64,000 nucleotides of DNA from Planctomycetota bacterium (GCA_043803805.1 JAZDJP010000086.1:7271-71270), one strand, 5' to 3'. Shown: positions 1 to 64,000, counted from the first letter of the stretch. The notes: generated by a model from the sequence alone, not told the origin. A program made the numbers and translations.

Positions 1-974
1 GTCCCCACATCCAGAGGTCCGACCTTCTCCACCGGCCCCTCTGCGCGTTTAAGTTTCTCTACGACGCGCTCGATGGGTTTGTAGTAAACCGGACGGGTGA
101 AGGGCTCGGGCTCTCCCTCCATGGCGATGAGCCTGTACTTGGCCGGGGTGTCCTTCCCGGCCAGGCGGATACTGTCGAAGTAGATATCGCTGGCGCCCTC
201 GTAGCCGTTGACGCGGCACTGGTAGCGCCAGGCCTTGGTCACGTCCAGCTCGGCGACCGCGGCCAGCTCCTTGAGCGGGAAATCGAGCGTGACCTGTTCG
301 CCCTTGGGAACCTTGAAGACGGCCACGGATGTGCGCACGCCGAGGGGCCCGCAACTGATCCGCGGCCCGGAGGCGTCGCGGACGAAGAGACCCAGAACCA
401 CCGGCGCGTCCGGCGCCAGGACGTCGACGCGCAAACGTTCCCAGGCCGACCAGTCGCCGCCGCCCTGCTCGAAGCGCCAGACCTTGCAGAAACGCTCGAA
501 GAAATAGTACGGATTCTCACTGCTGTGGGTGGGCACGCCCGGAGGCGGCCAGTAGCTGAAGCGCTTCTGCTTGAGAGCGCTCTCGATGTTGGCCCAGCTC
601 GCCGCCTCGCACTCCCGAGGAGTCCAGCGCATGGCGTGCCTGCCCTGGGTGGCCCCCGTCTTGAAAAGCGTGAGGGTGGGAGCATCCCGGGAGGAAGACT
701 TGGCGCACTCGTAGATCGTCACGTCGCCGTCGTAGCCCTCGGGGAGCTTGAGTTCGGCCTCGTGATCCTTCCATCGCCAGCCGGCCTTGGGGCCCTCTCC
801 CTGCCAGGGTTTGCCCACCACGTAGGCGGCGCCGCCGCTGTCCTTGGGTTTCATCTCATCGATCTCGAAACCGACCAGGAGCTTTTCGCCCTCGCCGGCG
901 GAGACGAACCTCGCCGCCAAGACGAGCGCGGCGACCGCAACGGCTGTCGTTCCCCTCGTTATCGCCATAATCAT
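1..974 (-). CDS. Secreted protein (3' end outside window), paralogue of the extracytoplasmic tail of the ECF sigma at 12229-15129
   Basis: Not in the ORF track. Hand translation from ATG 974 (GGAGG upstream): MIMAITRGTTAVAVAALVLAARFVSAGEGEKLLVGFEIDEMK...LKLPEGYDGDV...ATQGRHAMRWTPRECE...DWSAWERLRVDV...VEKVGPLDVG. Open to the window edge, with an N-terminal signal peptide. Confidence 0.85.
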   Translation of the reverse strand, partial: MIMAITRGTTAVAVAALVLAARFVSAGEGEKLLVGFEIDEMKPKDSGGAAYVVGKPWQGEGPKAGWRWKDHEAELKLPEGYDGDVTIYECAKSSSRDAPTLTLFKTGATQGRHAMRWTPRECEAASWANIESALKQKRFSYWPPPGVPTHSSENPYYFFERFCKVWRFEQGGGDWSAWERLRVDVLAPDAPVVLGLFVRDASGPRISCGPLGVRTSVAVFKVPKGEQVTLDFPLKELAAVAELDVTKAWRYQCRVNGYEGASDIYFDSIRLAGKDTPAKYRLIAMEGEPEPFTRPVYYKPIERVVEKLKRAEGPVEKVGPLDVG

Positions 975-1029
975 GACACCCTCCCCCCAACCCGGCAGAG
1001 CCGGAACCAAACCGGTCGAACCCTCAATG

Positions 1030-1128
1030 CCGCTCGTGGTGAGCCCTTCGACTCGCTCCGCTCGCTCAGGACAGGCTCTGTCGAACCATGAGCGGTGGCT
1101 CATCCTTCGACCCGCTCAGGATGAGCGG
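1030..1128. repeat. REP-like palindromic element (CCTTCGAC..GCTCAGG family), copy 1
   Basis: ccgctcgtggtgagc...gtcgaaccatgagcgg followed by gctcatccttcgacccgctcaggatgagcgg. The same core recurs at 30486 and 39970. Confidence 0.8.
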
Positions 1129-1221
1129 TTTTATCACTTCGCAAACGGATATTTCCTTGCCGTTTCTCACAAGATTTCACAACCAAGAGTCTGATGCCAA
1201 ATCCAAAGCGCTCCCACTCCG

Positions 1222-3879
1222 CTACTTTCCCATCTTCCCGGCCACCTCGGCGGCGGCGGCGTAGAGGTCCGCGGAGCGCTTCTGCCATCCGGATCCCCGG
1301 AACGCCACACCGCCCACGTCGCTCGGCGCGGCGTTGGCATTGCCGTTGCGCGCCCAAATCATAGCTTCCGTGCGCTCATCGAGCAACTTCTGAACCCGAT
1401 CGGCCAGATCGCCGCCGATCTTCTTGTCGAGAATCGCTTTTTCAAGAAGGATGCGCGTCTCGGTTTCCTGAAAGCCCTCGCGCATCACCTCCATGCGAAC
1501 CGTGGGCACGGGACCGGCTCGCCCCGGAGACACCAGACAGTACGGAACGAATTGAAGATTCTTCGAATTCTCCAGTTCCGCCGGGTAGCGGTTAAAATAG
1601 TTACTGTTGCTGGAGATGACATGGTGTCGGTCGATGGTGCTTTCGGGATCTTTGCCGGTTGCTATGCAATGGAAGAAATCAAATCCTATCCGGCCGATGC
1701 CCCGGAGACCTCCCATCTTGCCGGGCGATGTCACCGTGGCCTCCATGGCCTGGCGGTAATCGGCCAGGTCGCTCCACATCCGGAAGCCGCCTCCCCCGTT
1801 AACGGAGCAGCCGAATCTCGGGAAGGTCGTCTGCAAATCCGGATTCTTCCAGCCGTAGACCCGTCCGATCGAGGGAAAGGGTGTCACCTCAATCCCCCAG
1901 ACATAGGCCAGGCAACCCACTTTGGCGCCGCTGAATTCCTTGGGTGTGAACGGATGGGTGGAGATATACCACGTGGTTCCCGGGGCGGCGGAGTCGAGAT
2001 CGGCAACGGCGAGCTTGCTCGGACGCCGATCCCCGGCCACCCCGAACATCATCGCCTTCTCCATGCCCCGCGCGGCCAGCCTCTTGCGCATGCCGTCCAA
2101 AACCGGCTTCCAAAAATCCCTGGTCTCGGGCGCGCCCCACGAGGGACCTTCCTCTTCCGTCAACTTGCCGGTGGCCGGATCCAGAGAGGAAAAAAGCATG
2201 CCTCTCATCCCTCCCGGCTTGGCGATATTCCCGGCCCACTCGAAGCCGGTTTCGTTCGTCCACACGTAGAGGCAAACCACGGGAATCTTGCCCATGTGCT
2301 TGATTGCCAGATCCAGATATTTCTCGGCAATGCTGAAGTCATATTTCCAGGATCCCCCGGACTCCTTGATCCATCGCACCATGGTGTGCTCGTTTCCAAG
2401 CTCCGTCCGGCGCTGGAGCGGGATGTAGACCGTCTTGTTGCCCATTTGTCCCATGAGATCGAAGGACTTCCCGATGAGCTTCCAGTGCTCCTCCGACCAC
2501 AGGGGCACGTTGTACTTCGTCGCCAGAGACTCGGGCGACTGACTCATTCCAAGAAAGGAAACGAATTCGCCGGGATCGGGCAGTGTCCAGTCGGCCACCG
2601 ACAGCTCCACGGGAACCTCGGCGCTGACGGGTCCGCTGACGGTCAATGTGGCCGTGTAGACGCCGGGCTTGGCGTCCTTCGGCACGTGAACCGTGATCCA
2701 CACCGGCTGGACCGCCCCGCCGCCCTTCTTGTCCGCGACCGGGACATCGGCCGGCGGATCGCTCTCCAGACCGTCGAAGAAGAAACTCCCGGCCTGCACG
2801 GGGTACCCGCCTTGATAGGGACCATCCAGCCGGGGATAACGAACGGCGACGGCGGAGGCCGGAATACTCCCAGGACCTTTCAGCTCGGAAACCACAGCCT
2901 TCAGCCCGTGGATCGGTTCGCTCGAGCCCACCACCACCTGACCGGAGAAGATTCCGTTCCGGGCGCCGGCAAGCCGTATCGGCTCCAGCTTCTCGCCGGG
3001 GATGGCGTAGTCCACCGGACGCAGTTTCTGCAGGACGCTGGCGTTCCAAACCTGCACCCCTTTCGGCCGGCCGGTGACCGGCGCGCCGCCGCCCGCGGTG
3101 GAGAGTTTGAGATCCTCCAGCGCAAGCATCGCCCACTCCGCGCTGGTGAGCGCGCCGGAATTGTAGAACAACCCGGAGGTGGGCGCGCGGTGGATCTCCA
3201 CGGCCAGGACGTTGAGACCCGGCTTCAGCAGTGAGGACGGCATTTTGACTCCGGAGATTTTGCGAATGCGCTTTTCGAGACGATCCGGATACTTCTTGGC
3301 GTCGAAAGCCGGTCTGATCAACTTGCCGTCCGGAGCCACATAGGCCTCCGGAGGATAATCTTCGGCGGGAGTCTCGATCGCCAGCGGCCCGGCGGGCAGA
3401 TTCGCCCGGGCCACTTCCTTGCCATTCAGGTAAACCGCCGCCCCTCCGCGAAAAGAAAGATCCAGCGTCAAGTCCCCTGCTTGGGATGGATCCTTGACCT
3501 CGAACTTGCCGCGCAGGCAGAGAAGCGCCAGGCTCCGGGGAGAAGGCAGCAATCCACCCTGGTGACGCTCGGCAAAGGGCCCGCAATCCTGAGCCCAGGA
3601 ACTGTCCTCAAAGCCGGACTCTTTCCAATCCGCCGGCGGCGCCGGTGAGCGCACAGACTCCACCTTCTTGGACTGGCCGAATTTGAAGACAAGCGTTTCC
3701 AGTTCGCCGCTCTTGGCGCGGACCTCTTCGGTTTTCCAAAACGTGAAACAGCGCCAGGGGCTCCCGGCGTTGAGCACGTTCGCGCCGGAACCCGCGGCCC
3801 CCTCGGCGGCAACCACCCGGAAACCGCCCGACACCAAGACCAGCACCAACGCCGCCCAAAACAATATATATTTCCTCAT
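1222..3879 (-). CDS. Secreted glycoside hydrolase 123-like / DUF6067-type protein
   Basis: Signal peptide MRKYILFWAALVLVLVSGGFRVVAA; motifs LCLRGKFEVKDP, GGAAVYLNGKEV, QPVWITVHVPKDAKPG, QSPESLA, RMEVMREGFQE. Paralogue of 8346-10952. Start placed at the ATG after AAGGAGG. Confidence 0.7.
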   Translation of the reverse strand: MRKYILFWAALVLVLVSGGFRVVAAEGAAGSGANVLNAGSPWRCFTFWKTEEVRAKSGELETLVFKFGQSKKVESVRSPAPPADWKESGFEDSSWAQDCGPFAERHQGGLLPSPRSLALLCLRGKFEVKDPSQAGDLTLDLSFRGGAAVYLNGKEVARANLPAGPLAIETPAEDYPPEAYVAPDGKLIRPAFDAKKYPDRLEKRIRKISGVKMPSSLLKPGLNVLAVEIHRAPTSGLFYNSGALTSAEWAMLALEDLKLSTAGGGAPVTGRPKGVQVWNASVLQKLRPVDYAIPGEKLEPIRLAGARNGIFSGQVVVGSSEPIHGLKAVVSELKGPGSIPASAVAVRYPRLDGPYQGGYPVQAGSFFFDGLESDPPADVPVADKKGGGAVQPVWITVHVPKDAKPGVYTATLTVSGPVSAEVPVELSVADWTLPDPGEFVSFLGMSQSPESLATKYNVPLWSEEHWKLIGKSFDLMGQMGNKTVYIPLQRRTELGNEHTMVRWIKESGGSWKYDFSIAEKYLDLAIKHMGKIPVVCLYVWTNETGFEWAGNIAKPGGMRGMLFSSLDPATGKLTEEEGPSWGAPETRDFWKPVLDGMRKRLAARGMEKAMMFGVAGDRRPSKLAVADLDSAAPGTTWYISTHPFTPKEFSGAKVGCLAYVWGIEVTPFPSIGRVYGWKNPDLQTTFPRFGCSVNGGGGFRMWSDLADYRQAMEATVTSPGKMGGLRGIGRIGFDFFHCIATGKDPESTIDRHHVISSNSNYFNRYPAELENSKNLQFVPYCLVSPGRAGPVPTVRMEVMREGFQETETRILLEKAILDKKIGGDLADRVQKLLDERTEAMIWARNGNANAAPSDVGGVAFRGSGWQKRSADLYAAAAEVAGKMGK

Positions 3880-3915
3880 CGAACATCCTCCTTGAAGAAA
3901 TGGATTATGCATCGT

Positions 3916-5763
3916 CTAGTTTCCCGCCGGAATGACAAAGTGAATGGGCTTTTTCTGCAAATCAAATTTTTTCTGTTGCGGCGGCTGTTGCGGTAATCGC
4001 CAGGAGATGACGACATCTCCGGAATCCATCCTGCCGAGGAACGCCTCGCTCGTCCCCGGAGAAATCACCCACGCACCGAGATCCCGTCTGTCGTTCCGGG
4101 CGATGACCGTTACCGGTCCAGCGTATCCGCCAAGCCCAAGAGATACGCGCACGCTGAGCGCCGTCTCGTCATCCACACCGCGTGGAAGAATCCAGACATC
4201 GCCGTTGAGAAGGACAAGCGCCATATCCTGAGCGCCGTCGCCGGTCAGATCGGCCAGCACTCCCGCTTGCTGGCCGTCGCAAGCCTTGGGCAGAATGTCA
4301 GTTTCTGCAAGGTCGAGGGGCTTGCGGGCATGATTGAGACTTCGGAATCCGCGGTTGAAGAAGCATTGCGGACCCTGCTTGGAGTAGGCGATGAAAATAT
4401 CCTGAAGCCCGTCGTTGTTGAAGTCACACTCGTTTCCGAATATGCCGCCCGGCTTCGCTGTATAGGCAATACCACCGGATAGGCCCAGCATGTTTACGAA
4501 CTTGCCATCGCCTTCGTTCTGCCACAGGCGGCAGGCATCCTCGGCCACCGTGAAAACATCCAGGCAGCCATCCACGTTCCAATCTCCGAGGAATGCGTGG
4601 GAACATCCTTTTCCGATCCCGGCCGGGCACGATGCCGCTTCGGCAAACTCACTCCCGCCTTTCCCCTTGTAGAAATGACCACCCTTCTCAAAAAATCGCA
4701 TCACGTCGGGAATGTTGTCTCCATCGAAATCAGCGACGAGACACGGCCCGGCGGCTCCGAGATTTTCATCTTGGGTTCCGGATGAAAGAGGCTTGAGCAC
4801 AAAAGCGCCCGGCTTGTCCTTACAGGACACAAGAAGTACCGGCGCGACCGCCGAGTTCCAAAGGATTCCGGCGAGACCTCTGGCACCCGCGTCCAGAGCG
4901 GAAAGCCCCAGGCATCCGGTCTTGGGCACATCCGCCGCGGATGTCGGAGAGAATGTGCCGTCCTCCGCCTGCGCCCAGAGCGTGAGCGCCTTGCCGTCGG
5001 AGCTTGCGAGGTCGAGTTGCCCGTTGCCGTCAAAATCACCCCAAGCGACAAAGCGGGATTTGGAAGCGAGTTTGAGTTTGGTTGTCACATCCGCAAATTT
5101 TTTCTCTGCTCTGTTGTAACTGAAAACGTGATCGCCCGATTCCGATGCGACGAAGAGCGAGGGATTTCCGTTGCCGGTGATATCCACCGCCTGAGCCAAA
5201 CGGACTTTTCCTTCCACCTTGGCGATGTTGACGGGATCATCCCACCAGGCGTTGCCACCCTCGGGGACGAAGGTATCGGGATGTTTTATAATGAGCGCGA
5301 CCATCTTGATGAGCATGTCCGTGCCGCCTTCCCATACGAGGTACGAATCGCTAAAGTCCGCGTCCCAGGTCTCCTGAACCGAAGATTTGCTCAGGTGGAT
5401 CCATTTCCCGGAAAGATGCAGGCAGCCGGCGGGGGCGCCCCGTTCGTCTTTCCCGACGAAAAGCAGCGCCGGGGCGTTACCGAGACGGCCGATGATTTCT
5501 TTGACGATCTTGTTGTGTTCGGGATTGTCACCGTTGGTCACGTTGATAACCGGGTTCTTGTCGGGCTTTTTGCCCTTCAGGCATGCCTTGATTTCTGAAG
5601 AGCAGTTACCCTTGTCGTCGGCGGGATTGAGTGTGAGCACGAGAATGAGATCCGCATGTTCCGTGAGCTGCACCGGTGTAAAGCTGATGGTGACTATGGC
5701 GTAAGCGACCGCTCCACAAATGAGGACACCCAACGCCAGCAAAACCAAGATTGTGTTTCGCAT
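3916..5763 (-). CDS. Secreted FG-GAP/VCBS repeat protein
   Basis: Signal peptide; repeated Ca-binding blades (WGDFDGNGQLDL, ADFDGDNIPDV, GDWNVDGCLDV, CDFNNDGLQDI, ADLTGDGAQDM). Confidence 0.85.
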   Translation of the reverse strand: MRNTILVLLALGVLICGAVAYAIVTISFTPVQLTEHADLILVLTLNPADDKGNCSSEIKACLKGKKPDKNPVINVTNGDNPEHNKIVKEIIGRLGNAPALLFVGKDERGAPAGCLHLSGKWIHLSKSSVQETWDADFSDSYLVWEGGTDMLIKMVALIIKHPDTFVPEGGNAWWDDPVNIAKVEGKVRLAQAVDITGNGNPSLFVASESGDHVFSYNRAEKKFADVTTKLKLASKSRFVAWGDFDGNGQLDLASSDGKALTLWAQAEDGTFSPTSAADVPKTGCLGLSALDAGARGLAGILWNSAVAPVLLVSCKDKPGAFVLKPLSSGTQDENLGAAGPCLVADFDGDNIPDVMRFFEKGGHFYKGKGGSEFAEAASCPAGIGKGCSHAFLGDWNVDGCLDVFTVAEDACRLWQNEGDGKFVNMLGLSGGIAYTAKPGGIFGNECDFNNDGLQDIFIAYSKQGPQCFFNRGFRSLNHARKPLDLAETDILPKACDGQQAGVLADLTGDGAQDMALVLLNGDVWILPRGVDDETALSVRVSLGLGGYAGPVTVIARNDRRDLGAWVISPGTSEAFLGRMDSGDVVISWRLPQQPPQQKKFDLQKKPIHFVIPAGN

Positions 5764-5775
5764 ATTCTTCCTCGT

Positions 5776-8349
5776 CTATTTGACACCACCCTTTTCCGGC
5801 TCGAAACAATACATCATACCGTCGCTTTGAGGATTGATAAAGATCCGCCCGTTCGTCACGATCGGTCTGGCGCAGACCCGCGGAGCGAACCCATGACTAC
5901 TCATCCAGACCGCCTTGCCGGTCTGGAGATCATAAATCCGGAGACCTCCCATCGTAGCGCCCACTCCCCACCCCGGCAGAACGATCGTGCTCTCCGCGCA
6001 GGTGTGATACCCCAAACTGACAACGGGCTTGCCTCCCGCCGAGGACATCGGCCGCGGCTTTCCGTCGGCGATGGCGATGATGCTCGCCGTGCCGCCGTAG
6101 CGCGAGGGAACGACACAATCCGCGCCGACGGCCGGGGCCTGCTCGAATCCTCCGACGGAACTCTTCCACGCCACCGTCCCATCTTTGGCCCACAGGCACG
6201 CAAACGAAGCCCCATCTACTCCGAAGAACAATTTTCCATCCTTACCGGAGAGACAGGCCGAATTGCCGAACTCGGCCGGATTCTTCCAAAGAACTTTCCC
6301 GTCCGCCGGATCGATGGCGACGGTGAGTCCCTTCCTGTCCTTGATGCCCTCCCGCCAATCGGTGCTCCGCGTGTAAAAAAGCTTCCCGTCCAGAAGGCAT
6401 CCCCCCAGACCGCACCCCTGCTTTCCGGCGATCTCCGGCAGGGAAACTTTCCAGACCTCGGTTCCTTTTTTCAGATCGAAGGCCTGAACGGTCGGGATGT
6501 GGGTGGTTCCGTGCAGGGTGGCCGTCACAACCACGTTCCCCGTGCAAATCGGCGCCGTCCGGCTCCAGTCGCCGGGAAAGCCGACCTCCGCCTGCCAGAC
6601 ATCCTCCCCGGTACGGGCATCCACGCCGTAGAGCAGGCATCGCTTGATAAAACCGGAGGTGTCCTTGTTCCCCCTGACAAAAAACAATCTGTCTCCGCAC
6701 ACCGTCGCCGCCCCGCGGTGAGCGGTGTGCAGGTAACCCGTGGGCACGAACCGCCGCCAGCGGACGCGGCCCGTGGACTGTTCCACGGCCGACAGCAGAG
6801 TATTCGTCGAGGCCAGGAAAAGATCCGTGTCGCCGGCGGTCACGGGACCTTTGAAGATGGAAAAATCGCGAACCGCCCAGCGCAGACGCAGCGGCGGGCG
6901 GAGCCCGGCGTCTTCCACCGCCGCGGTGTTGGCGGCGTCGGCGTTGGCGTAAGGCCAGCCGTAGGTCTTGCCGGTCGCAGAAACGACCTTGCTCCGGGGC
7001 TCGCACAGGGTCAGATTCTCGGTCCGCGGAGCCGCCTGCCCTCCGGGACCCAGCACGTAAAAAAATCCGTCGTCACAGCCGAACCAGACACAGCCGCCGG
7101 AAATCGCCGGCGACGACGCGATCATCTTCCGGTGCGGCGTCTGGAAACGGAAAGGCGCCGGCTTGAACGCGTCCAGATCCAAGCCCGCGGAGTCCACGCC
7201 GACGACGATGACCTCTCCCCCGACGGTGGTAAAAACGGCGTGGTCTTTGGAGAGGGCCGGCGACGTCACGGAAGGAGTCCATTTTTCGGCGGGAGTCCGG
7301 GATCCGTAGGATGCCCACTTATTCCGCCAGCCGTCCGGTGTCCCTTTGTACTCGTAGGCGGCGAACCCAAACTCGTGACGCCCGAAGTAGATTGTGGTTC
7401 CGCGAGCGGCCGGCGTGCCCAGCACCTGATATTGTCCCTGAATGGTGTCCTTGCTTCGAAACGCGAGTCCATACATCTCACGGAAAAGACCGTCCTTCAG
7501 AGAGGCGCGCGCGATGCACCCCAGCCCGTCCGTGCCGGGCATCGCGACGTAAAGGTTCTCGCCGCAAACCGAAATGCCGCGAGGCACCCCGTGCATCAGC
7601 GCGACAGGCGTTCGAATCGTCCAGCTACGACTCACGCCGGTGCCCTCATCCTCCAGGCAGGCATAGTCGTATCCGCACGTGACGAGCACTTTCTTCCCGG
7701 AAACGCACAGCTCTCCGGAAGCGTAGTGAGGAACCTCGCAGGCATGACTGCCCCACCCGCCGCTGAGTTTCGGCAGATTCGCGACGGGTTGCGCGTAATA
7801 ATCGAACCGCCATCGCTCCTTCCCGTCGAGATCCAGACAGTGGATGACGGCCCCCACGGTCATAATATAGATGGAATCGTTGGCGGCGACGGGCGGGGAG
7901 ATGATCGGCCATCCGAGACCGAGGGACTTGATCACCGCGCCGTTTTTGGCATCGAGGATGTAAAAGTTCCCGGCCGTGGTGCCGTAGTACATGCGGCCCT
8001 TGACAACGCACGGCGAGGAGGTGTTCGACCCCATGGCCTTTTCGCCGTCGGGGGAGGCCTGCCACACCACGCGCCCCGCCTTCGGATCCACGCAGTAGGC
8101 CGTCCCCATCTGATCCACGACGTAGGCCAACCCTCCCACCACCGCCGGGGACGTCATCACGGCGTCGGCAAGCTTGACCTGGGCCGCGAGCCCCAGAGGC
8201 AGTTTGAGCTCCTCGTCGTCGGCGTCCCCGGTGCGCTCCGGGACGCGCATGAACTGCGGCCAGTCGGAGGCGCGCGCGTCGCGCGCGACGCCCGCCAGAA
8301 GCAATAGCGCGATAAACAAACCCCATCTCTTCGCCGTGATCGTGTTCAT
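5776..8349 (-). CDS. Secreted PQQ-like (BamB-type) beta-propeller repeat protein
   Basis: Signal peptide then SDWPQFM; many TSPAVVGG/SSPAISGG and xDxxxGxxxW blades; a second 'WPYANAD' propeller start. The ATG overlaps the upstream stop (ATGA). Confidence 0.85.
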   Translation of the reverse strand: MNTITAKRWGLFIALLLLAGVARDARASDWPQFMRVPERTGDADDEELKLPLGLAAQVKLADAVMTSPAVVGGLAYVVDQMGTAYCVDPKAGRVVWQASPDGEKAMGSNTSSPCVVKGRMYYGTTAGNFYILDAKNGAVIKSLGLGWPIISPPVAANDSIYIMTVGAVIHCLDLDGKERWRFDYYAQPVANLPKLSGGWGSHACEVPHYASGELCVSGKKVLVTCGYDYACLEDEGTGVSRSWTIRTPVALMHGVPRGISVCGENLYVAMPGTDGLGCIARASLKDGLFREMYGLAFRSKDTIQGQYQVLGTPAARGTTIYFGRHEFGFAAYEYKGTPDGWRNKWASYGSRTPAEKWTPSVTSPALSKDHAVFTTVGGEVIVVGVDSAGLDLDAFKPAPFRFQTPHRKMIASSPAISGGCVWFGCDDGFFYVLGPGGQAAPRTENLTLCEPRSKVVSATGKTYGWPYANADAANTAAVEDAGLRPPLRLRWAVRDFSIFKGPVTAGDTDLFLASTNTLLSAVEQSTGRVRWRRFVPTGYLHTAHRGAATVCGDRLFFVRGNKDTSGFIKRCLLYGVDARTGEDVWQAEVGFPGDWSRTAPICTGNVVVTATLHGTTHIPTVQAFDLKKGTEVWKVSLPEIAGKQGCGLGGCLLDGKLFYTRSTDWREGIKDRKGLTVAIDPADGKVLWKNPAEFGNSACLSGKDGKLFFGVDGASFACLWAKDGTVAWKSSVGGFEQAPAVGADCVVPSRYGGTASIIAIADGKPRPMSSAGGKPVVSLGYHTCAESTIVLPGWGVGATMGGLRIYDLQTGKAVWMSSHGFAPRVCARPIVTNGRIFINPQSDGMMYCFEPEKGGVK

Positions 8350-10952
8350 CGAACATTCTCCTTCCCGGCCACCTCGGCGGCCATGCGGTAAAGTTTCGCG
8401 GAGCGTTCCCGCCAGCCGTCGTCGTAGGCATAGTGCTCGGCCGGCGGCTGGTAGTACCGGAAATGGGTTATCCGGCAAAGGTCGGCCCTCTTGTCCAGGA
8501 GCCGGCGACAGCGCTCGGCGAGTTCGGCGTCGAGCTTGTTCTCCACCAGCGGCAACTCCACGCAGGCGCGCGCCTCCGCCTCCTGAAGCCCCTCACGGAG
8601 CATCTCGATCTTGACGGTCGGACGGGCTCCGTCCTTGTCGGGGACCGCCAGCCAGCACATGAGCGGACAGCGTTGCATCGATGAAGAGGCCGGCCACCGA
8701 TCAAACAGCGTATTGAGCTTGCCGCCCTTTCCCGCGGGCCAATAGTCCATGCACATTCTGCCGGCGCCTTTGTCTCCCAACAGCATGTAGCGCTCGGCCA
8801 TGGTGCGCAGGCTCATGGGCGGTTGCCTCGCGTCGTGAATTCTCTGGCTCCCGACAATCAGCGTCCCGTGGGGATGGGGCGTCCACCAGTAGTACAAACG
8901 CTTCCGGCTCCCCGGAAGTTCCGGCGGATCGATATCATTGGGAACGTAGAGATACTCGAAGTATCCCATGGAACTATCCTTGCCTCCATAGGAAGATCCC
9001 CTCCCGTGAGCTCCGTAGTGCCAGCGCGCTTCCGGCCAGAGCTCCTTGAACTGCGCGACCACATCCTTGTGAATGCAGCCATCGGCGCTGATACCCAGGA
9101 TCGGGGTGATCTTGTCCAGCCCCTGGGTTTTCAGCCTATCGCGGATCTGATCCAGGAGCGGTTTCCAGAGATTCTTGCTCTCCGCCGTGCCGACGATCGG
9201 CAACGGCATGGGTTCGGCCTTGCCGGCGGCCTCGTCCACCACGGTCACGAACGTGGGCTTGTCGGGAAGGGACGCGCCAAAGTTGAAGGGCGGCGTGTTG
9301 CCCGGCACGTGCCACACCTGAAAGGAAATCACCCGGAGATTGCAGTACTTCTTGGCCAGCGCCAGGTAGCGGTCGAAAGCGGCAAAATCGTACGTGAAGG
9401 AACCGTCCTTCCGCCGGATCCACTTGACCATGCTCTCGTCGTTGCCGAACTGGGTCTGGGTCACCAGCGTTACGACGAGCAATTTGTTGCCCAGGTAGCC
9501 CATGAGTTCGAAAGACTTTTCCATTCGCTTCCAGTGCTCGTCGGACCACATCGGCACGCCGTACTGGAGGGCTACCGACTCGGGCGACTGGTAGATGCCG
9601 ACGAAGGAGCGATAATCCCCCGCATCGGGCAATGTCCATCCCGTGACTTCCAGTTCGACGGGCACATTGGTTTCCGGCAGTCCGCTTGCCGACAAGACCA
9701 GACCCCCCTTGTAATTGCCGGGCGGCGCGTCTTTGGGGACGTAAACCGTGATCCACACCGGCTGGACGGCCCCCTTGTCCTTTCCGCCGGTGACCTCCAC
9801 CTTTGCCGGCAGATCGTTTTCGAGAGCGGCGAACGCGGGGCTGGGAACTCCCAGGCTGACCAGCGTGGCGCCGCGCACCCGGATGTTCGTCGCGGAGATT
9901 CTTCCGGCGCCGCCCTCCTGCGCCAAGTCGGTCGCATGGGCCTTCAATCCATCAAAGGCCGAAGACGAACCCACCACCACCTCGCCGGAATAGTAACCGT
10001 TCCTTGCCCCGGCCAGCCGCATGGGCCGCAACGGCTCGCTGGGATCTCCGTACTTCTCGGCACCAAAAAGGTTATGAACATCCTCATTCCAGACCTGGAT
10101 CCCGCCCGGCCTGGACGGAGCGACGATCGCCTGCCCGGTGCCGTCGGCGGCCAGGCGCAAGGACCGCAATTCCAAGTGAGGCCATGAAAGTTTGTTCTCT
10201 ACGTTTCCCCACTTGAGCGCCTCCGGCCGATAGGCACCGCGGTGCAATTCGACGGCAAGAAGGTTACATCCCTTGCGCAATTCTTTTACGGGGAGTTCCA
10301 CCAACCCAAGATCCCGGTCGCGCCTGGCCGCGCGATCGGCGAGATCCTTGTCGCCTTTTGCGACGCGACCGTTTATAAAGTAGGCGGCGGGCATCACGTT
10401 TCCGTTCGCCTCGATGTACGCTTCCACCGGGTACGGCTCGGCCGGCGTGTCCGGCTTTATCTCTCCGGCCGGCAGATGGGCGCGGAACACCTCCTTGCCG
10501 TTGAGGTAGACAACCACGCCGCCTCCGTACCTGGCCGAAAGGATGATCTTCCCGACCCCGCCGGGGTCCTTGACTTCAAACCTGCCCCTCAGGCAAAGCA
10601 ACGATTCGTACTCGGGCCAGTAGGTATCCGTGGAACCCCTTGCGCAAGGAAAGGGACCTTTCGACCGGGACCACTCCCTGTCGTCGAACTCCGGCTTCAT
10701 CCAATCCGCCGGCGGCGGTGAGGTGTTCAACCGGGACGGCCCAAAGGTTTTTGGCGCTGTCGCCTCGGGTTGTTTCTCCTTGAGAAGCGACAAAGGCACC
10801 TCGGCCTCGCGGACGACGGCGTGAATCCGCCAGTAATTATCGGCGGAGAGAATGATCTGCATGTCCTTCGCCGGCGGCTCGGCGGCAACCACCCGGAAAC
10901 CTCCCGATAGCAAAACCAGCGCCGCCACCAACAACAAGATTCTCTTTTTCAT
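8346..10952 (-). CDS. Secreted glycoside hydrolase 123-like / DUF6067-type protein
   Basis: Signal peptide MKKRILLLVAALVLLSGGFRVVAA; LCLRGRFEVKDP, QPVWITVYVPKDAPPG, YQSPESVA, KIEMLREGLQEAE. Clear paralogue of 1222-3879. Confidence 0.7.
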   Translation of the reverse strand: MKKRILLLVAALVLLSGGFRVVAAEPPAKDMQIILSADNYWRIHAVVREAEVPLSLLKEKQPEATAPKTFGPSRLNTSPPPADWMKPEFDDREWSRSKGPFPCARGSTDTYWPEYESLLCLRGRFEVKDPGGVGKIILSARYGGGVVVYLNGKEVFRAHLPAGEIKPDTPAEPYPVEAYIEANGNVMPAAYFINGRVAKGDKDLADRAARRDRDLGLVELPVKELRKGCNLLAVELHRGAYRPEALKWGNVENKLSWPHLELRSLRLAADGTGQAIVAPSRPGGIQVWNEDVHNLFGAEKYGDPSEPLRPMRLAGARNGYYSGEVVVGSSSAFDGLKAHATDLAQEGGAGRISATNIRVRGATLVSLGVPSPAFAALENDLPAKVEVTGGKDKGAVQPVWITVYVPKDAPPGNYKGGLVLSASGLPETNVPVELEVTGWTLPDAGDYRSFVGIYQSPESVALQYGVPMWSDEHWKRMEKSFELMGYLGNKLLVVTLVTQTQFGNDESMVKWIRRKDGSFTYDFAAFDRYLALAKKYCNLRVISFQVWHVPGNTPPFNFGASLPDKPTFVTVVDEAAGKAEPMPLPIVGTAESKNLWKPLLDQIRDRLKTQGLDKITPILGISADGCIHKDVVAQFKELWPEARWHYGAHGRGSSYGGKDSSMGYFEYLYVPNDIDPPELPGSRKRLYYWWTPHPHGTLIVGSQRIHDARQPPMSLRTMAERYMLLGDKGAGRMCMDYWPAGKGGKLNTLFDRWPASSSMQRCPLMCWLAVPDKDGARPTVKIEMLREGLQEAEARACVELPLVENKLDAELAERCRRLLDKRADLCRITHFRYYQPPAEHYAYDDGWRERSAKLYRMAAEVAGKENVR

Positions 10953-12196
10953 CGAGCATTCTCCTTGAGGAAATATTTTCCCCCTAATGCCGCATCCAGG
11001 GCGCCCTTCAACGCCTCCAGCGTCGCTTGGATGTCGCGCCGGCCGTGCGAGTAGCTCATGAAGTACCGCGGATTGGGGAACACGCCGCGCGAGTACATTC
11101 CGCGCGACACCCTGTCCATCAACTCCGGTCTGCCCTCGATTCCCAGTATCGGCGACACCCCCGATCCGTCCACCACCGCCGTCAGCCCCGCTTCCGAGCA
11201 GATATTCCGCCACCCGTTGCCCAGCAGCGTTCCCATCCGGTCGAGATGCCGATGCACCGGCTCCGCGGCGTGGATCTCCATGCAGGCGACGGCCGCCGCG
11301 AGAGACAACGTCTCGCCCCCATAGGTTGTCGTAATGAAAACCCTGGATTCCTCCAACTGGTTCATGATGTCCGCCCGGCCCGCAAACGCGGCCAGAGGAT
11401 ATCCGTTGGCCATCGCCTTGGCATAGCCCGCCAGATCGGGCGCCACGCCGAAATACTCGGCCGCCCCGCCCGGCGCCAGCCGGAAACCCGTCAGAATCTC
11501 GTCATAGATCAGCAGCACGCCCCGTTTCTTCGTGAGTTCGCGCAACCCGCGGACCCAGTCCGGCTTGGGAACCCCCTTCCACTGGTACGGCTCGGTAATC
11601 ACCGCCGCCAGATCGCTCCGGTGCGTCTCGATCAACTCCTCCGCTTTGGCCAGATCGCCGTACGGAAGATCGAGCGTCAGCGCCTTCAGGCATTTCGGCA
11701 CGCCCGTATTGTCCGGCGCCTGGGTCTTGGCCGCCCACCAGTCCTGCCACCCGTGATAACCGCACGAGAGGATCTTCTCCCGTCCCGTAAATGCGCGAGC
11801 CAGCCTGACGCACGCCGAGTTGACCTCACCGCCCGTCTTCAGAAACCGCACCCGCTCGGCCCCGGGAACCATCCGGCAAAACCGGCGCGCCGCCTCCACC
11901 TCGATCGGCGAGGCCATCGAGAAAAGCACGCCCTTCCTCATCTGCGCCCGGACCGCCTTCTCCACCGCCGGATACCGGTGTCCCAGCACAATCGGCCCCA
12001 GTGAACAGCGGTAGTCAATGTACTCGTTCCCGTCCACATCCCGGATGCGGCAACCTTTGGCGGACTCGATGAACAACGGCATCTCGCCCGCGTGGGACGC
12101 GATCGGTTTCTTCGCGCGCGTCTGCGTCCCGGTTGGACAATGGGTTCGCGCTTTTTCGTACAGCGCCTGAGATCGCTTGACTGTGAACCTGCCCAT
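10949..12196 (-). CDS. Class III PLP aminotransferase (glutamate-1-semialdehyde aminomutase-like)
   Basis: DVDGNEYIDY, VRFLKTGGE, GYHGWQD, LIYDEILTGFR, PDLAGYAKAMANGYPL, TTYGG. RBS GAAGGAGG before ATG 12196. Confidence 0.9.
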   Translation of the reverse strand: MGRFTVKRSQALYEKARTHCPTGTQTRAKKPIASHAGEMPLFIESAKGCRIRDVDGNEYIDYRCSLGPIVLGHRYPAVEKAVRAQMRKGVLFSMASPIEVEAARRFCRMVPGAERVRFLKTGGEVNSACVRLARAFTGREKILSCGYHGWQDWWAAKTQAPDNTGVPKCLKALTLDLPYGDLAKAEELIETHRSDLAAVITEPYQWKGVPKPDWVRGLRELTKKRGVLLIYDEILTGFRLAPGGAAEYFGVAPDLAGYAKAMANGYPLAAFAGRADIMNQLEESRVFITTTYGGETLSLAAAVACMEIHAAEPVHRHLDRMGTLLGNGWRNICSEAGLTAVVDGSGVSPILGIEGRPELMDRVSRGMYSRGVFPNPRYFMSYSHGRRDIQATLEALKGALDAALGGKYFLKENAR

Positions 12197-12228
12197 CGAA
12201 ATACCTCCTTCTTCATTTTTTTCATTCT

Positions 12229-15129
12229 TCACGGGTTAGGAATGCGCATGAACTTGACCCAGCTCCGGTCGCCGACGGCAACGTTGTCCCAGAATACCGG
12301 CGCGTAATCCGGCGGGCTCACCACCGGCGCGGCCAGTTTGTTGAGCTTCTCGGTTTCGGTGTGGAGCGTCTCGACCGCCGACCACTCGCCGGCCCAGCGG
12401 CGCAGGCGGATGTCGCAGGTGTCGGCCTTCTTCACGGCGTAGAAGCAGAAAACGGTTTCCCCGCTCCGGGTCAGGACGTAGCTCGTGATATCGCCGTCCG
12501 CGCCGGTGTCCACGGTTTCGCGCGCCCAGGCGCCGCCGGCGTTGTTCACGCAGAGCAGCTCCTTGCCGCGCCGGGCGGCGAGGAAAATCCGTCCGTCGGG
12601 GAAATACGTCTCGAACGCCCGGTTGTACGTCCAGCCGCCCACACCCTCGCCAGGAGACTTGGGCATGGCCTCAATTCTCTGAACCGGCCCCCACGTCTCG
12701 CCGTCGAAGATCGACCACGCGTCGCCCCACTTGTCGAAGGCGGCCGTTTGCCCCTTGTAGGGAACGAGCAGTTCCCCCGGCACCGGATAACCCTGCTCGA
12801 GGAGGATTTTTTCGGGAAGCTTGTCCCCGATCTTGGGAGTGAAGGGCTTCCGGGGTGGCTTGTCCTCCGGGTTCATGGCCGGGCACCAGACCGCCCCGTC
12901 CGTGTCGCTGTACTTGGCCAGCGGCTGGGCCTTGTCGTGGAAGGCCATCCAGAGACGGCCGGAGGAAAGCCGCAGGACGCGGGCCAGCCCCGTGCACTTG
13001 CCCAGGGTCTGGTCGGCCAGCGTCATCGGCCGGGGAATCCAGCGCCTGCCGTCGAAGGCGATCTCCTGAAAGAACATGTCCGAGCCCTCGGAGTAGGTGT
13101 CGCAATAGAGCATCCCGGTATAGTAGAGACTGCCCGACTCGTCGGAGCAGAGCCCTCCGCTGCAGGTGTTGCGCGCGCCGGGGACGAGCAGAGCCGCATC
13201 CTTCTCGCCAGGCGCGAGACCGCCCCAGGTCGCCCCGCCATCAAAAGAAGCCGAGGCGTAGATTCCCCCTGGAAGGGGCTTGCTCTTTTTGCTCCCCCCG
13301 GCCCCGAACATGACGGCCAGACGATCATTGTCGTAGGCGACGGCGCCGCGCTCCGCGGAGATGAAGTACGTCTCCCCGAACCCCCCGAGGTGGCCGGGGC
13401 CGCAGGGAAGCGTGCCGGGCAACTCCGTCACCGCCACCGGCCCGAGCTTCTCGACCTTGCCGGTCTTGCGAACCACGCCGGCGGCGTCCTTCAAGATCGG
13501 CGGGGGCGCGATCAGCTTCCGCGCGAAGGGCTCGCAAGGCCGGTCATCAGTGACGAGCGGATACGAGCCCTGCCCCTCGCCGCCCGACGCCACCAGACGA
13601 ACGTTGTCGAGATAAATCAGACTCTTGGCCGACAAACCATCCAAACGCAACCGGTAACGAAGGATTTTTTTGAGATCGAGTTCGGCCGCGGCCGCCGCCC
13701 CGGCCATATCCATGTCCACCGTGACGGTCTTGCCCTTTGGAATGGCGAAAACGCGGAGCTGGGTCCGCCTGAAACCGGCGTCCTCGATGCGCACTCCGAC
13801 GACGCCCTCGGCGTCGGGAATGGTCATCTCGAAGCGCAGGCGTTCGTACCCCGACCAGTCGGGGTTGTAGGCCGGTTCGGGGTATCCCGCCTTGCCCCGC
13901 TCCGCCCCCATGTCCTCTCTGACCGTGGAACGATGTCTCCAGATTTCCCCGGCGCGCTGCACCAGCCAGTCGCGCTCGGTCTGAACCGGGGTCTTGGGTT
14001 TCTCGTCTTTCAGCCACGGAAGATACTTGTCCCAGTTCCCGGCGGTCATTTCGCACTGCGCGGGATTGCGCTCCAGCGCATAACGGCCCTGGCTGGCGTG
14101 CGCGCGGCGCAACACCAATTCCTGGGTATCCCGGGAACCGCGGCCCATGAAAACGGCAAAGTCGCCGTCGTGACCGGCCGGGAGGGGCACCCCCTTGCCA
14201 TGACTGTAGTACTCGTAATTTTCAATGACCTGGCCGAGTTTGTAACCCGCGCCGGAGAACCTCTGCATCTCCTCGCGCTCGAATCCGCAAAGGACGCACC
14301 CGCCGGCCGCCGGCAACGGCGCACCCGCCGCATCGTTTTTGTCGAGCGATTTTTGCAAAAGGACGGCTCCCCCGCCGCCCAGGAGAACCGCACCGGCAAC
14401 CACCGCCGCCGCAACTTTGAGTTTTGCGATAAACAACGCTTTCATAATTCCGTTGGACAACAGGGTGGCCTGGGTGGAGATCTCCCTTCCCGCCGCCAGG
14501 TTCCCTAGGGAGAGGACAAACGGCTCCGGCAGGGCGGCCGAGGCCGATTCCGCGGACAAGAACCCGGCAAGAGCGGCGACACTCACGCCGACGCCCCGGC
14601 GGACGAGACGTTCCCGAAGCAATCCCCGACCCCTGTCAAGCCACGTGGAAATGGTTCCTTCACTTTTGCCGAGGATGCGGGAAACCTCCTCTTTTGTCCT
14701 TCCTTCGAGATGATGCAGAATCAACGCCACTCGGTATTTTTCGGGCAGATGGTCGAGTTCGTCGTCCAAAACCGGTTTGACGCGCTCCCCATCTTCCGGC
14801 ATCAGGGTATTGTCTTTCATCCTCCCGGCCTCCTGTTCGTGCTGTTTGCGGATTTTTTCCGCTTCGAGAATCTGCAGGGACGCGTACCGGGCCGTGTGAT
14901 GAAGCCACCCGGCGACCGATTCCCGATTCGTGAGACCCCCGGCTTTTCGGGCCAGCGTGAGAAAAACCGCCTGCGTCGCATCCTCCACGTCCTCCCGACG
15001 GTTCAACAACCGGGAGCAGACGCGCATGACCGTCGCGCCGTGGCGGCGCACCACGATCTCAAACCCTTCGCTTTGGCCGGTTCCCACGAAGTTTTTCAGC
15101 AATACCCCGTCGCTCACCGTGGAATCCAT
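12229..15129 (-). CDS. ECF-type sigma-70 factor fused via a TM helix to a large extracytoplasmic region (carbohydrate-binding-like domain plus BNR/sialidase-like propeller)
   Basis: Region 2 (VRRHGATVMRVC..DVEDATQAVFLTL..AGWLHH); region 4 (LPEKYRVALILHHLEG..EGTISTWLDRGRGLLR); TM VAAAVVAGAVLLGGGGAVLL; Asp-box-like SFDGGATW and SDTDGAVW. Alternative start at 15153. Confidence 0.9.
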   Translation of the reverse strand: MDSTVSDGVLLKNFVGTGQSEGFEIVVRRHGATVMRVCSRLLNRREDVEDATQAVFLTLARKAGGLTNRESVAGWLHHTARYASLQILEAEKIRKQHEQEAGRMKDNTLMPEDGERVKPVLDDELDHLPEKYRVALILHHLEGRTKEEVSRILGKSEGTISTWLDRGRGLLRERLVRRGVGVSVAALAGFLSAESASAALPEPFVLSLGNLAAGREISTQATLLSNGIMKALFIAKLKVAAAVVAGAVLLGGGGAVLLQKSLDKNDAAGAPLPAAGGCVLCGFEREEMQRFSGAGYKLGQVIENYEYYSHGKGVPLPAGHDGDFAVFMGRGSRDTQELVLRRAHASQGRYALERNPAQCEMTAGNWDKYLPWLKDEKPKTPVQTERDWLVQRAGEIWRHRSTVREDMGAERGKAGYPEPAYNPDWSGYERLRFEMTIPDAEGVVGVRIEDAGFRRTQLRVFAIPKGKTVTVDMDMAGAAAAAELDLKKILRYRLRLDGLSAKSLIYLDNVRLVASGGEGQGSYPLVTDDRPCEPFARKLIAPPPILKDAAGVVRKTGKVEKLGPVAVTELPGTLPCGPGHLGGFGETYFISAERGAVAYDNDRLAVMFGAGGSKKSKPLPGGIYASASFDGGATWGGLAPGEKDAALLVPGARNTCSGGLCSDESGSLYYTGMLYCDTYSEGSDMFFQEIAFDGRRWIPRPMTLADQTLGKCTGLARVLRLSSGRLWMAFHDKAQPLAKYSDTDGAVWCPAMNPEDKPPRKPFTPKIGDKLPEKILLEQGYPVPGELLVPYKGQTAAFDKWGDAWSIFDGETWGPVQRIEAMPKSPGEGVGGWTYNRAFETYFPDGRIFLAARRGKELLCVNNAGGAWARETVDTGADGDITSYVLTRSGETVFCFYAVKKADTCDIRLRRWAGEWSAVETLHTETEKLNKLAAPVVSPPDYAPVFWDNVAVGDRSWVKFMRIPNP

Positions 15130-15381
15130 CGCCCCACCGCCTTTATCACACATTTAATCTCTCACTTTAACAATATATCCGGAATGACGGACGTTTTGGT
15201 TCAAAAAAATTGGTTTTTTTGTGTTGGGAGGTCTGGAATCATGTCTTCGCTGTTCGCCCGGCGCCGATTGCCTGTTCGAACCCCGGCGGGTTGTGATATA
15301 ATGCCCGGCGGGTTCGGGAACGGTGATTCGTGGTACGTTGTTTCTGCAAGCGACGAGATACGAGTGACGAGCGACGAATAA

Positions 15382-15454
15382 GGGGCTGTAGCTCAGTTGG
15401 GAGAGCGCCTGGTTTGCAACCAGGAGGTCAGGGGTTCGAATCCCCTCAGCTCCA
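15382..15454 (+). tRNA. tRNA-Ala(TGC)
   Basis: GGGGCTG/CAGCTCC acceptor stem with G3-U70, anticodon arm CCTGG-TTTGCAA-CCAGG, T-loop GTTCGAATC. CCA not encoded. Confidence 0.97.
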
Positions 15455-15494
15455 GTTGACCGGTCCGGCGGGAACGGATCCCCACCGTTGGCGG

Positions 15495-15665
15495 TCAGGA
15501 TTTTTTCCGGCGCAGTAGCACCACGATGTCAATCGCCGTCGCGACGAGGAAGACGGGGCCGAAGAGGTAAAACCAGCGGCTCCCGCCGGCGATCGCCAGG
15601 TAGAGGCATCCGGCGCCGAGCGCGAGGGTGACCGCGAATGTGAGCCATGTTGTCTGGGTGTTCAT
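15495..15665 (-). CDS. Small two-TM membrane protein (56 aa)
   Basis: MNTQTTWLTFAVTLALGAGCLYLAIAGGSRWFYLFGPVFLVATAIDIVVLLRRKKS; ATGA overlap with the HAD gene stop. Confidence 0.7.
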   Translation of the reverse strand: MNTQTTWLTFAVTLALGAGCLYLAIAGGSRWFYLFGPVFLVATAIDIVVLLRRKKS

Positions 15666-16312
15666 GCGAGGTATTTTAGCACATCCCGGGGGTGCTTCGC
15701 AAGCGCCCGCGCCCCGGCGGCGCCGAGTTCCTCCGGCCGGAATCCCCAGAGCGCCCCGACGGGAAACATCCCGGCGGCGATGGCGGTGGCCATGTCGGTC
15801 GCGGTGTCGCCGAGGTAGAGGATGTCGGACGGGGGAAATCCCATCCGCCGGGCGGCCGCGAGGGCCCCGGCCGGGTCGGGTTTTTTCGGGAGGGATCCGT
15901 CCTGGCCGAGGAGGACGGCGAACCGGAAGTCCCCGAGGTAACCGGCGACGCACTTCTCGACGAAGGCCCGCGGCTTGTTGGAGACGACCGCGGCGGGGAT
16001 GCCGCGCGCCGCGAGCGTCGCCAGGAGTTCGGGGATGCCGTCGTAGACGCGGGTCTTCCGGTTCCAGACGCGTTCGTATTCGGCGAGATATCCCGCCAGA
16101 CACGCGGCAATGGTCGCGTCGTCGCGGCGGCCCGGCGGGAGGGCCCGTTCGAGAAGCGTCCGCGCCCCGTCGCCCACAAATTGCCGGTAGGCCGGGAGGG
16201 GATGCCCGGGGAATCCCCGTGCGGCCAGCGCCGCGTTCGTCGCGTCGGCGATGTCCTCCGCCGTGTCGAGAAGGGTTCCATCCAGGTCAAAGAGAACGGC
16301 GCGGCGGATCAT
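15662..16312 (-). CDS. HAD-family hydrolase (phosphoglycolate phosphatase-like)
   Basis: LFDLDGTLLDT, VVSNKP, KKPDP, YLGDTATD. Confidence 0.92.
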   Translation of the reverse strand: MIRRAVLFDLDGTLLDTAEDIADATNAALAARGFPGHPLPAYRQFVGDGARTLLERALPPGRRDDATIAACLAGYLAEYERVWNRKTRVYDGIPELLATLAARGIPAAVVSNKPRAFVEKCVAGYLGDFRFAVLLGQDGSLPKKPDPAGALAAARRMGFPPSDILYLGDTATDMATAIAAGMFPVGALWGFRPEELGAAGARALAKHPRDVLKYLA

Positions 16313-16450
16313 GGGACGGATTGTATCATGATTTGGGGAACATCCAACGACGTCAGAGAACCCCGGATGGATCTCTTTTCCACAAGGCTAAAAAACGGTC
16401 ACGGCAAGACCCCGATCCCTCGACCCCAATCCCTCCGGATCTTCTTTCAA

Positions 16451-16555
16451 GTCTAACGAAAAGCTGACCGATGACGAGGAGCGCGCCAAGGATGCCCAAA
16501 CTGGAACATGCGGCTGACCGCGCTCCTCGTCATTCGGTCCAGCGTCTGGTTCGGC
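16451..16555 (-). mobile_element. Integron attC recombination site (105 bp)
   Basis: On the minus strand: GCCGAAC-cagacgctggaccgaatgacgaggagcgcg...cgcgctcctcgtcatcggtcagcttttc-GTTAGAC. Long imperfect palindrome with extra-helical bases, 10 nt after the cassette gene stop. Confidence 0.85.
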
Positions 16556-16565
16556 GATTCCATAC

Positions 16566-17063
16566 TCAGTTCCAGTCGGTAAACATCTTAACGAGCAGGA
16601 TGCCACCCTCAAGCCTCCAGAGTTCGACGTGAAGCCAATCGCCAGTGGGCGACGAGCAGCTCAACATCTCGACCGGAATGGCCTCTCCCTGCCATGTCCG
16701 CTGAAATCCTCCGTACCTGTCGTTGCCTGGAACGAAGGTCGGTGAATTCGTCGACCAAACATTGTAGCCGTTCTCGGTCGGATCGCCAGACGTGCGAACA
16801 GGTGCAGCGCGTGACTTTACGCGAAGCTGGCCAACGAACGCAGTCAAGTCGTTCGTGCTCATCTCAAACAGCGTCGCAGCCCCACGATCAAGGAAGCCCC
16901 GCGAAGCATCTCCTCTGCACTGAATGCTGTGGGCTGACACTGGCAGTGTGATGCCGTGCTCGCGCTCCGCCCTCGTGCGAGGATCGCCACCACCAGATGT
17001 AACCCACCACGCAAGCACCGCCACGACGAGAACCGCAACTGCAATGAGGATAACCTTGCGCAT
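16566..17063 (-). CDS. Hypothetical membrane-anchored protein carried as an integron gene cassette
   Basis: N-terminal TM/signal MRKVILIAVAVLVVAVLAWW; lower GC than neighbours; bounded by GTTCGGC upstream and attC downstream. Confidence 0.75.
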   Translation of the reverse strand: MRKVILIAVAVLVVAVLAWWVTSGGGDPRTRAEREHGITLPVSAHSIQCRGDASRGFLDRGAATLFEMSTNDLTAFVGQLRVKSRAAPVRTSGDPTENGYNVWSTNSPTFVPGNDRYGGFQRTWQGEAIPVEMLSCSSPTGDWLHVELWRLEGGILLVKMFTDWN

Positions 17064-17073
17064 GGTTCACTAC

Positions 17074-17290
17074 GCCGAACAATTATTAGATGTCGCATCG
17101 TTGAATCATAATCAACGACGCCGATGGAGATTACCACCCGTCAAAGACACTGTCAATCATCATCCCCAATCGGCTCATTTTGTTTCCAGCAAATACATAA
17201 CAGATTGTCTTCTAATTTTCTGGCGTTGTAAAAACCATGAATTATGACGTTATGCGTTGAGGATACATAACTGGGGAAAATGATTATGAA
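17074..17290 (-). mobile_element. Putative attI site and AT-rich integron platform remnant
   Basis: Minus strand ..TCTAATAATT-GTTCGGC at 17090-17074. GTTCGGC is the exact complement of the attC R'' GCCGAAC. The ~200 bp upstream is AT-rich and non-coding. Confidence 0.55.
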
Positions 17291-17334
17291 TGCGGCGTTG
17301 CTCCCGGAATTTCAGGATTTCCTTATTTCTCTTT

Positions 17335-17381
17335 CTGACTCGGCGACTCCCAGACTCCGAGACTCCCAGACTCCCAGACTT
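17335..17381. repeat. Degenerate 8-bp tandem repeat (CCAGACTC)n
   Basis: gactcggcgactcccagactccgagactcccagactcccagact; same family at 20430, 36466 and 46775. Confidence 0.8.
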
Positions 17382-17409
17382 CTTTTTGCTTGATTCGCCA
17401 TTCGACATT

Positions 17410-19431
17410 TCAGGCGTTTTTCATCGCCTCGCTCCCCGTTCCCAAGTCCAGCCACGTCACCTCCGCCGCCGTGAGAGGGACGTCGAGCGCGGCGAAGGAA
17501 CTGGCCGTCTCGGCGATGGTGCGCGGCCCGATGAGCGGAAACGTCGGGAACGGCTGGGCCAGGACGTAGGCCAGCGCGATCACGATGGTCTCCACGTGTT
17601 TATTCCGCGCCAGTTCCTCCGCCCGGGCGAGGCGCGCGAAGTTGTCCCTGGCGTACCAGCACGTGACGAGTTCCTTGTCGGAGAGATCGTCCGGGCGGGC
17701 CTTCCCGGGCAGGAAGAATCCCCGCGCCTGGCTCGACCACGGGAAGAGCGGCGTCTTCGTCCGCGCCAGCCACGCCCGCGAGCCGGGATCGGAGGCGGCG
17801 AGGCATCCCGCCCACGGCGGCGCCACCATCCGCGCCAGGCTGAACTGGTTGCTCACCGCGGCCATCCCCGTGAGTCCCTTTTTCGCGGCGAAGGCGTTGA
17901 AGGCGTCCACCCGCGCGAGGGGCCAGTTGGAGCCGCCGAAGGCGCGGATGCGCCCCGCGCGGACGTGTTCGTTCAGGACGTCGCAGAATTCCCCGACGGG
18001 GACGTCCGGGTTGTCGCGGTGGAGCATGTAGAGATCGATATACCCGGTCTGGAGGCGCTCCAGGCTTTGCAGGAGTTGTTTCGTGAGGTTGGCCGGATCG
18101 CAGAACGGGGTGTGGGCGCCCTTGCCGAGGATGACCATCTTTTCCCGGATGCCGCGGTTCCTGATCCACCACCCGAGCATCGTTTCGCTCGTGCCGCTTC
18201 CGTACACCCACGCCGTGTCGTAGCACGTTCCGCCGCGCTCGAAGAAATCGTCGAACATGGCCGACGCGTGGGCGATGGTTTTTTGATTGTCCGCCCCCAT
18301 GACGAGGCGCGAGACGGGTTTGGCGATCCCCGGGATGTTTCCGTACGGCATCCGGGTCCCCGGCCGCGCGGAAAGCGGCCGGCCCGTCACGGTGCGCGTG
18401 GCATTCGCCGGCTTCTCGGCGTCGTAGACGAGGCCGATCGCCTCCCGCCAGAGATCGAGCGCCTTCATGTTCCCCAGGGAATCGTCCGGGGTCATGGCGG
18501 GGGGCGTCGCCGCATTCCGGGAGAGGCCCTCCGCGAAGGCGTCGGCCTCGATCGCGTAGAGGGGCGTCGGGGTTTCGATGACGATCTCCTCGGTCACGCC
18601 CTTGCGCGTGAGACGGATTTTCACGGCGCCGCCGTCGCGGGCCGGGATCCACGGCTGGGGAATTTCGATCCGCCCCTCCGTCCCGAAGATGCGCACGGTG
18701 TTTTCGAGCTCCACCGTCACCGCGGTCTCGACCGTCGCCACGATGCCGCCGGGGAACGCGAGGACCGCCGCGGCGCGTTCGTCCACCCCGGTGGCGCCGA
18801 TCACCCCGGACCCTTTCACGGAAATGGGTTCCGCGAAGTCCCTCCCGATCGCCGCCCCGGCCACGAGGCGCGCCATCGAAACGGGATAGCATCCCACGTC
18901 GAGAATGCCCCCGCCGGCGAGGGCGTTGGCGAACAACCGGGCCGCGGGGTTGAACGCGGCCCGGAATCCGAACGAGGCGTGGAGGAAGAGCACTTCGCCG
19001 ACCGCCTTTTCCCGGAGGAGCGCCACCAGCCGCGCCGTCTGCGGGTGGCAGCGGTACATGAACGCCTCCATGAGCATCACACCATACCGCCCGGCGGCTT
19101 CGACGATCTGCATGGCCTCGGCGTGGCTCACGGCGAGGGGTTTTTCGCACAGTACATGTTTGCCCGCCTCGGCGGCCTTAACCGCCCATTCGGCGTGCCG
19201 GGAGTGGGGGGTGGCGATGTAGACGGCCTGGATCTCCGGGTCCGCGAGAAGCGCCTCGTAGGACCCGTGGGCTTTCGGAACGGAGAACTCGGCGGCGAAT
19301 TTCCGCGCCTTCTCGTCCGAACGGCTTCCCACCGCGACGAGCCGGCCGGTTTTCGAGGCGGTCACGCCCTTGGCGAACACCCCGGCGATGCGCCCCGTGC
19401 CCAGGATTCCCCAGCCCAGTTTTCCGCTCAT
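17410..19431 (-). CDS. Gfo/Idh/MocA oxidoreductase fused to an aldo/keto reductase
   Basis: N-terminal WGILGTGRIA, YIATPHSRH, KHVLCEKP, GGGILDVGCY; C-terminal YDTAWVYG, SLERLQTGYIDLYMLHRD, FGGSNW, PLIGPRT. Confidence 0.92.
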   Translation of the reverse strand: MSGKLGWGILGTGRIAGVFAKGVTASKTGRLVAVGSRSDEKARKFAAEFSVPKAHGSYEALLADPEIQAVYIATPHSRHAEWAVKAAEAGKHVLCEKPLAVSHAEAMQIVEAAGRYGVMLMEAFMYRCHPQTARLVALLREKAVGEVLFLHASFGFRAAFNPAARLFANALAGGGILDVGCYPVSMARLVAGAAIGRDFAEPISVKGSGVIGATGVDERAAAVLAFPGGIVATVETAVTVELENTVRIFGTEGRIEIPQPWIPARDGGAVKIRLTRKGVTEEIVIETPTPLYAIEADAFAEGLSRNAATPPAMTPDDSLGNMKALDLWREAIGLVYDAEKPANATRTVTGRPLSARPGTRMPYGNIPGIAKPVSRLVMGADNQKTIAHASAMFDDFFERGGTCYDTAWVYGSGTSETMLGWWIRNRGIREKMVILGKGAHTPFCDPANLTKQLLQSLERLQTGYIDLYMLHRDNPDVPVGEFCDVLNEHVRAGRIRAFGGSNWPLARVDAFNAFAAKKGLTGMAAVSNQFSLARMVAPPWAGCLAASDPGSRAWLARTKTPLFPWSSQARGFFLPGKARPDDLSDKELVTCWYARDNFARLARAEELARNKHVETIVIALAYVLAQPFPTFPLIGPRTIAETASSFAALDVPLTAAEVTWLDLGTGSEAMKNA

Positions 19432-19600
19432 GAGATCCCTCCGGATTTCAAATATGGCCGAGTGCTTTCCAGGAGAATATCCCATTATCCCAAGGGAATC
19501 AATACCGGGAATGGTATATCCGAATCCCTACGTGTTTTCGCGCCAGTTCCGTCAGGTGCTGGGGGCGCCACCGTCGCGGTTTCTGCGTATTTCTTGAACA

Positions 19601-19659
19601 ACACCACGGAGACACGGAAGGACCACGGAAACACGGAAGGACCACGGAAACACGGAGGG
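19601..19659. repeat. Degenerate ~9-10 bp tandem repeat (CACGGAAA/GA)
   Basis: caccacggagacacggaaggaccacggaaacacggaaggaccacggaaacacggag; the same family occurs inverted at 38246-38290. Confidence 0.75.
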
Positions 19660-19692
19660 TGCGGTAAGTTTCTTGGGGGTGTTGTGAACGGG

Positions 19693-20094
19693 TTATGGCG
19701 AATCGGGCGGTTTCGGGTCCGATTTCGGAACAGTCGTCCGAAAGTCGAGTTTGTGTTCGGGTTCCGGCGTGAATCCGGTAATCTGTCCGGCGGCATCAAG
19801 AACCGGACGGGCTGGCGTATATCCTTTCTTATCGCGAATCGGCATTCCGGACATGGTGATTTCTAATTTTGGAATCATGATATGCTTGCGATGGACCGTG
19901 TTATCGATGTGATAGGCGTATTGGAAATGATGAGTCGTTTCATCGGAAAACCGATAGACCCAGGCATAACTCCACAGTGATCCACCATAAAACCCTCGGT
20001 TCTTCGGCAAGGCGTTGAGTTCTTCGCGATGGCATACTGACCGGCAACCGGAAGTGACGGTCAGCAAGAGTGCCAGAAGTGTTATCCGTTTCAT
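19693..20094 (-). CDS. Hypothetical lipoprotein
   Basis: MKRITLLALLLTVTSGC lipobox; RBS-like GAGGGAAG; lower GC. Confidence 0.7.
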   Translation of the reverse strand: MKRITLLALLLTVTSGCRSVCHREELNALPKNRGFYGGSLWSYAWVYRFSDETTHHFQYAYHIDNTVHRKHIMIPKLEITMSGMPIRDKKGYTPARPVLDAAGQITGFTPEPEHKLDFRTTVPKSDPKPPDSP

Positions 20095-20429
20095 CGTCTT
20101 CCCTCTTTCGGCGAACAACGACTCACGATTCGCGATACACGCCTCACGGAATCTACGCCCGTGGCGTTCATCCCCTGGCGGAATACTTTTACGGACATGG
20201 CTCCTGATAAGTATAACCAATCAGGAAGAACGCCAATACGATTTTTCGGAAAGGGTCATCGGTCATGAAGAATTCAGGAGATCGAGAGTTCACGTGAAAA
20301 GGCGGATTCCGAATTCGAAATTTCATCTTCGCTTTCGCTTCACGAAATCCGCTCGCCTTCCCGCCGTAGCCCTTTGGGCGAAGGAGTGTATCTCGCGGAA
20401 AAGAAGTTGGGGAGTTCTGAAGTTCACCG

Positions 20430-20500
20430 GACTTCCCGACTCCCCGACTCCCCGACTCTCAGACTCTCAGACTCTCAGACTCTCAGACTCTCAGACTCTT
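20430..20500. repeat. 8-bp tandem repeat (GACTCTCA/GACTCCCC)n
   Basis: ccgactccccgactccccgactctcagactctcagactctcagactctcagactctcagactct. Confidence 0.9.
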
Positions 20501-20501
20501 C

Positions 20502-21845
20502 TCAAGGTATCCACGCCCCATGCTTCCGCAGCCGCGCCCGCAGGTCCTCGGTGTCCACCTTCCGGGTGTCCCCGCCGGCCTTCGCGGCCAGCGCCGCCGC
20601 CACCCCCGCCGCCTCGCCCGTCACGAGGCACACGGGCATGATGCGCACGCTCCCCTGCACGGCGCGGTCGGCGGAGATGCACCGCCCCGCGACGAGCACG
20701 TTCGACAGGTTCCGCGGCACCAGGCACCGGTAGGGGATGCCGTGGCTTTCGCCTGACCGATAGCGTTCGGCGCGGGCCTCGAGCCCGTCGAGGGATTTTT
20801 CCGCCGGGCCGGCCGCCTCCGCCTTCGAGGTGTGGATATCAATATAGTAACAGTTCCGGCCGATGTCGTCGGGGAAGGAGCGCCGGGCGCGGTAGTCGTC
20901 CACGGTCAGCACATGATCGCCGAGAATGCGCCGGGTCTCGCGGATGCCCATGAGGGGGGCCGTCACCGCCAGGTGGGCGGCGCCGAAGGCCAGGGGATGG
21001 AATTCCCGCAGCCCCTCGCGGATGTCCCCGGCGATTTTCCGGCCTTCGATCATGGCCGTCGTGAGCGACTCCGGATCGGTTCCGTCCACGTCCCAGAGGT
21101 GGCCCGCGTTGAACCCCACCGTTCCGGGGCCGGTCTGCGCGTTGCAGAAGTGGAGGTCGCGGACGCGGGGGTACCGGCCCGAGGCGATCATGGCCCGCAC
21201 GGGGCTGGCGGGGTTGCTCCCGTTCAGCCCCGGTCCGGCGTTGAGGGGAAGGACGTTCACGTTCGACAGGGCAAAACAATGCGTCGCGGGCTGGAGTTCC
21301 CCGGCGGCGTCGCCCTTTTCGAACGGCGCCCCGGCCCAGGCGGCGATGTCGCCGTCCCCCGTGGCGTCCACATAAATCATGGAACGGACCGCGGTGAGCC
21401 CGGCTTTGCTGGCGAGGATCACGGCGGTGACGCGGCCCTTCCCGTCCGTCTCGACGGCGCAGGCCGTGGTGAAAAACAGGAGTTTCACCCCGGCGGCGGT
21501 GACGAGGTCGTCGTAAATCCGTTTGAGTTGCTCGGGGTTGATCCGGGCCCAGTCGAGTTTTTTCGCCTCGGGCGGCGGGAAGGCCCTCCGGGAGGCCATG
21601 AACACCGTTTCGGCGATGCCGCGGTGGATGATTTTTTCCCCGTCGGTGATCGGGCACCACGCCGGGACGAGCCCCGCGGTGCCCATTCCGCCGAGGATGC
21701 CGGTGCCCTCGATGAGGAGCGTCCGCGCCCCCTCCCGCGCGGCGGCGGTCGCGGCGGCGCACCCGGCCGGCCCGCCCCCGGCGACGACGACGTCGAAGTC
21801 CCCGGCGAGGGGGATGTTGCGGGGGGAGAGGGGGTGGAGGGGCAT
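20502..21845 (-). CDS. FAD-dependent oxidoreductase (FAD_oxidored family)
   Basis: DVVVAGGGPAG, LGGMGTAG, YVDATGDGD, GIRETRRI, IPYRCLVP, VAGRCIS, GEAAGVAA. Confidence 0.92.
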   Translation of the reverse strand: MPLHPLSPRNIPLAGDFDVVVAGGGPAGCAAATAAAREGARTLLIEGTGILGGMGTAGLVPAWCPITDGEKIIHRGIAETVFMASRRAFPPPEAKKLDWARINPEQLKRIYDDLVTAAGVKLLFFTTACAVETDGKGRVTAVILASKAGLTAVRSMIYVDATGDGDIAAWAGAPFEKGDAAGELQPATHCFALSNVNVLPLNAGPGLNGSNPASPVRAMIASGRYPRVRDLHFCNAQTGPGTVGFNAGHLWDVDGTDPESLTTAMIEGRKIAGDIREGLREFHPLAFGAAHLAVTAPLMGIRETRRILGDHVLTVDDYRARRSFPDDIGRNCYYIDIHTSKAEAAGPAEKSLDGLEARAERYRSGESHGIPYRCLVPRNLSNVLVAGRCISADRAVQGSVRIMPVCLVTGEAAGVAAALAAKAGGDTRKVDTEDLRARLRKHGAWIP

Positions 21846-21972
21846 GGGGTTCTCCTTCGTGGGGATGGCGGCTTCTGGCCGCCGTCCGACTGCCCCCATC
21901 CTACCATGCGGGGAGGGAATTTGTCTCGCACGGAACGGTTGACTTTCTGGATTTTTGGGCTGTAATAAGGCC

Positions 21973-22791
21973 ATGTCCGATCGCGCCCGGGAGATGATCG
22001 CCGCCGACGATGCTCTCGTGGACATCGAGGGACTGCTCCGCCGCGCCGGCCGGGCGCTGGGGCTTCATCTTTGTTTCCATGACGGGCGGGGACAGACTGC
22101 CCGGCTGCCCTCCCGGTGGAAACAGCACGGCGCGCCCGGCTGCCGGCGGGTCAAGGCAACCCACCTGGCGGAATGCGTGGCGTTCGACATGGGGGAGGTG
22201 CACCGGGCCCTCGCCGGCCGGCCCGAGGGGCGCGTCCACACCTGCCCGTTCGGCGTCACCGAGATGGCGGTGCCCGTCATGATCGAGGGGCTTTTCGCCG
22301 GGGTGCTCTTCGCCGGGGCCTGTTGGCGGGGGCGCGGCCGGCCGCCCCATCCGGGGATGATCGTCGTGCGCGACCGGGACTGGCTCGAGGACCGGTTGCT
22401 GCTCCTGCGGGGCGTCGCGGCGCAACTGGCCGCCGCCCTCCGGGGGCCCGGGACGCGCCCGGCGGGGGACCGGCGCGACGCGATCCTGGGGTACCTCCGC
22501 GACCGGATCGCCGCGCCGGTCTACCTCCCGGACCTGGCCGGCCACCTGGCGCTTTCGCCCTCCCGCGCCCGGCACGTGGTCCGGGAGGTGTTCGGCATGA
22601 CGTTCTCCGCGCTCGTCCGGTCGGTGAAACTCCGGGAGGCCGCGATCCGCCTGCGCACCACGGACCTGCCGGTCGGAGAGGTGGCCCGTCAGGTCGGCGT
22701 CCCGGATCCGAATTACTTCTCCCGGATGTTCTCCCGGGAATTCCGGATGGGCCCGCGCGCCTACCGCCGGCGGAGCCGGGCGGAGCCGTGA
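21973..22791 (+). CDS. AraC-family regulator with a PocR-like sensor domain
   Basis: N-terminal HxxPxC..C..TCPFGVTEMAVPV; C-terminal double HTH ending VARQVGVPDPNYFSRMFSREFRMGPRAYR. Confidence 0.9.
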   Translation: MSDRAREMIAADDALVDIEGLLRRAGRALGLHLCFHDGRGQTARLPSRWKQHGAPGCRRVKATHLAECVAFDMGEVHRALAGRPEGRVHTCPFGVTEMAVPVMIEGLFAGVLFAGACWRGRGRPPHPGMIVVRDRDWLEDRLLLLRGVAAQLAAALRGPGTRPAGDRRDAILGYLRDRIAAPVYLPDLAGHLALSPSRARHVVREVFGMTFSALVRSVKLREAAIRLRTTDLPVGEVARQVGVPDPNYFSRMFSREFRMGPRAYRRRSRAEP

Positions 22792-22810
22792 GGCGTCCCG
22801 GCCGCGGCGA

Positions 22811-23956
22811 TCAGCGGTTGGCGGCCCAGCGGTCCAGGGTGTCCAGGATCACCGCGTAATTCCGGAGGGTGCCGGCCGGGAGTTCCCGCCCGTAGGGGCA
22901 CGCCGACGGCATCAGGACGAACCCGCGGCCCTCCCCGGCCGTCCCCTCGTCGAGGGCCTGTTGCACCTTCTCCGCGAAACGGTCCGGCGGCAGGATCTCG
23001 ATGTCGCTCACCTCGAGGTTCCCGAACAGCACGAATTGCTTCCCATAACGCTCGCGGACGTACCGGAGCGCCACGTCTCCCTGGGGGGGCGGCTCGACCG
23101 GGTCAAGCCCCATGGCCCCCGTCGCGGCGATGTGATCCAGGACCCCGCGGAGGTTGCCGTGGCAGTGGACGCGGGCGAAACCGCCGTGGCGGTGGATGGC
23201 GGCGACCATGCCGGTCACATACCCGGTCACATACTCCCGGAAGAGATCGGGCGGGAGGAAGGGAGCGGTGGCGTATTCCGGCCCGACGATGCGCCAGAGC
23301 CGCCCGGGCAGGGCCGCGGCCACGGCCTCCGTTCGCGGCAGGATCTCGCGCGCGAACCGGTCGAGAAGCCGCCGGAAGAGCGCCCGCTCGGTCATCGCCA
23401 GGATCGTGTAATCCCCCATGTCGAAGAGGGACGCCGCCGCGCAGAGGGGGTCGGAGGCGTTGATCATCACGATGCCCGTGTCTCCGAGCGCCGCCTCCGC
23501 GGCGAGGACGCCCGCGGGATCGGGGACGCCGCCCGCCGGGGGCTCGGGAAGCGCGAGGTAGGCCTCGACGTCCGCCGCGTCCTTGAGGAGATGCTCCGTC
23601 GTCCAGAGGGTGTTCACGTCGGGATCCCGGCGGGTGCGCCCGGTGAGGACGCGGCCGCCCGTGGCGATCGTCGTGGTGACGTGGCGGGATCCGTTTTCGA
23701 TCCGTATCGTTTTTGTTGTGAGCGCCGCGACGGGGTCCGGCGCCGCCGCCCGGACCGGCACGGAGCGCATGACGATGCGGTCCGTCCGATCCCGGGTCAT
23801 CGCGATGAGCGGCCGCCAGGAGGGATGCAAATAAATATTGAAGGGGTCGGGATCCGCCGGGTTCTCATCCAGCCCGTTCAATTCGTAGAAGGACACCGCC
23901 GGGCGGTCCACCGGCGCCCCGCGCAGCGTGGCGAGCAGTCGGTCGCGGCGGGTCAC
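22811..23956 (-). CDS. Uroporphyrinogen decarboxylase / MtaA-like family protein
   Basis: MTRRDRLLATLRGAPVDRPAV, RVHCHGN, LDPVEPPPQGD, LFGNL, GFVLMPS. Confidence 0.85.
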   Translation of the reverse strand: MTRRDRLLATLRGAPVDRPAVSFYELNGLDENPADPDPFNIYLHPSWRPLIAMTRDRTDRIVMRSVPVRAAAPDPVAALTTKTIRIENGSRHVTTTIATGGRVLTGRTRRDPDVNTLWTTEHLLKDAADVEAYLALPEPPAGGVPDPAGVLAAEAALGDTGIVMINASDPLCAAASLFDMGDYTILAMTERALFRRLLDRFAREILPRTEAVAAALPGRLWRIVGPEYATAPFLPPDLFREYVTGYVTGMVAAIHRHGGFARVHCHGNLRGVLDHIAATGAMGLDPVEPPPQGDVALRYVRERYGKQFVLFGNLEVSDIEILPPDRFAEKVQQALDEGTAGEGRGFVLMPSACPYGRELPAGTLRNYAVILDTLDRWAANR

Positions 23957-24918
23957 CGGTAAATCCCCTCCTTGCGCCAGATGTCGAGCATGAGATCATA
24001 ACGGGCCAGCGGCATTCCCGTGTAGATGCAGTTGGAGGTGCCGAAGATGTATCCGCCGCCGGGCATCCCGTCCCGGAGGGCCCGGCGCGCGTCCGCGGCG
24101 ACCTCGTCGTCCGTGCCCGTCTGGAGGAGGGCGCAGTTGACGTTCCCGATGAGGCACACGCGGCCGCCGACGGCGCGTTTGAGATGCGCGAGGTCCATCC
24201 CCCCCTGCGGGTCCAGGCTGTGCAGGGCGTGGGGTTTCGCCGCGAGGATGGCATCGAGCACGGGCATGAGGTTTCCGTCGGAGTGCTTGATGACGTAAAA
24301 GCCCATCTCCCGGCAGGCGCCGATCTCGCGGGCCAGGTAGGGGGCCACAAAATCATCAAACATGGCCGGGGACAGAAACGGCCGGTCGTTCAGCGCGTAG
24401 TCCACGCACATTCCGAAGCCGTCCACCGTCCCCCAGCGGCGGATCCGTTCCGCCCGGGCGATGGCGTCGGCTTCCCGGCGGGCGTTCCCCGCGCGCACGT
24501 CGTCCGGCCGGTCGGCCAGGCGCTCCACGAATTCCATCATGTCGGCGCCGGCGGGCATGCCCATCGTACCGTCCCCATGGACGGCGAGGAAGAATTCCCG
24601 CCCCGAAAGATCCCGGACGTGCTCGATCGCGCGCCGCGTGTCCTCCTCCTCCCAGCCGCGCGGCTCGTGGAAGAAGATTCCGGCCCAGCCGTAGTGCCGG
24701 GCGGCCTGGATGTAAAGGTCCGCGACGTCGCGGCGGTGGAGGTCGCGTTCCGTTTCGGTCATCTGTTTCCACTGGCTGAAGTGGCGCTGGAACGGGGAGA
24801 TCCGGCCGAAGGCCTCCATGGTGAGGAAGAACGCGAGTTCGAAATGGGGGACCGGGCCCGGGAGAGGAGGCTTCCGTTCGAGGGCGTTCACGAACCGGTC
24901 GCGGGGGGTGACGGTCAT
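23953..24918 (-). CDS. Uroporphyrinogen decarboxylase / MtaA-like family protein
   Basis: MTVTPRDRFVNALERK, FLSPAMFDDFVAPY, KHSDGNL, LIGNVNC, GGGYIFGTSNCI. Start at the ATGA overlap. Confidence 0.87.
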   Translation of the reverse strand: MTVTPRDRFVNALERKPPLPGPVPHFELAFFLTMEAFGRISPFQRHFSQWKQMTETERDLHRRDVADLYIQAARHYGWAGIFFHEPRGWEEEDTRRAIEHVRDLSGREFFLAVHGDGTMGMPAGADMMEFVERLADRPDDVRAGNARREADAIARAERIRRWGTVDGFGMCVDYALNDRPFLSPAMFDDFVAPYLAREIGACREMGFYVIKHSDGNLMPVLDAILAAKPHALHSLDPQGGMDLAHLKRAVGGRVCLIGNVNCALLQTGTDDEVAADARRALRDGMPGGGYIFGTSNCIYTGMPLARYDLMLDIWRKEGIYR

Positions 24919-25559
24919 GCCTTCTCCTCCATGGCGGCAAGCCACGCGTCGGCCATCACCGCGTACCCGGACGGGGACGGGTGGACGCCGTCCGGGGCCC
25001 AGTAGGCCGGCGGGGCCTTGGCGAGCGCCGCGTCGAAGGCGGCCTGGAGCGGCACGAACACCGCGCCGAATTCCGCCGCGAGTTTTTTCACGGAGGCCCG
25101 GCGCCGGGCGAGTTCGGGAAGCCAGGCATCCTCCACCGGGCCGGTCTTGAGGAGGAACGGCTCGCACAGGACCAGTTTCACGACGGGGAGTTTCTCCCGG
25201 GTGTACGCGAGCAGCATCCGGTAGACCCGTTCGAACATCTCCGGCTCCACCCCGGTCTGCTTGGTGATTTCGTGGACGGTGTCGTTCACCCCGACGAGGA
25301 TGCTGATGACGTCGGGCGCGAGGATGATGGCGTCCGATTTCCACCGGGCTAATAAATTGGTGACGCGGTCCCCGCTCACCCCGCGGTTCAGGATGCGCAG
25401 GGTGTCCTTCGGCCGCGCCGCCAGCAGCCGCGCCGCGATCTGCGTCACGTAGCCATGCCCCAGGCCGGCCGGGCGGTTCGGGTCCGCCCCGTCGCGCGAA
25501 CGGCCCGCGTCAGTGATGGAATCGCCCTGGAACAGGACGAGGGAATTGGCGGGAATCAT
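24915..25559 (-). CDS. SGNH/GDSL esterase
   Basis: FQGDSITD, NRGVSG, LVGVND, DGVHPS. Confidence 0.93.
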   Translation of the reverse strand: MIPANSLVLFQGDSITDAGRSRDGADPNRPAGLGHGYVTQIAARLLAARPKDTLRILNRGVSGDRVTNLLARWKSDAIILAPDVISILVGVNDTVHEITKQTGVEPEMFERVYRMLLAYTREKLPVVKLVLCEPFLLKTGPVEDAWLPELARRRASVKKLAAEFGAVFVPLQAAFDAALAKAPPAYWAPDGVHPSPSGYAVMADAWLAAMEEKA

Positions 25560-25583
25560 GGTAGCGTCTCCGAAAGCGCGCCG

Positions 25584-26654
25584 TTATCGTGTCCGGCGGG
25601 CGGCCACGCGCGCCTCCCGCCCCGTCTTCGCCGACGCGTACACGGCGTCCAGGATGGCCTGCACCGTGAGGGCCTGTTCCACCGTGCACAGCGGCTTCTC
25701 GCGCCCGAGGATGGTGTTCACCCAGTTCACGAACCGCTCGGCGTGGGGGAAGGGGATCGCCACCCCCTGCGGCTCGACCACCTCGTACTCGCCGGCTTTT
25801 TTCGCGGCGCGGAAAATGCGCGGGGGAAGGACGCTCGCGCCGCCTTCGGTGCCGAGGAGCTCGACATTGTTGCGGCTCTTTGTTTCTTGATGGCAGGCCC
25901 ACGACACCCCGAGTTCCACGGTCGCGCCCCCCCGGAACTTGATGAGGGCGACGGCGAGATCCTCCACCGTGAAGACGTGCTTGCCGCGGTCGGACCGGCC
26001 CCATCCGCCCTCCCCGAGCCCGCGGTTTCCGAATTTCGTGTAGACGGCCCCGGAGACCGATTCCGGCTCCCAGAGATCCGCCAGGTGCAGGCAGAGGTCC
26101 AGCATGTGGACGCCGATGTCGAGCATGCACCCGCCGCCGGCGAGGTCCTTCCGGCAGAACCACGTCCCGAACCGGGGGATGCCGTTGCGGCGCCACCAGT
26201 AGGCCCGCGCGTGGTAGATTTCCCCGAGATCCCCGCGCCGGACGATCTCGCGGATGGTCTGGGAGGCCGTCTCGAACCGCTGGTTCATCCCGATCATGAG
26301 GACGCGTTTCGACTTCCGGGCCGCCGCGGCGACGCCGAGCGCTTCCTTCAGGGTGAAGGCGAAGGGCTTGTCGAGCATGACATGTTTGCCGGCCTGGAGG
26401 GCCGCCCGGGCCACGGGGGCGTGGAGGGCGTTGGGGAGCGCGATGGAGACGGCGTCCACGTCGCGGTCGCGAACCACATCCTGCCACCGATCGTAACGCC
26501 GCGTGATGCCGTGGGCCTTCTGCAGCGCCTCGGCCCGTTCGCGGCTGGCGTCCGCGACGCAGACCACCCGGGCCTCCGGGTGTTTCAGGATGCCCTTGCA
26601 GTGGGATCCCGCGATCGCCCCCGCCCCGATCATCCCCACGCGCAGACTCGCCAT
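25584..26654 (-). CDS. Gfo/Idh/MocA oxidoreductase
   Basis: GMIGAGAIA, ALPNALH, KHVMLDKP, GGGCMLDIGVHMLD. Confidence 0.93.
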   Translation of the reverse strand: MASLRVGMIGAGAIAGSHCKGILKHPEARVVCVADASRERAEALQKAHGITRRYDRWQDVVRDRDVDAVSIALPNALHAPVARAALQAGKHVMLDKPFAFTLKEALGVAAAARKSKRVLMIGMNQRFETASQTIREIVRRGDLGEIYHARAYWWRRNGIPRFGTWFCRKDLAGGGCMLDIGVHMLDLCLHLADLWEPESVSGAVYTKFGNRGLGEGGWGRSDRGKHVFTVEDLAVALIKFRGGATVELGVSWACHQETKSRNNVELLGTEGGASVLPPRIFRAAKKAGEYEVVEPQGVAIPFPHAERFVNWVNTILGREKPLCTVEQALTVQAILDAVYASAKTGREARVAARRTR

Positions 26655-26810
26655 GTCATTCCTCCCGTGAACGATCCCGGTTCCCTCCCGGGCCGGGCCA
26701 TTATCGCACGGCGGGCGCGGAATTCCAGTCTCCTCCGGACCGTCGGGTCTCTATGTCTTTGACGAACGGGCCAAAATCGGGGACAATGCCGGGTGAAGGG
26801 GGGGGGCTTC

Positions 26811-27722
26811 ATGGAAACGCGGGGAATCCCGGTCATTCTCGACACCGACATCGGCACGGACATTGACGACACCTGGGCGCTGGCCATGTTGCTCGGGTGC
26901 CCGGAACTGGATCTGAAACTCGTCACCACCGCCACCGGCGACACGGAATACCGGGCGCGCCTGGCCGCGCGGTTCCTGGAGGTCGCGGGCCGCGCCGACG
27001 TCCCGGTGGGAGTGGGGGTGCCGACGGTCATGAAGGACGATCATCGCAACCAGGCGCCCTGGGTCGCCGGATACGAACTCCGGCACTACCCGGGCCGGGT
27101 CCACGCGGACGGCGCCGGGGCGCTGGCGGATGTCATCCGGCGGTCCCCGGAGCCGGTCACGGTCATCGCTATCGGGCCGCTTTCCACCGTGGCCGCGGCG
27201 CTCGTGCGCGATCCGGAAATCGCCGGACGGGCCCGATTCGTGGGGATGCACGGGTCCATCGCCTGGAGCCATCACGGCGCCGGCGGGGTGATCGCCGAAT
27301 ACAACGTCAAGCACGACATTGCGGCTTGCCAGGCCGTGTTTGCGGCGCCGTGGAAAAAGGTCATCACGCCGCTGGACACCTGCGGCCGGGTGCGCCTGAC
27401 CGGCGAAAAGTACCGGGCCGTGGCGGAGTCGGCCGACCCGCTTGCCCGCGCGGTCATCGCGAACTACGAGGTCTGGAAAGTGTCCGGGGGCTGGGTGAAG
27501 ACGCCGGGGGAAAGTTCCATCCTGTTCGACTGCGTGGCCGTCTACCTGGCCTTTGCCGACGCGTTGCTCGACGTGCGCCGGATGACTCTCGCCGTTACGG
27601 ACGACGGCTTCACCCGGGAGGACCCGGCCGGCGCGGACATCCGCGTCGCGATGGCCTGGAAGGATCTTGCGGCCTTCGAGGATCTGATTGTCGGGCGGCT
27701 GACCGGGGGTGTGGTTCGTTGA
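26811..27722 (+). CDS. Inosine/uridine-preferring nucleoside hydrolase family protein
   Basis: ILDTDIGTDIDD, IAIGPLS, AEYNV, PLD, LFD. Confidence 0.9.
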   Translation: METRGIPVILDTDIGTDIDDTWALAMLLGCPELDLKLVTTATGDTEYRARLAARFLEVAGRADVPVGVGVPTVMKDDHRNQAPWVAGYELRHYPGRVHADGAGALADVIRRSPEPVTVIAIGPLSTVAAALVRDPEIAGRARFVGMHGSIAWSHHGAGGVIAEYNVKHDIAACQAVFAAPWKKVITPLDTCGRVRLTGEKYRAVAESADPLARAVIANYEVWKVSGGWVKTPGESSILFDCVAVYLAFADALLDVRRMTLAVTDDGFTREDPAGADIRVAMAWKDLAAFEDLIVGRLTGGVVR

Positions 27723-27792
27723 TACGACGTGTGTGTTCCGTGGAAAAAGCGATGGATGTGGAATCCCGTCATGCGCGATATGAGGAGCCGAT

Positions 27793-28893
27793 ATGAAAAA
27801 CGCCATGACCCGTGTTGACACCCACGCTCACCTCTTTCGCGGGATTGACGGGATCCCGGACCTCAACCGGATCGCCCGGGATCTCGGGTTCTCCGGGATG
27901 GTGATCGCCGGCATCCCCCGGCGGGAGATCGGCAACCACAACCCGGCGGCGCTGGCGGCGAAGGCCCGCCGGCCGGAGTTTTATTATTGTTTCGCGGGGC
28001 TCGACCATTCCGCGAAATTCACGGGAGGCCGGGTGACGACGCCGTCGCTTGCGGCGCAGGCGGAGACCCTCGCGGCGCTCGGGGCCGACGGTTTTAAATT
28101 AATTGAAAGCAAACCAACACTGCGCCGGGAACTGGGCGAGCCCGTGGACGGGCCTTACTACGCGGCGTTCTTCGCCCGCGTCGAGACGCTGGGACTGCCC
28201 CTTCTCTGGCACACCGCCGACCCGGAGGAATTCTGGGACCCGGCCGCGACGCCGGCCTGGGCGGCCTCGCGCGGGTGGGCTTATGGGCCGGGGTGGCTTC
28301 CGAAGGAACGCCACTACGCCGAGACGGAGGCGGTGCTCGCCCGCCATCCGCGGCTCCGGGTGATTTTTCCCCATTTTTATTTTTTGTCCGCGGACCTCCC
28401 CCGGGCCGGGGCGTTTCTCGCGCGGTTCCCGAACGTATTTTTGGATCTCGCCCCCGGGGTGGAATTGATTTTCACCCTTGGGGCGAACCGCGACGCCGCG
28501 CGGGACTTTTTCGTCCGCCACGCGGACCGGATCGTCTTCGGGACGGACATCGGCATCATCCCCGAGGCCACCGTGTCGGAGAACGTCCACCGGGCGCGGC
28601 TCGTGACGCGGTTCCTCGAGACGGACGAGGAATTCGGCCACGACCCGGAGGCGGATTTCGTGCTCGAGCCGCTGCCGGGGGCGCGGGCGAGGGGCCTCGC
28701 GCTGCCGCCCGCGGCGCTGGAAAAAATCTATTCCGGGAATTTCCGGGCGATCGCCGGGGCCGCGCCCCGCGTGTTCGACCGCGCGCGGGCGCGGGAGGAA
28801 TGCCGGCGCCTCGCCGGCGTGTTCGACGCGTTACCGGGGGAAAAGACCCCGGCGCTCCATCCCGCGCGGGCGGCGGAGATGATGGAGGCGTAA
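27793..28893 (+). CDS. Amidohydrolase family 2 protein
   Basis: DTHAH, GFKL, LWHTADP, IFPHF, IVFGTD. Confidence 0.88.
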   Translation: MKNAMTRVDTHAHLFRGIDGIPDLNRIARDLGFSGMVIAGIPRREIGNHNPAALAAKARRPEFYYCFAGLDHSAKFTGGRVTTPSLAAQAETLAALGADGFKLIESKPTLRRELGEPVDGPYYAAFFARVETLGLPLLWHTADPEEFWDPAATPAWAASRGWAYGPGWLPKERHYAETEAVLARHPRLRVIFPHFYFLSADLPRAGAFLARFPNVFLDLAPGVELIFTLGANRDAARDFFVRHADRIVFGTDIGIIPEATVSENVHRARLVTRFLETDEEFGHDPEADFVLEPLPGARARGLALPPAALEKIYSGNFRAIAGAAPRVFDRARAREECRRLAGVFDALPGEKTPALHPARAAEMMEA

Positions 28894-28963
28894 CCGGGAT
28901 GCCGTCACGCGGATCGGGTGGGGGCGTCGCGGGATTTATCTGGTAGAAAAGGGGGAGTGCCGC

Positions 28964-29335
28964 TCATCCCGGCTTCAGCCGCCGGATCTCCTCCGTCGCG
29001 GCCGCGGGTGAAATTTCGCCTTTTTCGAGACGCTCCAGGACGTCGCTCGTGCCCGCCTCCCGTTCCTCCTCCGTCCGGATGCCGGTCCGGACGAGGAATT
29101 CCTCGAACCGGATTTTGGCGGTGGGGTAGGAGACGCCGAGGGTCTTGGCGACCTCGGAAAGGTTGCCGCGCGTCTTCAGGAACATCATCAGCATCTCCCG
29201 GTCCCGTTCCTCCACGTGCAGGAGCGGCGCCGCGGTGAAATCCCCTTCGATTTCAGTGCCGCATCCGCCGCACCGGTAACGGCGAACGGAAAGTTCCCGG
29301 TCGCAGGCAGGACAGCGTGAAAGAGAGGGTCTCAT
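28964..29335 (-). CDS. DUF2089 family protein (Zn-ribbon + HTH)
   Basis: CPAC..CGGCGTEIEGDF, GNLSEVAKTLGVSYPT, LERLEKGEIS. Confidence 0.9.
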   Translation of the reverse strand: MRPSLSRCPACDRELSVRRYRCGGCGTEIEGDFTAAPLLHVEERDREMLMMFLKTRGNLSEVAKTLGVSYPTAKIRFEEFLVRTGIRTEEEREAGTSDVLERLEKGEISPAAATEEIRRLKPG

Positions 29336-29409
29336 TTCCCATTCTCCCGGTATGTGGCGGAGAGTGCGGGGGCGCCGCCCCCGCTGGCGAGCACCTCTTG
29401 TTCGTCCGC

Positions 29410-29474
29410 AAGCCCATATTTATTGGGCGCGAACATCGTTTCAGTTCCGTTGTGAGCGCCCAATAAATATCTCA
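29410..29474. repeat. 65-bp inverted-repeat element, copy 1
   Basis: aagccc-ATATTTATTGGGCGC-(25 nt)-GCGCCCAATAAATAT-ctca; identical copy at 35256-35320. Confidence 0.9.
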
Positions 29475-29939
29475 TTTCATGCGCTCCCGGATGTCCTGAA
29501 ACGCCTTATCGCTCGAGATCTTCCCGTTTTCGAGGTCGCGGAGGATATCGGACACGGGGCGGGGGCCGGCCGCCCGGCGCCGCGCCTGCCCCGCGGCCCG
29601 GACGGCGAGGCCCAGAAGCCCGAACGCCCCGATGCCCACGAGAAGGAACGGCCAGTCGCGGCCCCACCGCCATCCCGGGAGGTAATCGAAGTTGGCCGCG
29701 AGGAATAATCCCCCGAGCGCGATGAGGAGAATATGCGACAGGGCCCTTCCGGTCCGGACGGCATCCCCGCCGCGCATCCAGAGGACGAAATCCCGCGCCA
29801 GCCGCCAGACCCCGAGTCCCGCCAGGAGAAACGGCCAATCCCGGCGCCACACCCAAAACGAAAACGCCCCATAGTTCAGCGCAAGCAGCAGGACGCCGAA
29901 CATCACGAAAAACAACGACCATCGAAGACTGCGCGGCAT
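29472..29939 (-). CDS. LiaF/DUF5668-like membrane protein
   Basis: Two internal repeats (GxLxLAxNx...W.RDWPFLLxGxG) and a C-terminal LENGKISSD helix. Confidence 0.75.
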   Translation of the reverse strand: MPRSLRWSLFFVMFGVLLLALNYGAFSFWVWRRDWPFLLAGLGVWRLARDFVLWMRGGDAVRTGRALSHILLIALGGLFLAANFDYLPGWRWGRDWPFLLVGIGAFGLLGLAVRAAGQARRRAAGPRPVSDILRDLENGKISSDKAFQDIRERMK

Positions 29940-29962
29940 GGACGTCCTCCCTGAAAATTATC

Positions 29963-29991
29963 GTAGGGGCGGGTTTGAAACCCGCCCCTAC
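29963..29991. repeat. GTAG-type REP palindrome
   Basis: GTAGGGGCGGGTTT-G-AAACCCGCCCCTAC; overlaps the TAG stop of 29988-30335. Confidence 0.88.
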
Positions 29992-30335
29992 ACGATCCAG
30001 ATCCGAACCCGGTCCTTCCCGGAATCCACGTTCACGATATCCCCCGCGACGCCTTCCAATTGCCGGACGATATCGCCTACATCCACCTGCTTTTCCTTGA
30101 GGCGCTCCGCCACCGCGGCGGGGAGAAGGGGAAGCAACGTTTTCGCAAGCGCGAGGGGCACCTTCACGTTGACCTTGTCTTCACCACCGTCCGCGATGTG
30201 AATATGGAGAAACCGCCCGTTTCCGGATTTTGTCCCGGCACCCGACCCCAGCGCCGTGATGAGTTTTTCGGCGTCTTCCGGTTTGAGTTTGTGGTCCTCG
30301 ACCATCTTCAGAATCTTGAGAATGTCCTCATTCAT
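29988..30335 (-). CDS. SHOCT-like (YvlB/LiaX N-terminal) domain protein
   Basis: MNEDILKILKMVEDHKLKPEDAEKLITAL, VNVKVPLALAK, GDIVNVDSGKDRVRIWI; the usual partner of DUF2089. Confidence 0.8.
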   Translation of the reverse strand: MNEDILKILKMVEDHKLKPEDAEKLITALGSGAGTKSGNGRFLHIHIADGGEDKVNVKVPLALAKTLLPLLPAAVAERLKEKQVDVGDIVRQLEGVAGDIVNVDSGKDRVRIWIV

Positions 30336-30485
30336 CTTCGCCTCCCCTTATAATAACATTCGAAATAATACACTATTACTACATTTCGCAAACGAATAAA
30401 TTACAGTTTATTAAATTATTTATGCAATTATCGTAAGCCCGTTTTCTGGCTAAATGCTGAATGCTAAAGGCTGATCGCAATATGG

Positions 30486-30516
30486 GCTCATCCTTCGACA
30501 GGCTCAGGATGAGCGG
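30486..30516. repeat. REP-like palindromic element (CCTTCGACAGGCTCAGG), copy 2
   Basis: gctcatccttcgacaggctcaggatgagcgg. Confidence 0.85.
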
Positions 30517-30562
30517 TCTTATCCATTCGTGAACGACTCCAAAAATTTATTGAAATTCCTCC

Positions 30563-30594
30563 TTGATAAATACTGTATGTGTGATATCATACAG
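30563..30594 (+). promoter_or_regulatory. Sigma70-like promoter overlapped by a putative GntR/YtrA operator
   Basis: TTGATA-N16-TATCAT, overlapped by the inverted repeat CTGTATG-N8-CATACAG (30573-30594), 21 nt before the GntR start. Confidence 0.65.
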
Positions 30595-30615
30595 CCAAAT
30601 TGATGGCGGCGACGA

Positions 30616-31017
30616 ATGATTCATATCCAAATTGATCCTTCAAGCGGCATACCGGTCTACCGGCAAATCATGGACCAGGTGCGCTACTACACAGCGTCGG
30701 GAACACTCCGGCCCGGGAGCCAACTCCCGTCCATCCGGGAATTATCGAAGGCGCTCTCCATCAATCCGACCACCGTGGTGAAGGCGTATTCGGAACTCGC
30801 GCACGCGGGGGTCATCGAGAACAAACACGGCAAGGGGGTGTTCGTAATGGAATCGCCATCGCGGATGGCGCCGGAGGAAGTCGCCGGCCACCTTCGACGC
30901 ATCGCGAGGCAACTGGCGGTGGAGGCGAATCAAATGAAGGCGACGCGGGAGGCCGTCCTTGAAATCGTGAAAGAAGAATTGGAAGGAATGGGCGGGAAAG
31001 GAAGTGCTGAGTGCTGA
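30616..31017 (+). CDS. GntR (YtrA subfamily) transcriptional regulator
   Basis: IDPSSGIPVYRQI, LPSIRELSKALSINPTTVVKAY, GKGVFV; precedes an ABC transporter. Confidence 0.95.
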   Translation: MIHIQIDPSSGIPVYRQIMDQVRYYTASGTLRPGSQLPSIRELSKALSINPTTVVKAYSELAHAGVIENKHGKGVFVMESPSRMAPEEVAGHLRRIARQLAVEANQMKATREAVLEIVKEELEGMGGKGSAEC

Positions 31018-31038
31018 GTGCTGAGTGCTGGGTGCTGA
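31004..31038. repeat. Heptamer tandem repeat (GTGCTGA)x5
   Basis: gtgctga gtgctga gtgctga gtgctgg gtgctga; supplies the GntR stop codon. Confidence 0.9.
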
Positions 31039-31075
31039 GTTTCCGATACGAGTTGAAAATGAAGAGGAGAACCCC

Positions 31076-31987
31076 ATGGAAGAATTTGTGATCGAGATGA
31101 AGGGGCTGACGAAGGTGTTCCCCGGGGACGTCGTCGCGGTGAACGCGCTGGACATGGCCATCCCGCGAGGAACGGTGTATGGCTTCATCGGGCGGAATGG
31201 CGCGGGGAAGACCACCGCCCTGCGGTTGCTGATGGGATTGCTGCGTCCCAGCGCCGGCCGGACTGAAATTCTGGGGCAGGAGTTGATTTCCGCCCCCCGG
31301 GAGCACCGCGCCCGGGTGGCCTATGTCTCCCAGGAACAGCAGATTCACGCCTGGATGACTCTCGCGGAATTATGCGCGTATGTCGGACACTTTTACCCGA
31401 CGTGGGATCAATCCTATGCGGAGCGGCTCGCCGGGCGGTTCGGCGTGGCGATGGACCGTCAGACGGGGCTTCTGTCCGGCGGGGAACGGCGGAAGGCCGC
31501 CATTCTTCTCGCCCTCGCGGCCCGGCCCGATGTGCTCGTCATGGATGAACCGGCGGCGGGACTCGATCCGATCGCCCGGCGGGAATTGATTGACGCCCTC
31601 GTCGAGACCCTGAACGAAGGCAACGGGCGGACGGTGCTGTTCTCGACGCATATCATCAGCGATCTCGAACGGGTGGCCGATCACGTGGGCATCATGGACA
31701 AGGGGCGCCTCGTGACGTCATCGCCGCTGGCGGATCTTCAGACGTCCACCAAGCGCGTCCAGATGATTTTCCCGGGCGACCGCGTGCCGGAGGGGTTCGC
31801 CCTTCCGGGCGCCATCCGGTCGGAGACGAGCGGCCCCGTGTACACCGCGGTGGTGCGCCAGGCCGACGAATCGGCGCTGGCCGCCGCGGGGGCCGGGCAC
31901 GGGGCGCGGGTGCAGGTGTTTTCGCTCGGGCTCGAGGACATCTTCATCGAGGTGTTCGGAAAGGACGCGAAGAACGAACTAATGTAG
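31076..31987 (+). CDS. ABC transporter ATP-binding protein (YtrB-like)
   Basis: GRNGAGKTT, LSGGE, LVMDEP, FSTH; RBS GAGGAG. Confidence 0.95.
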   Translation: MEEFVIEMKGLTKVFPGDVVAVNALDMAIPRGTVYGFIGRNGAGKTTALRLLMGLLRPSAGRTEILGQELISAPREHRARVAYVSQEQQIHAWMTLAELCAYVGHFYPTWDQSYAERLAGRFGVAMDRQTGLLSGGERRKAAILLALAARPDVLVMDEPAAGLDPIARRELIDALVETLNEGNGRTVLFSTHIISDLERVADHVGIMDKGRLVTSSPLADLQTSTKRVQMIFPGDRVPEGFALPGAIRSETSGPVYTAVVRQADESALAAAGAGHGARVQVFSLGLEDIFIEVFGKDAKNELM

Positions 31988-32011
31988 GGGCACGTTGCAA
32001 CGTGCCCCTAC
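31984..32011. repeat. GTAG-type REP palindrome
   Basis: GTAGGGGCACGTTGCAACGTGCCCCTAC, a perfect palindrome that contains the ABC gene TAG stop. Confidence 0.85.
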
Positions 32012-32032
32012 GGGGTGAAATGGAGGAATGGC

Positions 32033-32923
32033 ATGAATGCAAACGTCGGCATTTCATCGGACCAGTGGCTCTCCCGTCCCATCCGCGGCCTGCTGTACAA
32101 GGAATGGCTCGCCCACCGGAACCTCATTGTCGGGTTCTGGGCGGCATGGCTTGTGTGCGTACCGGTCTTGATGATCTTTCACCACCCGGCGTGGATTTTC
32201 GGATTCGGGTTGTTGTATGCCATCCTCGCCGCCCCGCGGATGGGGGGCATGGACGCGGCGGAGGGATCCGAGGAGTTCGCGTTTTCTCTTCCCGCGACGC
32301 GTTCGGAAATCTACATCACGCGCCTCGCCCTGGGCGGTGGGAATCTGCTCGCCATGATTCTCGCCGGTCTGTTGTGCATCCGGGGAAACCTGCCGCAGAT
32401 GATCTGGGGGATTTTCGTCCAGAGCGGATTCACGGAGGAATTCCCGGCGGTCAGCGGCAACTGGTACGCCTTCGCCTTCGCGGCGCCGGCGGCCGTGTTT
32501 GCCGGGGCGTTTGGATGCGCCATCCTGGCCCGTTCACGTTCCGCGGTTGGTCTTTCCTGGTTGGGCGGGGCACTTTTGGCCGGCATTGTTGCCGGCGGCG
32601 GCCTGATTGCCGAGGCCATCGTCTGGGGGCGGGTGACAAGTTTCATTTCCGTCCCCTTATTGTTGATATTCTCGGCTGGGGGTCTTGTCCTCGGGTATTA
32701 CCGGTTCACCCGCAAGGAAGGCATCAGCCGCCCGGCGCCGGTCCGCGGCGGAAGCCGGTGGTGGGTGTGGGTGGTGGTGGCCGTGGTGATTTTACTTCTG
32801 ATGTCCGTGATTTCTTTTCGATCGGTGAGTAAAAGACCTGCTGGACCCCCGATCCGTATTGAATCTCAAGTCCCGCGCCCGCCCACGGCGCATCCGGTCT
32901 CACCCGTGGAAGAGGGGAGGTAA
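32033..32923 (+). CDS. ABC-2-type permease
   Basis: LLYKEW, EGSEEFAFSLPATRSEIY, about 7 hydrophobic segments. Confidence 0.85.
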   Translation: MNANVGISSDQWLSRPIRGLLYKEWLAHRNLIVGFWAAWLVCVPVLMIFHHPAWIFGFGLLYAILAAPRMGGMDAAEGSEEFAFSLPATRSEIYITRLALGGGNLLAMILAGLLCIRGNLPQMIWGIFVQSGFTEEFPAVSGNWYAFAFAAPAAVFAGAFGCAILARSRSAVGLSWLGGALLAGIVAGGGLIAEAIVWGRVTSFISVPLLLIFSAGGLVLGYYRFTRKEGISRPAPVRGGSRWWVWVVVAVVILLLMSVISFRSVSKRPAGPPIRIESQVPRPPTAHPVSPVEEGR

Positions 32924-32929
32924 CGAAAC

Positions 32930-34561
32930 ATGAACGCAATTGGTTTAGCTGTTCCAGTATTGATGGTGTTGGGAATTGTGGCGTTTGTTTTTCTCTTCCG
33001 CCGCGGTGGGGGCGCATTTCTCATCCCCTCCCGTAGTCGCGCCCCCCGGCCGCGCCACATCGCCGTGCGGATCGTCTGCGGCGTCCTGGGGATTGGTCTT
33101 CTCGTCACGATCGGCATCGGGACGTGGCGGGAGATGCGCGGGGTCTATGCCGCTGACGAACAGGCCGGGGAAATCAAACTTCACCTGCCGAAAAAACCGG
33201 CGCCGGCCCTGCCGAAACCGGCGGAACCGAATGGTTCCGTTTCCATCGGCGAGGCGCGCATTCTGGTCCACATCGTGTTCCTTCAGGGGAACCGGCCGGT
33301 GTATGGCGAGGAGACGGAAATTCACTGGCCCGCCGATCGGGGAAGGCAATTCCAAACAAGCGGCACGTGGGGGGGGACGACATTCACGATCGTACTCAAT
33401 TGGCGGGATCTGGTGGTGATGCAGTTTGGCAATGACGCGCGGGTTGCCCTTGAAATTCAACGGCGTACGGAAATGCGCGGGAAGACGTGGAAAAGTTCCA
33501 GTAGTGGACACGGGAGTTGGACGGTCGGAAATCCGAATGTGATCCAAGATTTGGGCTTCGGTGACTCCCCGAATCTCCTGTCGGTGGTTCGTGGTCCTCG
33601 GATGACCACCCAAATCGTCTGTCTGACGCGCATGGTGGCGCCGGACGATCCGTTGAAGGAGGTTGGTTTGAACGAGATCGCCCGGGACGCCGACGGACGG
33701 CCCGATCAGGAAATTCGATGGTCTTCAAGACGGTATGGCGGCGATGCCCATATGCCGGCCGTCTTCCGGCTGGCCGAGAGCGCGGGATTCTCGTTCGCGA
33801 TTCTTCTCGTGGCGGCCATCCTGCTCGCGCAATGTTTCGCCCGCCGGGGGCTGGCGTTCGCGGGAACGCTCGCAGTCTGCATTCTCTACACCGTCGCGCT
33901 CGACCGCATGGCGCTCGGGATGCACATTGCGAAACTCACGGACAAAACTCAACCGGTGGCCACGCGCTCGCTCGCCGCGGAATCGCTCGCCGGGACGTTT
34001 TTCTATCGCGGCACGGCGTGGGACGCCGCAAAGGCCACAGCCAATGAGTCATCCGCGTCGGAACCACTGCGCAAAATCGCGCTGGAAGTGGCGGAGGCGC
34101 TTCGGCCAAAAGCCGATGTGGAGTTCTCCGCGCCCAAATTCTCCCTGAGTTGGGATCTCAAACATGCGGAGAACGCCTGGTTTCCGATCGAGGAGAAGCA
34201 TTCCGGCAATGGCAGCCATTTCATTCTTCACATCCCGGCAAAGGAAAAGCATCTTGGCATCACGCCAAATCTCGAGATGCGGGTATTGTCGAGAGGAAAT
34301 AACGAAGACGATTGGGGTGCCTATTTGCCCCTATCCTGGGACAATGGACGACTTGGCGTTGAGCTTGGTAGCCATGCGCCACGCGCATCGTACAGTTTGT
34401 TCTCGGGAACGCTGACTTGGAACCACGAACTGAAACAGATGGCGCCAAACATCTCCACCGTTATCTTTCACCTGAACTTCGTGCCCCAAGACCGGCGGAT
34501 TCATGCCATCCAGCAAGACGTAAGCATCACCGTGGAGGTTCGCGCCGACGGGAAAAATTGA
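32930..34561 (+). CDS. Hypothetical multi-TM membrane protein of the ABC operon
   Basis: RBS GAGGGGAGG; about 4 TM segments flanking large soluble regions; no recognised family. Confidence 0.75.
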   Translation: MNAIGLAVPVLMVLGIVAFVFLFRRGGGAFLIPSRSRAPRPRHIAVRIVCGVLGIGLLVTIGIGTWREMRGVYAADEQAGEIKLHLPKKPAPALPKPAEPNGSVSIGEARILVHIVFLQGNRPVYGEETEIHWPADRGRQFQTSGTWGGTTFTIVLNWRDLVVMQFGNDARVALEIQRRTEMRGKTWKSSSSGHGSWTVGNPNVIQDLGFGDSPNLLSVVRGPRMTTQIVCLTRMVAPDDPLKEVGLNEIARDADGRPDQEIRWSSRRYGGDAHMPAVFRLAESAGFSFAILLVAAILLAQCFARRGLAFAGTLAVCILYTVALDRMALGMHIAKLTDKTQPVATRSLAAESLAGTFFYRGTAWDAAKATANESSASEPLRKIALEVAEALRPKADVEFSAPKFSLSWDLKHAENAWFPIEEKHSGNGSHFILHIPAKEKHLGITPNLEMRVLSRGNNEDDWGAYLPLSWDNGRLGVELGSHAPRASYSLFSGTLTWNHELKQMAPNISTVIFHLNFVPQDRRIHAIQQDVSITVEVRADGKN

Positions 34562-34584
34562 TCAACGAAGAATTTTCGTGGATC

Positions 34585-34752
34585 ATGAGCCGAATCAAGA
34601 GATTTCGGGCTTTAAGGAAGCCGCAGTTTCGATTGCGAGTGGATGACCTGCGGGTGTTCTATGACGTGGAAATGAACGAGGTGATGGTTCATGGCATTGT
34701 TGAGAAAAGGCATGCGGACGACTGGCTTTCGGAAAAAGGAGAGCGACCATGA
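34585..34752 (+). pseudogene. 5'-truncated RelE/ParE-family toxin
   Basis: SRIKRFRALRKPQFRLRVDDLRVFYDV is the C-terminal half of RelE; there is no room for the N-terminal half. ATGA overlap with the antitoxin. Confidence 0.75.
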
Positions 34753-35021
34753 GACAAATCGCGTTTGCGGAAGTCAAAGACCACCTTTCGAAATACCTTG
34801 TTGAGGCGGGGAAGGAACAAATCGTCATCACCAAACACGGGAAGCCGGCCGGTGTTCTCTCCGGATTTGAACTGGAGAACGATCCGCGATTCCTGAAAAG
34901 GATCGAGCAGTCAAGAGCCCAAATCCGTGCCGGCCAGGGCATCGATTGGGAACGGATCAAGAAGGAAGATGATGAGCGGACAAGCGCCTCCTCGTCGCGC
35001 CGCATTTCGCGCCGGAAATGA
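34749..35021 (+). CDS. Phd/YefM-family antitoxin
   Basis: EVKDHLSKYL, IVITKHGKPAGVL, ENDPRFLKRIEQSR. Confidence 0.88.
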   Translation: MRQIAFAEVKDHLSKYLVEAGKEQIVITKHGKPAGVLSGFELENDPRFLKRIEQSRAQIRAGQGIDWERIKKEDDERTSASSSRRISRRK

Positions 35022-35027
35022 AGAAGC

Positions 35028-35312
35028 ATGGACGCCATTCAGAGGGAACTCGCCTCCTTCCTCGCCCCCGCCGCCGGAATGCCGGAGGCGGATGCGGAAA
35101 AACTTCTTGAGATCCCCGCCGACACGGCGTACGGCGATTACGCTTTCCCTTGTTTTTCGCTCGCGAAGGCGCTTCGCAAAGCGCCGCCGGCCATCGCGGC
35201 CGGGATCGCGGCGAAACAAGCGGAGGACGTATTCGAGGTCCGGAACAATATCAAAAAGCCCATATTTATTGGGCGCGAACATCGTTTCAGTTCCGTTGTG
35301 AGCGCCCAATAA
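35028..35312 (+). pseudogene. argS: N-terminal fragment of arginyl-tRNA synthetase
   Basis: LEIPADTAYGDYAFPCFSLAKALRKAPPAIA matches the ArgRS N-domain; the frame then runs into the 65-bp repeat and stops. Confidence 0.8.
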
Positions 35313-35320
35313 ATATCTCA
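35256..35320. repeat. 65-bp inverted-repeat element, copy 2
   Basis: Identical to 29410-29474, same orientation. Confidence 0.9.
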
Positions 35321-36445
35321 CAATAATTCCTCCTCCACCCCCAGCACCTTCGCCAGCGCCTCGACGAAGAAATAATCGCCCCACGCGAGGGACTCGTCCA
35401 CCGCCCACCCCTTGTGATAATGGTACACGCCGTGGAGAAGAATCCCCTCCTGCCCCTCGACGCCCCGGGCCAGGAACGGCGGGGCCGAAAGCGCCGCCAG
35501 AATCTGAAGTGCCCCCTCGCGGTAAGCCTTCTGCCGGGCGCCGGACCGGGCGAGTTTCGCCAGGTTCAAAAGCCCCGACGCCGCCGCGGCCGCCGCGGAA
35601 CTGTCGTGAATCCGCCGCTCCCCTTCCGGAACGTGAAAATCCCACCACGGCACGCGCTCCGGCGGCAGATGGGCGAGGAAGTAATCCGCGCATCGCTCGG
35701 CCGCGTCGAGAAACGCGACCTCCCCGGTGTGCCGCGCCGCCGAGCCGAACCCGTAGAGACCCCACACCTGCCCCCGCGACCAGCACGTGTCGGGTCGCAG
35801 TCCCTGATGGGTGGCATGACGCAGGAATTCACCCGTTTCAAGATTAAAAAGCGCTTCCTGCGCGGTCGAACCGTCCGACCGCACCAGATGGCTCAGCGAG
35901 GTGCGGACGTGGCGCAGGGCGATGTCCCGGATCCGCGCGTCCCCCGTCTGTTTCGCCACCCGGAAGAGAAGCCCCACGTTCATCATGATGTCAATGAAGA
36001 GCGAATCCGCCCCCATGTAGGAACAGAGATATTCCCCTTTCGGCCGGAACCGTTTCGCGAGGGTTTCCGCGGCCTCACGGAGGACGGTCTCCACGGCCTC
36101 CGATGGCTGCATCACCGCCCAGCGGCCGTAACTGGCCAGAAACAGATACCCGTGATCGTGGATGTCGGGGTCGAACTTCCGCGGCTCGAGGCGCGTCGTG
36201 TAGCGTTCCGCCTCGTTCCGCCACCAGGGGTCGCCGGTCTTCCGGTAAAAAATCCACATCATCCCGGGGAGAAACCCTTCCGTCCACCGGGGGATGCGCT
36301 CCCGGTCCCGTCCCCACCGGCCGTCTTTGGTGTACATGGGATAGTAGTCGGGATACTTCTCCACCATCCGCCGGACCTGGGATTCGGAGAAGTCGAAGGC
36401 GGATTGGAAGAGTTTCAGGCGGGTGGAATCGGGCATGATTGGCAT
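35318..36445 (-). CDS. Glycoside hydrolase family 88 (unsaturated glucuronyl hydrolase)
   Basis: WTEGFLPGMMW, HDHGY, IDIMMNV, THQG, WSRGQVWGLYGF, PWWDF, DSSAAA, WGDYFFVEAL. Confidence 0.93.
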   Translation of the reverse strand: MPIMPDSTRLKLFQSAFDFSESQVRRMVEKYPDYYPMYTKDGRWGRDRERIPRWTEGFLPGMMWIFYRKTGDPWWRNEAERYTTRLEPRKFDPDIHDHGYLFLASYGRWAVMQPSEAVETVLREAAETLAKRFRPKGEYLCSYMGADSLFIDIMMNVGLLFRVAKQTGDARIRDIALRHVRTSLSHLVRSDGSTAQEALFNLETGEFLRHATHQGLRPDTCWSRGQVWGLYGFGSAARHTGEVAFLDAAERCADYFLAHLPPERVPWWDFHVPEGERRIHDSSAAAAAASGLLNLAKLARSGARQKAYREGALQILAALSAPPFLARGVEGQEGILLHGVYHYHKGWAVDESLAWGDYFFVEALAKVLGVEEELL

Positions 36446-36598
36446 TCCTCTTTCATACCAGTCTTGCGAGTCGGCGAGTCAGCGAGTCTTGAAGCCGTCG
36501 CTCGTCGCTCGTGAAGCGTCGTTCGCAGAACCCCGCAGAAAACCCCCTGCTCGAAACACACAGGGGGAATCGGATTTCCCAATTCCCCACGATATTTC

Positions 36599-38125
36599 TC
36601 ATTCAACGATTTCGACAGTCAATAGTATGTCTTCATCGAACGGCTTTCCTGTATTTTTATAGAAACCCTGAATGCACACAATCACTTCACCTCTGGCTCC
36701 AATCCATTCCTTTAGGTTTACATTTTTTAAATATAACCCACCCGTTACCCGCATACGGGAATAATTATGAGGGGCAATTTGAAGACGCTTATACAAATGA
36801 CGATCTTCCCACTCACTAGTCCCCTCCCCTCCGCTCGAACACCAAGACCCCAAATAGTCCAGAGAAAATGTCAAATCATCAAAACCAGAAACATCAACAA
36901 ACACTTCTTCATTCAACCGGTTCCCAATATCAATCATCACCTTGCCGGCATTTTCTCCGGAAGCCGGCACTTTCCTTGCGCATTCCACAAGCAAGCCTCG
37001 TTCTTTCGAATCTCTTTCCGAAAAAAGTTTAATCGAAGGGGTCCGGTTTCGCCTTTTGACAATGGCCCGGAGATGTTCCCGGTAATCCGAAGGGCGCCAG
37101 ACATATCGGCCATTCCGATCAATATAACTCAAAATCTCATCGCCGGTCTCCCCTTCATTTACCATGGCAAGACCATTCCCAAACGGCTCGGCGAAACAAT
37201 ATCGGCACGAAATCACTTGAACCCCTTCCCGGTTGATAAAACCCCATTTCTTTTTCATCTCCACTTTCGCAAGCCCTTCGGAAAATTCCCAGGCAAAATC
37301 GAATTGAATCGGGATAACGACCTTGCCGGATTTGTCAATATAACCCCACTTCAACACTTTACATCCCTCAGAATCCGTTTCGATCATGCCGACACGAGCC
37401 AGACCCTCATGAAATTCCTCCACCCGATCAAACGACGGCGGAATCACATGTTCTCCCTTTGTGTTGATGAAGCCCCACTTCCTGTTCTTGGGATCGCACA
37501 CGTCAGCAAGCCCTTCACAAAACCATCCCGCGCAATGAAATGTAGCCGGGATCACCATTTCCCCCTTCTTGTTGATATATCCTTCTTTGCCATCCACCTC
37601 CACAGAAGCGAGGCCCTCACAAAAAGGTCCGGCAGACTTGAACGTCGGCGCAATGACCCACTCCCCCATCTTATTGACATATCCCACCTTGCCTTCAGTT
37701 TCAACCCTCAGCAATCCTCCGCGAAAATCCCCCGAATACTTCTCATCCGGCCCAAGCACAAAATGCCCCATTCGATCAATATAACCATCTTTCCCTTCGC
37801 CTTTGTACGGCTCACCAATACTAACGGTAGCCAGACCATCATCAAAACTACTCGCATAATCAAATTGCGGCGGGATAACGAATTTCCCAACTTTATCAAT
37901 GTACCCCCATTTTTTTGAGACCTGAACCGGTGCCAAACCCTCCTTGAAATCGTAATGACAGTTATCGTATTGGGGCGCAATGACAACCTTCCCTTTTTGG
38001 TTTATAAATCCCCATCGCCCTCCATCCCTAATCCGATAAAGATGAGTTGTCTGTTCAACCTGCGTACAGGAGGCCAACGGAAACAAAAGTAACGCGTGAA
38101 TGAACACGGAAACGTTATTGCCCAT
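36599..38125 (-). CDS. WG-repeat (KWG) lipoprotein
   Basis: Lipobox LASC; about 8 repeats of F.EGLA.V...KWG(Y/F)I...G..VI; visibly lower GC. Confidence 0.92.
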   Translation of the reverse strand: MGNNVSVFIHALLLFPLASCTQVEQTTHLYRIRDGGRWGFINQKGKVVIAPQYDNCHYDFKEGLAPVQVSKKWGYIDKVGKFVIPPQFDYASSFDDGLATVSIGEPYKGEGKDGYIDRMGHFVLGPDEKYSGDFRGGLLRVETEGKVGYVNKMGEWVIAPTFKSAGPFCEGLASVEVDGKEGYINKKGEMVIPATFHCAGWFCEGLADVCDPKNRKWGFINTKGEHVIPPSFDRVEEFHEGLARVGMIETDSEGCKVLKWGYIDKSGKVVIPIQFDFAWEFSEGLAKVEMKKKWGFINREGVQVISCRYCFAEPFGNGLAMVNEGETGDEILSYIDRNGRYVWRPSDYREHLRAIVKRRNRTPSIKLFSERDSKERGLLVECARKVPASGENAGKVMIDIGNRLNEEVFVDVSGFDDLTFSLDYLGSWCSSGGEGTSEWEDRHLYKRLQIAPHNYSRMRVTGGLYLKNVNLKEWIGARGEVIVCIQGFYKNTGKPFDEDILLTVEIVE

Positions 38126-38190
38126 TTCTCACACGCCTCCCAAGTCCTCTTTGTGATTTCGCGGTGTGGTTTCCCGAGGTTTTTCCGCGA

Positions 38191-38217
38191 GTAGGGGCGG
38201 GTTTCAAACCCGCCCCT
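38191..38217. repeat. GTAG-type REP palindrome
   Basis: GTAGGGGCGGGTTTCAAACCCGCCCCT; near-identical to the 29963 copy. Confidence 0.85.
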
Positions 38218-38272
38218 CCGATTGCGGGCCCTGTGTCACAGCAGTCTTCCGTGTTTCCGTGGTGTTTCCGTT

Positions 38273-39838
38273 CTATTCCGTGTTTCCGTGCTTTACCCAT
38301 TTCCGCCCGTCCCGCCCCAGCAGTTCCTCCGCCTCCCGCGGACCCGGCGTGCCGGCGGCGTAGTTGGGGAACTCGGGCGGCGGCGCGGCCTCCCACGCCC
38401 GGAGAATCGGCGTCACGAACTGCCAGGCGGCATCCACCTCGTCCACACGGGTGAAGAGCGTCGCGTCCCCACGCATCGCATCGAGGAGCAGACGCTCGTA
38501 CGCCTCGGGCGGCTCTTTCCCAAACGAGGTCCCGTAGGTGAAATCCATGTTCGCCCCGCGCACCTCGGTCTCCGTCCCCGGGACCTTCACGCAGAACCGC
38601 AGGCGCATCCCCTCGTCGGGCTGGATGTGAAGATGAAGCGTGTTGGGCTCAAGCGGCTTGTCCTCGCGTTTGTTGAACAATATCCGGGGGACGTCCTTGA
38701 ACACCACCGTCACCTCGGTGACCTTGCGCGGGAGGCGCTTGCCCGCGCGAAGATAAAAAGGCACCCCGGCCCAGCGCCAGTTGTCAATGAACAACTTCAG
38801 GGCGGCGAACGTTTCCATCCGGGAATCCGGCGGGACGTCCTTCTCGCCGCGATAGCCGGAGACATTCCCGGCGCCGATGACGCCCGGGGCGTACTGCCCC
38901 CGGACGACGCATTCGCGGACGTCGGCGGGAGTCATGGGACGGAGGGCCTTCAGGACCTTGAGTTTCTCGTCCCGGATGGCCTCCGCGGCGAGAGACACCG
39001 GCGGCTCCATGGCGACAAGCGCCAGAAGTTGAAGCATGTGATTCTGCACCATGTCGCGGAGGATGCCGATGGAATCGAAATACCGCGCCCGGCTCTCCAC
39101 CCCGACCGTCTCGGCCACGGTGATCTGGACGTGGTCCACGTGGCGGTGGTTGAAAAGCGGTTCGAAGATCGTGTTGGCGAAGCGGGCGACGATGATGTTC
39201 TGAACGGTCTCCTTGCCCAAATAATGATCAATCCGGAAGATGAACGGCTCCGGAAATCCGTTCAGAATCCGGCGGTTGAGGTCGCGGGCCGAATCGAGAT
39301 CGCTTCCGAAGGGCTTTTCGACGAGGATGCGCTCCCAACCGGGACTGTCGGGACCGTCCCCGGTGAACCCCGCGGCGCCGATATTTTCGATGATGACCGG
39401 GAAGGTCGCGGGCGGCGTGGCGAGATAAAACAGGCGGTTGCCGCCCGTCCCGCGCTCCCGGTCATGCGCCGAAAGACGCTCCGCGAGACGCCGGTATCCC
39501 GCGGGGTCGTCGTAATCCGCGACGTGGTAGACAAGAGAATCCGCGAACGTCTTCCAGACGGCCGGGTCCGCGGGGCGCTGGCGGGAGAATTCGTTCACCG
39601 CCGCCAGCATCTCCTCCCGGAAGGCCGCGTCGGTCTTTTCCGTCCGCCCGAATCCGACCACGGCGAAACCGGGCGGGAGTTGCCGGGCCAGCGCCAGGTT
39701 GTACAGGGCCGGGATGAGTTTCCGCCGGGCGAGATCTCCCGACGCCCCGAAAATGACGATGGCGCACGGTTCCGCGCGGGACGCGGCGGCGCCGTCGAGG
39801 ACCGCGGTGTGCTTGTAGGATACCGGATCGGTCATCAT
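38273..39838 (-). CDS. zwf: Glucose-6-phosphate 1-dehydrogenase
   Basis: GASGDLARRKL, EKPFGSD, RIDHYLGKETVQN, RDMVQNH, RWAGVPFYLRAGK, AYERLL. Confidence 0.98.
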   Translation of the reverse strand: MMTDPVSYKHTAVLDGAAASRAEPCAIVIFGASGDLARRKLIPALYNLALARQLPPGFAVVGFGRTEKTDAAFREEMLAAVNEFSRQRPADPAVWKTFADSLVYHVADYDDPAGYRRLAERLSAHDRERGTGGNRLFYLATPPATFPVIIENIGAAGFTGDGPDSPGWERILVEKPFGSDLDSARDLNRRILNGFPEPFIFRIDHYLGKETVQNIIVARFANTIFEPLFNHRHVDHVQITVAETVGVESRARYFDSIGILRDMVQNHMLQLLALVAMEPPVSLAAEAIRDEKLKVLKALRPMTPADVRECVVRGQYAPGVIGAGNVSGYRGEKDVPPDSRMETFAALKLFIDNWRWAGVPFYLRAGKRLPRKVTEVTVVFKDVPRILFNKREDKPLEPNTLHLHIQPDEGMRLRFCVKVPGTETEVRGANMDFTYGTSFGKEPPEAYERLLLDAMRGDATLFTRVDEVDAAWQFVTPILRAWEAAPPPEFPNYAAGTPGPREAEELLGRDGRKWVKHGNTE

Positions 39839-39898
39839 TCCCCTCGCTTCATAGCCAATAACGCTTCGATGAAACCCCGCTCAGGCCCTTATCAACAC

Positions 39899-39998
39899 CC
39901 GTTCATGGTGAGCATTCCTTAAAAATTAAAATAAATGTCGAACCACGAACCATGCGGGAGGCGCTTGGATCATCCTTCGACAGGCTCAGGATGAGCGG
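39899..39998. repeat. REP-like palindromic element (CCTTCGACAGGCTCAGG), copy 3
   Basis: gttcatggtgagc-(AT-rich insert)-gtcgaaccacgaac...tcatccttcgacaggctcaggatgagcgg; same two-part layout as copy 1. Confidence 0.8.
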
Positions 39999-40010
39999 AC
40001 TTATTCATTG

Positions 40011-40053
40011 AAAAAAGAGCCCCCCGCCGTTTCAGGCAGGGGGCTCAAAAAAA
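40011..40053 (-). terminator. Rho-independent terminator of the prepilin gene
   Basis: GAGCCCCC..GGGGGCTC hairpin followed by a T6 run on the minus strand, 20 nt after the stop. Confidence 0.8.
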
Positions 40054-40072
40054 CCGAAACACCCGTGCGTCC

Positions 40073-40759
40073 CTAATTCTTCACCATGTCCAGGGGCGCC
40101 ACGAAACCGCAAAGCATCTGGTTCTTCAACGTGAGGCTCCGCATCTGCGGATCCTGAACGCTGTCCACGTGCCCGTCCAGATACAGGGCATTATACTTTC
40201 CCTCGTGGTTATAAGCCGCGGGACTGCCGGCCGATGACGCGGCGGTTGCATCCTCCTCGTCATCGCATGCCAGAACCGTGTCCGCCGGGGCATTGTCCGA
40301 CAGCAGATCCGCGGCGTTCCGGTCCAGGTTATACCCGGCATAACTCACCCATGCCCGTTCAACCCCCCCGGCCACGGTTTTCCCACCGCCATCGAAACAA
40401 TTCTCAGCGTCGAGGGCCGCCACCGTCGCAGGGCCCGCATCTTCGGTCGCCGGGCAAAGGAAAATCTCCCGATTTTCCACAATCTTGTTGAAATAAATGG
40501 CGAGGAGGAAATCCGCGCCGCTCATCAAGTTGGCCGCACACGGCTTCGGATAGAACCGGTGGCTCCCGAAATCATCCACATAGGTGGACAGGCCTATGTA
40601 GATCTGCTTGAGATTGCTCTTGCAGTTGGTGTCCCGTGCCCGGTTACGCATCTTCACCAGCGCCGGGAGCAACATCCCCGCAAGAATCGCGATAATGGCG
40701 ATGACAACGAGGAGTTCGACCAAGGTGAACCCCATCGCTTTCTTTACGTGCTTCTTCAT
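40073..40759 (-). CDS. Prepilin-type N-methylation protein with H-X9-DG motif (DUF1559-like)
   Basis: [49 protein letters not shown]. Confidence 0.93.
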
Positions 40760-40839
40760 GAAAATCACCCCCTTTCATGGAAGCTTTCATGAGGAAGTAT
40801 ACCATGTTCCAGCCGCCACCACAACGGGCAATAAAAAAT

Positions 40840-40868
40840 TTGACAAATCCGCGCCGTCCGGCGACAAT
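40840..40868 (+). promoter_or_regulatory. Sigma70-like promoter of the FecR-cyclase operon
   Basis: TTGACA-N17-GACAAT with an A-rich tract upstream. Confidence 0.65.
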
Positions 40869-40908
40869 GCACAGCCGTTGGCAAAATCAGAACCCGGGGA
40901 GGCTCCTC

Positions 40909-41742
40909 ATGTTGCTCACCATTCGGACAGGCCTTGGCGTGACCCTGGCGCTGGGTATGACGTGCGCCGCGGTCGCGGGGGAAACGCCCGCGGTGCCCGC
41001 TCCGGCCAACGAGGCGGCGGCGCCTGGCGCGCCGGCGGCCGACAAACTGACGGTAACCATCCATTCCGTGGAGGGCGACGTGGACGTCCGCAAGCCCGCC
41101 GGGGAGTGGGCCGCGGCGAATGCCGGACAGGTGATCGAGGAGGGGTGGGAGATCTCCACCGGCTTCAAGTCCAAGGCCGTCCTCCTTTTCGGCGACACGA
41201 GCGTCGCCATCGTGAAACCCCTCACCCAGCTCACCATCAACCGGTTCGTCAAGCGCGAGAAGACGGCGGAGACCCTGCTTGACGTCAAGATCGGGACCCT
41301 GCGGGTTCACGTGAAGGAAGGCGAACTCAAGAGCGATTTCAAGGTCTCCACCCCCCAGCTCACCGCCTCCGTCCGCGGGACGATCTGGCAGATCTCCTCA
41401 TCCCGCAGTTGCGGCGACCGCATCTCGGGCTATCAGGGCCGTGTCGTGGCGCAGAATTTCCAGGGCATGAACCGGAGCGTCGGCGCCGGGGAACGCACCG
41501 ATAACGCCCTCGCCCGGACCATCGAGACCATGCAGCTTCAGCGGCTCTTCTCCGTCCTGCCGGTCGCCGGGCTCACGACGAACGAGACATCGAACACCGG
41601 CGCCCGCTCCGACCAGGGCGCGTCCTCGCCGGGGGATCTGACGGACACCGCGAGCCCCGGCACGACGCACGCCTCGGGAGGCGGCGCCGGCGCCACCGAG
41701 GGCGGCACGGCGCGCAACATCAAGGGATGCGTCGTCCCCTGA
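40909..41742 (+). CDS. Secreted FecR-domain protein
   Basis: Signal peptide; VEGDVDVR..W, ISTGFKSKAVLLFGD, FKVSTPQLTASVRGT; RBS GGAGG. Confidence 0.88.
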   Translation: MLLTIRTGLGVTLALGMTCAAVAGETPAVPAPANEAAAPGAPAADKLTVTIHSVEGDVDVRKPAGEWAAANAGQVIEEGWEISTGFKSKAVLLFGDTSVAIVKPLTQLTINRFVKREKTAETLLDVKIGTLRVHVKEGELKSDFKVSTPQLTASVRGTIWQISSSRSCGDRISGYQGRVVAQNFQGMNRSVGAGERTDNALARTIETMQLQRLFSVLPVAGLTTNETSNTGARSDQGASSPGDLTDTASPGTTHASGGGAGATEGGTARNIKGCVVP

Positions 41743-41784
41743 AACGGACCGAAAACGACAACCCCTTTCCGACCGGAAAATGCC

Positions 41785-43176
41785 ATGACCAAACGCGTTC
41801 TTCTTGCCGTGCTCCTGGGAATGCTCGCCGCCCCGGCCATCCGGGCCCAGGACACCGAATTCCGCCGGTTCATCGAGGAGGAGCGCCGGCAGAAATTGGA
41901 TGCCTACCAGCAGCGGGAGAACGAGACGGGGCGGTGGTACGTCGACCTCGGCGGCTGGGAACGCATGACATTCTTCCGATTCAACGACCAGCCGACGAAC
42001 CCGACCCGCAAACTGTACGATTTCGACACGCGGTACTGGATTGACGCGGGGAAGGGCGCGGGGCAGGAATTCTATCTCCGCGGCCGCACAATCTACGACC
42101 ATTACAGCCGCGGCGACAGTTATGACGGAGACGACCGGGTCCTCCACAAGGGACGCCTGGACCAGGGATTCTACCGGATCGACGTGGACAAGGTCACGAC
42201 GCTCCCGATGCGCCTGCGGGCCCAGGCCGGGCGGCAGTACATGTACCTCGGTTCGGGCCTCGCCTACAGCCAGGTGAACGACGGGGCGGAACTCACCCTC
42301 GGCCTCCCGAAGTTCGATGTCAAGGTCCTCGGCGGGCGCACCCTTCCCACCCAGGAGAACGTGGACGCGAGCGTGCCGGGGGCGACCGAGACCGAGCGCT
42401 GGTTCCTCGGGGTGGAGGCGACGGCGACCGCCTTCGACAAATGCGCCCCCTACGTCTTCTTCCTCCTCCAACGGGACCAGAGCGATGAGCAGCCCGACGA
42501 CACCACCCAGGACTACCGCTACCAATCCCGCTACCTCGGGATCGGGGCGCGGGGGGAGATCATTCACAATCTCGCCTACCGCGCGGAGATCGTTTCCGAG
42601 TTCGGAACGAGCGCGGGATCCTTCACCGTTCCCGTGAGCACCCGGGAGCGGATCCGGGCCTTCGCCTTCGACGGGAAGATCGAGTACTTCTGGGACCGGC
42701 GGATGGAGCCGAAGTTCTCCCTCGAGATGGCCGTGGGAAGCGGCGATTCCGACCGGGCCAGCGTCACCGACACCCTCGGCGGCAACACCGCCGAGACGTC
42801 GGACAACAATTTCCTCGGCTTCGGATACACCTTCACGGGATATTCCCTGGCGCCGCTCCTGTCGAACCTCTGGATGGCGCGGGCCGGGGCGTCCTTCAAG
42901 CCTCTGAGCGACCACCGGATCCGGTTCCTTCGAACGCTCGAGCTCGGAACGGAGTTCTTCGCCTTCTGGAAACAGAAGAAGAACGGCGGCATTTCCGACA
43001 GCCGGGCGGACCTGCCCAACCGATTCCTGGGCATGGAGCCGGATGTGTTCCTCAACTGGAATATCCTGTCCGATCTCGCCCTCGATTCGCGGTTCGGAAT
43101 CTTCTATCCCGACGATGCCTACAGCCTGAAGAAAAACCGGACCTATTTCAGTCTCGGCCTGACCTACTCGTTCTAA
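41785..43176 (+). CDS. Outer-membrane beta-barrel protein (alginate-export/AlgE-like)
   Basis: Signal peptide; amphipathic beta strands; AGRQYMYLGSG, GSGD, LSNL, GMEPD; C-terminal LGLTYSF beta-signal. Confidence 0.8.
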   Translation: MTKRVLLAVLLGMLAAPAIRAQDTEFRRFIEEERRQKLDAYQQRENETGRWYVDLGGWERMTFFRFNDQPTNPTRKLYDFDTRYWIDAGKGAGQEFYLRGRTIYDHYSRGDSYDGDDRVLHKGRLDQGFYRIDVDKVTTLPMRLRAQAGRQYMYLGSGLAYSQVNDGAELTLGLPKFDVKVLGGRTLPTQENVDASVPGATETERWFLGVEATATAFDKCAPYVFFLLQRDQSDEQPDDTTQDYRYQSRYLGIGARGEIIHNLAYRAEIVSEFGTSAGSFTVPVSTRERIRAFAFDGKIEYFWDRRMEPKFSLEMAVGSGDSDRASVTDTLGGNTAETSDNNFLGFGYTFTGYSLAPLLSNLWMARAGASFKPLSDHRIRFLRTLELGTEFFAFWKQKKNGGISDSRADLPNRFLGMEPDVFLNWNILSDLALDSRFGIFYPDDAYSLKKNRTYFSLGLTYSF

Positions 43177-43187
43177 GAGAGGCGCTC

Positions 43188-43829
43188 ATGAACCGGATGC
43201 TCAAGACGCTTGTTGCGGGTGCGATTCTGGGGCTGGCCGCCCCGGCGCTGGCCGACACGGCCTTCTTCCGGGAACTCGCGGAGAAGACGGCGGTGACGTT
43301 CGCGGACGGCTACACGGCCATGGTGATGCTCCACGGCGGCGAGCGCGCCCCGGTGGACTACGCCACGTGCGTCCAGGCCCTCCGCAAGGCGAACATCATC
43401 CCGGCCTCGTGGGAGACGGCGTTCCGCCCGGAGGACGCCCTCTCCCGGGAAAAACTCGCCTACATGATCTGCCGGACCGTGAAGCTCCGGGGCGGGGTCA
43501 ATCTCTCCTGGACGCGCGTGGCCCGCGCAACCGCGCTGGAGACCCATTACGCCCTCCGGGAGTGCGTGTTCCTCGAAATCATCCCGAAGGGGACGGAATA
43601 CAAACGGCTCACCGGGGACGAACTCATCGTCATTCTCGACCGGGCGGCCGAGTTCAAGGATGCCGCCGGCAAACCGAAGGCCCGCGAGGACGAGGAGGTG
43701 AAGCGGCAGTTCGACGAGGCGGAAGGAAAAGCCCCGGCCGCGCCGGAGGCCGCCCCGAAACCCGAAGGCGCCGCGCCCGCCCCCGCGGAACCGGCGCCGG
43801 CGGAAGCCGCCCCGGCCCCGGCGAAATAA
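43188..43829 (+). CDS. Secreted protein with SLH-like helical motifs and an Ala/Pro-rich tail
   Basis: Signal peptide; FRPEDALSREKLAYMI resembles the SLH F.P...(I/L)TR motif. The family call is tentative. Confidence 0.6.
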   Translation: MNRMLKTLVAGAILGLAAPALADTAFFRELAEKTAVTFADGYTAMVMLHGGERAPVDYATCVQALRKANIIPASWETAFRPEDALSREKLAYMICRTVKLRGGVNLSWTRVARATALETHYALRECVFLEIIPKGTEYKRLTGDELIVILDRAAEFKDAAGKPKAREDEEVKRQFDEAEGKAPAAPEAAPKPEGAAPAPAEPAPAEAAPAPAK

Positions 43830-43841
43830 CCGGCAGGTCCC

Positions 43842-46763
43842 TTGAAACGGCTGTCGAAAGCATTCCAATCCCTCGGCAGTTCCTCCGGCGGGTCGTCCGG
43901 GCTCCGCCATCACGCCATCGGCATCGGCGTCGGGTGCCTCATCACGTTGGCGTGGCTCCTTCTTTCCAACACCGCCCCCTATCGGAAGTACGTTGAACTC
44001 AAGGGACTCGATCTTCTCTATCTCCTGCGCCCCTCGTTCGAAGAATCGAAATCCATCGTTCACATCGACATCGATGAGAAAAGCCTGGAGCAGATCGGAC
44101 GCTGGCCCTGGCCCCGGGACGTCCACGGCCACCTCGTCGAGGTGCTCACCGATTTCGGAGCCGCCGGGATCGGTTTCGACATCGAGTTTCCCGAGAAAAG
44201 CCAGGTCATCGTGGACCGCCGGCGCCTCGCGGAGGATCTGGCGCTAGGGGGGCGTTTCGCCATCTATCTCGACGAACTGGAGAAGACATCCCGGGAAATC
44301 ACGGCCGGCGGGGGCGAGGCCGCCGCCAAACGCCTCACGGCGCTCGGCGGCGTCATTCGAAAGGATGCCGGCGAACTCAATACCGCCCTCGCGGGGGTGA
44401 TCCGGGACACCGACGCCCTCTTCGGCGCGGCCATCCGGAAAAGCGGCGACACCTACCTGAACTTCACATTTCTCGACCCGGACTCGTTCAACCGGAGCGC
44501 GGAGGAACGCCTGCCGCGGGAAACGATATTCAAACTTCTGACGGCCGCGCCGGATACCCCGCCCGACGCGCTCATCCGGGATTCCTTCCCGGGGGAAATC
44601 ATCCCCCCGGGGACCCGCAAACACCAGCTCGTCATCCAGGCCCGGGATTACTTTGTCTCCCGGGAGCGCGTCCGGGCCAACGGGCGACGCGTCACGGGCG
44701 CCGAACTCGACCTCCTGAAACCGGTCCGCAAGGAGGGGGAATGGGAATACCTCCTGCCCATCCCGGAACTCGCGGGGGGCATGAAGGGGTGCGGGTACGT
44801 ATCCATTGATCCCGACGAGGACGGCATTCTGCGCCGGGTGCACCTCATCCAACTCATGGAGGACCGCCTGTATCTCCAGTTCGGATTCAAAATGCTCTGC
44901 GATTATTGGAATATTCCGCCCGAGGATATTCGCATCACGCTGGGAGAGACAATCGAACTCCCCCCCTCCCGGGACGGGAAACGGCCCGCCATCCGCATCC
45001 CGATTGACGACAAGGGGCGGATGATGCTCAACTGGGTTCAGGCCCACGGGGAGGAAATCGCATCCACCGCCGGACCGGCCGCGGCCTCCGGCGCGCCCAC
45101 CGCCGCCCAGCGGTGGCTGAGCGACTGGCCTCACACGTTTCAACACATCCAGTATGTGGACGTGGAGGAGTACTGGCGGACGGTTCACCGCGAACTGCCT
45201 AAAAACATCCGGGAGATGCTCTCCCATACGAGGGAACTGGACACCGCGGGCGAGGTCGCGGATATCCCGCTTCCCGCGACGGACGACCCGGAGGCCCTGG
45301 AAACCGCGACGGCGGCGGTCCTCGCCGAAGCGGAAAAGGTCGCCGGCCAGATGCGCGCGGCGCTCGCGAAGGCCCCGGAGCGTGTCCGACGCCAGGTCGG
45401 GACGCAACTGGCGGCCCACGACGCCGAGATGAACACCCTCCAGGGGCTTGTGCGGCGCCGGAGGATTCTCAAAAACCGCCTCGGGCTGGTGAAAAACTGC
45501 CTCTGCATCATCGGAACATCCTTTGAAGGCGGGACCGACCTCAAACCGACCCCGCTGTCCCCCCTGTGGCCCGGTGTCGGAATCCACTCGAACACCATCA
45601 ACACCATTCTCCAGAAACGATTCCTCCACCAGAGCCGCAACGGGACGCAGACGATTCTCGTCATCCTCCTCGGAGCCGTCGTCACGACGATCGTGGTGAC
45701 CCGCGGGCCCATTTTCAGCACGGTGTTCACCCTGATCCTGATCCTGGTGTATTTCCTTGCCGGTCCCGTCTTCTTTTTCAACCGCATGGGCCAGATTCTC
45801 CCCGTGACAAGCCCCATCCTTGCCGCATTTTCCTGCTTCGCCTTCATCACCAGCTACCGCCAGCTCACGGAGGGCCGGGAGAAGAAGTTCATCCGGAACA
45901 CCATGCAATCCTACGTGCCCCCGGCCGTCATGGAGGAGGTGCTCCGGGATCCCACAAAGTTGAAACTGGGCGGCGAGCGGCTCGAAACATCCATCCTGTT
46001 CTCGGACATCGCCAACTTCACCACCATCTCCGAGGGAATGGATTCCGAACGCCTCGTCAAGTTCCTCAACCACTACTTCGACGAGATGACGGCCATCATC
46101 ATGAAGCACAACGGCACCCTCGACAAGTACATCGGGGACGCCATCATGGCCATCTTCGGCGCGCCCATCCCCTCAAAAAACCATGCGTCGGAGGCGTGTT
46201 TGAGCGCCATCGAATACCAGAAGCGCCTGGTGACCCTCCGGGAGGAGTGGGTCAAGCAGGGATTCCCCGAGGTCCACGCGCGGATCGGCATTGCGACGGG
46301 GATTGTCAACGTCGGCAACATGGGTTCCGCGGTGCGCCTGGCCTACACGGCCATGGGCGACAACGTAAACCTCGCGGCGCGTCTGGAAGGGGCGAACAAG
46401 GAGTTCGGAACGAACATCCTCGTCGCCGAGCAAACCTACCTCGCGTCGAAAGAGACCGTCGAGGCCCGGGAGATCGACCTCATCCGGGTGAAGGGCAAGT
46501 TGAAACCCATCCGGGTCTACGAGATCCTGGCGCCGAAGGGGTCCCTTTCGCCGCAGGGAATGGATCTCCTCGCGCGCTACACCGAGGCCACCGCCCTCTA
46601 TCAGGCCCGGGAGTGGCGGAAGGCCTCGGACGCCTTCCTCGAGATTCTCGCGATCACCCCGAAGGACCGGGCCGCCTACATCAACCTCTCCCGCTGCCTC
46701 AAGTACAAGGACGTTCCCCCGCCGGAGGGCTGGGACGGGGTGTTCGAGATGAAGACAAAATAG
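43842..46763 (+). CDS. CHASE2-domain class III adenylate cyclase with TPR-like tail
   Basis: IDIDEKSLEQIGRWPWPRD, DPDEDGILRR, PGVGIH, 3 TM; FSDIANFT, DKYIGDAIM, RIGIATG, YTAMGDNVNLAARLE, VKGK; ends WDGVFEMKTK. Start (TTG) uncertain. Confidence 0.95.
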   Translation: MKRLSKAFQSLGSSSGGSSGLRHHAIGIGVGCLITLAWLLLSNTAPYRKYVELKGLDLLYLLRPSFEESKSIVHIDIDEKSLEQIGRWPWPRDVHGHLVEVLTDFGAAGIGFDIEFPEKSQVIVDRRRLAEDLALGGRFAIYLDELEKTSREITAGGGEAAAKRLTALGGVIRKDAGELNTALAGVIRDTDALFGAAIRKSGDTYLNFTFLDPDSFNRSAEERLPRETIFKLLTAAPDTPPDALIRDSFPGEIIPPGTRKHQLVIQARDYFVSRERVRANGRRVTGAELDLLKPVRKEGEWEYLLPIPELAGGMKGCGYVSIDPDEDGILRRVHLIQLMEDRLYLQFGFKMLCDYWNIPPEDIRITLGETIELPPSRDGKRPAIRIPIDDKGRMMLNWVQAHGEEIASTAGPAAASGAPTAAQRWLSDWPHTFQHIQYVDVEEYWRTVHRELPKNIREMLSHTRELDTAGEVADIPLPATDDPEALETATAAVLAEAEKVAGQMRAALAKAPERVRRQVGTQLAAHDAEMNTLQGLVRRRRILKNRLGLVKNCLCIIGTSFEGGTDLKPTPLSPLWPGVGIHSNTINTILQKRFLHQSRNGTQTILVILLGAVVTTIVVTRGPIFSTVFTLILILVYFLAGPVFFFNRMGQILPVTSPILAAFSCFAFITSYRQLTEGREKKFIRNTMQSYVPPAVMEEVLRDPTKLKLGGERLETSILFSDIANFTTISEGMDSERLVKFLNHYFDEMTAIIMKHNGTLDKYIGDAIMAIFGAPIPSKNHASEACLSAIEYQKRLVTLREEWVKQGFPEVHARIGIATGIVNVGNMGSAVRLAYTAMGDNVNLAARLEGANKEFGTNILVAEQTYLASKETVEAREIDLIRVKGKLKPIRVYEILAPKGSLSPQGMDLLARYTEATALYQAREWRKASDAFLEILAITPKDRAAYINLSRCLKYKDVPPPEGWDGVFEMKTK

Positions 46764-46774
46764 GCGGGAAAAGC

Positions 46775-46812
46775 GTCTGGGAGTCTCAGAGTCCGGGAGT
46801 CTCGGAGTCGGG
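46775..46812. repeat. Degenerate 8-bp tandem repeat (GAGTCTGG family)
   Basis: gtctgggagtctcagagtccgggagtctcggagtcggg; reverse complement of the 17335/20430 family. Confidence 0.75.
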
Positions 46813-46892
46813 AAAGAGAAACAATAAAATCAGGAGCGGCCATTACCGTACCATCCTTGACGACGGAGGTCCGGGGGCATACGATGGAACCC

Positions 46893-47411
46893 ATGGAAAG
46901 AGCATTTCTCCTCCTGCCGGCCGTTTTCCTCGCCGCCGGGACCGGCTGCATCCGACGCGAACTCGTCATCGAAACCAACCCGCCCGGGGCGGCGGTAATG
47001 GTCGACCGCCAGCCCATCGGACGATCCCCCCGGAACGCCCCCTTCACCTACCACGGCACGCGGGCCATCACGGTGACCTCCGCGGGACGCGCGAGCACCA
47101 CCGTCCTGCACACCCTTCGGGCCCGGGGACCCGACGTGTTCCCGTTCGATTTTGTCACGGATGGCCTTCTTCCCTTCACGTTCACCCGCACGGAACTCGT
47201 TCATATCACGCTTCCTCCGCGCCGGCCCCTCACCGATGCGGAGCGCGCGGAACTCCGACGCCGCGCCGAGGCCCTCCGCGAGCGGGGGAGGAAAATCGTT
47301 CCCGTGGCCGCCCCGGTCAAGGGGACCGCCGCCCTCCCCGACGAACCCACCCCCCCCGAAGACGCTCCCGAACCCGAAAATCCCGACACCCCCGAAACCA
47401 CCCCCGAATGA
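46893..47411 (+). CDS. PEGA-domain lipoprotein
   Basis: AGTGC lipobox; LVIETNPPGAAVMVD..IGRSP; Pro/Glu-rich tail. Confidence 0.8.
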   Translation: MERAFLLLPAVFLAAGTGCIRRELVIETNPPGAAVMVDRQPIGRSPRNAPFTYHGTRAITVTSAGRASTTVLHTLRARGPDVFPFDFVTDGLLPFTFTRTELVHITLPPRRPLTDAERAELRRRAEALRERGRKIVPVAAPVKGTAALPDEPTPPEDAPEPENPDTPETTPE

Positions 47412-48286
47412 GCCGCCCCCCGTCCGCCGTCACCCTCCGCTCCCCCGCCAAAGTCAACCTCTTCCTCGAGGTCGTTGGAAAACGCCCCGACGGATATCAC
47501 GAACTCGCCACCGTGATGACAGCGCTCTCACTCCATGACCGGCTGACGTTCCGGCCCTCACGGCGGCTGGCGCTTTCCACCGATCACCCCGACCTCACCA
47601 CGGGCCCGGAGAATCTGATCCTCCGGGCCGTCCGCGCCCTTCAGCAGGCCGCCGGGACCCGGCGCGGGGCGCGCATCACCCTGGAAAAACGCATCCCCAT
47701 CGGGGGCGGGCTGGGAGGCGGTTCGGGGAACGCGGCGACAACCCTCGCCGGCCTGAACCGCCTCTGGAGACTTGGCTTCTCCCGGGAGACGCTCCTCGGC
47801 ATCGCCGGCTCCATCGGCTCGGACACCACCTTCTTCCTGCGCCAGGGAACGGCCCTGTGCCGCGGCCGGGGGGAGGTCGTGACACCGGTCCCCTCCCCGC
47901 CGCCGCTTGACCTGGTCATCGTCTTCCCCGGATTCCCCGTCTCAACCCCGGCCGTCTACCGCCGACCCGAATTGGATTTGACAGCCCCGCGCCGGAGTGC
48001 TACGATTTTCCTGCGGTCGCTCCGTGCGGGACAGCCGGAGACGATCGGCCGGGCGCTTTTTAACCGCTTGGAAAATGCCGCATTCGCCCTTGAGCCGCGC
48101 CTCGTCCGTCTCACGCAAGCCCTTGAACACATCGGTTGCGCCGGGACGCTTCTGGCCGGAAGCGGGGCCAGCGTCTTCGGACTGTGTCGGGACCGCGCGG
48201 AGGCCGGGGGAAACGCCCGTCGCCTGAGAAAAAAAGGATACCGAACCGTCTTCGTCTGCCGGACAACAACCACCCGCACCTGTTGA
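47408..48286 (+). CDS. ispE: 4-diphosphocytidyl-2-C-methyl-D-erythritol kinase
   Basis: PAKVNLFLEV..RPDGYHEL, KRIPIGGGLGGGSGNAA, IGSD, LFNRLE, AGSGASVF. Confidence 0.96.
   Translation: MSRPPSAVTLRSPAKVNLFLEVVGKRPDGYHELATVMTALSLHDRLTFRPSRRLALSTDHPDLTTGPENLILRAVRALQQAAGTRRGARITLEKRIPIGGGLGGGSGNAATTLAGLNRLWRLGFSRETLLGIAGSIGSDTTFFLRQGTALCRGRGEVVTPVPSPPPLDLVIVFPGFPVSTPAVYRRPELDLTAPRRSATIFLRSLRAGQPETIGRALFNRLENAAFALEPRLVRLTQALEHIGCAGTLLAGSGASVFGLCRDRAEAGGNARRLRKKGYRTVFVCRTTTTRTC
47978..48006 (+). promoter_or_regulatory. Internal sigma70 promoter inside ispE, probably driving spoVG
   Basis: TTGACA-N17-TACGAT with an extended -10 TG. Confidence 0.65.
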
Positions 48287-48298
48287 GGAGAATCCGCC

Positions 48299-49153
48299 AT
48301 GGAGATCACCGATGTCAAGGTCAAACTCGCCTCCGACCGCAAGGAGAAGCTGACCGCTTTCTGCACCGTAACGATCAACAACGCCTTCGTCGTGCGGGAT
48401 CTGAAGGTCATCAAGGGCACGACCGGCTACTTCATCGCCATGCCGAGCCAGAAGATCATGGATCGGTGCCCCGCGTGCGGCGGGAAAAACCACCTCCGGG
48501 CCCGGTTCTGCAACGACTGCGGCGGACACCTTCCCGAGGACCGCGCGCCGAAGGACGAACGCGGGCGGTCCAAACTTCATCTCGACATCGCCCACCCCAT
48601 CAATGCGGAGTGCCGGGCGCTCCTGCAGCAAAAAATCATCGAGGCCTACGAGGCCGAGGCGGCCCGCGCCGGGGAGAAGAGCGATACACCGCCCGAGGAA
48701 GCCGCGCCCGCCGATCCGCCCGCGCCGGAAATCCAGGATTTCGAGGAATACGAGAAACACGCCTCTCCCGAGCCGCCCCCCGCGCCCAAGCACCCCCTCC
48801 CCCGCGGGGAGTTCACGAACGTCTCGCGCCGGTCGTCCGATTTCCGGAATGACCGGGATTCGTCCCGCCGCCCGCCCCGCCCCCCGCGCGGCGAAGGGCT
48901 CCCGCGCCCGGCGACGGAAAGCCTTCCTCCGACGAATTCCCCGTCCATCGAACCGGAACCCGGAAACGACGTTGTGCCCGACGCGGACAACATCGGGAAC
49001 CTCCTGCCGCGCCGGACCGAACGGCGTGATGATCGCCCCCTCACCTCCCATCCGGTGACAGCGTCCGCTCCTCCGCCGATACCGCTCCCTGCGCCAAAAC
49101 CGGAGAAAAAGGCGCCGCCCGAGAAGGACAATTTCGGAGCGGGAATTCTCTAA
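48299..49153 (+). CDS. spoVG: SpoVG-family protein with Zn-ribbon insert and long disordered tail
   Basis: [38 protein letters not shown]. Confidence 0.9.
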
Positions 49154-49229
49154 CACGAAAGAAACAGGCAACACCACGATGTCACGGAAAATAAAAAACG
49201 ACCATTCCTCCCATTGAGGGCTCCATCCC

Positions 49230-49712
49230 GTGAGACACATCATTTCCTGCCTGGTTCGGAACAAGCCCGGCGTCCTGGCCCAGATCGCGGGACTCATCTC
49301 GAGCCGCGGTTTCAACATCGACAGCTTCACCGGCGGCGAGACGGAGCGTCCGGAGTATTCGAGCCTTACCCTCGTGACGACCGGCGACGACCGCCAAGTC
49401 GCCCATATCGTCAAGCAGCTCCGGAAACTCATCGACACCATCCGGGTAGAGGATATCACGGCGACCCACCCTGTCGAGCGGGATCTGGCCCTCATCAAGG
49501 TGTCCGCCCCGCCGCGCAAACGCCAGGAAATCTATTCCATGGTGGATGTCTTTCGCGGAAAAATCGTGGACATCGGACTTCGGAACATGGTCATCGAGAT
49601 TTCCGGACCGGAGGCGAAGGTGGACGCATTCCTGGAACTTCTGACCCCCTACGGCATCCAGGAGACCATCCGGACCGGACGGATCGCCATGGTACGGGGA
49701 CGAAAGCGTTGA
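49230..49712 (+). CDS. ilvN: Acetolactate synthase small subunit
   Basis: VRNKPGVLAQIAGLISSRGFNIDS, KQLRKLID, RDLALIKV, RTGRIAM. Confidence 0.96.
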   Translation: MRHIISCLVRNKPGVLAQIAGLISSRGFNIDSFTGGETERPEYSSLTLVTTGDDRQVAHIVKQLRKLIDTIRVEDITATHPVERDLALIKVSAPPRKRQEIYSMVDVFRGKIVDIGLRNMVIEISGPEAKVDAFLELLTPYGIQETIRTGRIAMVRGRKR

Positions 49713-49748
49713 AATACCGCGGATCGCGGCACGTGAGGAGAGTCCGGC

Positions 49749-50840
49749 ATGAAAACAATTGATTTCAGCGGCACGAAGGAATCCGTATTCGAGCGGAAGG
49801 ATTTTCCTCCCGCGAAAATCAAAAAAATCCTCGGGAAGGAGACCGTCGCCGTCATCGGCTACGGCGTCCAGGGGCGCGGACAGTCCCTCAACATGAAGGA
49901 CAACGGCCTCTCCGTCATCGTGGGGCTTCGGAAGGGCGGAAGGAGCTGGAACCTGGCGAAGACCGACGGGTGGAAACCGGGAAAGACGCTTTTCCCGATC
50001 GCGGAGGCCGTTGAACGGGGCGCCATCGTCCAATACCTTCTCTCCGACGCCGGACAAAAAGAGATGTGGCCGGTGGTCGGCCCGCGCCTCCGGAAAGGCG
50101 GCGCCCTCTACTTCTCCCATGGCTTCAGCATCGTCTTCAAGGACCAGACGGGAGTCGTCCCGCCCCCCGGCGTGGACGTCATCATGGTTGCCCCCAAGGG
50201 CTCCGGGACGACGCTCCGCCGCCACTTTCTCGAGGGACGGGGCATCAATTCGAGCGTGGCCGTGTTCCAGGACGCAACCGGTCGCGCCTGGAGCCGCACC
50301 TGCGCTCTCGGCATCGCCATCGGATCCGGGTACCTCTACAAAACCACCTTCGACCGCGAGGTGGTGAGCGACCTCTTCGGCGAACGCGGCGTCCTCATGG
50401 GGGCGCTTTACGGACTGTGGCTGGCGCAGTACGAGGTGCTTCGCGAGAAGGGACACACCCCCTCGGAGTCCTTCAACGAGACCGTGGAGGAGGGCACTCA
50501 AAGCCTCATCCCCCTCATCGGGGAGAACGGCATGGACTGGATGTACGCCAACTGCAGCACCACCGCCCAGCGCGGGGCGCTCGACTGGTTCCCCCGATTC
50601 CGGGATATCGTGAAACCTCTTTTCCGCGAACTCTACGAGCAGGTGGCCTCCGGGGCGGAAACGCGGCGGGTCATCGCCGCCAACAGCCGGCCGGACTACC
50701 GCAGGCGGTTGGAAAAGGAACTCGCCGCCATCCGCGATTCGGAGATGTGGCGTGCCGGGGCGGCCGTGCGATCCCTCCGCCCCGAACGCATCGTTCCGAA
50801 AACGTCGACCCGAAAATCCGTCTCAGGGAGAAAATCATGA
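49749..50840 (+). CDS. ilvC: Ketol-acid reductoisomerase
   Basis: VIGYGVQG, LLSD, FSHGF, APKGSG, SDLFGERGVLMG, NCSTTAQRG. Confidence 0.96.
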   Translation: MKTIDFSGTKESVFERKDFPPAKIKKILGKETVAVIGYGVQGRGQSLNMKDNGLSVIVGLRKGGRSWNLAKTDGWKPGKTLFPIAEAVERGAIVQYLLSDAGQKEMWPVVGPRLRKGGALYFSHGFSIVFKDQTGVVPPPGVDVIMVAPKGSGTTLRRHFLEGRGINSSVAVFQDATGRAWSRTCALGIAIGSGYLYKTTFDREVVSDLFGERGVLMGALYGLWLAQYEVLREKGHTPSESFNETVEEGTQSLIPLIGENGMDWMYANCSTTAQRGALDWFPRFRDIVKPLFRELYEQVASGAETRRVIAANSRPDYRRRLEKELAAIRDSEMWRAGAAVRSLRPERIVPKTSTRKSVSGRKS

Positions 50841-51283
50841 CCACCGCGCCCGTAAGCCAGGGCCTGGTCTCTTATGACCAGATCCACCCGGCCCACAAGT
50901 TGCTCATCGCTGCGAGCAACCATTACGTCATCGCCGTCATCGCACTGGGCATTCTCGTCTTCCTGTTCGCCGTCGCCGCCATCCTGTTCCTCCGGCGTCG
51001 GATGATCCTCAATCTCGTGCTTCCCCTGGCCATTCTCCCGGGATTGCTCGGATGGATCGGCAACTGGAGGCTGGAGAACACCATTAAAAACAGTGACTCG
51101 CCCAGCTACTTTAATCAGTCCCGTGTTGTCGCCTTCAACCGGCAATACATGACGCGCCCCCTTCGTTGGGGCTACCGGGTCAGCATCCCCCTGGTCCTTA
51201 TCGGCCTGGCCTCCATGTTTCTGGCCTCGCGGATGATCGGGGAACCCTCCCGTCCGCAGGCCGCCCCGCCGCGGCGACGCTGA
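50837..51283 (+). CDS. Hypothetical 3-TM membrane protein
   Basis: ATGA overlap with ilvC, RBS GGGAG, three hydrophobic segments. Confidence 0.7.
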   Translation: MTTAPVSQGLVSYDQIHPAHKLLIAASNHYVIAVIALGILVFLFAVAAILFLRRRMILNLVLPLAILPGLLGWIGNWRLENTIKNSDSPSYFNQSRVVAFNRQYMTRPLRWGYRVSIPLVLIGLASMFLASRMIGEPSRPQAAPPRRR

Positions 51284-51296
51284 CTCAAGCGGCGAC

Positions 51297-51326
51297 TTGA
51301 CAGGCCCCTGCCCGGGGGGATAGGAT
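51297..51326 (+). promoter_or_regulatory. Sigma70-like promoter of leuA
   Basis: TTGACA-N18-TAGGAT, 30 nt before the leuA ATG. Confidence 0.65.
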
Positions 51327-51356
51327 AGCCGTGGCGATTCGCGGAGGGAGGCATCC

Positions 51357-52916
51357 ATGCGCAAAATTCTCGTCTTCGACACCACCCTTCGGGACGGCGA
51401 GCAATCCCCGGGGTCCAGCCTCAACATCAAGCAGAAACTCGAGGTGGCCCGGGCGCTTGAGCGCCTCCACGTGGACGTCATCGAGGCGGGATTTCCCGTC
51501 GCATCCCCCGGCGATTTCGAGGCCGTGAAGGCCATCGCCGAGGAGATCACGGGCCCGACGATCTGCGGGCTGGCCCGCTGTCACCCGAAGGATATCGAGG
51601 CGGCGGGAAAGGCCCTCAAAGGCGCCGCGCATCCGCGAATCCACGTGTTTCTGGCCACCTCGGAGATCCATCGGAAGTTCAAACTCAACAAGGCGAAGTC
51701 GGAGATTCTCAAACAGGCCGTCGAGGGCGTGAAAATGGCCCTCGCCTGGGTGAAGGACGTGGAGTTCTCTCCGGAGGATGCCTCGCGCACGGAACCTGAT
51801 TTTCTCACGGAGGTCGTGTCCGCGATCATCCGTGCGGGCGCCCGCACCGTCAACATCCCCGACACCGTGGGCTACGCCCTGCCCGGGCCCTACGGAAACC
51901 TCATCCGACACCTCCGGACCACCGTCCCCAACATCGACAAGGCCATCATCTCCGTCCATTGCCACAATGACCTCGGAATGGCCGTGGCGAATTCGCTCTC
52001 GGCCATCGAGGCCGGCGCCGGCCAGGTGGAAGTCACCATCAACGGCATCGGGGAGCGCGCGGGAAATGCCGCCCTCGAGGAAGTGGTAATGGCCCTGAAG
52101 ACGCGGGCCGACCACTTCGATGCGTCCACCGGCGTGGCGACAAAGCGTATTATGGCCACCAGCCGCCTGGTGGCCAACCTCACCGGAACCCTCGTCCAGC
52201 GCAACAAGGCCGTCGTGGGAGAAAACGCCTTCGCCCACGAGTCGGGGATCCACCAGGACGGCATGCTCAAGGAGCGGTCCACGTACGAGATCATGCGCCC
52301 GTCGGACGTGGGTCTGAAGAAGAGCCGCCTCGTCCTCGGGAAGCACTCGGGCCGCCACGCTCTGGGGCACCGGCTCCGGGAACTTGGCTACACCATCGCG
52401 CCGGACAAGCTCGATCCGGTGTTCGCGCGCTTCAAGGACCTCGCCGACAAGAAAAAGGAGGTATTCGACGAGGATCTCGTATCCATCGTCGAGGACGAGA
52501 CGACGGAAATCCCGCGCGTCTACGAACTCCTCTCCTTCCACATCTCCAGCGGGACCCAGACCACCCCGACCGCAACGGTAAAGCTCAAGCTCGCCGACGG
52601 GCGCACGATGCAGGATGCCGGTTGCGGGGACGGCCCGGTGGACGCCATCTACCGGACGGTGGAACGCATCACGGGCATAAAGATCCGTCTCCTCGATTAC
52701 AATCTCCGTGCCGTCACGGGAGGAGAGGACGCCGTGGGCGAGGTGAATCTACTCGTGCGCCACAAGGGAATGGACTTCCGCGGTCGCGCCGCCTCCACCG
52801 ACATCGTGGAGGCCAGCGCCAAAGCCCTCATCAACGTCCTGAACCGGATCGCCTACCGGGCGAAACGCCGGGGATCACGCATGGCAAAAGGGCGGACCGC
52901 GGTCGTCTCGCCGTGA
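51357..52916 (+). CDS. leuA: 2-isopropylmalate synthase
   Basis: FDTTLRDGEQSPG, HCHNDLG, GIGERAGNA, AHESGIHQDG, regulatory-domain GDGPVDA. Confidence 0.98.
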   Translation: MRKILVFDTTLRDGEQSPGSSLNIKQKLEVARALERLHVDVIEAGFPVASPGDFEAVKAIAEEITGPTICGLARCHPKDIEAAGKALKGAAHPRIHVFLATSEIHRKFKLNKAKSEILKQAVEGVKMALAWVKDVEFSPEDASRTEPDFLTEVVSAIIRAGARTVNIPDTVGYALPGPYGNLIRHLRTTVPNIDKAIISVHCHNDLGMAVANSLSAIEAGAGQVEVTINGIGERAGNAALEEVVMALKTRADHFDASTGVATKRIMATSRLVANLTGTLVQRNKAVVGENAFAHESGIHQDGMLKERSTYEIMRPSDVGLKKSRLVLGKHSGRHALGHRLRELGYTIAPDKLDPVFARFKDLADKKKEVFDEDLVSIVEDETTEIPRVYELLSFHISSGTQTTPTATVKLKLADGRTMQDAGCGDGPVDAIYRTVERITGIKIRLLDYNLRAVTGGEDAVGEVNLLVRHKGMDFRGRAASTDIVEASAKALINVLNRIAYRAKRRGSRMAKGRTAVVSP

Positions 52917-53791
52917 TTTCCCGGACGCCCGGATTTCGCATCGATGGCCGCACCCGTGTCTATGCGGTTTTCGGCCACCCGGTGGCCCATACCGCCTCGC
53001 CGGCCATGCAGAACGCGGCCTTCCGGGCTCTCGGGATGAACGCCATCTATGTCGCCCTGGACGTGGCGGTGGCCGATCTTCCCGCCGCGGTGGCCGGCGT
53101 CCGGGCCGCGGGATTCGCCGGAGTGAATCTGACAATCCCCTTGAAAGAGGCCGCGATACCGCTCGTTGACCGTCTGTCGCCGGAGGCGGCCTTCTGCCGG
53201 TCCGTGAACACGCTGGCGATCCGGGGAAACCGGATCCTCGGGCATTCCACCGACGGAACCGGACTCCTTTGCGCCCTCCGGAAAGACCTGAACTTTTCTC
53301 CCCGGGGGAAACGGATTCTTCTCCTCGGCGCGGGCGGCGCGGCCCGCGCCGCGGCCCATGCCCTGGCGCGGAACGGGGTCCGATCCATTACCATCGCCAA
53401 CCGCACCTTGGAACGGGCCCGGCGGCTTGCCGCCGCCCTTGCCGGAATTTTCCCCGGGGGCGCCTTCCCCGCGCTCTCCCTCGCCGACGCGATCCGGGCA
53501 GAGATGACGGATCTCGTCGTGAACGCGACATCGCTCGGGATGAACGGGAAAACCCTCCCGGTGGACCTGAAGACGCTTGCCGGGCATCCGGCCGTTTACG
53601 ACATGATCTACCGCCCGTCGGAAACCCCGCTTCTCAAGACCGCCCGGACCCTGGGGCTTCCCGCGGTTAACGGTCTCGAAATGCTTCTGCATCAGGGCGC
53701 TGCGGCCTTCACAATCTGGACGGGACGGAAGGCGCCGATTGCGATCATGCGGAACGCCCTCAAAGACACACTCATTCAAACAAACGGCTAA
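52913..53791 (+). CDS. aroE: Shikimate dehydrogenase
   Basis: GHPVAHTASPAMQN, NLTIPLK, SVNT, STDG, LGAGGAARA, NATSLG, GLEMLLHQG; GTGA overlap start. Confidence 0.95.
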   Translation: MISRTPGFRIDGRTRVYAVFGHPVAHTASPAMQNAAFRALGMNAIYVALDVAVADLPAAVAGVRAAGFAGVNLTIPLKEAAIPLVDRLSPEAAFCRSVNTLAIRGNRILGHSTDGTGLLCALRKDLNFSPRGKRILLLGAGGAARAAAHALARNGVRSITIANRTLERARRLAAALAGIFPGGAFPALSLADAIRAEMTDLVVNATSLGMNGKTLPVDLKTLAGHPAVYDMIYRPSETPLLKTARTLGLPAVNGLEMLLHQGAAAFTIWTGRKAPIAIMRNALKDTLIQTNG

Positions 53792-53836
53792 AGTCCCCCT
53801 TGCTTCCTACCGATGAAAAAGCCGGGGGAACCGATC

Positions 53837-54016
53837 ATGGCCACAGACGCGTTGTCCAATATCCTCACGAGCATGCTGGCGCCGGCTCAGATTCAGGCGA
53901 CCAAGGATGCGAAAGTCCTGAAAAGCGCGCAGGAAATACAGAAGACCGAGATGGACGCACTCATCGGGATGCTTCAGGAAATGGGCATCGGCCGGAATGT
54001 CGACCTCTACGGATAA
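53837..54016 (+). CDS. Small YjfB-like (putative motility) protein
   Basis: ..KVLKSAQEIQK..LIGML..GIGRNVDLYG, the C-terminal G.G..(V/L)D motif; upstream sigma28-like CTAAAG..CCGATGA. Confidence 0.6.
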   Translation: MATDALSNILTSMLAPAQIQATKDAKVLKSAQEIQKTEMDALIGMLQEMGIGRNVDLYG

Positions 54017-54050
54017 GCCCTTCCCGGAAATTCAAATCCGTCAAAAGATA

Positions 54051-54149
54051 TTACAGTTTCCCCCGGCGTTTCCCCTGGGTTGGTTTGCGGCCGTGATTGG
54101 CACGCTTGCCACGCCAACCCAACTTGTACGTGCGCTTGACCGTTGACAT
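54051..54149 (-). CDS. 50S ribosomal protein bL37-like (32 aa)
   Basis: Hand translation MSTVKRTYKLGWRGKRANHGRKPTQGKRRGKL; strong RBS GGGAGG; ANHGxxP motif of bL37; highly basic. Confidence 0.72.
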   Translation of the reverse strand: MSTVKRTYKLGWRGKRANHGRKPTQGKRRGKL

Positions 54150-54236
54150 GCGAACCTCCCTGATTTGACGCAACTGGTGAACGGAACTCGGAAAACAACG
54201 CCCCCGCCCCGATAATCCAACGCAAACGCCGGGAAT

Positions 54237-54332
54237 TTATCCGTGCAACCGCTGGAACCGCATGCGCTTCCTCAATTTGCGATACTTGTGCTTGTTCATT
54301 TTCTTTCGGCGCTTCTTGAGAACACTTCCCAT
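54237..54332 (-). CDS. 30S ribosomal protein bS22 (AURKAIP1/COX24/DUF1713 family, 31 aa)
   Basis: Hand translation MGSVLKKRRKKMNKHKYRKLRKRMRFQRLHG; RBS GAGGGAGG. Confidence 0.9.
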   Translation of the reverse strand: MGSVLKKRRKKMNKHKYRKLRKRMRFQRLHG

Positions 54333-54482
54333 GACATTCCCCTCCCTCGGTGGATCGATGACGCCGGCGGATTCTATCCCCCTCCGGAGGAACTGTCAAG
54401 GCCACCCGGAGAAGGTTTGTTTTTTCCTCGTTTTTGAACGCCTCCTGTTTACAATGGCGCTCGAAGGGTCACAGGGAATCCC

Positions 54483-56669
54483 ATGGCCGAAAACACCACC
54501 CAGATTGTCCACAAGATGATCGACGAGAAAAAGGTGCTCCATGCGCTCCTGAAGACGCTTCTGGCGAAGCGGCCGCTCACCCAGGACGACATGGACGCCG
54601 TATTCTCCCTCACCATCCAGAAGGTGATTGATGCCATCCAGGCCCAGGCCATCACCATTTTCCTCCTCGACGCGGAAAGCCATATCTGCTTTTCCCACGT
54701 GTACTACTCCCCCAGCATCTACACGAAAGATCCCGAGAAGGAAAAATCCCTGAAAAGCCAGACGACGATGCTGAAGAAAATGAAGCTGAACTACGGGCAG
54801 GGCATCGTCGGGAAGGTTATCCAGACGGGCGAGCCGCACGTGTCCCTGGATGTCCAGAAGGATCCCCAATACTACCAGCGCATCGAAAAGGACACCGGGT
54901 TCACGACGCGCTCCATGATGACGGTGCCCCTCCTGGTGGACAAGAAAGCCATCGGCGCCATCCAGGCATTGAACAAGGAAACGGAGAAGGGACCGGACCT
55001 CTTCAGCCGCCAGGACTTCAAGCTCCTTGCGGAGGTCGCGCAATACTCCTCCCGCATCATCCAGAAAGCCCAGAACCCCGACATGAAACTGGACGACGGG
55101 GAGATCGCCCTGTACGTGTCGCGCCTCACCAAACACGAACTCCTGGAGATCAAGGACGATTTCGAGGCCGACGAGCCGCTCCTCCAGCTCGTGGGCGAGG
55201 ACAACCTCCGGCGGTTCATCGTCCTGCCCCTGAAAAAACTCAGCAGCCAGTCGCTCAAGGTGGCGATGGCCAACCCCCTCGACTTCCACGTCAAGGACGG
55301 CTTCGAGCTGATGACGAAACTCGTCATCACCGAGGTGGTCGTCGCGCCGGAAAGCGACATCCTCCGGATCATCGACAAGCACTTCAAGAAGAAGCCGGGC
55401 GCCTCCAGCGGTAGCATGGGCGACGCGGCGGCGATGCTGAGCGAGGAATACAAGGCCACCACCGAAAAGGTGGACCTCGCCGACGACGCCACGGAGGACA
55501 GCGCCCCCATCGTGCAACTGGCCAACCGCATCATCGAGGACGCCTACAGCCGCGGGGCCAGCGACATCCACATCGAGCCCTTCGAGACGGAGGTGCGGGT
55601 GCGCTTCCGGGTTGACGGATCGCTCCAGGAAATGCTGTGCCTGCCGCCGAAATCGATCCGGGCGCTCGTCGCTCGCCTCAAGATCATGTCCGAGCTGGAC
55701 ATCGCCGAGAGCCGCCTCCCCCAGGACGGCCGGATCGTGTTCAAAAAATACACGAAGACCGGGATCGATGTGGATCTCCGTGTCGCGACCGCCCCCATGA
55801 ACTTCGGGGAGAAGGTCGTCATGCGGCTCCTCGACAAGACGAAGGCAACCCTGGGCCTGGGCCAGCTCGGCTTCTCCGACGAAAACATCAAGCGCTACCG
55901 TGAGTGCATCGCCCAGCCCTACGGGATGGTTCTCCATGTGGGCCCGACGGGAAGCGGCAAGTCCATGACCCTCTACTCGGCCCTCTCCGAGATCAACACC
56001 CCGGATTCCAACATCCAGACGGCCGAGGATCCCATCGAATATACCCTGAAGGGCATCAACCAGATGCAGGTGAAGAAAGACATCGGGCTCACCTTCGCGG
56101 CGGCCCTGCGAAGCTACCTTCGGCAGGATCCGGACATCATCCTTGTCGGCGAGATCCGCGACCTCGAGACCGCCGAGATCGCCGTCGAGGCGGCGCTCAC
56201 CGGACATCTTCTCTTCTCCACCCTCCACACCAACGACGCCGCCGGAACCGTGACGCGCTATCTCGACATGGGCATCGAGCCGTTCATGGTGTCCTCCTCG
56301 CTCCTTGTCATCTGCGCCCAGCGCCTCATGCGGCGACTCTGCTCGAAGTGCAAGCAACTCTACGATCCGAACGAGCGCGAATACGAACTCATGGGGAAAA
56401 TCGGGGCGACGCCGCCTTTCCAGCTTTACAAGGCGCGTGGGTGCCCCGCCTGCAACGGCGCCGGCTACAAGGGCCGGGTGGGAACGCACGAAATCCTCAC
56501 CCCGAACGACGAGATCCGGGCACTGATCAATAAAAAGGCGCCCTCCGAAATCATCAAGGATGCCAGCGTTCGGGCCGGGATGAAGACGCTCCACCAGGAC
56601 AGTCTTCTCAAGGTCAAGGAGGGCATCACCTCCATCGAGGAAGCCCTCGCGAACGTCAGGGCCGATTAA
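54483..56669 (+). CDS. PilB/GspE-family assembly ATPase with an N-terminal GAF domain
   Basis: GAF: GQGIVGKVIQTGEP..D..DP..EKDTGFTTRSMMTVPL..IGAIQALNK..FSRQD. ATPase: ASDIHIEP, LPQDGR, GPTGSGKS, EDPIEY, LRQDPD, STLHTN, CSKC/CPAC. Confidence 0.93.
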   Translation: MAENTTQIVHKMIDEKKVLHALLKTLLAKRPLTQDDMDAVFSLTIQKVIDAIQAQAITIFLLDAESHICFSHVYYSPSIYTKDPEKEKSLKSQTTMLKKMKLNYGQGIVGKVIQTGEPHVSLDVQKDPQYYQRIEKDTGFTTRSMMTVPLLVDKKAIGAIQALNKETEKGPDLFSRQDFKLLAEVAQYSSRIIQKAQNPDMKLDDGEIALYVSRLTKHELLEIKDDFEADEPLLQLVGEDNLRRFIVLPLKKLSSQSLKVAMANPLDFHVKDGFELMTKLVITEVVVAPESDILRIIDKHFKKKPGASSGSMGDAAAMLSEEYKATTEKVDLADDATEDSAPIVQLANRIIEDAYSRGASDIHIEPFETEVRVRFRVDGSLQEMLCLPPKSIRALVARLKIMSELDIAESRLPQDGRIVFKKYTKTGIDVDLRVATAPMNFGEKVVMRLLDKTKATLGLGQLGFSDENIKRYRECIAQPYGMVLHVGPTGSGKSMTLYSALSEINTPDSNIQTAEDPIEYTLKGINQMQVKKDIGLTFAAALRSYLRQDPDIILVGEIRDLETAEIAVEAALTGHLLFSTLHTNDAAGTVTRYLDMGIEPFMVSSSLLVICAQRLMRRLCSKCKQLYDPNEREYELMGKIGATPPFQLYKARGCPACNGAGYKGRVGTHEILTPNDEIRALINKKAPSEIIKDASVRAGMKTLHQDSLLKVKEGITSIEEALANVRAD

Positions 56670-56699
56670 AATGGCGGCCGACCGTCCCGAGGCCATTTC

Positions 56700-58022
56700 A
56701 TGATCGAGCCGCGCACCCTCAAGGGCTTCCGGGACTATCCCCCCGCCCTCATGATCCCCCGTGAGCGGATGCTGGAAACGATCCGCGGGGTTTTCCGTTC
56801 CTACGGATTCGCCCCCATCGACACGCCGGCGCTCGAATACGCGGAGATCCTCCTCGGCAAAGGGGGGGATGAAACCGACCGGCAGATTTATCGTTTCACG
56901 GACCATGGCGGACGGGACGTGGCGCTCCGCTTCGACCTCACGGTCCCCTTCGCCCGGTTTTCCGCCCGGCACGTTCCGACGCTCGGGACGCCGTTCAAGC
57001 GGTACCACATCGCCCCCGTGTGGCGCGGAGAGAATACCCAGCGCGGGCGCTACCGCGAATTCCTCCAGTGCGACTTCGACATCATCGGCACCGCGGCCAA
57101 CGCCGCCGATATCGAGATCGCGCTGGTCATCCACGACCTGCTCGCCGCCCTAAACGTCGGGGAATTCCGAATCCATGTGAACAACCGCCTCGTCCTGAAC
57201 GGGCTTCTCGATGCGCTGGGACTGACAGGGAACGCCGGGGCGGCACTCCGAGCCCTCGACAAACTCCCAAAGGCGGGACGCGACGCCGTCCGTGAAGAGA
57301 TGACCGCAAAAGCCGGGGCGTCCGCCGAGGCCGCCGATCGGCTTCTCGCACTGCCCGCGCCCGGCGGCACGAACACCGAGAAACTCGCCGCCATCGAGCG
57401 GGACTGCGCGGCCAACCCGAAGGCCCGGGAGGGGATCGTCCGCCTGAAGGAACTCTTCGCCGTCGCGGCCGCCGTCGGGGTGCCGGAGGAACGATTTGTC
57501 TTCGACCCGACCATTGCCCGCGGGCTCGACTACTATACCGGGACCGTCTTTGAAACATTCCTCGGGGAACTCCCTGGAATCGGCAGCGTCTGTTCCGGCG
57601 GACGCTACGACAACCTCGCCGGCCTCTACACCAAACAGGTCCTGCCAGGGGTTGGGGCTTCGCTCGGATTGGACCGGTTCCTGGCCGCCCTCGAGGAACT
57701 CGGGCGCCTGGAAACAACTTCCACCATGGCGCCGGTATTCATTGTTTTGTTCGATGCCGGACGTCTGGCGGACTGTCAACGCATGGGACGACACCTCCGG
57801 GCGAAAGGCATCGGCGCGGAGGTTTTTCCGGAGGCAAAGAAAATCGGCCCGCAACTCGCATACGCCGCGAAACGCGGATTCCGGATCGCCCTCATCGCGG
57901 GCCCCGACGAGTTCGCCAAGGGCGTCTGGCAGGTGAAGGATCTCACCTCCGGTGAAAGCGTCCTGATTCCCGAAATCGCCGTCGCCGGGGAGATCGGACG
58001 GCGGCTGGTCACGACAACGTAA
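56700..58022 (+). CDS. hisS: Histidyl-tRNA synthetase
   Basis: KGFRD, ALRFDLTVP, WRGENTQRGRYREFLQCDFD, ARGLDYYTG, GGRYDNL. Confidence 0.98.
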   Translation: MIEPRTLKGFRDYPPALMIPRERMLETIRGVFRSYGFAPIDTPALEYAEILLGKGGDETDRQIYRFTDHGGRDVALRFDLTVPFARFSARHVPTLGTPFKRYHIAPVWRGENTQRGRYREFLQCDFDIIGTAANAADIEIALVIHDLLAALNVGEFRIHVNNRLVLNGLLDALGLTGNAGAALRALDKLPKAGRDAVREEMTAKAGASAEAADRLLALPAPGGTNTEKLAAIERDCAANPKAREGIVRLKELFAVAAAVGVPEERFVFDPTIARGLDYYTGTVFETFLGELPGIGSVCSGGRYDNLAGLYTKQVLPGVGASLGLDRFLAALEELGRLETTSTMAPVFIVLFDAGRLADCQRMGRHLRAKGIGAEVFPEAKKIGPQLAYAAKRGFRIALIAGPDEFAKGVWQVKDLTSGESVLIPEIAVAGEIGRRLVTTT

Positions 58023-58083
58023 CGATCCGGCGATCCCCCGGCGCCATGACCCGTTGCCTGCGGGCGGGTCCCCCCATCTTTGA

Positions 58084-59109
58084 CTACCGGTCCCTCTCCA
58101 CCACCATCCGAGCAAGATCCCCCAGGCATGCATGGGAGGATCCCTCCGGCGCGCCATCGAGGGCACGGACGGCATCGGCCACAAAAGTCCTCGCTCGTCC
58201 CTCGGCATAGGCGAACGAACCGCGCTCAACGAGAAGGGACCGGAGCCCGACAACGCACCCGTCGCGAGCCACGGCGCGGATGAGATTCTCGAAACGCCCC
58301 CGCTCCCCGGGCCCGGCTGTCCGGAGAAGATGGATGATCGGAAGCGTCAGTTCGCCGTGGCGAACGTCCGTCGCGAGGGTCTTCCCCGCCACGCGCTCTT
58401 CCCCCCGCAGATCCAGACAGTCGTCCGTGATCTGAAAGGCCATTCCCAGATTCCGGCCGTAGACGGCCATTCGCGCCGCCTCCGAATCCCCCGCCCCGGC
58501 GAGAACCGCCCCAAGTTCCGCGGCGGCCTCGAAGAAGACAGCGGTCTTCCGCCCGATGATGTCATCGTAAATCTCCTCCCCAAGCGCCAGATTCCCCCGC
58601 TCCACGACCTGAAGAAGCTCCCCCTCGCACATGGCCCGGGTGGCTCGGGTGAGCCGCGCGAGAATGACGGGGGTTCCCGCCGCCGCGAGCTCACAGGCGT
58701 GGGCAAAGAGATAATCCCCGAAAAGCACCGCGACCGTGTTCCCACGAGTGGCGCTCAGGGTCGGACCGCCCCGGCGTAAAACCGCCTCGTCGAGCACATC
58801 GTCATGAAGCAGGGCCGCCAGATGCACCAGCTCCACCACGCGGGCGAGACGCACATGCTCCTCCGAAAGCGCCCCGAAAAGCCTGCCCGCCAAGAGGACA
58901 AGGGCCGACCGCAACCCTTTTCCTCGCCGGCCGGCGAGGTGGCCCCGGAGAGCCTCGAACCCGGCATGACCGGGGTCCAATCCATCGAAAAGCCCTTCGT
59001 CCGCGCGCCGAAGGTCATCCCGAACCGGAGCCACAATCGCCTCGAACGGAACGGAACGGAAACTTGTGGCGGAGAACGCCTCGCAATTCAGCATATCGTT
59101 CCTGTTCAC
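58084..59109 (-). CDS. Long-chain polyprenyl diphosphate synthase
   Basis: GKGLR, LLHDDVLD..RRG, GDYL, KTA, FQITDDCLD, GK. Exact start uncertain. Confidence 0.93.
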   Translation of the reverse strand: MNRNDMLNCEAFSATSFRSVPFEAIVAPVRDDLRRADEGLFDGLDPGHAGFEALRGHLAGRRGKGLRSALVLLAGRLFGALSEEHVRLARVVELVHLAALLHDDVLDEAVLRRGGPTLSATRGNTVAVLFGDYLFAHACELAAAGTPVILARLTRATRAMCEGELLQVVERGNLALGEEIYDDIIGRKTAVFFEAAAELGAVLAGAGDSEAARMAVYGRNLGMAFQITDDCLDLRGEERVAGKTLATDVRHGELTLPIIHLLRTAGPGERGRFENLIRAVARDGCVVGLRSLLVERGSFAYAEGRARTFVADAVRALDGAPEGSSHACLGDLARMVVERDR

Positions 59110-60236
59110 GGAGCGAAAACGGCCTGGTCCACGAAGAGCGCCCCCTCGGCCGTGCTATGATAGATGAGAAGGATGACCTCCCGAACGTCATTCAGGTTCT
59201 CGATGGGCTGGGTATAACGCCAGCCGCTCGCCTCGGACTTGAACGTCGCATCCTTGAGGGAATACATTACGCCCAACCGCCAGGCGCCGGGACTCACGAT
59301 TTCCGGCTGGCTCTCGAAATACCGGTAGCCGGGGAACGTCACGATGGCCAGCGCCAGCCCCAGAGGCCGATCGGACTGGTTGAAGACGTTGAGCGACAGG
59401 GCGTTCCTGCCCGAGAGGTCGACGGCAATTTTCTTCCCGATGGCGACCTTGTCCTTCCCCTCCTTCTTGAAATCCACCCGGAGGACCTTGTTCGCGGCAA
59501 AAGGTTCCGCTACGGTGTTCTCCGTGAGGGCGGCGGCATTCCCCCACGTCTGGATGACCCACCCTCCGCCCGCCTCGATGCCATCCACAGAATCGGCGGG
59601 TTTCTCGGGGGCGACCGGTTCCAAAGGTTTCTCAACGGCAATCGGATTCTCCGTGGGCGAAACGCTCTTCTCGACGGCGGCCAGGCGTTCCACAATGTCA
59701 TTCCGGGCGGGATTCCCGCGGAGGAAGCGCCGGTAGGCCCCGACGGCGCCGGGCCAGTCTTTCTTCGCCTCGAAGAGACGTCCCAGGGCAAGGAGGGCAT
59801 CCGGGGGCGGACGGGTCGACTTCACCGCCTCCTGGTAGGCCTGAAGGGCCTCGGCCATCATGCCGTATTGCTCACAGAGGATGCCCAGCCGGTGGAAAGC
59901 CTCACTGTCGTCAGGCAAAATTTTCCGGGCGTGGCCGGGATAGTCCATGACGATCTTTCCCCCTCCCCCGGGCTCGAAGCGGCGGCGCGGAATCCAGAGG
60001 TGTCCGTTCGCCTGGATCATCCGGATTCCCCCCGGAACATCCTCGACAATTTCCCCGATCTCCACCCAACCGTCCGTCGTAGTAATCTCATCCCTCACCC
60101 CGGCCAAAACGGGCACGGATATCGCCGGGGCCGGCATCGTTGCAGGAGATACGGACGCCGCCCCACCGGCAACCACGGGCAACACCGCCGCGAGGACGAG
60201 CACCGGAAAACCCCCAACCTTCCTTGGATGTTTCAT
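59106..60236 (-). CDS. Secreted TPR protein with a C-terminal carbohydrate-binding-like beta-sandwich
   Basis: Signal peptide; two TPRs (AFHRLGILC..AYQEAV; ALLALGRLF..AYRRFL); C-terminal DLSGRNALSLNVFN..LFVD pattern. Confidence 0.7.
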   Translation of the reverse strand: MKHPRKVGGFPVLVLAAVLPVVAGGAASVSPATMPAPAISVPVLAGVRDEITTTDGWVEIGEIVEDVPGGIRMIQANGHLWIPRRRFEPGGGGKIVMDYPGHARKILPDDSEAFHRLGILCEQYGMMAEALQAYQEAVKSTRPPPDALLALGRLFEAKKDWPGAVGAYRRFLRGNPARNDIVERLAAVEKSVSPTENPIAVEKPLEPVAPEKPADSVDGIEAGGGWVIQTWGNAAALTENTVAEPFAANKVLRVDFKKEGKDKVAIGKKIAVDLSGRNALSLNVFNQSDRPLGLALAIVTFPGYRYFESQPEIVSPGAWRLGVMYSLKDATFKSEASGWRYTQPIENLNDVREVILLIYHSTAEGALFVDQAVFAP

Positions 60237-60394
60237 GAACGATCCCCCTCCTCGTGGCTATTTTACGCTGGCACCGCGGTCGGTTCAATTTGAAACTCAT
60301 CTCCCGTGTGTCGTCAAGCGAAGTGAAAATACCTTGACGCCAAAATGTCCCGCCGTAAGATGCTGTCGTCACGGACATTTTAGGCGGGATCCCC

Positions 60395-61456
60395 ATGGTC
60401 ACCATCGAAGAACTTCTTCAGCTTCTGGTCGAAAAGCGCGGTTCGGACCTCCACATCACGGCGGGCTCCGCCCCCCGTATCCGGATTGACGGAGAGCTGC
60501 TCCCCACGGAGCATCCGGTGCTGTCCGCGGAGGATTCCCAGAAGCTCATCTACAGCGTCCTGGACAACGACCAGATCGCGAAGTTCGAAAAGGAGCTTGA
60601 GCTCGACTTCTCGTTCGGCATCGAGAACCTCGGACGATTCCGGACGAACGTATTCCTGCAACGAAGCGCCGTCGGGGCCGCCGTCCGCATCATCCCCTAC
60701 GAAGTGCGAACATTCCGGGACCTTGGCCTTCCCGAGGAGTTGTGCAAGCAGCTCTGCGACATCCCGCAGGGACTGGTTCTGGTGACCGGGTCGACCGGGA
60801 GCGGAAAGTCCACCACGCTTGCCGCGCTCATTGACTATATCAACACGAACCAGAACTGCCACGTCATCACCATCGAGGACCCCATCGAGTTCGTTCACCG
60901 GAACAAGAAATGTCTCTTCAATCAGCGCGAGGTCGGTTCCGACACCCACTCCTTTAATAACGCCCTCAAACGGATACTCCGCCAGGATCCCGACGTCGTG
61001 CTCATCGGCGAGATGCGCGACATCGAAACCATCGAGGCCGCCCTCACTATTTCCGAAACGGGGCACCTCACATTTGGAACGCTTCATACAAGCGACGTCG
61101 TCCAGACCATGAACCGCATCGTGGACGTCTTCCCGGCCCACCAGCAACAGCAGGTTCGGACACAGCTGTCGTTCACCCTGCGAGCCGTCTTCTGCCAGCA
61201 GCTCCTCCCCCGGGCCACGGGAAAGGGACGAGTCCTCGCCTCGGAGATCATGGTGTGCAATTCGGCCATCCGGGCACTCATCCGCGACAACAAGGCCCAC
61301 CAGATCTACTCCATCATCCAGACGAGCGGCAGGCTCGGGATGCAAACCATGAACCAGGCCCTTTCCGAACTCATAAAAAACAATCTCGTCACGCAGGAGG
61401 AGGCGTTCTCAAGGAGTAGCGACCTTGAGGATCTGAAACGGCTCCTCAACCGCTAA
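60395..61456 (+). CDS. pilT: Type IV pilus retraction ATPase
   Basis: GSDLHITAG, GRFRTNVF, TGSTGSGKSTTLA, EDPIEF, QREVG, LRQDPD, ETGHL, AIRALIRD, GMQTM. Confidence 0.96.
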   Translation: MVTIEELLQLLVEKRGSDLHITAGSAPRIRIDGELLPTEHPVLSAEDSQKLIYSVLDNDQIAKFEKELELDFSFGIENLGRFRTNVFLQRSAVGAAVRIIPYEVRTFRDLGLPEELCKQLCDIPQGLVLVTGSTGSGKSTTLAALIDYINTNQNCHVITIEDPIEFVHRNKKCLFNQREVGSDTHSFNNALKRILRQDPDVVLIGEMRDIETIEAALTISETGHLTFGTLHTSDVVQTMNRIVDVFPAHQQQQVRTQLSFTLRAVFCQQLLPRATGKGRVLASEIMVCNSAIRALIRDNKAHQIYSIIQTSGRLGMQTMNQALSELIKNNLVTQEEAFSRSSDLEDLKRLLNR

Positions 61457-61548
61457 GCGGCCCCCTATGACGGCATCGGCCCGCTTGTGCCGGATGCGGC
61501 ATCGAATGCTGATTTTAGTATTGCGTTCTTCATGCGAGGCCATGTAGC

Positions 61549-62646
61549 ATGCCGCCGTCCGACGACGTTGTCGAAACCTTTGCAGCGTTGAGTTTTCTCC
61601 CGCACGTGGGACCGATCACGTCCGCGCGACTCCTTGAACGCTTCGGCACGCCTGCGGCCATCCTCCAGGCCAGCGCGGGGGAACTTGCCGCCGTGGAGGG
61701 CATCGGCCCCTCGCGCGCCCCCGACATCGTCCGCGCCCGTGGTGAGGCCCTCCGGCTGGCACGGGAAGAAATCGCATCCGCCCGCCGGGACGGATTCGGC
61801 GTTCTTACACCCGGCGTTCCCGACTTCCCGGCCCCCCTCCGACACATGCCCGATCCACCGTCCGTTCTCTACGTCAGAGGGGAATACCGCGAGGAGGATG
61901 GACGCGCCGTCTCCGTCGTGGGTTCGCGGCGGGCCACACGCTACGGCCGGACGCAGGCGGAACGAATCGCCGGAGATTTGGCCCGGCGGGGATACACGGT
62001 GGTGAGCGGCCTCGCCCGCGGAATCGACCGCGCCGCCCACGAGGGGGCTCTCGGAGCCGGAGGACGGACCATCGCCATCCTCGGGAGCGGACTTCGGCGG
62101 CTCTACCCGCCGGAACACCGGGAGCTCGCCGACGCCATCGCCGCAAACGGCGCCGTGCTGTCAGAATTTCCCCTCGACACCCCGCCGGACCGCGGAAACT
62201 TCCCCCGGCGGAACCGACTCATCAGCGCGCTCTCCCTCGGCACGGTGGTCGTCGAGGCGGATGACAAAAGCGGCGCTCTCATCACCGCTCGATTCGCCGC
62301 CGAGCAGGGCCGCGAGGTGTTCGCGTTCCCCGGGCCGGTCGATTCCCCGGCAAGCCGGGGCACCCACGCCCTCATCCGGGACGGTGCGAAACTTGTCTCC
62401 TCCGTTGAAGACATCATCGAGGAATTTTACGACAACACCCCGGCATCTCCCAAACAGGTGCCCGCATTGGAAGCTCTTCCGCCCGGAGAGAAACAGGTTC
62501 TTGACACCCTTTCGGAAGGCGCCGCTGATCTTGAAACCATCGCCGTACGAACGGGGCTTGACATCCCCGACGCAGCGGCGGCGCTCACACGACTGGAATT
62601 GAAACGTCTTGTCCGCCGGTATGCGAATGGATACGCCCGGCGCTGA
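61549..62646 (+). CDS. dprA: DNA-processing protein DprA
   Basis: VVGSRRAT.YG, VSGLARGIDRAAH, NFPRRNRLIS, VVEA..SGALITA, GREVFA.PG; C-terminal winged helix. Confidence 0.97.
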   Translation: MPPSDDVVETFAALSFLPHVGPITSARLLERFGTPAAILQASAGELAAVEGIGPSRAPDIVRARGEALRLAREEIASARRDGFGVLTPGVPDFPAPLRHMPDPPSVLYVRGEYREEDGRAVSVVGSRRATRYGRTQAERIAGDLARRGYTVVSGLARGIDRAAHEGALGAGGRTIAILGSGLRRLYPPEHRELADAIAANGAVLSEFPLDTPPDRGNFPRRNRLISALSLGTVVVEADDKSGALITARFAAEQGREVFAFPGPVDSPASRGTHALIRDGAKLVSSVEDIIEEFYDNTPASPKQVPALEALPPGEKQVLDTLSEGAADLETIAVRTGLDIPDAAAALTRLELKRLVRRYANGYARR

Positions 62647-62677
62647 TCCACGGACGGCTTGTCAGTTGTAACAGCGG

Positions 62678-62929
62678 CTATCCGAAAACGTCCAATACGA
62701 GACCGATGTCCGCATGGGTCCGGGGGTTTCCGTCAGTCCCGTTGGTGAAGGCCAGCAAGGAAACACGGGCGCAATCCTGCACGAATCCCTGTATGCGTTG
62801 TATACCCCGAACAGCCACCCGGTTGTCGATCCGGACGTCCGCCACAATATTTTTCGGATCATGAAATCGCTGAACGGATTGCACCATCTGACCTATGAGC
62901 GGCACCCCGGCAAACGCAATGTTGGCCAT
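62678..62929 (-). CDS. Small hypothetical protein (83 aa)
   Basis: RBS GGGGAG; ends IGLVLDVFG, similar to the C-terminus of 53837-54016. No S17 motifs. Confidence 0.5.
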   Translation of the reverse strand: MANIAFAGVPLIGQMVQSVQRFHDPKNIVADVRIDNRVAVRGIQRIQGFVQDCARVSLLAFTNGTDGNPRTHADIGLVLDVFG

Positions 62930-63005
62930 ACAGAAACTCCCCCCGAAGACCCACTTCTTCCATCGGCACCATCGCGTGCCATCCGGAGGGAAATTTCGAA
63001 TAAAA

Positions 63006-63212
63006 TCAGGCAGGTTTCGCGGCGGACCGTTCTTTTTCGCGGATCACGGTCTCGATTCGCGCGATGTCCTTTCGGATATGATGCAGCTTCGCCGGCTTCT
63101 CCAGCTGTTCGGTCGCCCGCTGAAAACGGAGATTAAACAACTCCCTCCGAGCCTCCTGGCTCTTCTGCCGGAGCTCCTCCGCGGACATCTGACGGATTTC
63201 CTTGGCTTTCAT
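63006..63212 (-). CDS. rpmC: 50S ribosomal protein L29
   Basis: MKAKEIRQMSAEEL..ELFNLRFQ..QLEKP..IRKDIARIET. Confidence 0.97.
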   Translation of the reverse strand: MKAKEIRQMSAEELRQKSQEARRELFNLRFQRATEQLEKPAKLHHIRKDIARIETVIREKERSAAKPA

Positions 63213-63226
63213 GGCATCATGACCTG

Positions 63227-63652
63227 TCAACCACTCACCCGCTGGCGGCGCGCCACGAAGCGCGTACGGATCGGGAGTTTGTGGGCGACGCGATTCAACG
63301 TCTGGCGGGCGGTCTCCTCGGGAATCCCCCCGAGCTCGAAAATAACGGTCCCGGGCTTCACCACGGCGACATAATACTCCGGCTCCCCCTTCCCCTTCCC
63401 CATCCGGGTTTCCTCGGGGGTGGCGGTTACGGACTTGTGCGGAAAGACACGCATATAAACCTTCCCCTCGCGACCAAGGAAGTGTGTCGCGGCCACGCGC
63501 CCCGCCTCCAGCTGACGGTTCGAAATCCAACCGATATCGAGACTCTGCAGGCCATAATCGCCGTAGGCGACGTAATGCCCCTTGTGCGCCACTCCCTTGA
63601 TGACGCCCCGCTGGGTCTTACGAAACTTGACCCGTTTCGGCATGAGCGGCAT
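63227..63652 (-). CDS. rplP: 50S ribosomal protein L16
   Basis: [37 protein letters not shown]. Confidence 0.98.
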
Positions 63653-64000
63653 GACCGGTCTCCTTTCTCGCCGTCTCCCGCGGGGCGGCACCCTCCTCCG
63701 CGACTTTCTCGTCGCCCTTCAAACCGAGGTAAATCCAAACTTTGATGCCGATATTTCCATAGGTAGTCGAGGCCTCGGCAAATCCATAGGATATGACGGC
63801 CCGCAGGGTGTGGAGAGGAACCTTCCCCACGTGGTAGGTCTCCTGGCGGGCGATCTCCGCCCCTCCCAGACGCCCGGAGCACTGGATTTTCACCCCGAGG
63901 GCGCCCATCTTCATCGTGCCCTCCATCGCCCGCTTCATCACCCGCCTGAAACTTGCGCGCTTGACCAGCTGTTCCGCAATGGCCTCTCCAACAAGTTGCG
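63618..64000 (-). CDS. rpsC: 30S ribosomal protein S3 (5' part outside window)
   Basis: [37 protein letters not shown]. Confidence 0.97.

Follow-up and report, generated by a model that had tools for sequence, protein, structure and literature searches.

A planctomycetal ECF sigma factor joined by one membrane helix to a member of an exported protein family encoded in its own gene cluster

A sigma factor fusion at the head of a gene cluster

We analyzed a 64,000-nucleotide stretch of a Planctomycetota genome (the window; GCA_043803805.1 JAZDJP010000086.1:7271-71270), whose features of interest are collected in Table 1. The first gene of a tightly packed co-directional row encodes a sigma factor with a long C-terminal tail. 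Behind it come an aminotransferase, a GH123-like protein, a PQQ propeller protein, an FG-GAP protein, a second GH123-like protein, a spacer and, at the window's left edge, a free paralogue of the sigma tail; we call the family that both belong to family X. The five intervening genes are those that the initial annotation had named, and Pfam identified each of them. Upstream of the fusion are only tRNA-Ala and a HAD hydrolase gene, while the free X gene is followed by a ceramidase-like gene, an M14-like gene and an amidohydrolase gene.

Table 1. Positions of the features of the locus, in window coordinates
Feature	Position	Strand	Basis or remark
974-aa ECF sigma-linker-TM helix-family X ectodomain fusion gene	12229..15153	-	single ORF, translated; Pfam domains
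Sigma region 2 to region 4, residues 35-176, cytoplasmic	14626..15051	-	Pfam and TIGR02937
Juxtamembrane linker, residues ~186-239, RRGVGVSVAALAGFL...IMKAL	14437..14598	-	conserved across fused sigmas
Single transmembrane helix, residues ~240-267	14353..14436	-	Kyte-Doolittle 2.17
Ectodomain, residues 285-974: family X (CBM11-like module, linker, Asp-box beta-propeller)	12232..14301	-	
Class-III aminotransferase	10949..12232	-	Aminotran_3, E=2.4e-52
GH123-like protein, longest ORF	8346..11213	-	GH123_cat, E=1e-20, model positions 2-157 of 324 only
PQQ_2/BamB-like beta-propeller protein	5776..8478	-	PQQ_2, E=1.1e-39
FG-GAP_3 repeat protein	3916..5763	-	FG-GAP_3, E=2.9e-26
Second GH123-like protein	1222..3912	-	GH123_cat, E=1.7e-21
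Dispersed repeat, ~210 nt	980..1192	.	>100 blastn matches genome-wide; fills spacer before free X
Free signal-peptide-bearing family X paralogue	1..977, runs past window to G000:C86:6115	-	
tRNA-Ala	15382..15454	+	ARAGORN; upstream boundary of unit

The stop codon of the sigma gene and the start of the aminotransferase gene overlap (GTGA), and NCBIfam alignments to this protein begin at residues 17-21. The true start of the first GH123-like gene is probably downstream of position 10949. A complete GH123 catalytic domain includes a pair of catalytic acids; in both GH123-like proteins the GH123_cat match is limited to model positions 2-160 of 324, and the second aligned to BvGH123 (5l7r) only over chain residues 78-316 of 578. 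The spacer of 245 nt that separates free X from the tightly packed genes is filled by a dispersed repeat, which gave no Rfam match and had a fold z-score of -1.33. Because of this spacer, co-transcription of free X with the upstream row is uncertain.

Pfam scans of the genes called around the fusion detected no anti-sigma family (zf-HC2, RskA or FecR), and none of the genes called in C86:1-20000 and window positions 15000-25400 was SusC-like or SusD-like. Both absences had been anticipated. The locus resembles a Bacteroidota polysaccharide-utilization locus (PUL) in that a glycan-type cluster is headed by an ECF-type regulator; it differs in lacking, by these scans, a SusC/SusD pair and a separate anti-sigma. 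The earlier label "PUL-like" is apt only if taken broadly to mean a glycan-type cluster, and not in the Bacteroidota sense of an adjacent SusC/SusD pair.

In the fusion, Pfam matched Sigma70_r2 at residues 35-94 (E=9.8e-9; 35.3 bits against a cut-off of 24) and Sigma70_r4_2 at residues 129-176 (E=1.1e-11; 44.7 bits against 25.7), and the sigma70-ECF model TIGR02937 scored 73.4 bits against 42.9. With sigma2 and sigma4 only, each above its family threshold, the protein is by sequence an ECF (group 4) sigma-70 factor. Using a 19-residue Kyte-Doolittle window and a threshold of 1.6, we called a single transmembrane helix. The linker ahead of it lies under the threshold (mean ~1.3 by hand arithmetic), its residues 186-204 forming a weaker hydrophobic segment, and it is conserved in 50 fused sigmas of differing tails and in 13 sigmas of the same genome. 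These results bear out the earlier proposal of one polypeptide in which a single membrane helix connects an ECF sigma to a domain of exported type. The helix occupies the site of the signal peptide in free paralogues, ~20 residues ahead of a common (L/C)GFE motif. The export of the tail's free paralogues favors a single membrane helix over two. Given the signal peptides of free X proteins, together with T9SS sorting domains and CBM domains in relatives, the tail must face outward, and the exported free paralogues settle this point of topology. We conclude that the sigma domain is cytoplasmic and the ectodomain extracytoplasmic.

The tail as a member of family X

Family X has 25 members in this genome, the sigma tail and 24 free paralogues. 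It is an exported family with a CBM11-like module plus an Asp-box propeller, and it is without a Pfam family of its own. The tail is a full-length member of this uncharacterized family, and it agrees with the family at 39 of the 42 columns in which 118 free X members show conservation of 80% or more. A family profile built from alignment A2 matched sialidase Asp-box propeller chains with E-values down to 3.7e-10, and its positions 130-223 matched 1v0a, the CBM11 of endoglucanase H (E=7.6e-6). Among the 60 X members of that alignment, Pfam found BNR in 20, BNR_2 in 17, CBM_11 in one (E 0.0023) and the T9SS sorting domain Por_Secre_tail in 10; a separate scan of 19 X relatives found CBM domains in two (CBM6/35 and CBM11). 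The tail itself carries Asp-boxes (S-x-D-x-G-x-T-W) at residues 352-359 and 465-472, the repeated motifs by which a sialidase-like (GH33/BNR_2) propeller is recognized in sequence. GH33/BNR_2 sialidases have a catalytic arginine triad and a Tyr/Glu nucleophile pair; the PDB alignments of the family X profile to sialidases span little besides the Asp-boxes. Nearly all free X copies whose N terminus is on the contig begin with a signal peptide and then KLLxGFE, and the same start comes after the transmembrane helix of the sigma.

Is the free X gene at the left edge the twin of the sigma tail, as the initial annotation had proposed? Every matching block quoted there is present. Within the window, an open-ended ORF (3-1103, minus strand) is colinear with sigma residues 284-575 (102/319 identical, 32%; E=3e-37). 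Extended on contig G000:C86, free X is a protein of 752 aa, whose residues 75-751 align with sigma residues 287-973 (254/730 identical, 35%; E=3e-114), so the homology spans the whole tail. The ATG at 1103 falls within the dispersed repeat, and translation probably begins at Met43 (position 977), directly ahead of the signal peptide and close to the position of 974 given previously. The protein then begins MIMAITRGTTAVAVAALVLAARFVSA, followed by KLLVGFE. A free, signal-peptide-bearing homologue does therefore lie in the same co-directional row as the sigma.

Its status as a twin did not survive comparison with the other copies. Several, including those on contigs C62 (40.4%) and C13 (37.4%), are nearer to the sigma tail than is the downstream free X (34.8%). 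The latter is 45-46% identical to four other X copies, and its nearest relative is a protein of another genome (66%). In a tree, a long branch leads to the sigma tail, which is sister to the close subfamily as a whole (23 rows). Many equally close paralogues without linkage to such sigmas had been named in advance as evidence against the pairing, and half of that picture was found: the paralogues are scattered and most are not beside such a sigma.

A shared chassis and its relation to known systems

Fused tails are present on 15 of 21 sigma matches in this genome. These ~15 sigmas have a common sigma-linker-helix chassis with varied tails, among them serpins (two sigmas), HEAT, NHL and unknown domains, and linker and helix are conserved across 50 fused sigmas whose tails are unrelated. 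Public data contain three further independent sigma-X fusions of the same architecture (P0097, P0100 and P0118). In this genome, each of the three sigma fusions with an X or GH123-like tail is followed within 15 kb by one to three free genes of these families, compared to 3.9% for a random point, a joint chance of ~6e-5 if the cases are independent. Both sigma-GH123-like fusions are followed directly by a free X gene. Four free secreted paralogues come after a fourth fusion, sigma-NHL on C43. The linkage of tail and cluster holds at the level of the family, but not as the one-to-one pair of sensor and free form that had been suggested.

Among the nearest described systems is ECF57 (formerly ECF01-Gob), planctomycetal ECF sigmas with membrane-spanning C-terminal extensions (PMC7826278), given in a preprint as 5.3 copies per planctomycetal genome. 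The fusion is like ECF57 in its ECF core, its long C-terminal extension with hydrophobic helices and its many copies per genome. PMC7826278 defines ECF57 by two completely conserved cysteines that form a pair across sigma2 and sigma4, describes its predicted target promoters as not conserved and states that activation "could involve release from the membrane." The fusion has only the sigma2 cysteine (C46, MRVCSRLL), with His at the sigma4 position; its sigma4 reads LILHHLEG, and the consensus of 50 relatives is VLCYLEG. Its membrane extension has one strong helix, versus an average of ~2 predicted in ECF57, and its tail is CBM11-like plus Asp-box propeller rather than WD40. WD40-type tails occur in 7 of the 34 nearest sigma homologues.

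Other close systems share parts of the design. IutY of Pseudomonas putida, an ECF243 sigma/anti-sigma hybrid, likewise unites a cytoplasmic sigma, one transmembrane helix and a periplasmic part in the same chain, and it is released through regulated proteolysis by Prc and RseP (PMC8999054). IutY includes an anti-sigma portion of FecR type and requires a TonB-dependent receptor; in contrast, Pfam found only sigma and HTH families in the fusion (E<=0.01), with no FecR or other anti-sigma, and its sensor is a large glycan-type ectodomain. For SCO4117 of Streptomyces coelicolor (ECF52) and for ECF48/ECF53, a periplasmic or extracytoplasmic carbohydrate-binding domain and a proteolytic activation model are described (PMC8999054). 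This type also joins an ECF sigma via transmembrane helices to an extracytoplasmic carbohydrate-type domain, but it is actinobacterial, with a zinc-finger (ZAS) anti-sigma domain between sigma and membrane and a proline-rich region, whereas the fusion has no zf-HC2 match in Pfam, a linker without a Cys/His motif and a tail of a different family. In Clostridium thermocellum, RsgI6 carries a GH10 sensor that shares 57% identity with Xyn10D, a xylanase of the regulon, and that has very low activity but still binds (PMC4711584), and in SigI/RsgI systems RseP cleaves the transmembrane helix (PMC12203970). There too the sensor that faces outward duplicates a carbohydrate-active module of a secreted protein. 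However, SigI and the anti-sigma RsgI are two proteins, of a different sigma class and in a Gram-positive envelope, whereas the fusion carries sigma and sensor in one chain. We conclude that sensor family X is new and that the sigma-tether-sensor design is already known.

Proposed signaling and its alternatives

We favor, at a probability of about 0.55, the reading that the fusion is a one-polypeptide transmembrane signal transducer of planctomycetal type, sensing glycan and releasing its sigma to clusters of the X/GH123-like type. The ectodomain would bind a glycan on which free X/GH123-like pairs act, or its breakdown product. Once bound, the fusion would become accessible first to a site-1 cut and next to intramembrane proteolysis of RseP type; the genome encodes an M50 protease that resembles RseP. 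The freed sigma would recruit RNA polymerase to the promoters of such clusters, with the downstream free X being an ordinary member of the regulated family and not the sensor's dedicated partner.

Several results weigh against this reading. We found no ECF-type promoter upstream of the sigma or within the cluster, Pfam detected no anti-sigma domain that would keep the tethered sigma inactive, and only three X/GH123-like clusters have a sigma fusion at their head. Many fused-sigma genes in this genome have a similar upstream layout, an arrangement more in keeping with a common promoter than with self-regulation. With a common promoter, the operon would be transcribed whatever the fusion sigma does, and its true targets could be elsewhere. 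Perhaps there is no regulatory link at all: an ordinary promoter would drive the sigma together with the cluster, the sigma would regulate genes elsewhere, and the homology would be a by-product of the 25-copy expansion. The shared upstream layout is consistent with this, as are the 24 free paralogues, most of them away from sigma fusions, and the unconserved ECF57 promoters. Taken as a single case, a free X within 15 kb behind sigma-X is not overwhelming either, since 2.3% of random points have one. We nevertheless consider this rather unlikely, because the joint pattern (the three linked fusions plus the four tandem paralogues at C43) is far from chance.

The same pattern bears on a generic envelope-stress sensor, in which the ectodomain would be a folded "plug" and proteolysis with release of the sigma would follow when this plug unfolds or is damaged, rather than when a specific glycan is present; the association with X/GH123-like clusters would then reflect where the fusion arose and not what it senses. 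Unrelated tails on one chassis fit such generic release, and no ligand site was identified in the ectodomain. Family linkage in all three fusions and at C43 is hard to explain without specificity, however, and the conservation of the family-wide columns in the tail also argues against a mere plug. We regard this account as unlikely.

Free secreted X might instead dock onto the X ectodomain of the sigma as a hetero-oligomer and, once loaded with substrate, relay the signal much as an outer membrane receptor signals to FecR. A free paralogue does share the row with sigma-X, and both sigma-GH123-like fusions directly precede a free X gene. Against this, we saw no sign of X oligomerization, and the downstream free X is not the closest relative of the tail; we find such a relay improbable. 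That the fusion is an artifact of frameshift, lost stop codon or misassembly with no function as a unit is very improbable: although the assembly is fragmented (146 contigs), the 974-aa ORF is uninterrupted and the junction architecture matches 14 other sigmas of the genome and the public P0097, P0100 and P0118.

A broader version of glycan-sensing release can be offered tentatively, and we think it less probable than not. In it, the ~15 sigmas form a modular system in which each sensor is a recruited copy of a secreted family, and each cluster is switched on by a decoy of the enzymes or binders that it encodes. The tail family may be the one encoded immediately downstream in at least four cases (X, GH123-like, NHL propeller and an unknown domain), sigmas of this kind may have acquired X separately in three or more lineages, and the sigma-serpin versions may be protease baits that work in the same way. 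If the favored model holds, the tail family would give a simple rule for guessing the signal and the targets of a membrane-tethered sigma in planctomycetes, to be read by checking its neighbors for free paralogues. The rule would be useful, since ECF57-type sigmas are abundant and, to our knowledge, none has been studied experimentally.

The locus also points to an uncharacterized gene pair, X plus GH123-like. X in this genome is usually paired with GH123-like genes (25 and 29 copies, respectively), and by manual count 13 of 24 free X genes directly adjoin one. Only three such clusters are headed by a sigma fusion; others neighbor GntR/LacI-type or BlaR1/BlaI genes. Elsewhere, the pairing recurred at 4 of 10 loci in genomes and at 5 of 23 short loci from metagenomes, and the two occur together in other Planctomycetota and Lentisphaerota-type MAGs. 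Given this expansion and co-occurrence, the pair is a candidate for a new module of glycan degradation. Homologues of the sigma and of X with a named source came from Gemmataceae, Paludisphaera, Ca. Brocadiia and Planctomycetota MAGs, and all 40 relatives compared are listed as the same phylum.

An ECF sigma factor tethered to an exported protein family

The window (C86:7271-71270) comes from a 3.9-Mb assembly of 146 contigs and carries an ECF sigma gene whose stop codon overlaps the start of the following aminotransferase gene. On the full-length protein Pfam recognized no family beyond Sigma70_r2 (residues 35-94) and Sigma70_r4_2 (residues 129-176), and NCBIfam placed it in TIGR02937, sigma70-ECF (73.4 bits against a cutoff of 42.9). 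Its core is closest, within the genome, to that of a sigma on contig C104 that is fused to a GH123-like domain (43% identity, E=1.5e-38). A Kyte-Doolittle scan gave a single strong helix at about residues 240-267 (score 2.17); the first hydrophobic stretch, residues 186-204, stayed under the transmembrane (TM) threshold. The linker that includes this stretch is conserved in 50 fused sigmas with unrelated tails and also in 13 sigmas of this genome, and we read it as a putative cytoplasmic element. Immediately before the TM helix lies a MKxMxWxKxK motif (residues 236-246, nt ~14418-14448) that most fused sigmas conserve. Could Met236 serve as an internal start for an exported tail without the sigma? 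No Shine-Dalgarno-like sequence precedes that ATG, and we rejected this possibility; the role of the motif looks structural.

The tail matched no Pfam and no NCBIfam family. When 1.84 billion proteins were searched with a profile built from 23 of its relatives, 296 representatives passed E<=1e-3 and 79 passed E<=1e-30; hence the family, which we call family X, is rare. A profile of 60 family X members matched solved sialidases (best E=3.7e-10), mostly through repeated Asp-boxes, and its N-terminal part matched the CBM11 module of endoglucanase H (1v0a, E=7.6e-6). Among these 60 members, 20 matched Pfam BNR, 17 matched BNR_2 and 10 carried a T9SS sorting domain. From these matches, family X is predicted to be exported and to consist of a CBM11-like module that a linker joins to an Asp-box beta-propeller. 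When 19 relatives were scanned separately, two proved to have CBM domains, CBM6/35 in the one and CBM11 in the other. ESM Atlas neighbors included BNR_2, CBM_4_9 and GH43, every one with a score below 0.9 and thus a lead only. A cysteine pair (C400/C436 in the tail) is 99 to 100% conserved in 118 free family X proteins and is kept in the window protein.

Which way does the tail face? Nearly all free copies in the genome whose N terminus lies on the contig open with a signal peptide, after which comes a conserved KLLxGFE motif. The counterpart in the sigma is VLCGFE, about 20 residues after the TM helix. The TM helix thus stands where the free copies have their signal peptide, and the tail must face outward. 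This predicted topology bears on the ECF57 group, which is described in supplementary file 1 of PMC7826278 as having "about 2" TM helices.

In its architecture the window sigma matches the ECF57-like planctomycetal sigmas. The cysteine pair that defines ECF57 is absent, as the window sigma has only C46. We conclude that it belongs to the known type of one-component, membrane-tethered sigma factors and that the exported family supplying its putative sensor is previously undescribed.

The type is not confined to this genome. Of 150 family X representatives listed, we scanned 19 that were long or offset, and three of these had sigma regions 2 and 4 ahead of family X: P0097 (911 aa), P0100 (891 aa) and P0118 (984 aa). 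All three align colinearly with the window protein (23 to 28% identity); their tails resemble the distant family X subfamily, and their sigma cores show no special closeness to the window sigma. Since P0097 and P0100 pair up (54% identity) and P0118 has a core that most resembles another sigma of this genome, the comparison points to three lineages, probably the products of separate fusions. The C400/C436 cysteine pair is kept in P0118 and is replaced in P0097 and P0100. P0097 used as a query against metagenome contigs gave no match.

The tail and the free family X gene at the window edge

The initial annotation had described the gene at the left edge of the window as a free-standing twin of the sigma tail. 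Homology between the two is clear. Within the window, an open-ended ORF at 3-1103 (reverse strand) aligned with sigma residues 284-575 (32% identity, E=3e-37). When the gene was extended along the contig, its 752-residue product proved colinear with residues 287-973, and hence with the entire tail (730 columns, 35% identity, E=3e-114). The five genes between sigma and free copy also have, by Pfam, the identities first assigned to them.

The special relationship implied by "twin" did not survive. By tblastn the genome holds 25 family X genes, the sigma tail included. The tail is 40.4% identical to the copy on C62, 37.4% to that on C13 and 35.3% to that on C131, as against 34.8% to the supposed twin, which itself is 45 to 46% identical to copies on C131, C104, C142 and C13. 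A maximum-likelihood tree of 36 rows places the tail on a long branch (1.15 versus a median of 0.28), sister to all 23 close-subfamily rows (support of 100 for the 24-row clade and of 92 for the 23 without the tail), and groups the edge gene with P0045, a protein from outside this genome (66% identity). These positions and identities show that the two are not a recent duplicate pair.

We wondered if the tail might be a decayed pseudo-enzyme. At 131 columns, 22 close relatives agree to 90% or more; the tail departs from them at 31 (other rows, 3 to 25), a high count that its outgroup position largely explains. Across the family as a whole, 118 free members define 42 columns with conservation of 80% or higher, and the tail retains 39 of them; its three substitutions are D to E, L to M and, within an Asp-box, D to T. 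The deviations are evenly distributed (N-terminal module, 6/25; linker, 2/6; propeller, 22/99). Given its outgroup position, the columns retained and this even spread, we rejected decay. Nor do the GH123-like tails fused to sigmas stand out for divergence (5 to 6 of 88 columns).

The start of the free gene is likely Met43, at window position 977. The upstream ATG at 1103 sits inside a repeat some 210 nt long that is dispersed through the genome (window 980-1192; more than 100 blastn hits genome-wide). The repeat supplies this spurious start and fills the 245-nt spacer between the gene and the close-packed row upstream of it. The fold z-score of the spacer (-1.33) and the lack of an Rfam match led us to reject it as a terminator or an RNA element. 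The gene row runs on past the free family X gene, just outside the window on its left (see the table), and a transposase fragment follows its Amidohydro_2 gene.

Features located in this analysis
Feature	Location	Strand	Remark
ECF sigma fusion gene, 974 aa	window 12229-15153	-	ORF
Ceramidase-like, then M14 carboxypeptidase-like, then Amidohydro_2 gene (L001)	C86:2800-6085	-	Ceramidase_alk E=3.9e-8, barely above cutoff
Sigma-GH123-like fusions	C104 (1107 aa), C131 (1131 aa)		
Sigma-TM helix-NHL-propeller fusion, 1211 aa (L038)	C43:4009-20143 (region including paralogues)	-	
ECF sigma-TM helix-serpin (L039)	C78:2393-4588	-	Pfam Serpin E=1.7e-102
ECF sigma-TM helix-serpin (L048)	C100:5830-8091	-	Pfam Serpin E=1.3e-114
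Sigma with HEAT-repeat tail	C112		
BlaR1-type (Peptidase_M56) membrane sensor, 1184 aa	L007:327-3881 (C40)	-	

Putative sensor tails and the clusters beside them

If the neighboring copy is not a twin, is its position meaningful? Each of the three sigma fusions with family X or GH123-like tails has one to three codirectional free genes of these families within 15 kb downstream. The chance that a random point has such a gene within that distance is 0.039, or about 6e-5 for all three if the cases are assumed to be independent; for the single case of a free family X gene behind the sigma-family X fusion, the chance value is 0.023. A free family X gene immediately follows both sigma-GH123-like fusions, joined on C131 by a free GH123-like gene. 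An independent case is the sigma-NHL fusion on C43: behind it lie four free paralogues in tandem, all with signal peptides (32 to 43% identity), although its best match (48%) is on C66. Behind a small fusion on C131 there is a single paralogue. The linkage data therefore favor the general principle, that the sensor is drawn from a family encoded in the adjacent cluster, over the twin claim. The original interpretation is partly supported, and the generalization that tail families predict the neighboring regulon is useful and testable.

The idea of a sensor that copies a regulon enzyme is already established for RsgI6/SigI6 of Clostridium thermocellum: according to PMC4711584, the GH10 module of RsgI6 is 57% identical to Xyn10D and has very low activity, with binding retained. 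RsgI6/SigI6, however, is a two-protein system.

The genome has 29 GH123-like genes, and 13 of 24 free family X genes directly adjoin one. The two families occur as alternating gene pairs (for example, L006 on C142, L010 on C66 and L011 on C26) and together, by arithmetic on ORF lengths, occupy about 3 to 4% of assembled bases. Elsewhere, GH123-like genes were found in 4 of 10 family X loci of Planctomycetota and Victivallis-labeled metagenome-assembled genomes (MAGs; for example, L028, L029 and L035) and in 5 of 23 on short metagenome contigs. Because the pairing recurs in these MAGs, the two proteins may form an uncharacterized two-protein glycan module. A sigma domain was absent from all 33 of these loci, and a search of 40 genomes of the same phylum for family X gave 0 of 40 at E<=1e-10.

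Promoters, proposed release and other fused sigmas

A scan for the sigma-70 consensus found 3 sites against 2.6 expected, no excess over chance, and no ECF-type promoter was found upstream of the sigma gene or inside its cluster. A GAAC-N4-5-CGTCC pattern common to the C86 and C104 upstream regions was dropped, as it occurs 298 times genome-wide and a composite pattern missed C86. In the supplement of PMC7826278, ECF57 promoters are reported not to be conserved. The 150 nt upstream of many fused sigma genes (for example, window 15154-15300; C104, C131, C48, C46 and C28) are organized alike, with a GATTTT-like element, then ATAAT/ATATA about 20 to 25 nt ahead of the start and then GTGAG(G/A)A. 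Such an arrangement could reflect a promoter that these genes have in common and that is not autoregulated, along with a shared type of ribosome-binding site; the operon would then be independent of the window sigma.

How might the sigma be freed? By analogy with IutY (Prc and RseP) and SCO4117 (both PMC8999054), and with the release from the membrane proposed for ECF57 (PMC7826278 supplement), a ligand-dependent site-1 cleavage would be followed by intramembrane cleavage and then by sigma release. An RseP-like M50 protease gene is present on C84.

Of 21 ECF-like matches in the genome, 15 have a helix and 350 to 1,030 further residues, several with tail domains of unknown kind. The serpin tails on C78 and C100 are about 50% identical to one another, the genome has no free serpin paralogues, and these fusions are candidate protease-bait sensors. 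The sigma tails on C70, C47 and C7 have a common repeated domain. The same domain occurs in a BlaR1-type membrane sensor whose gene adjoins a BlaI-like repressor gene, so that one sensor module appears to have been placed on two different signaling chassis.
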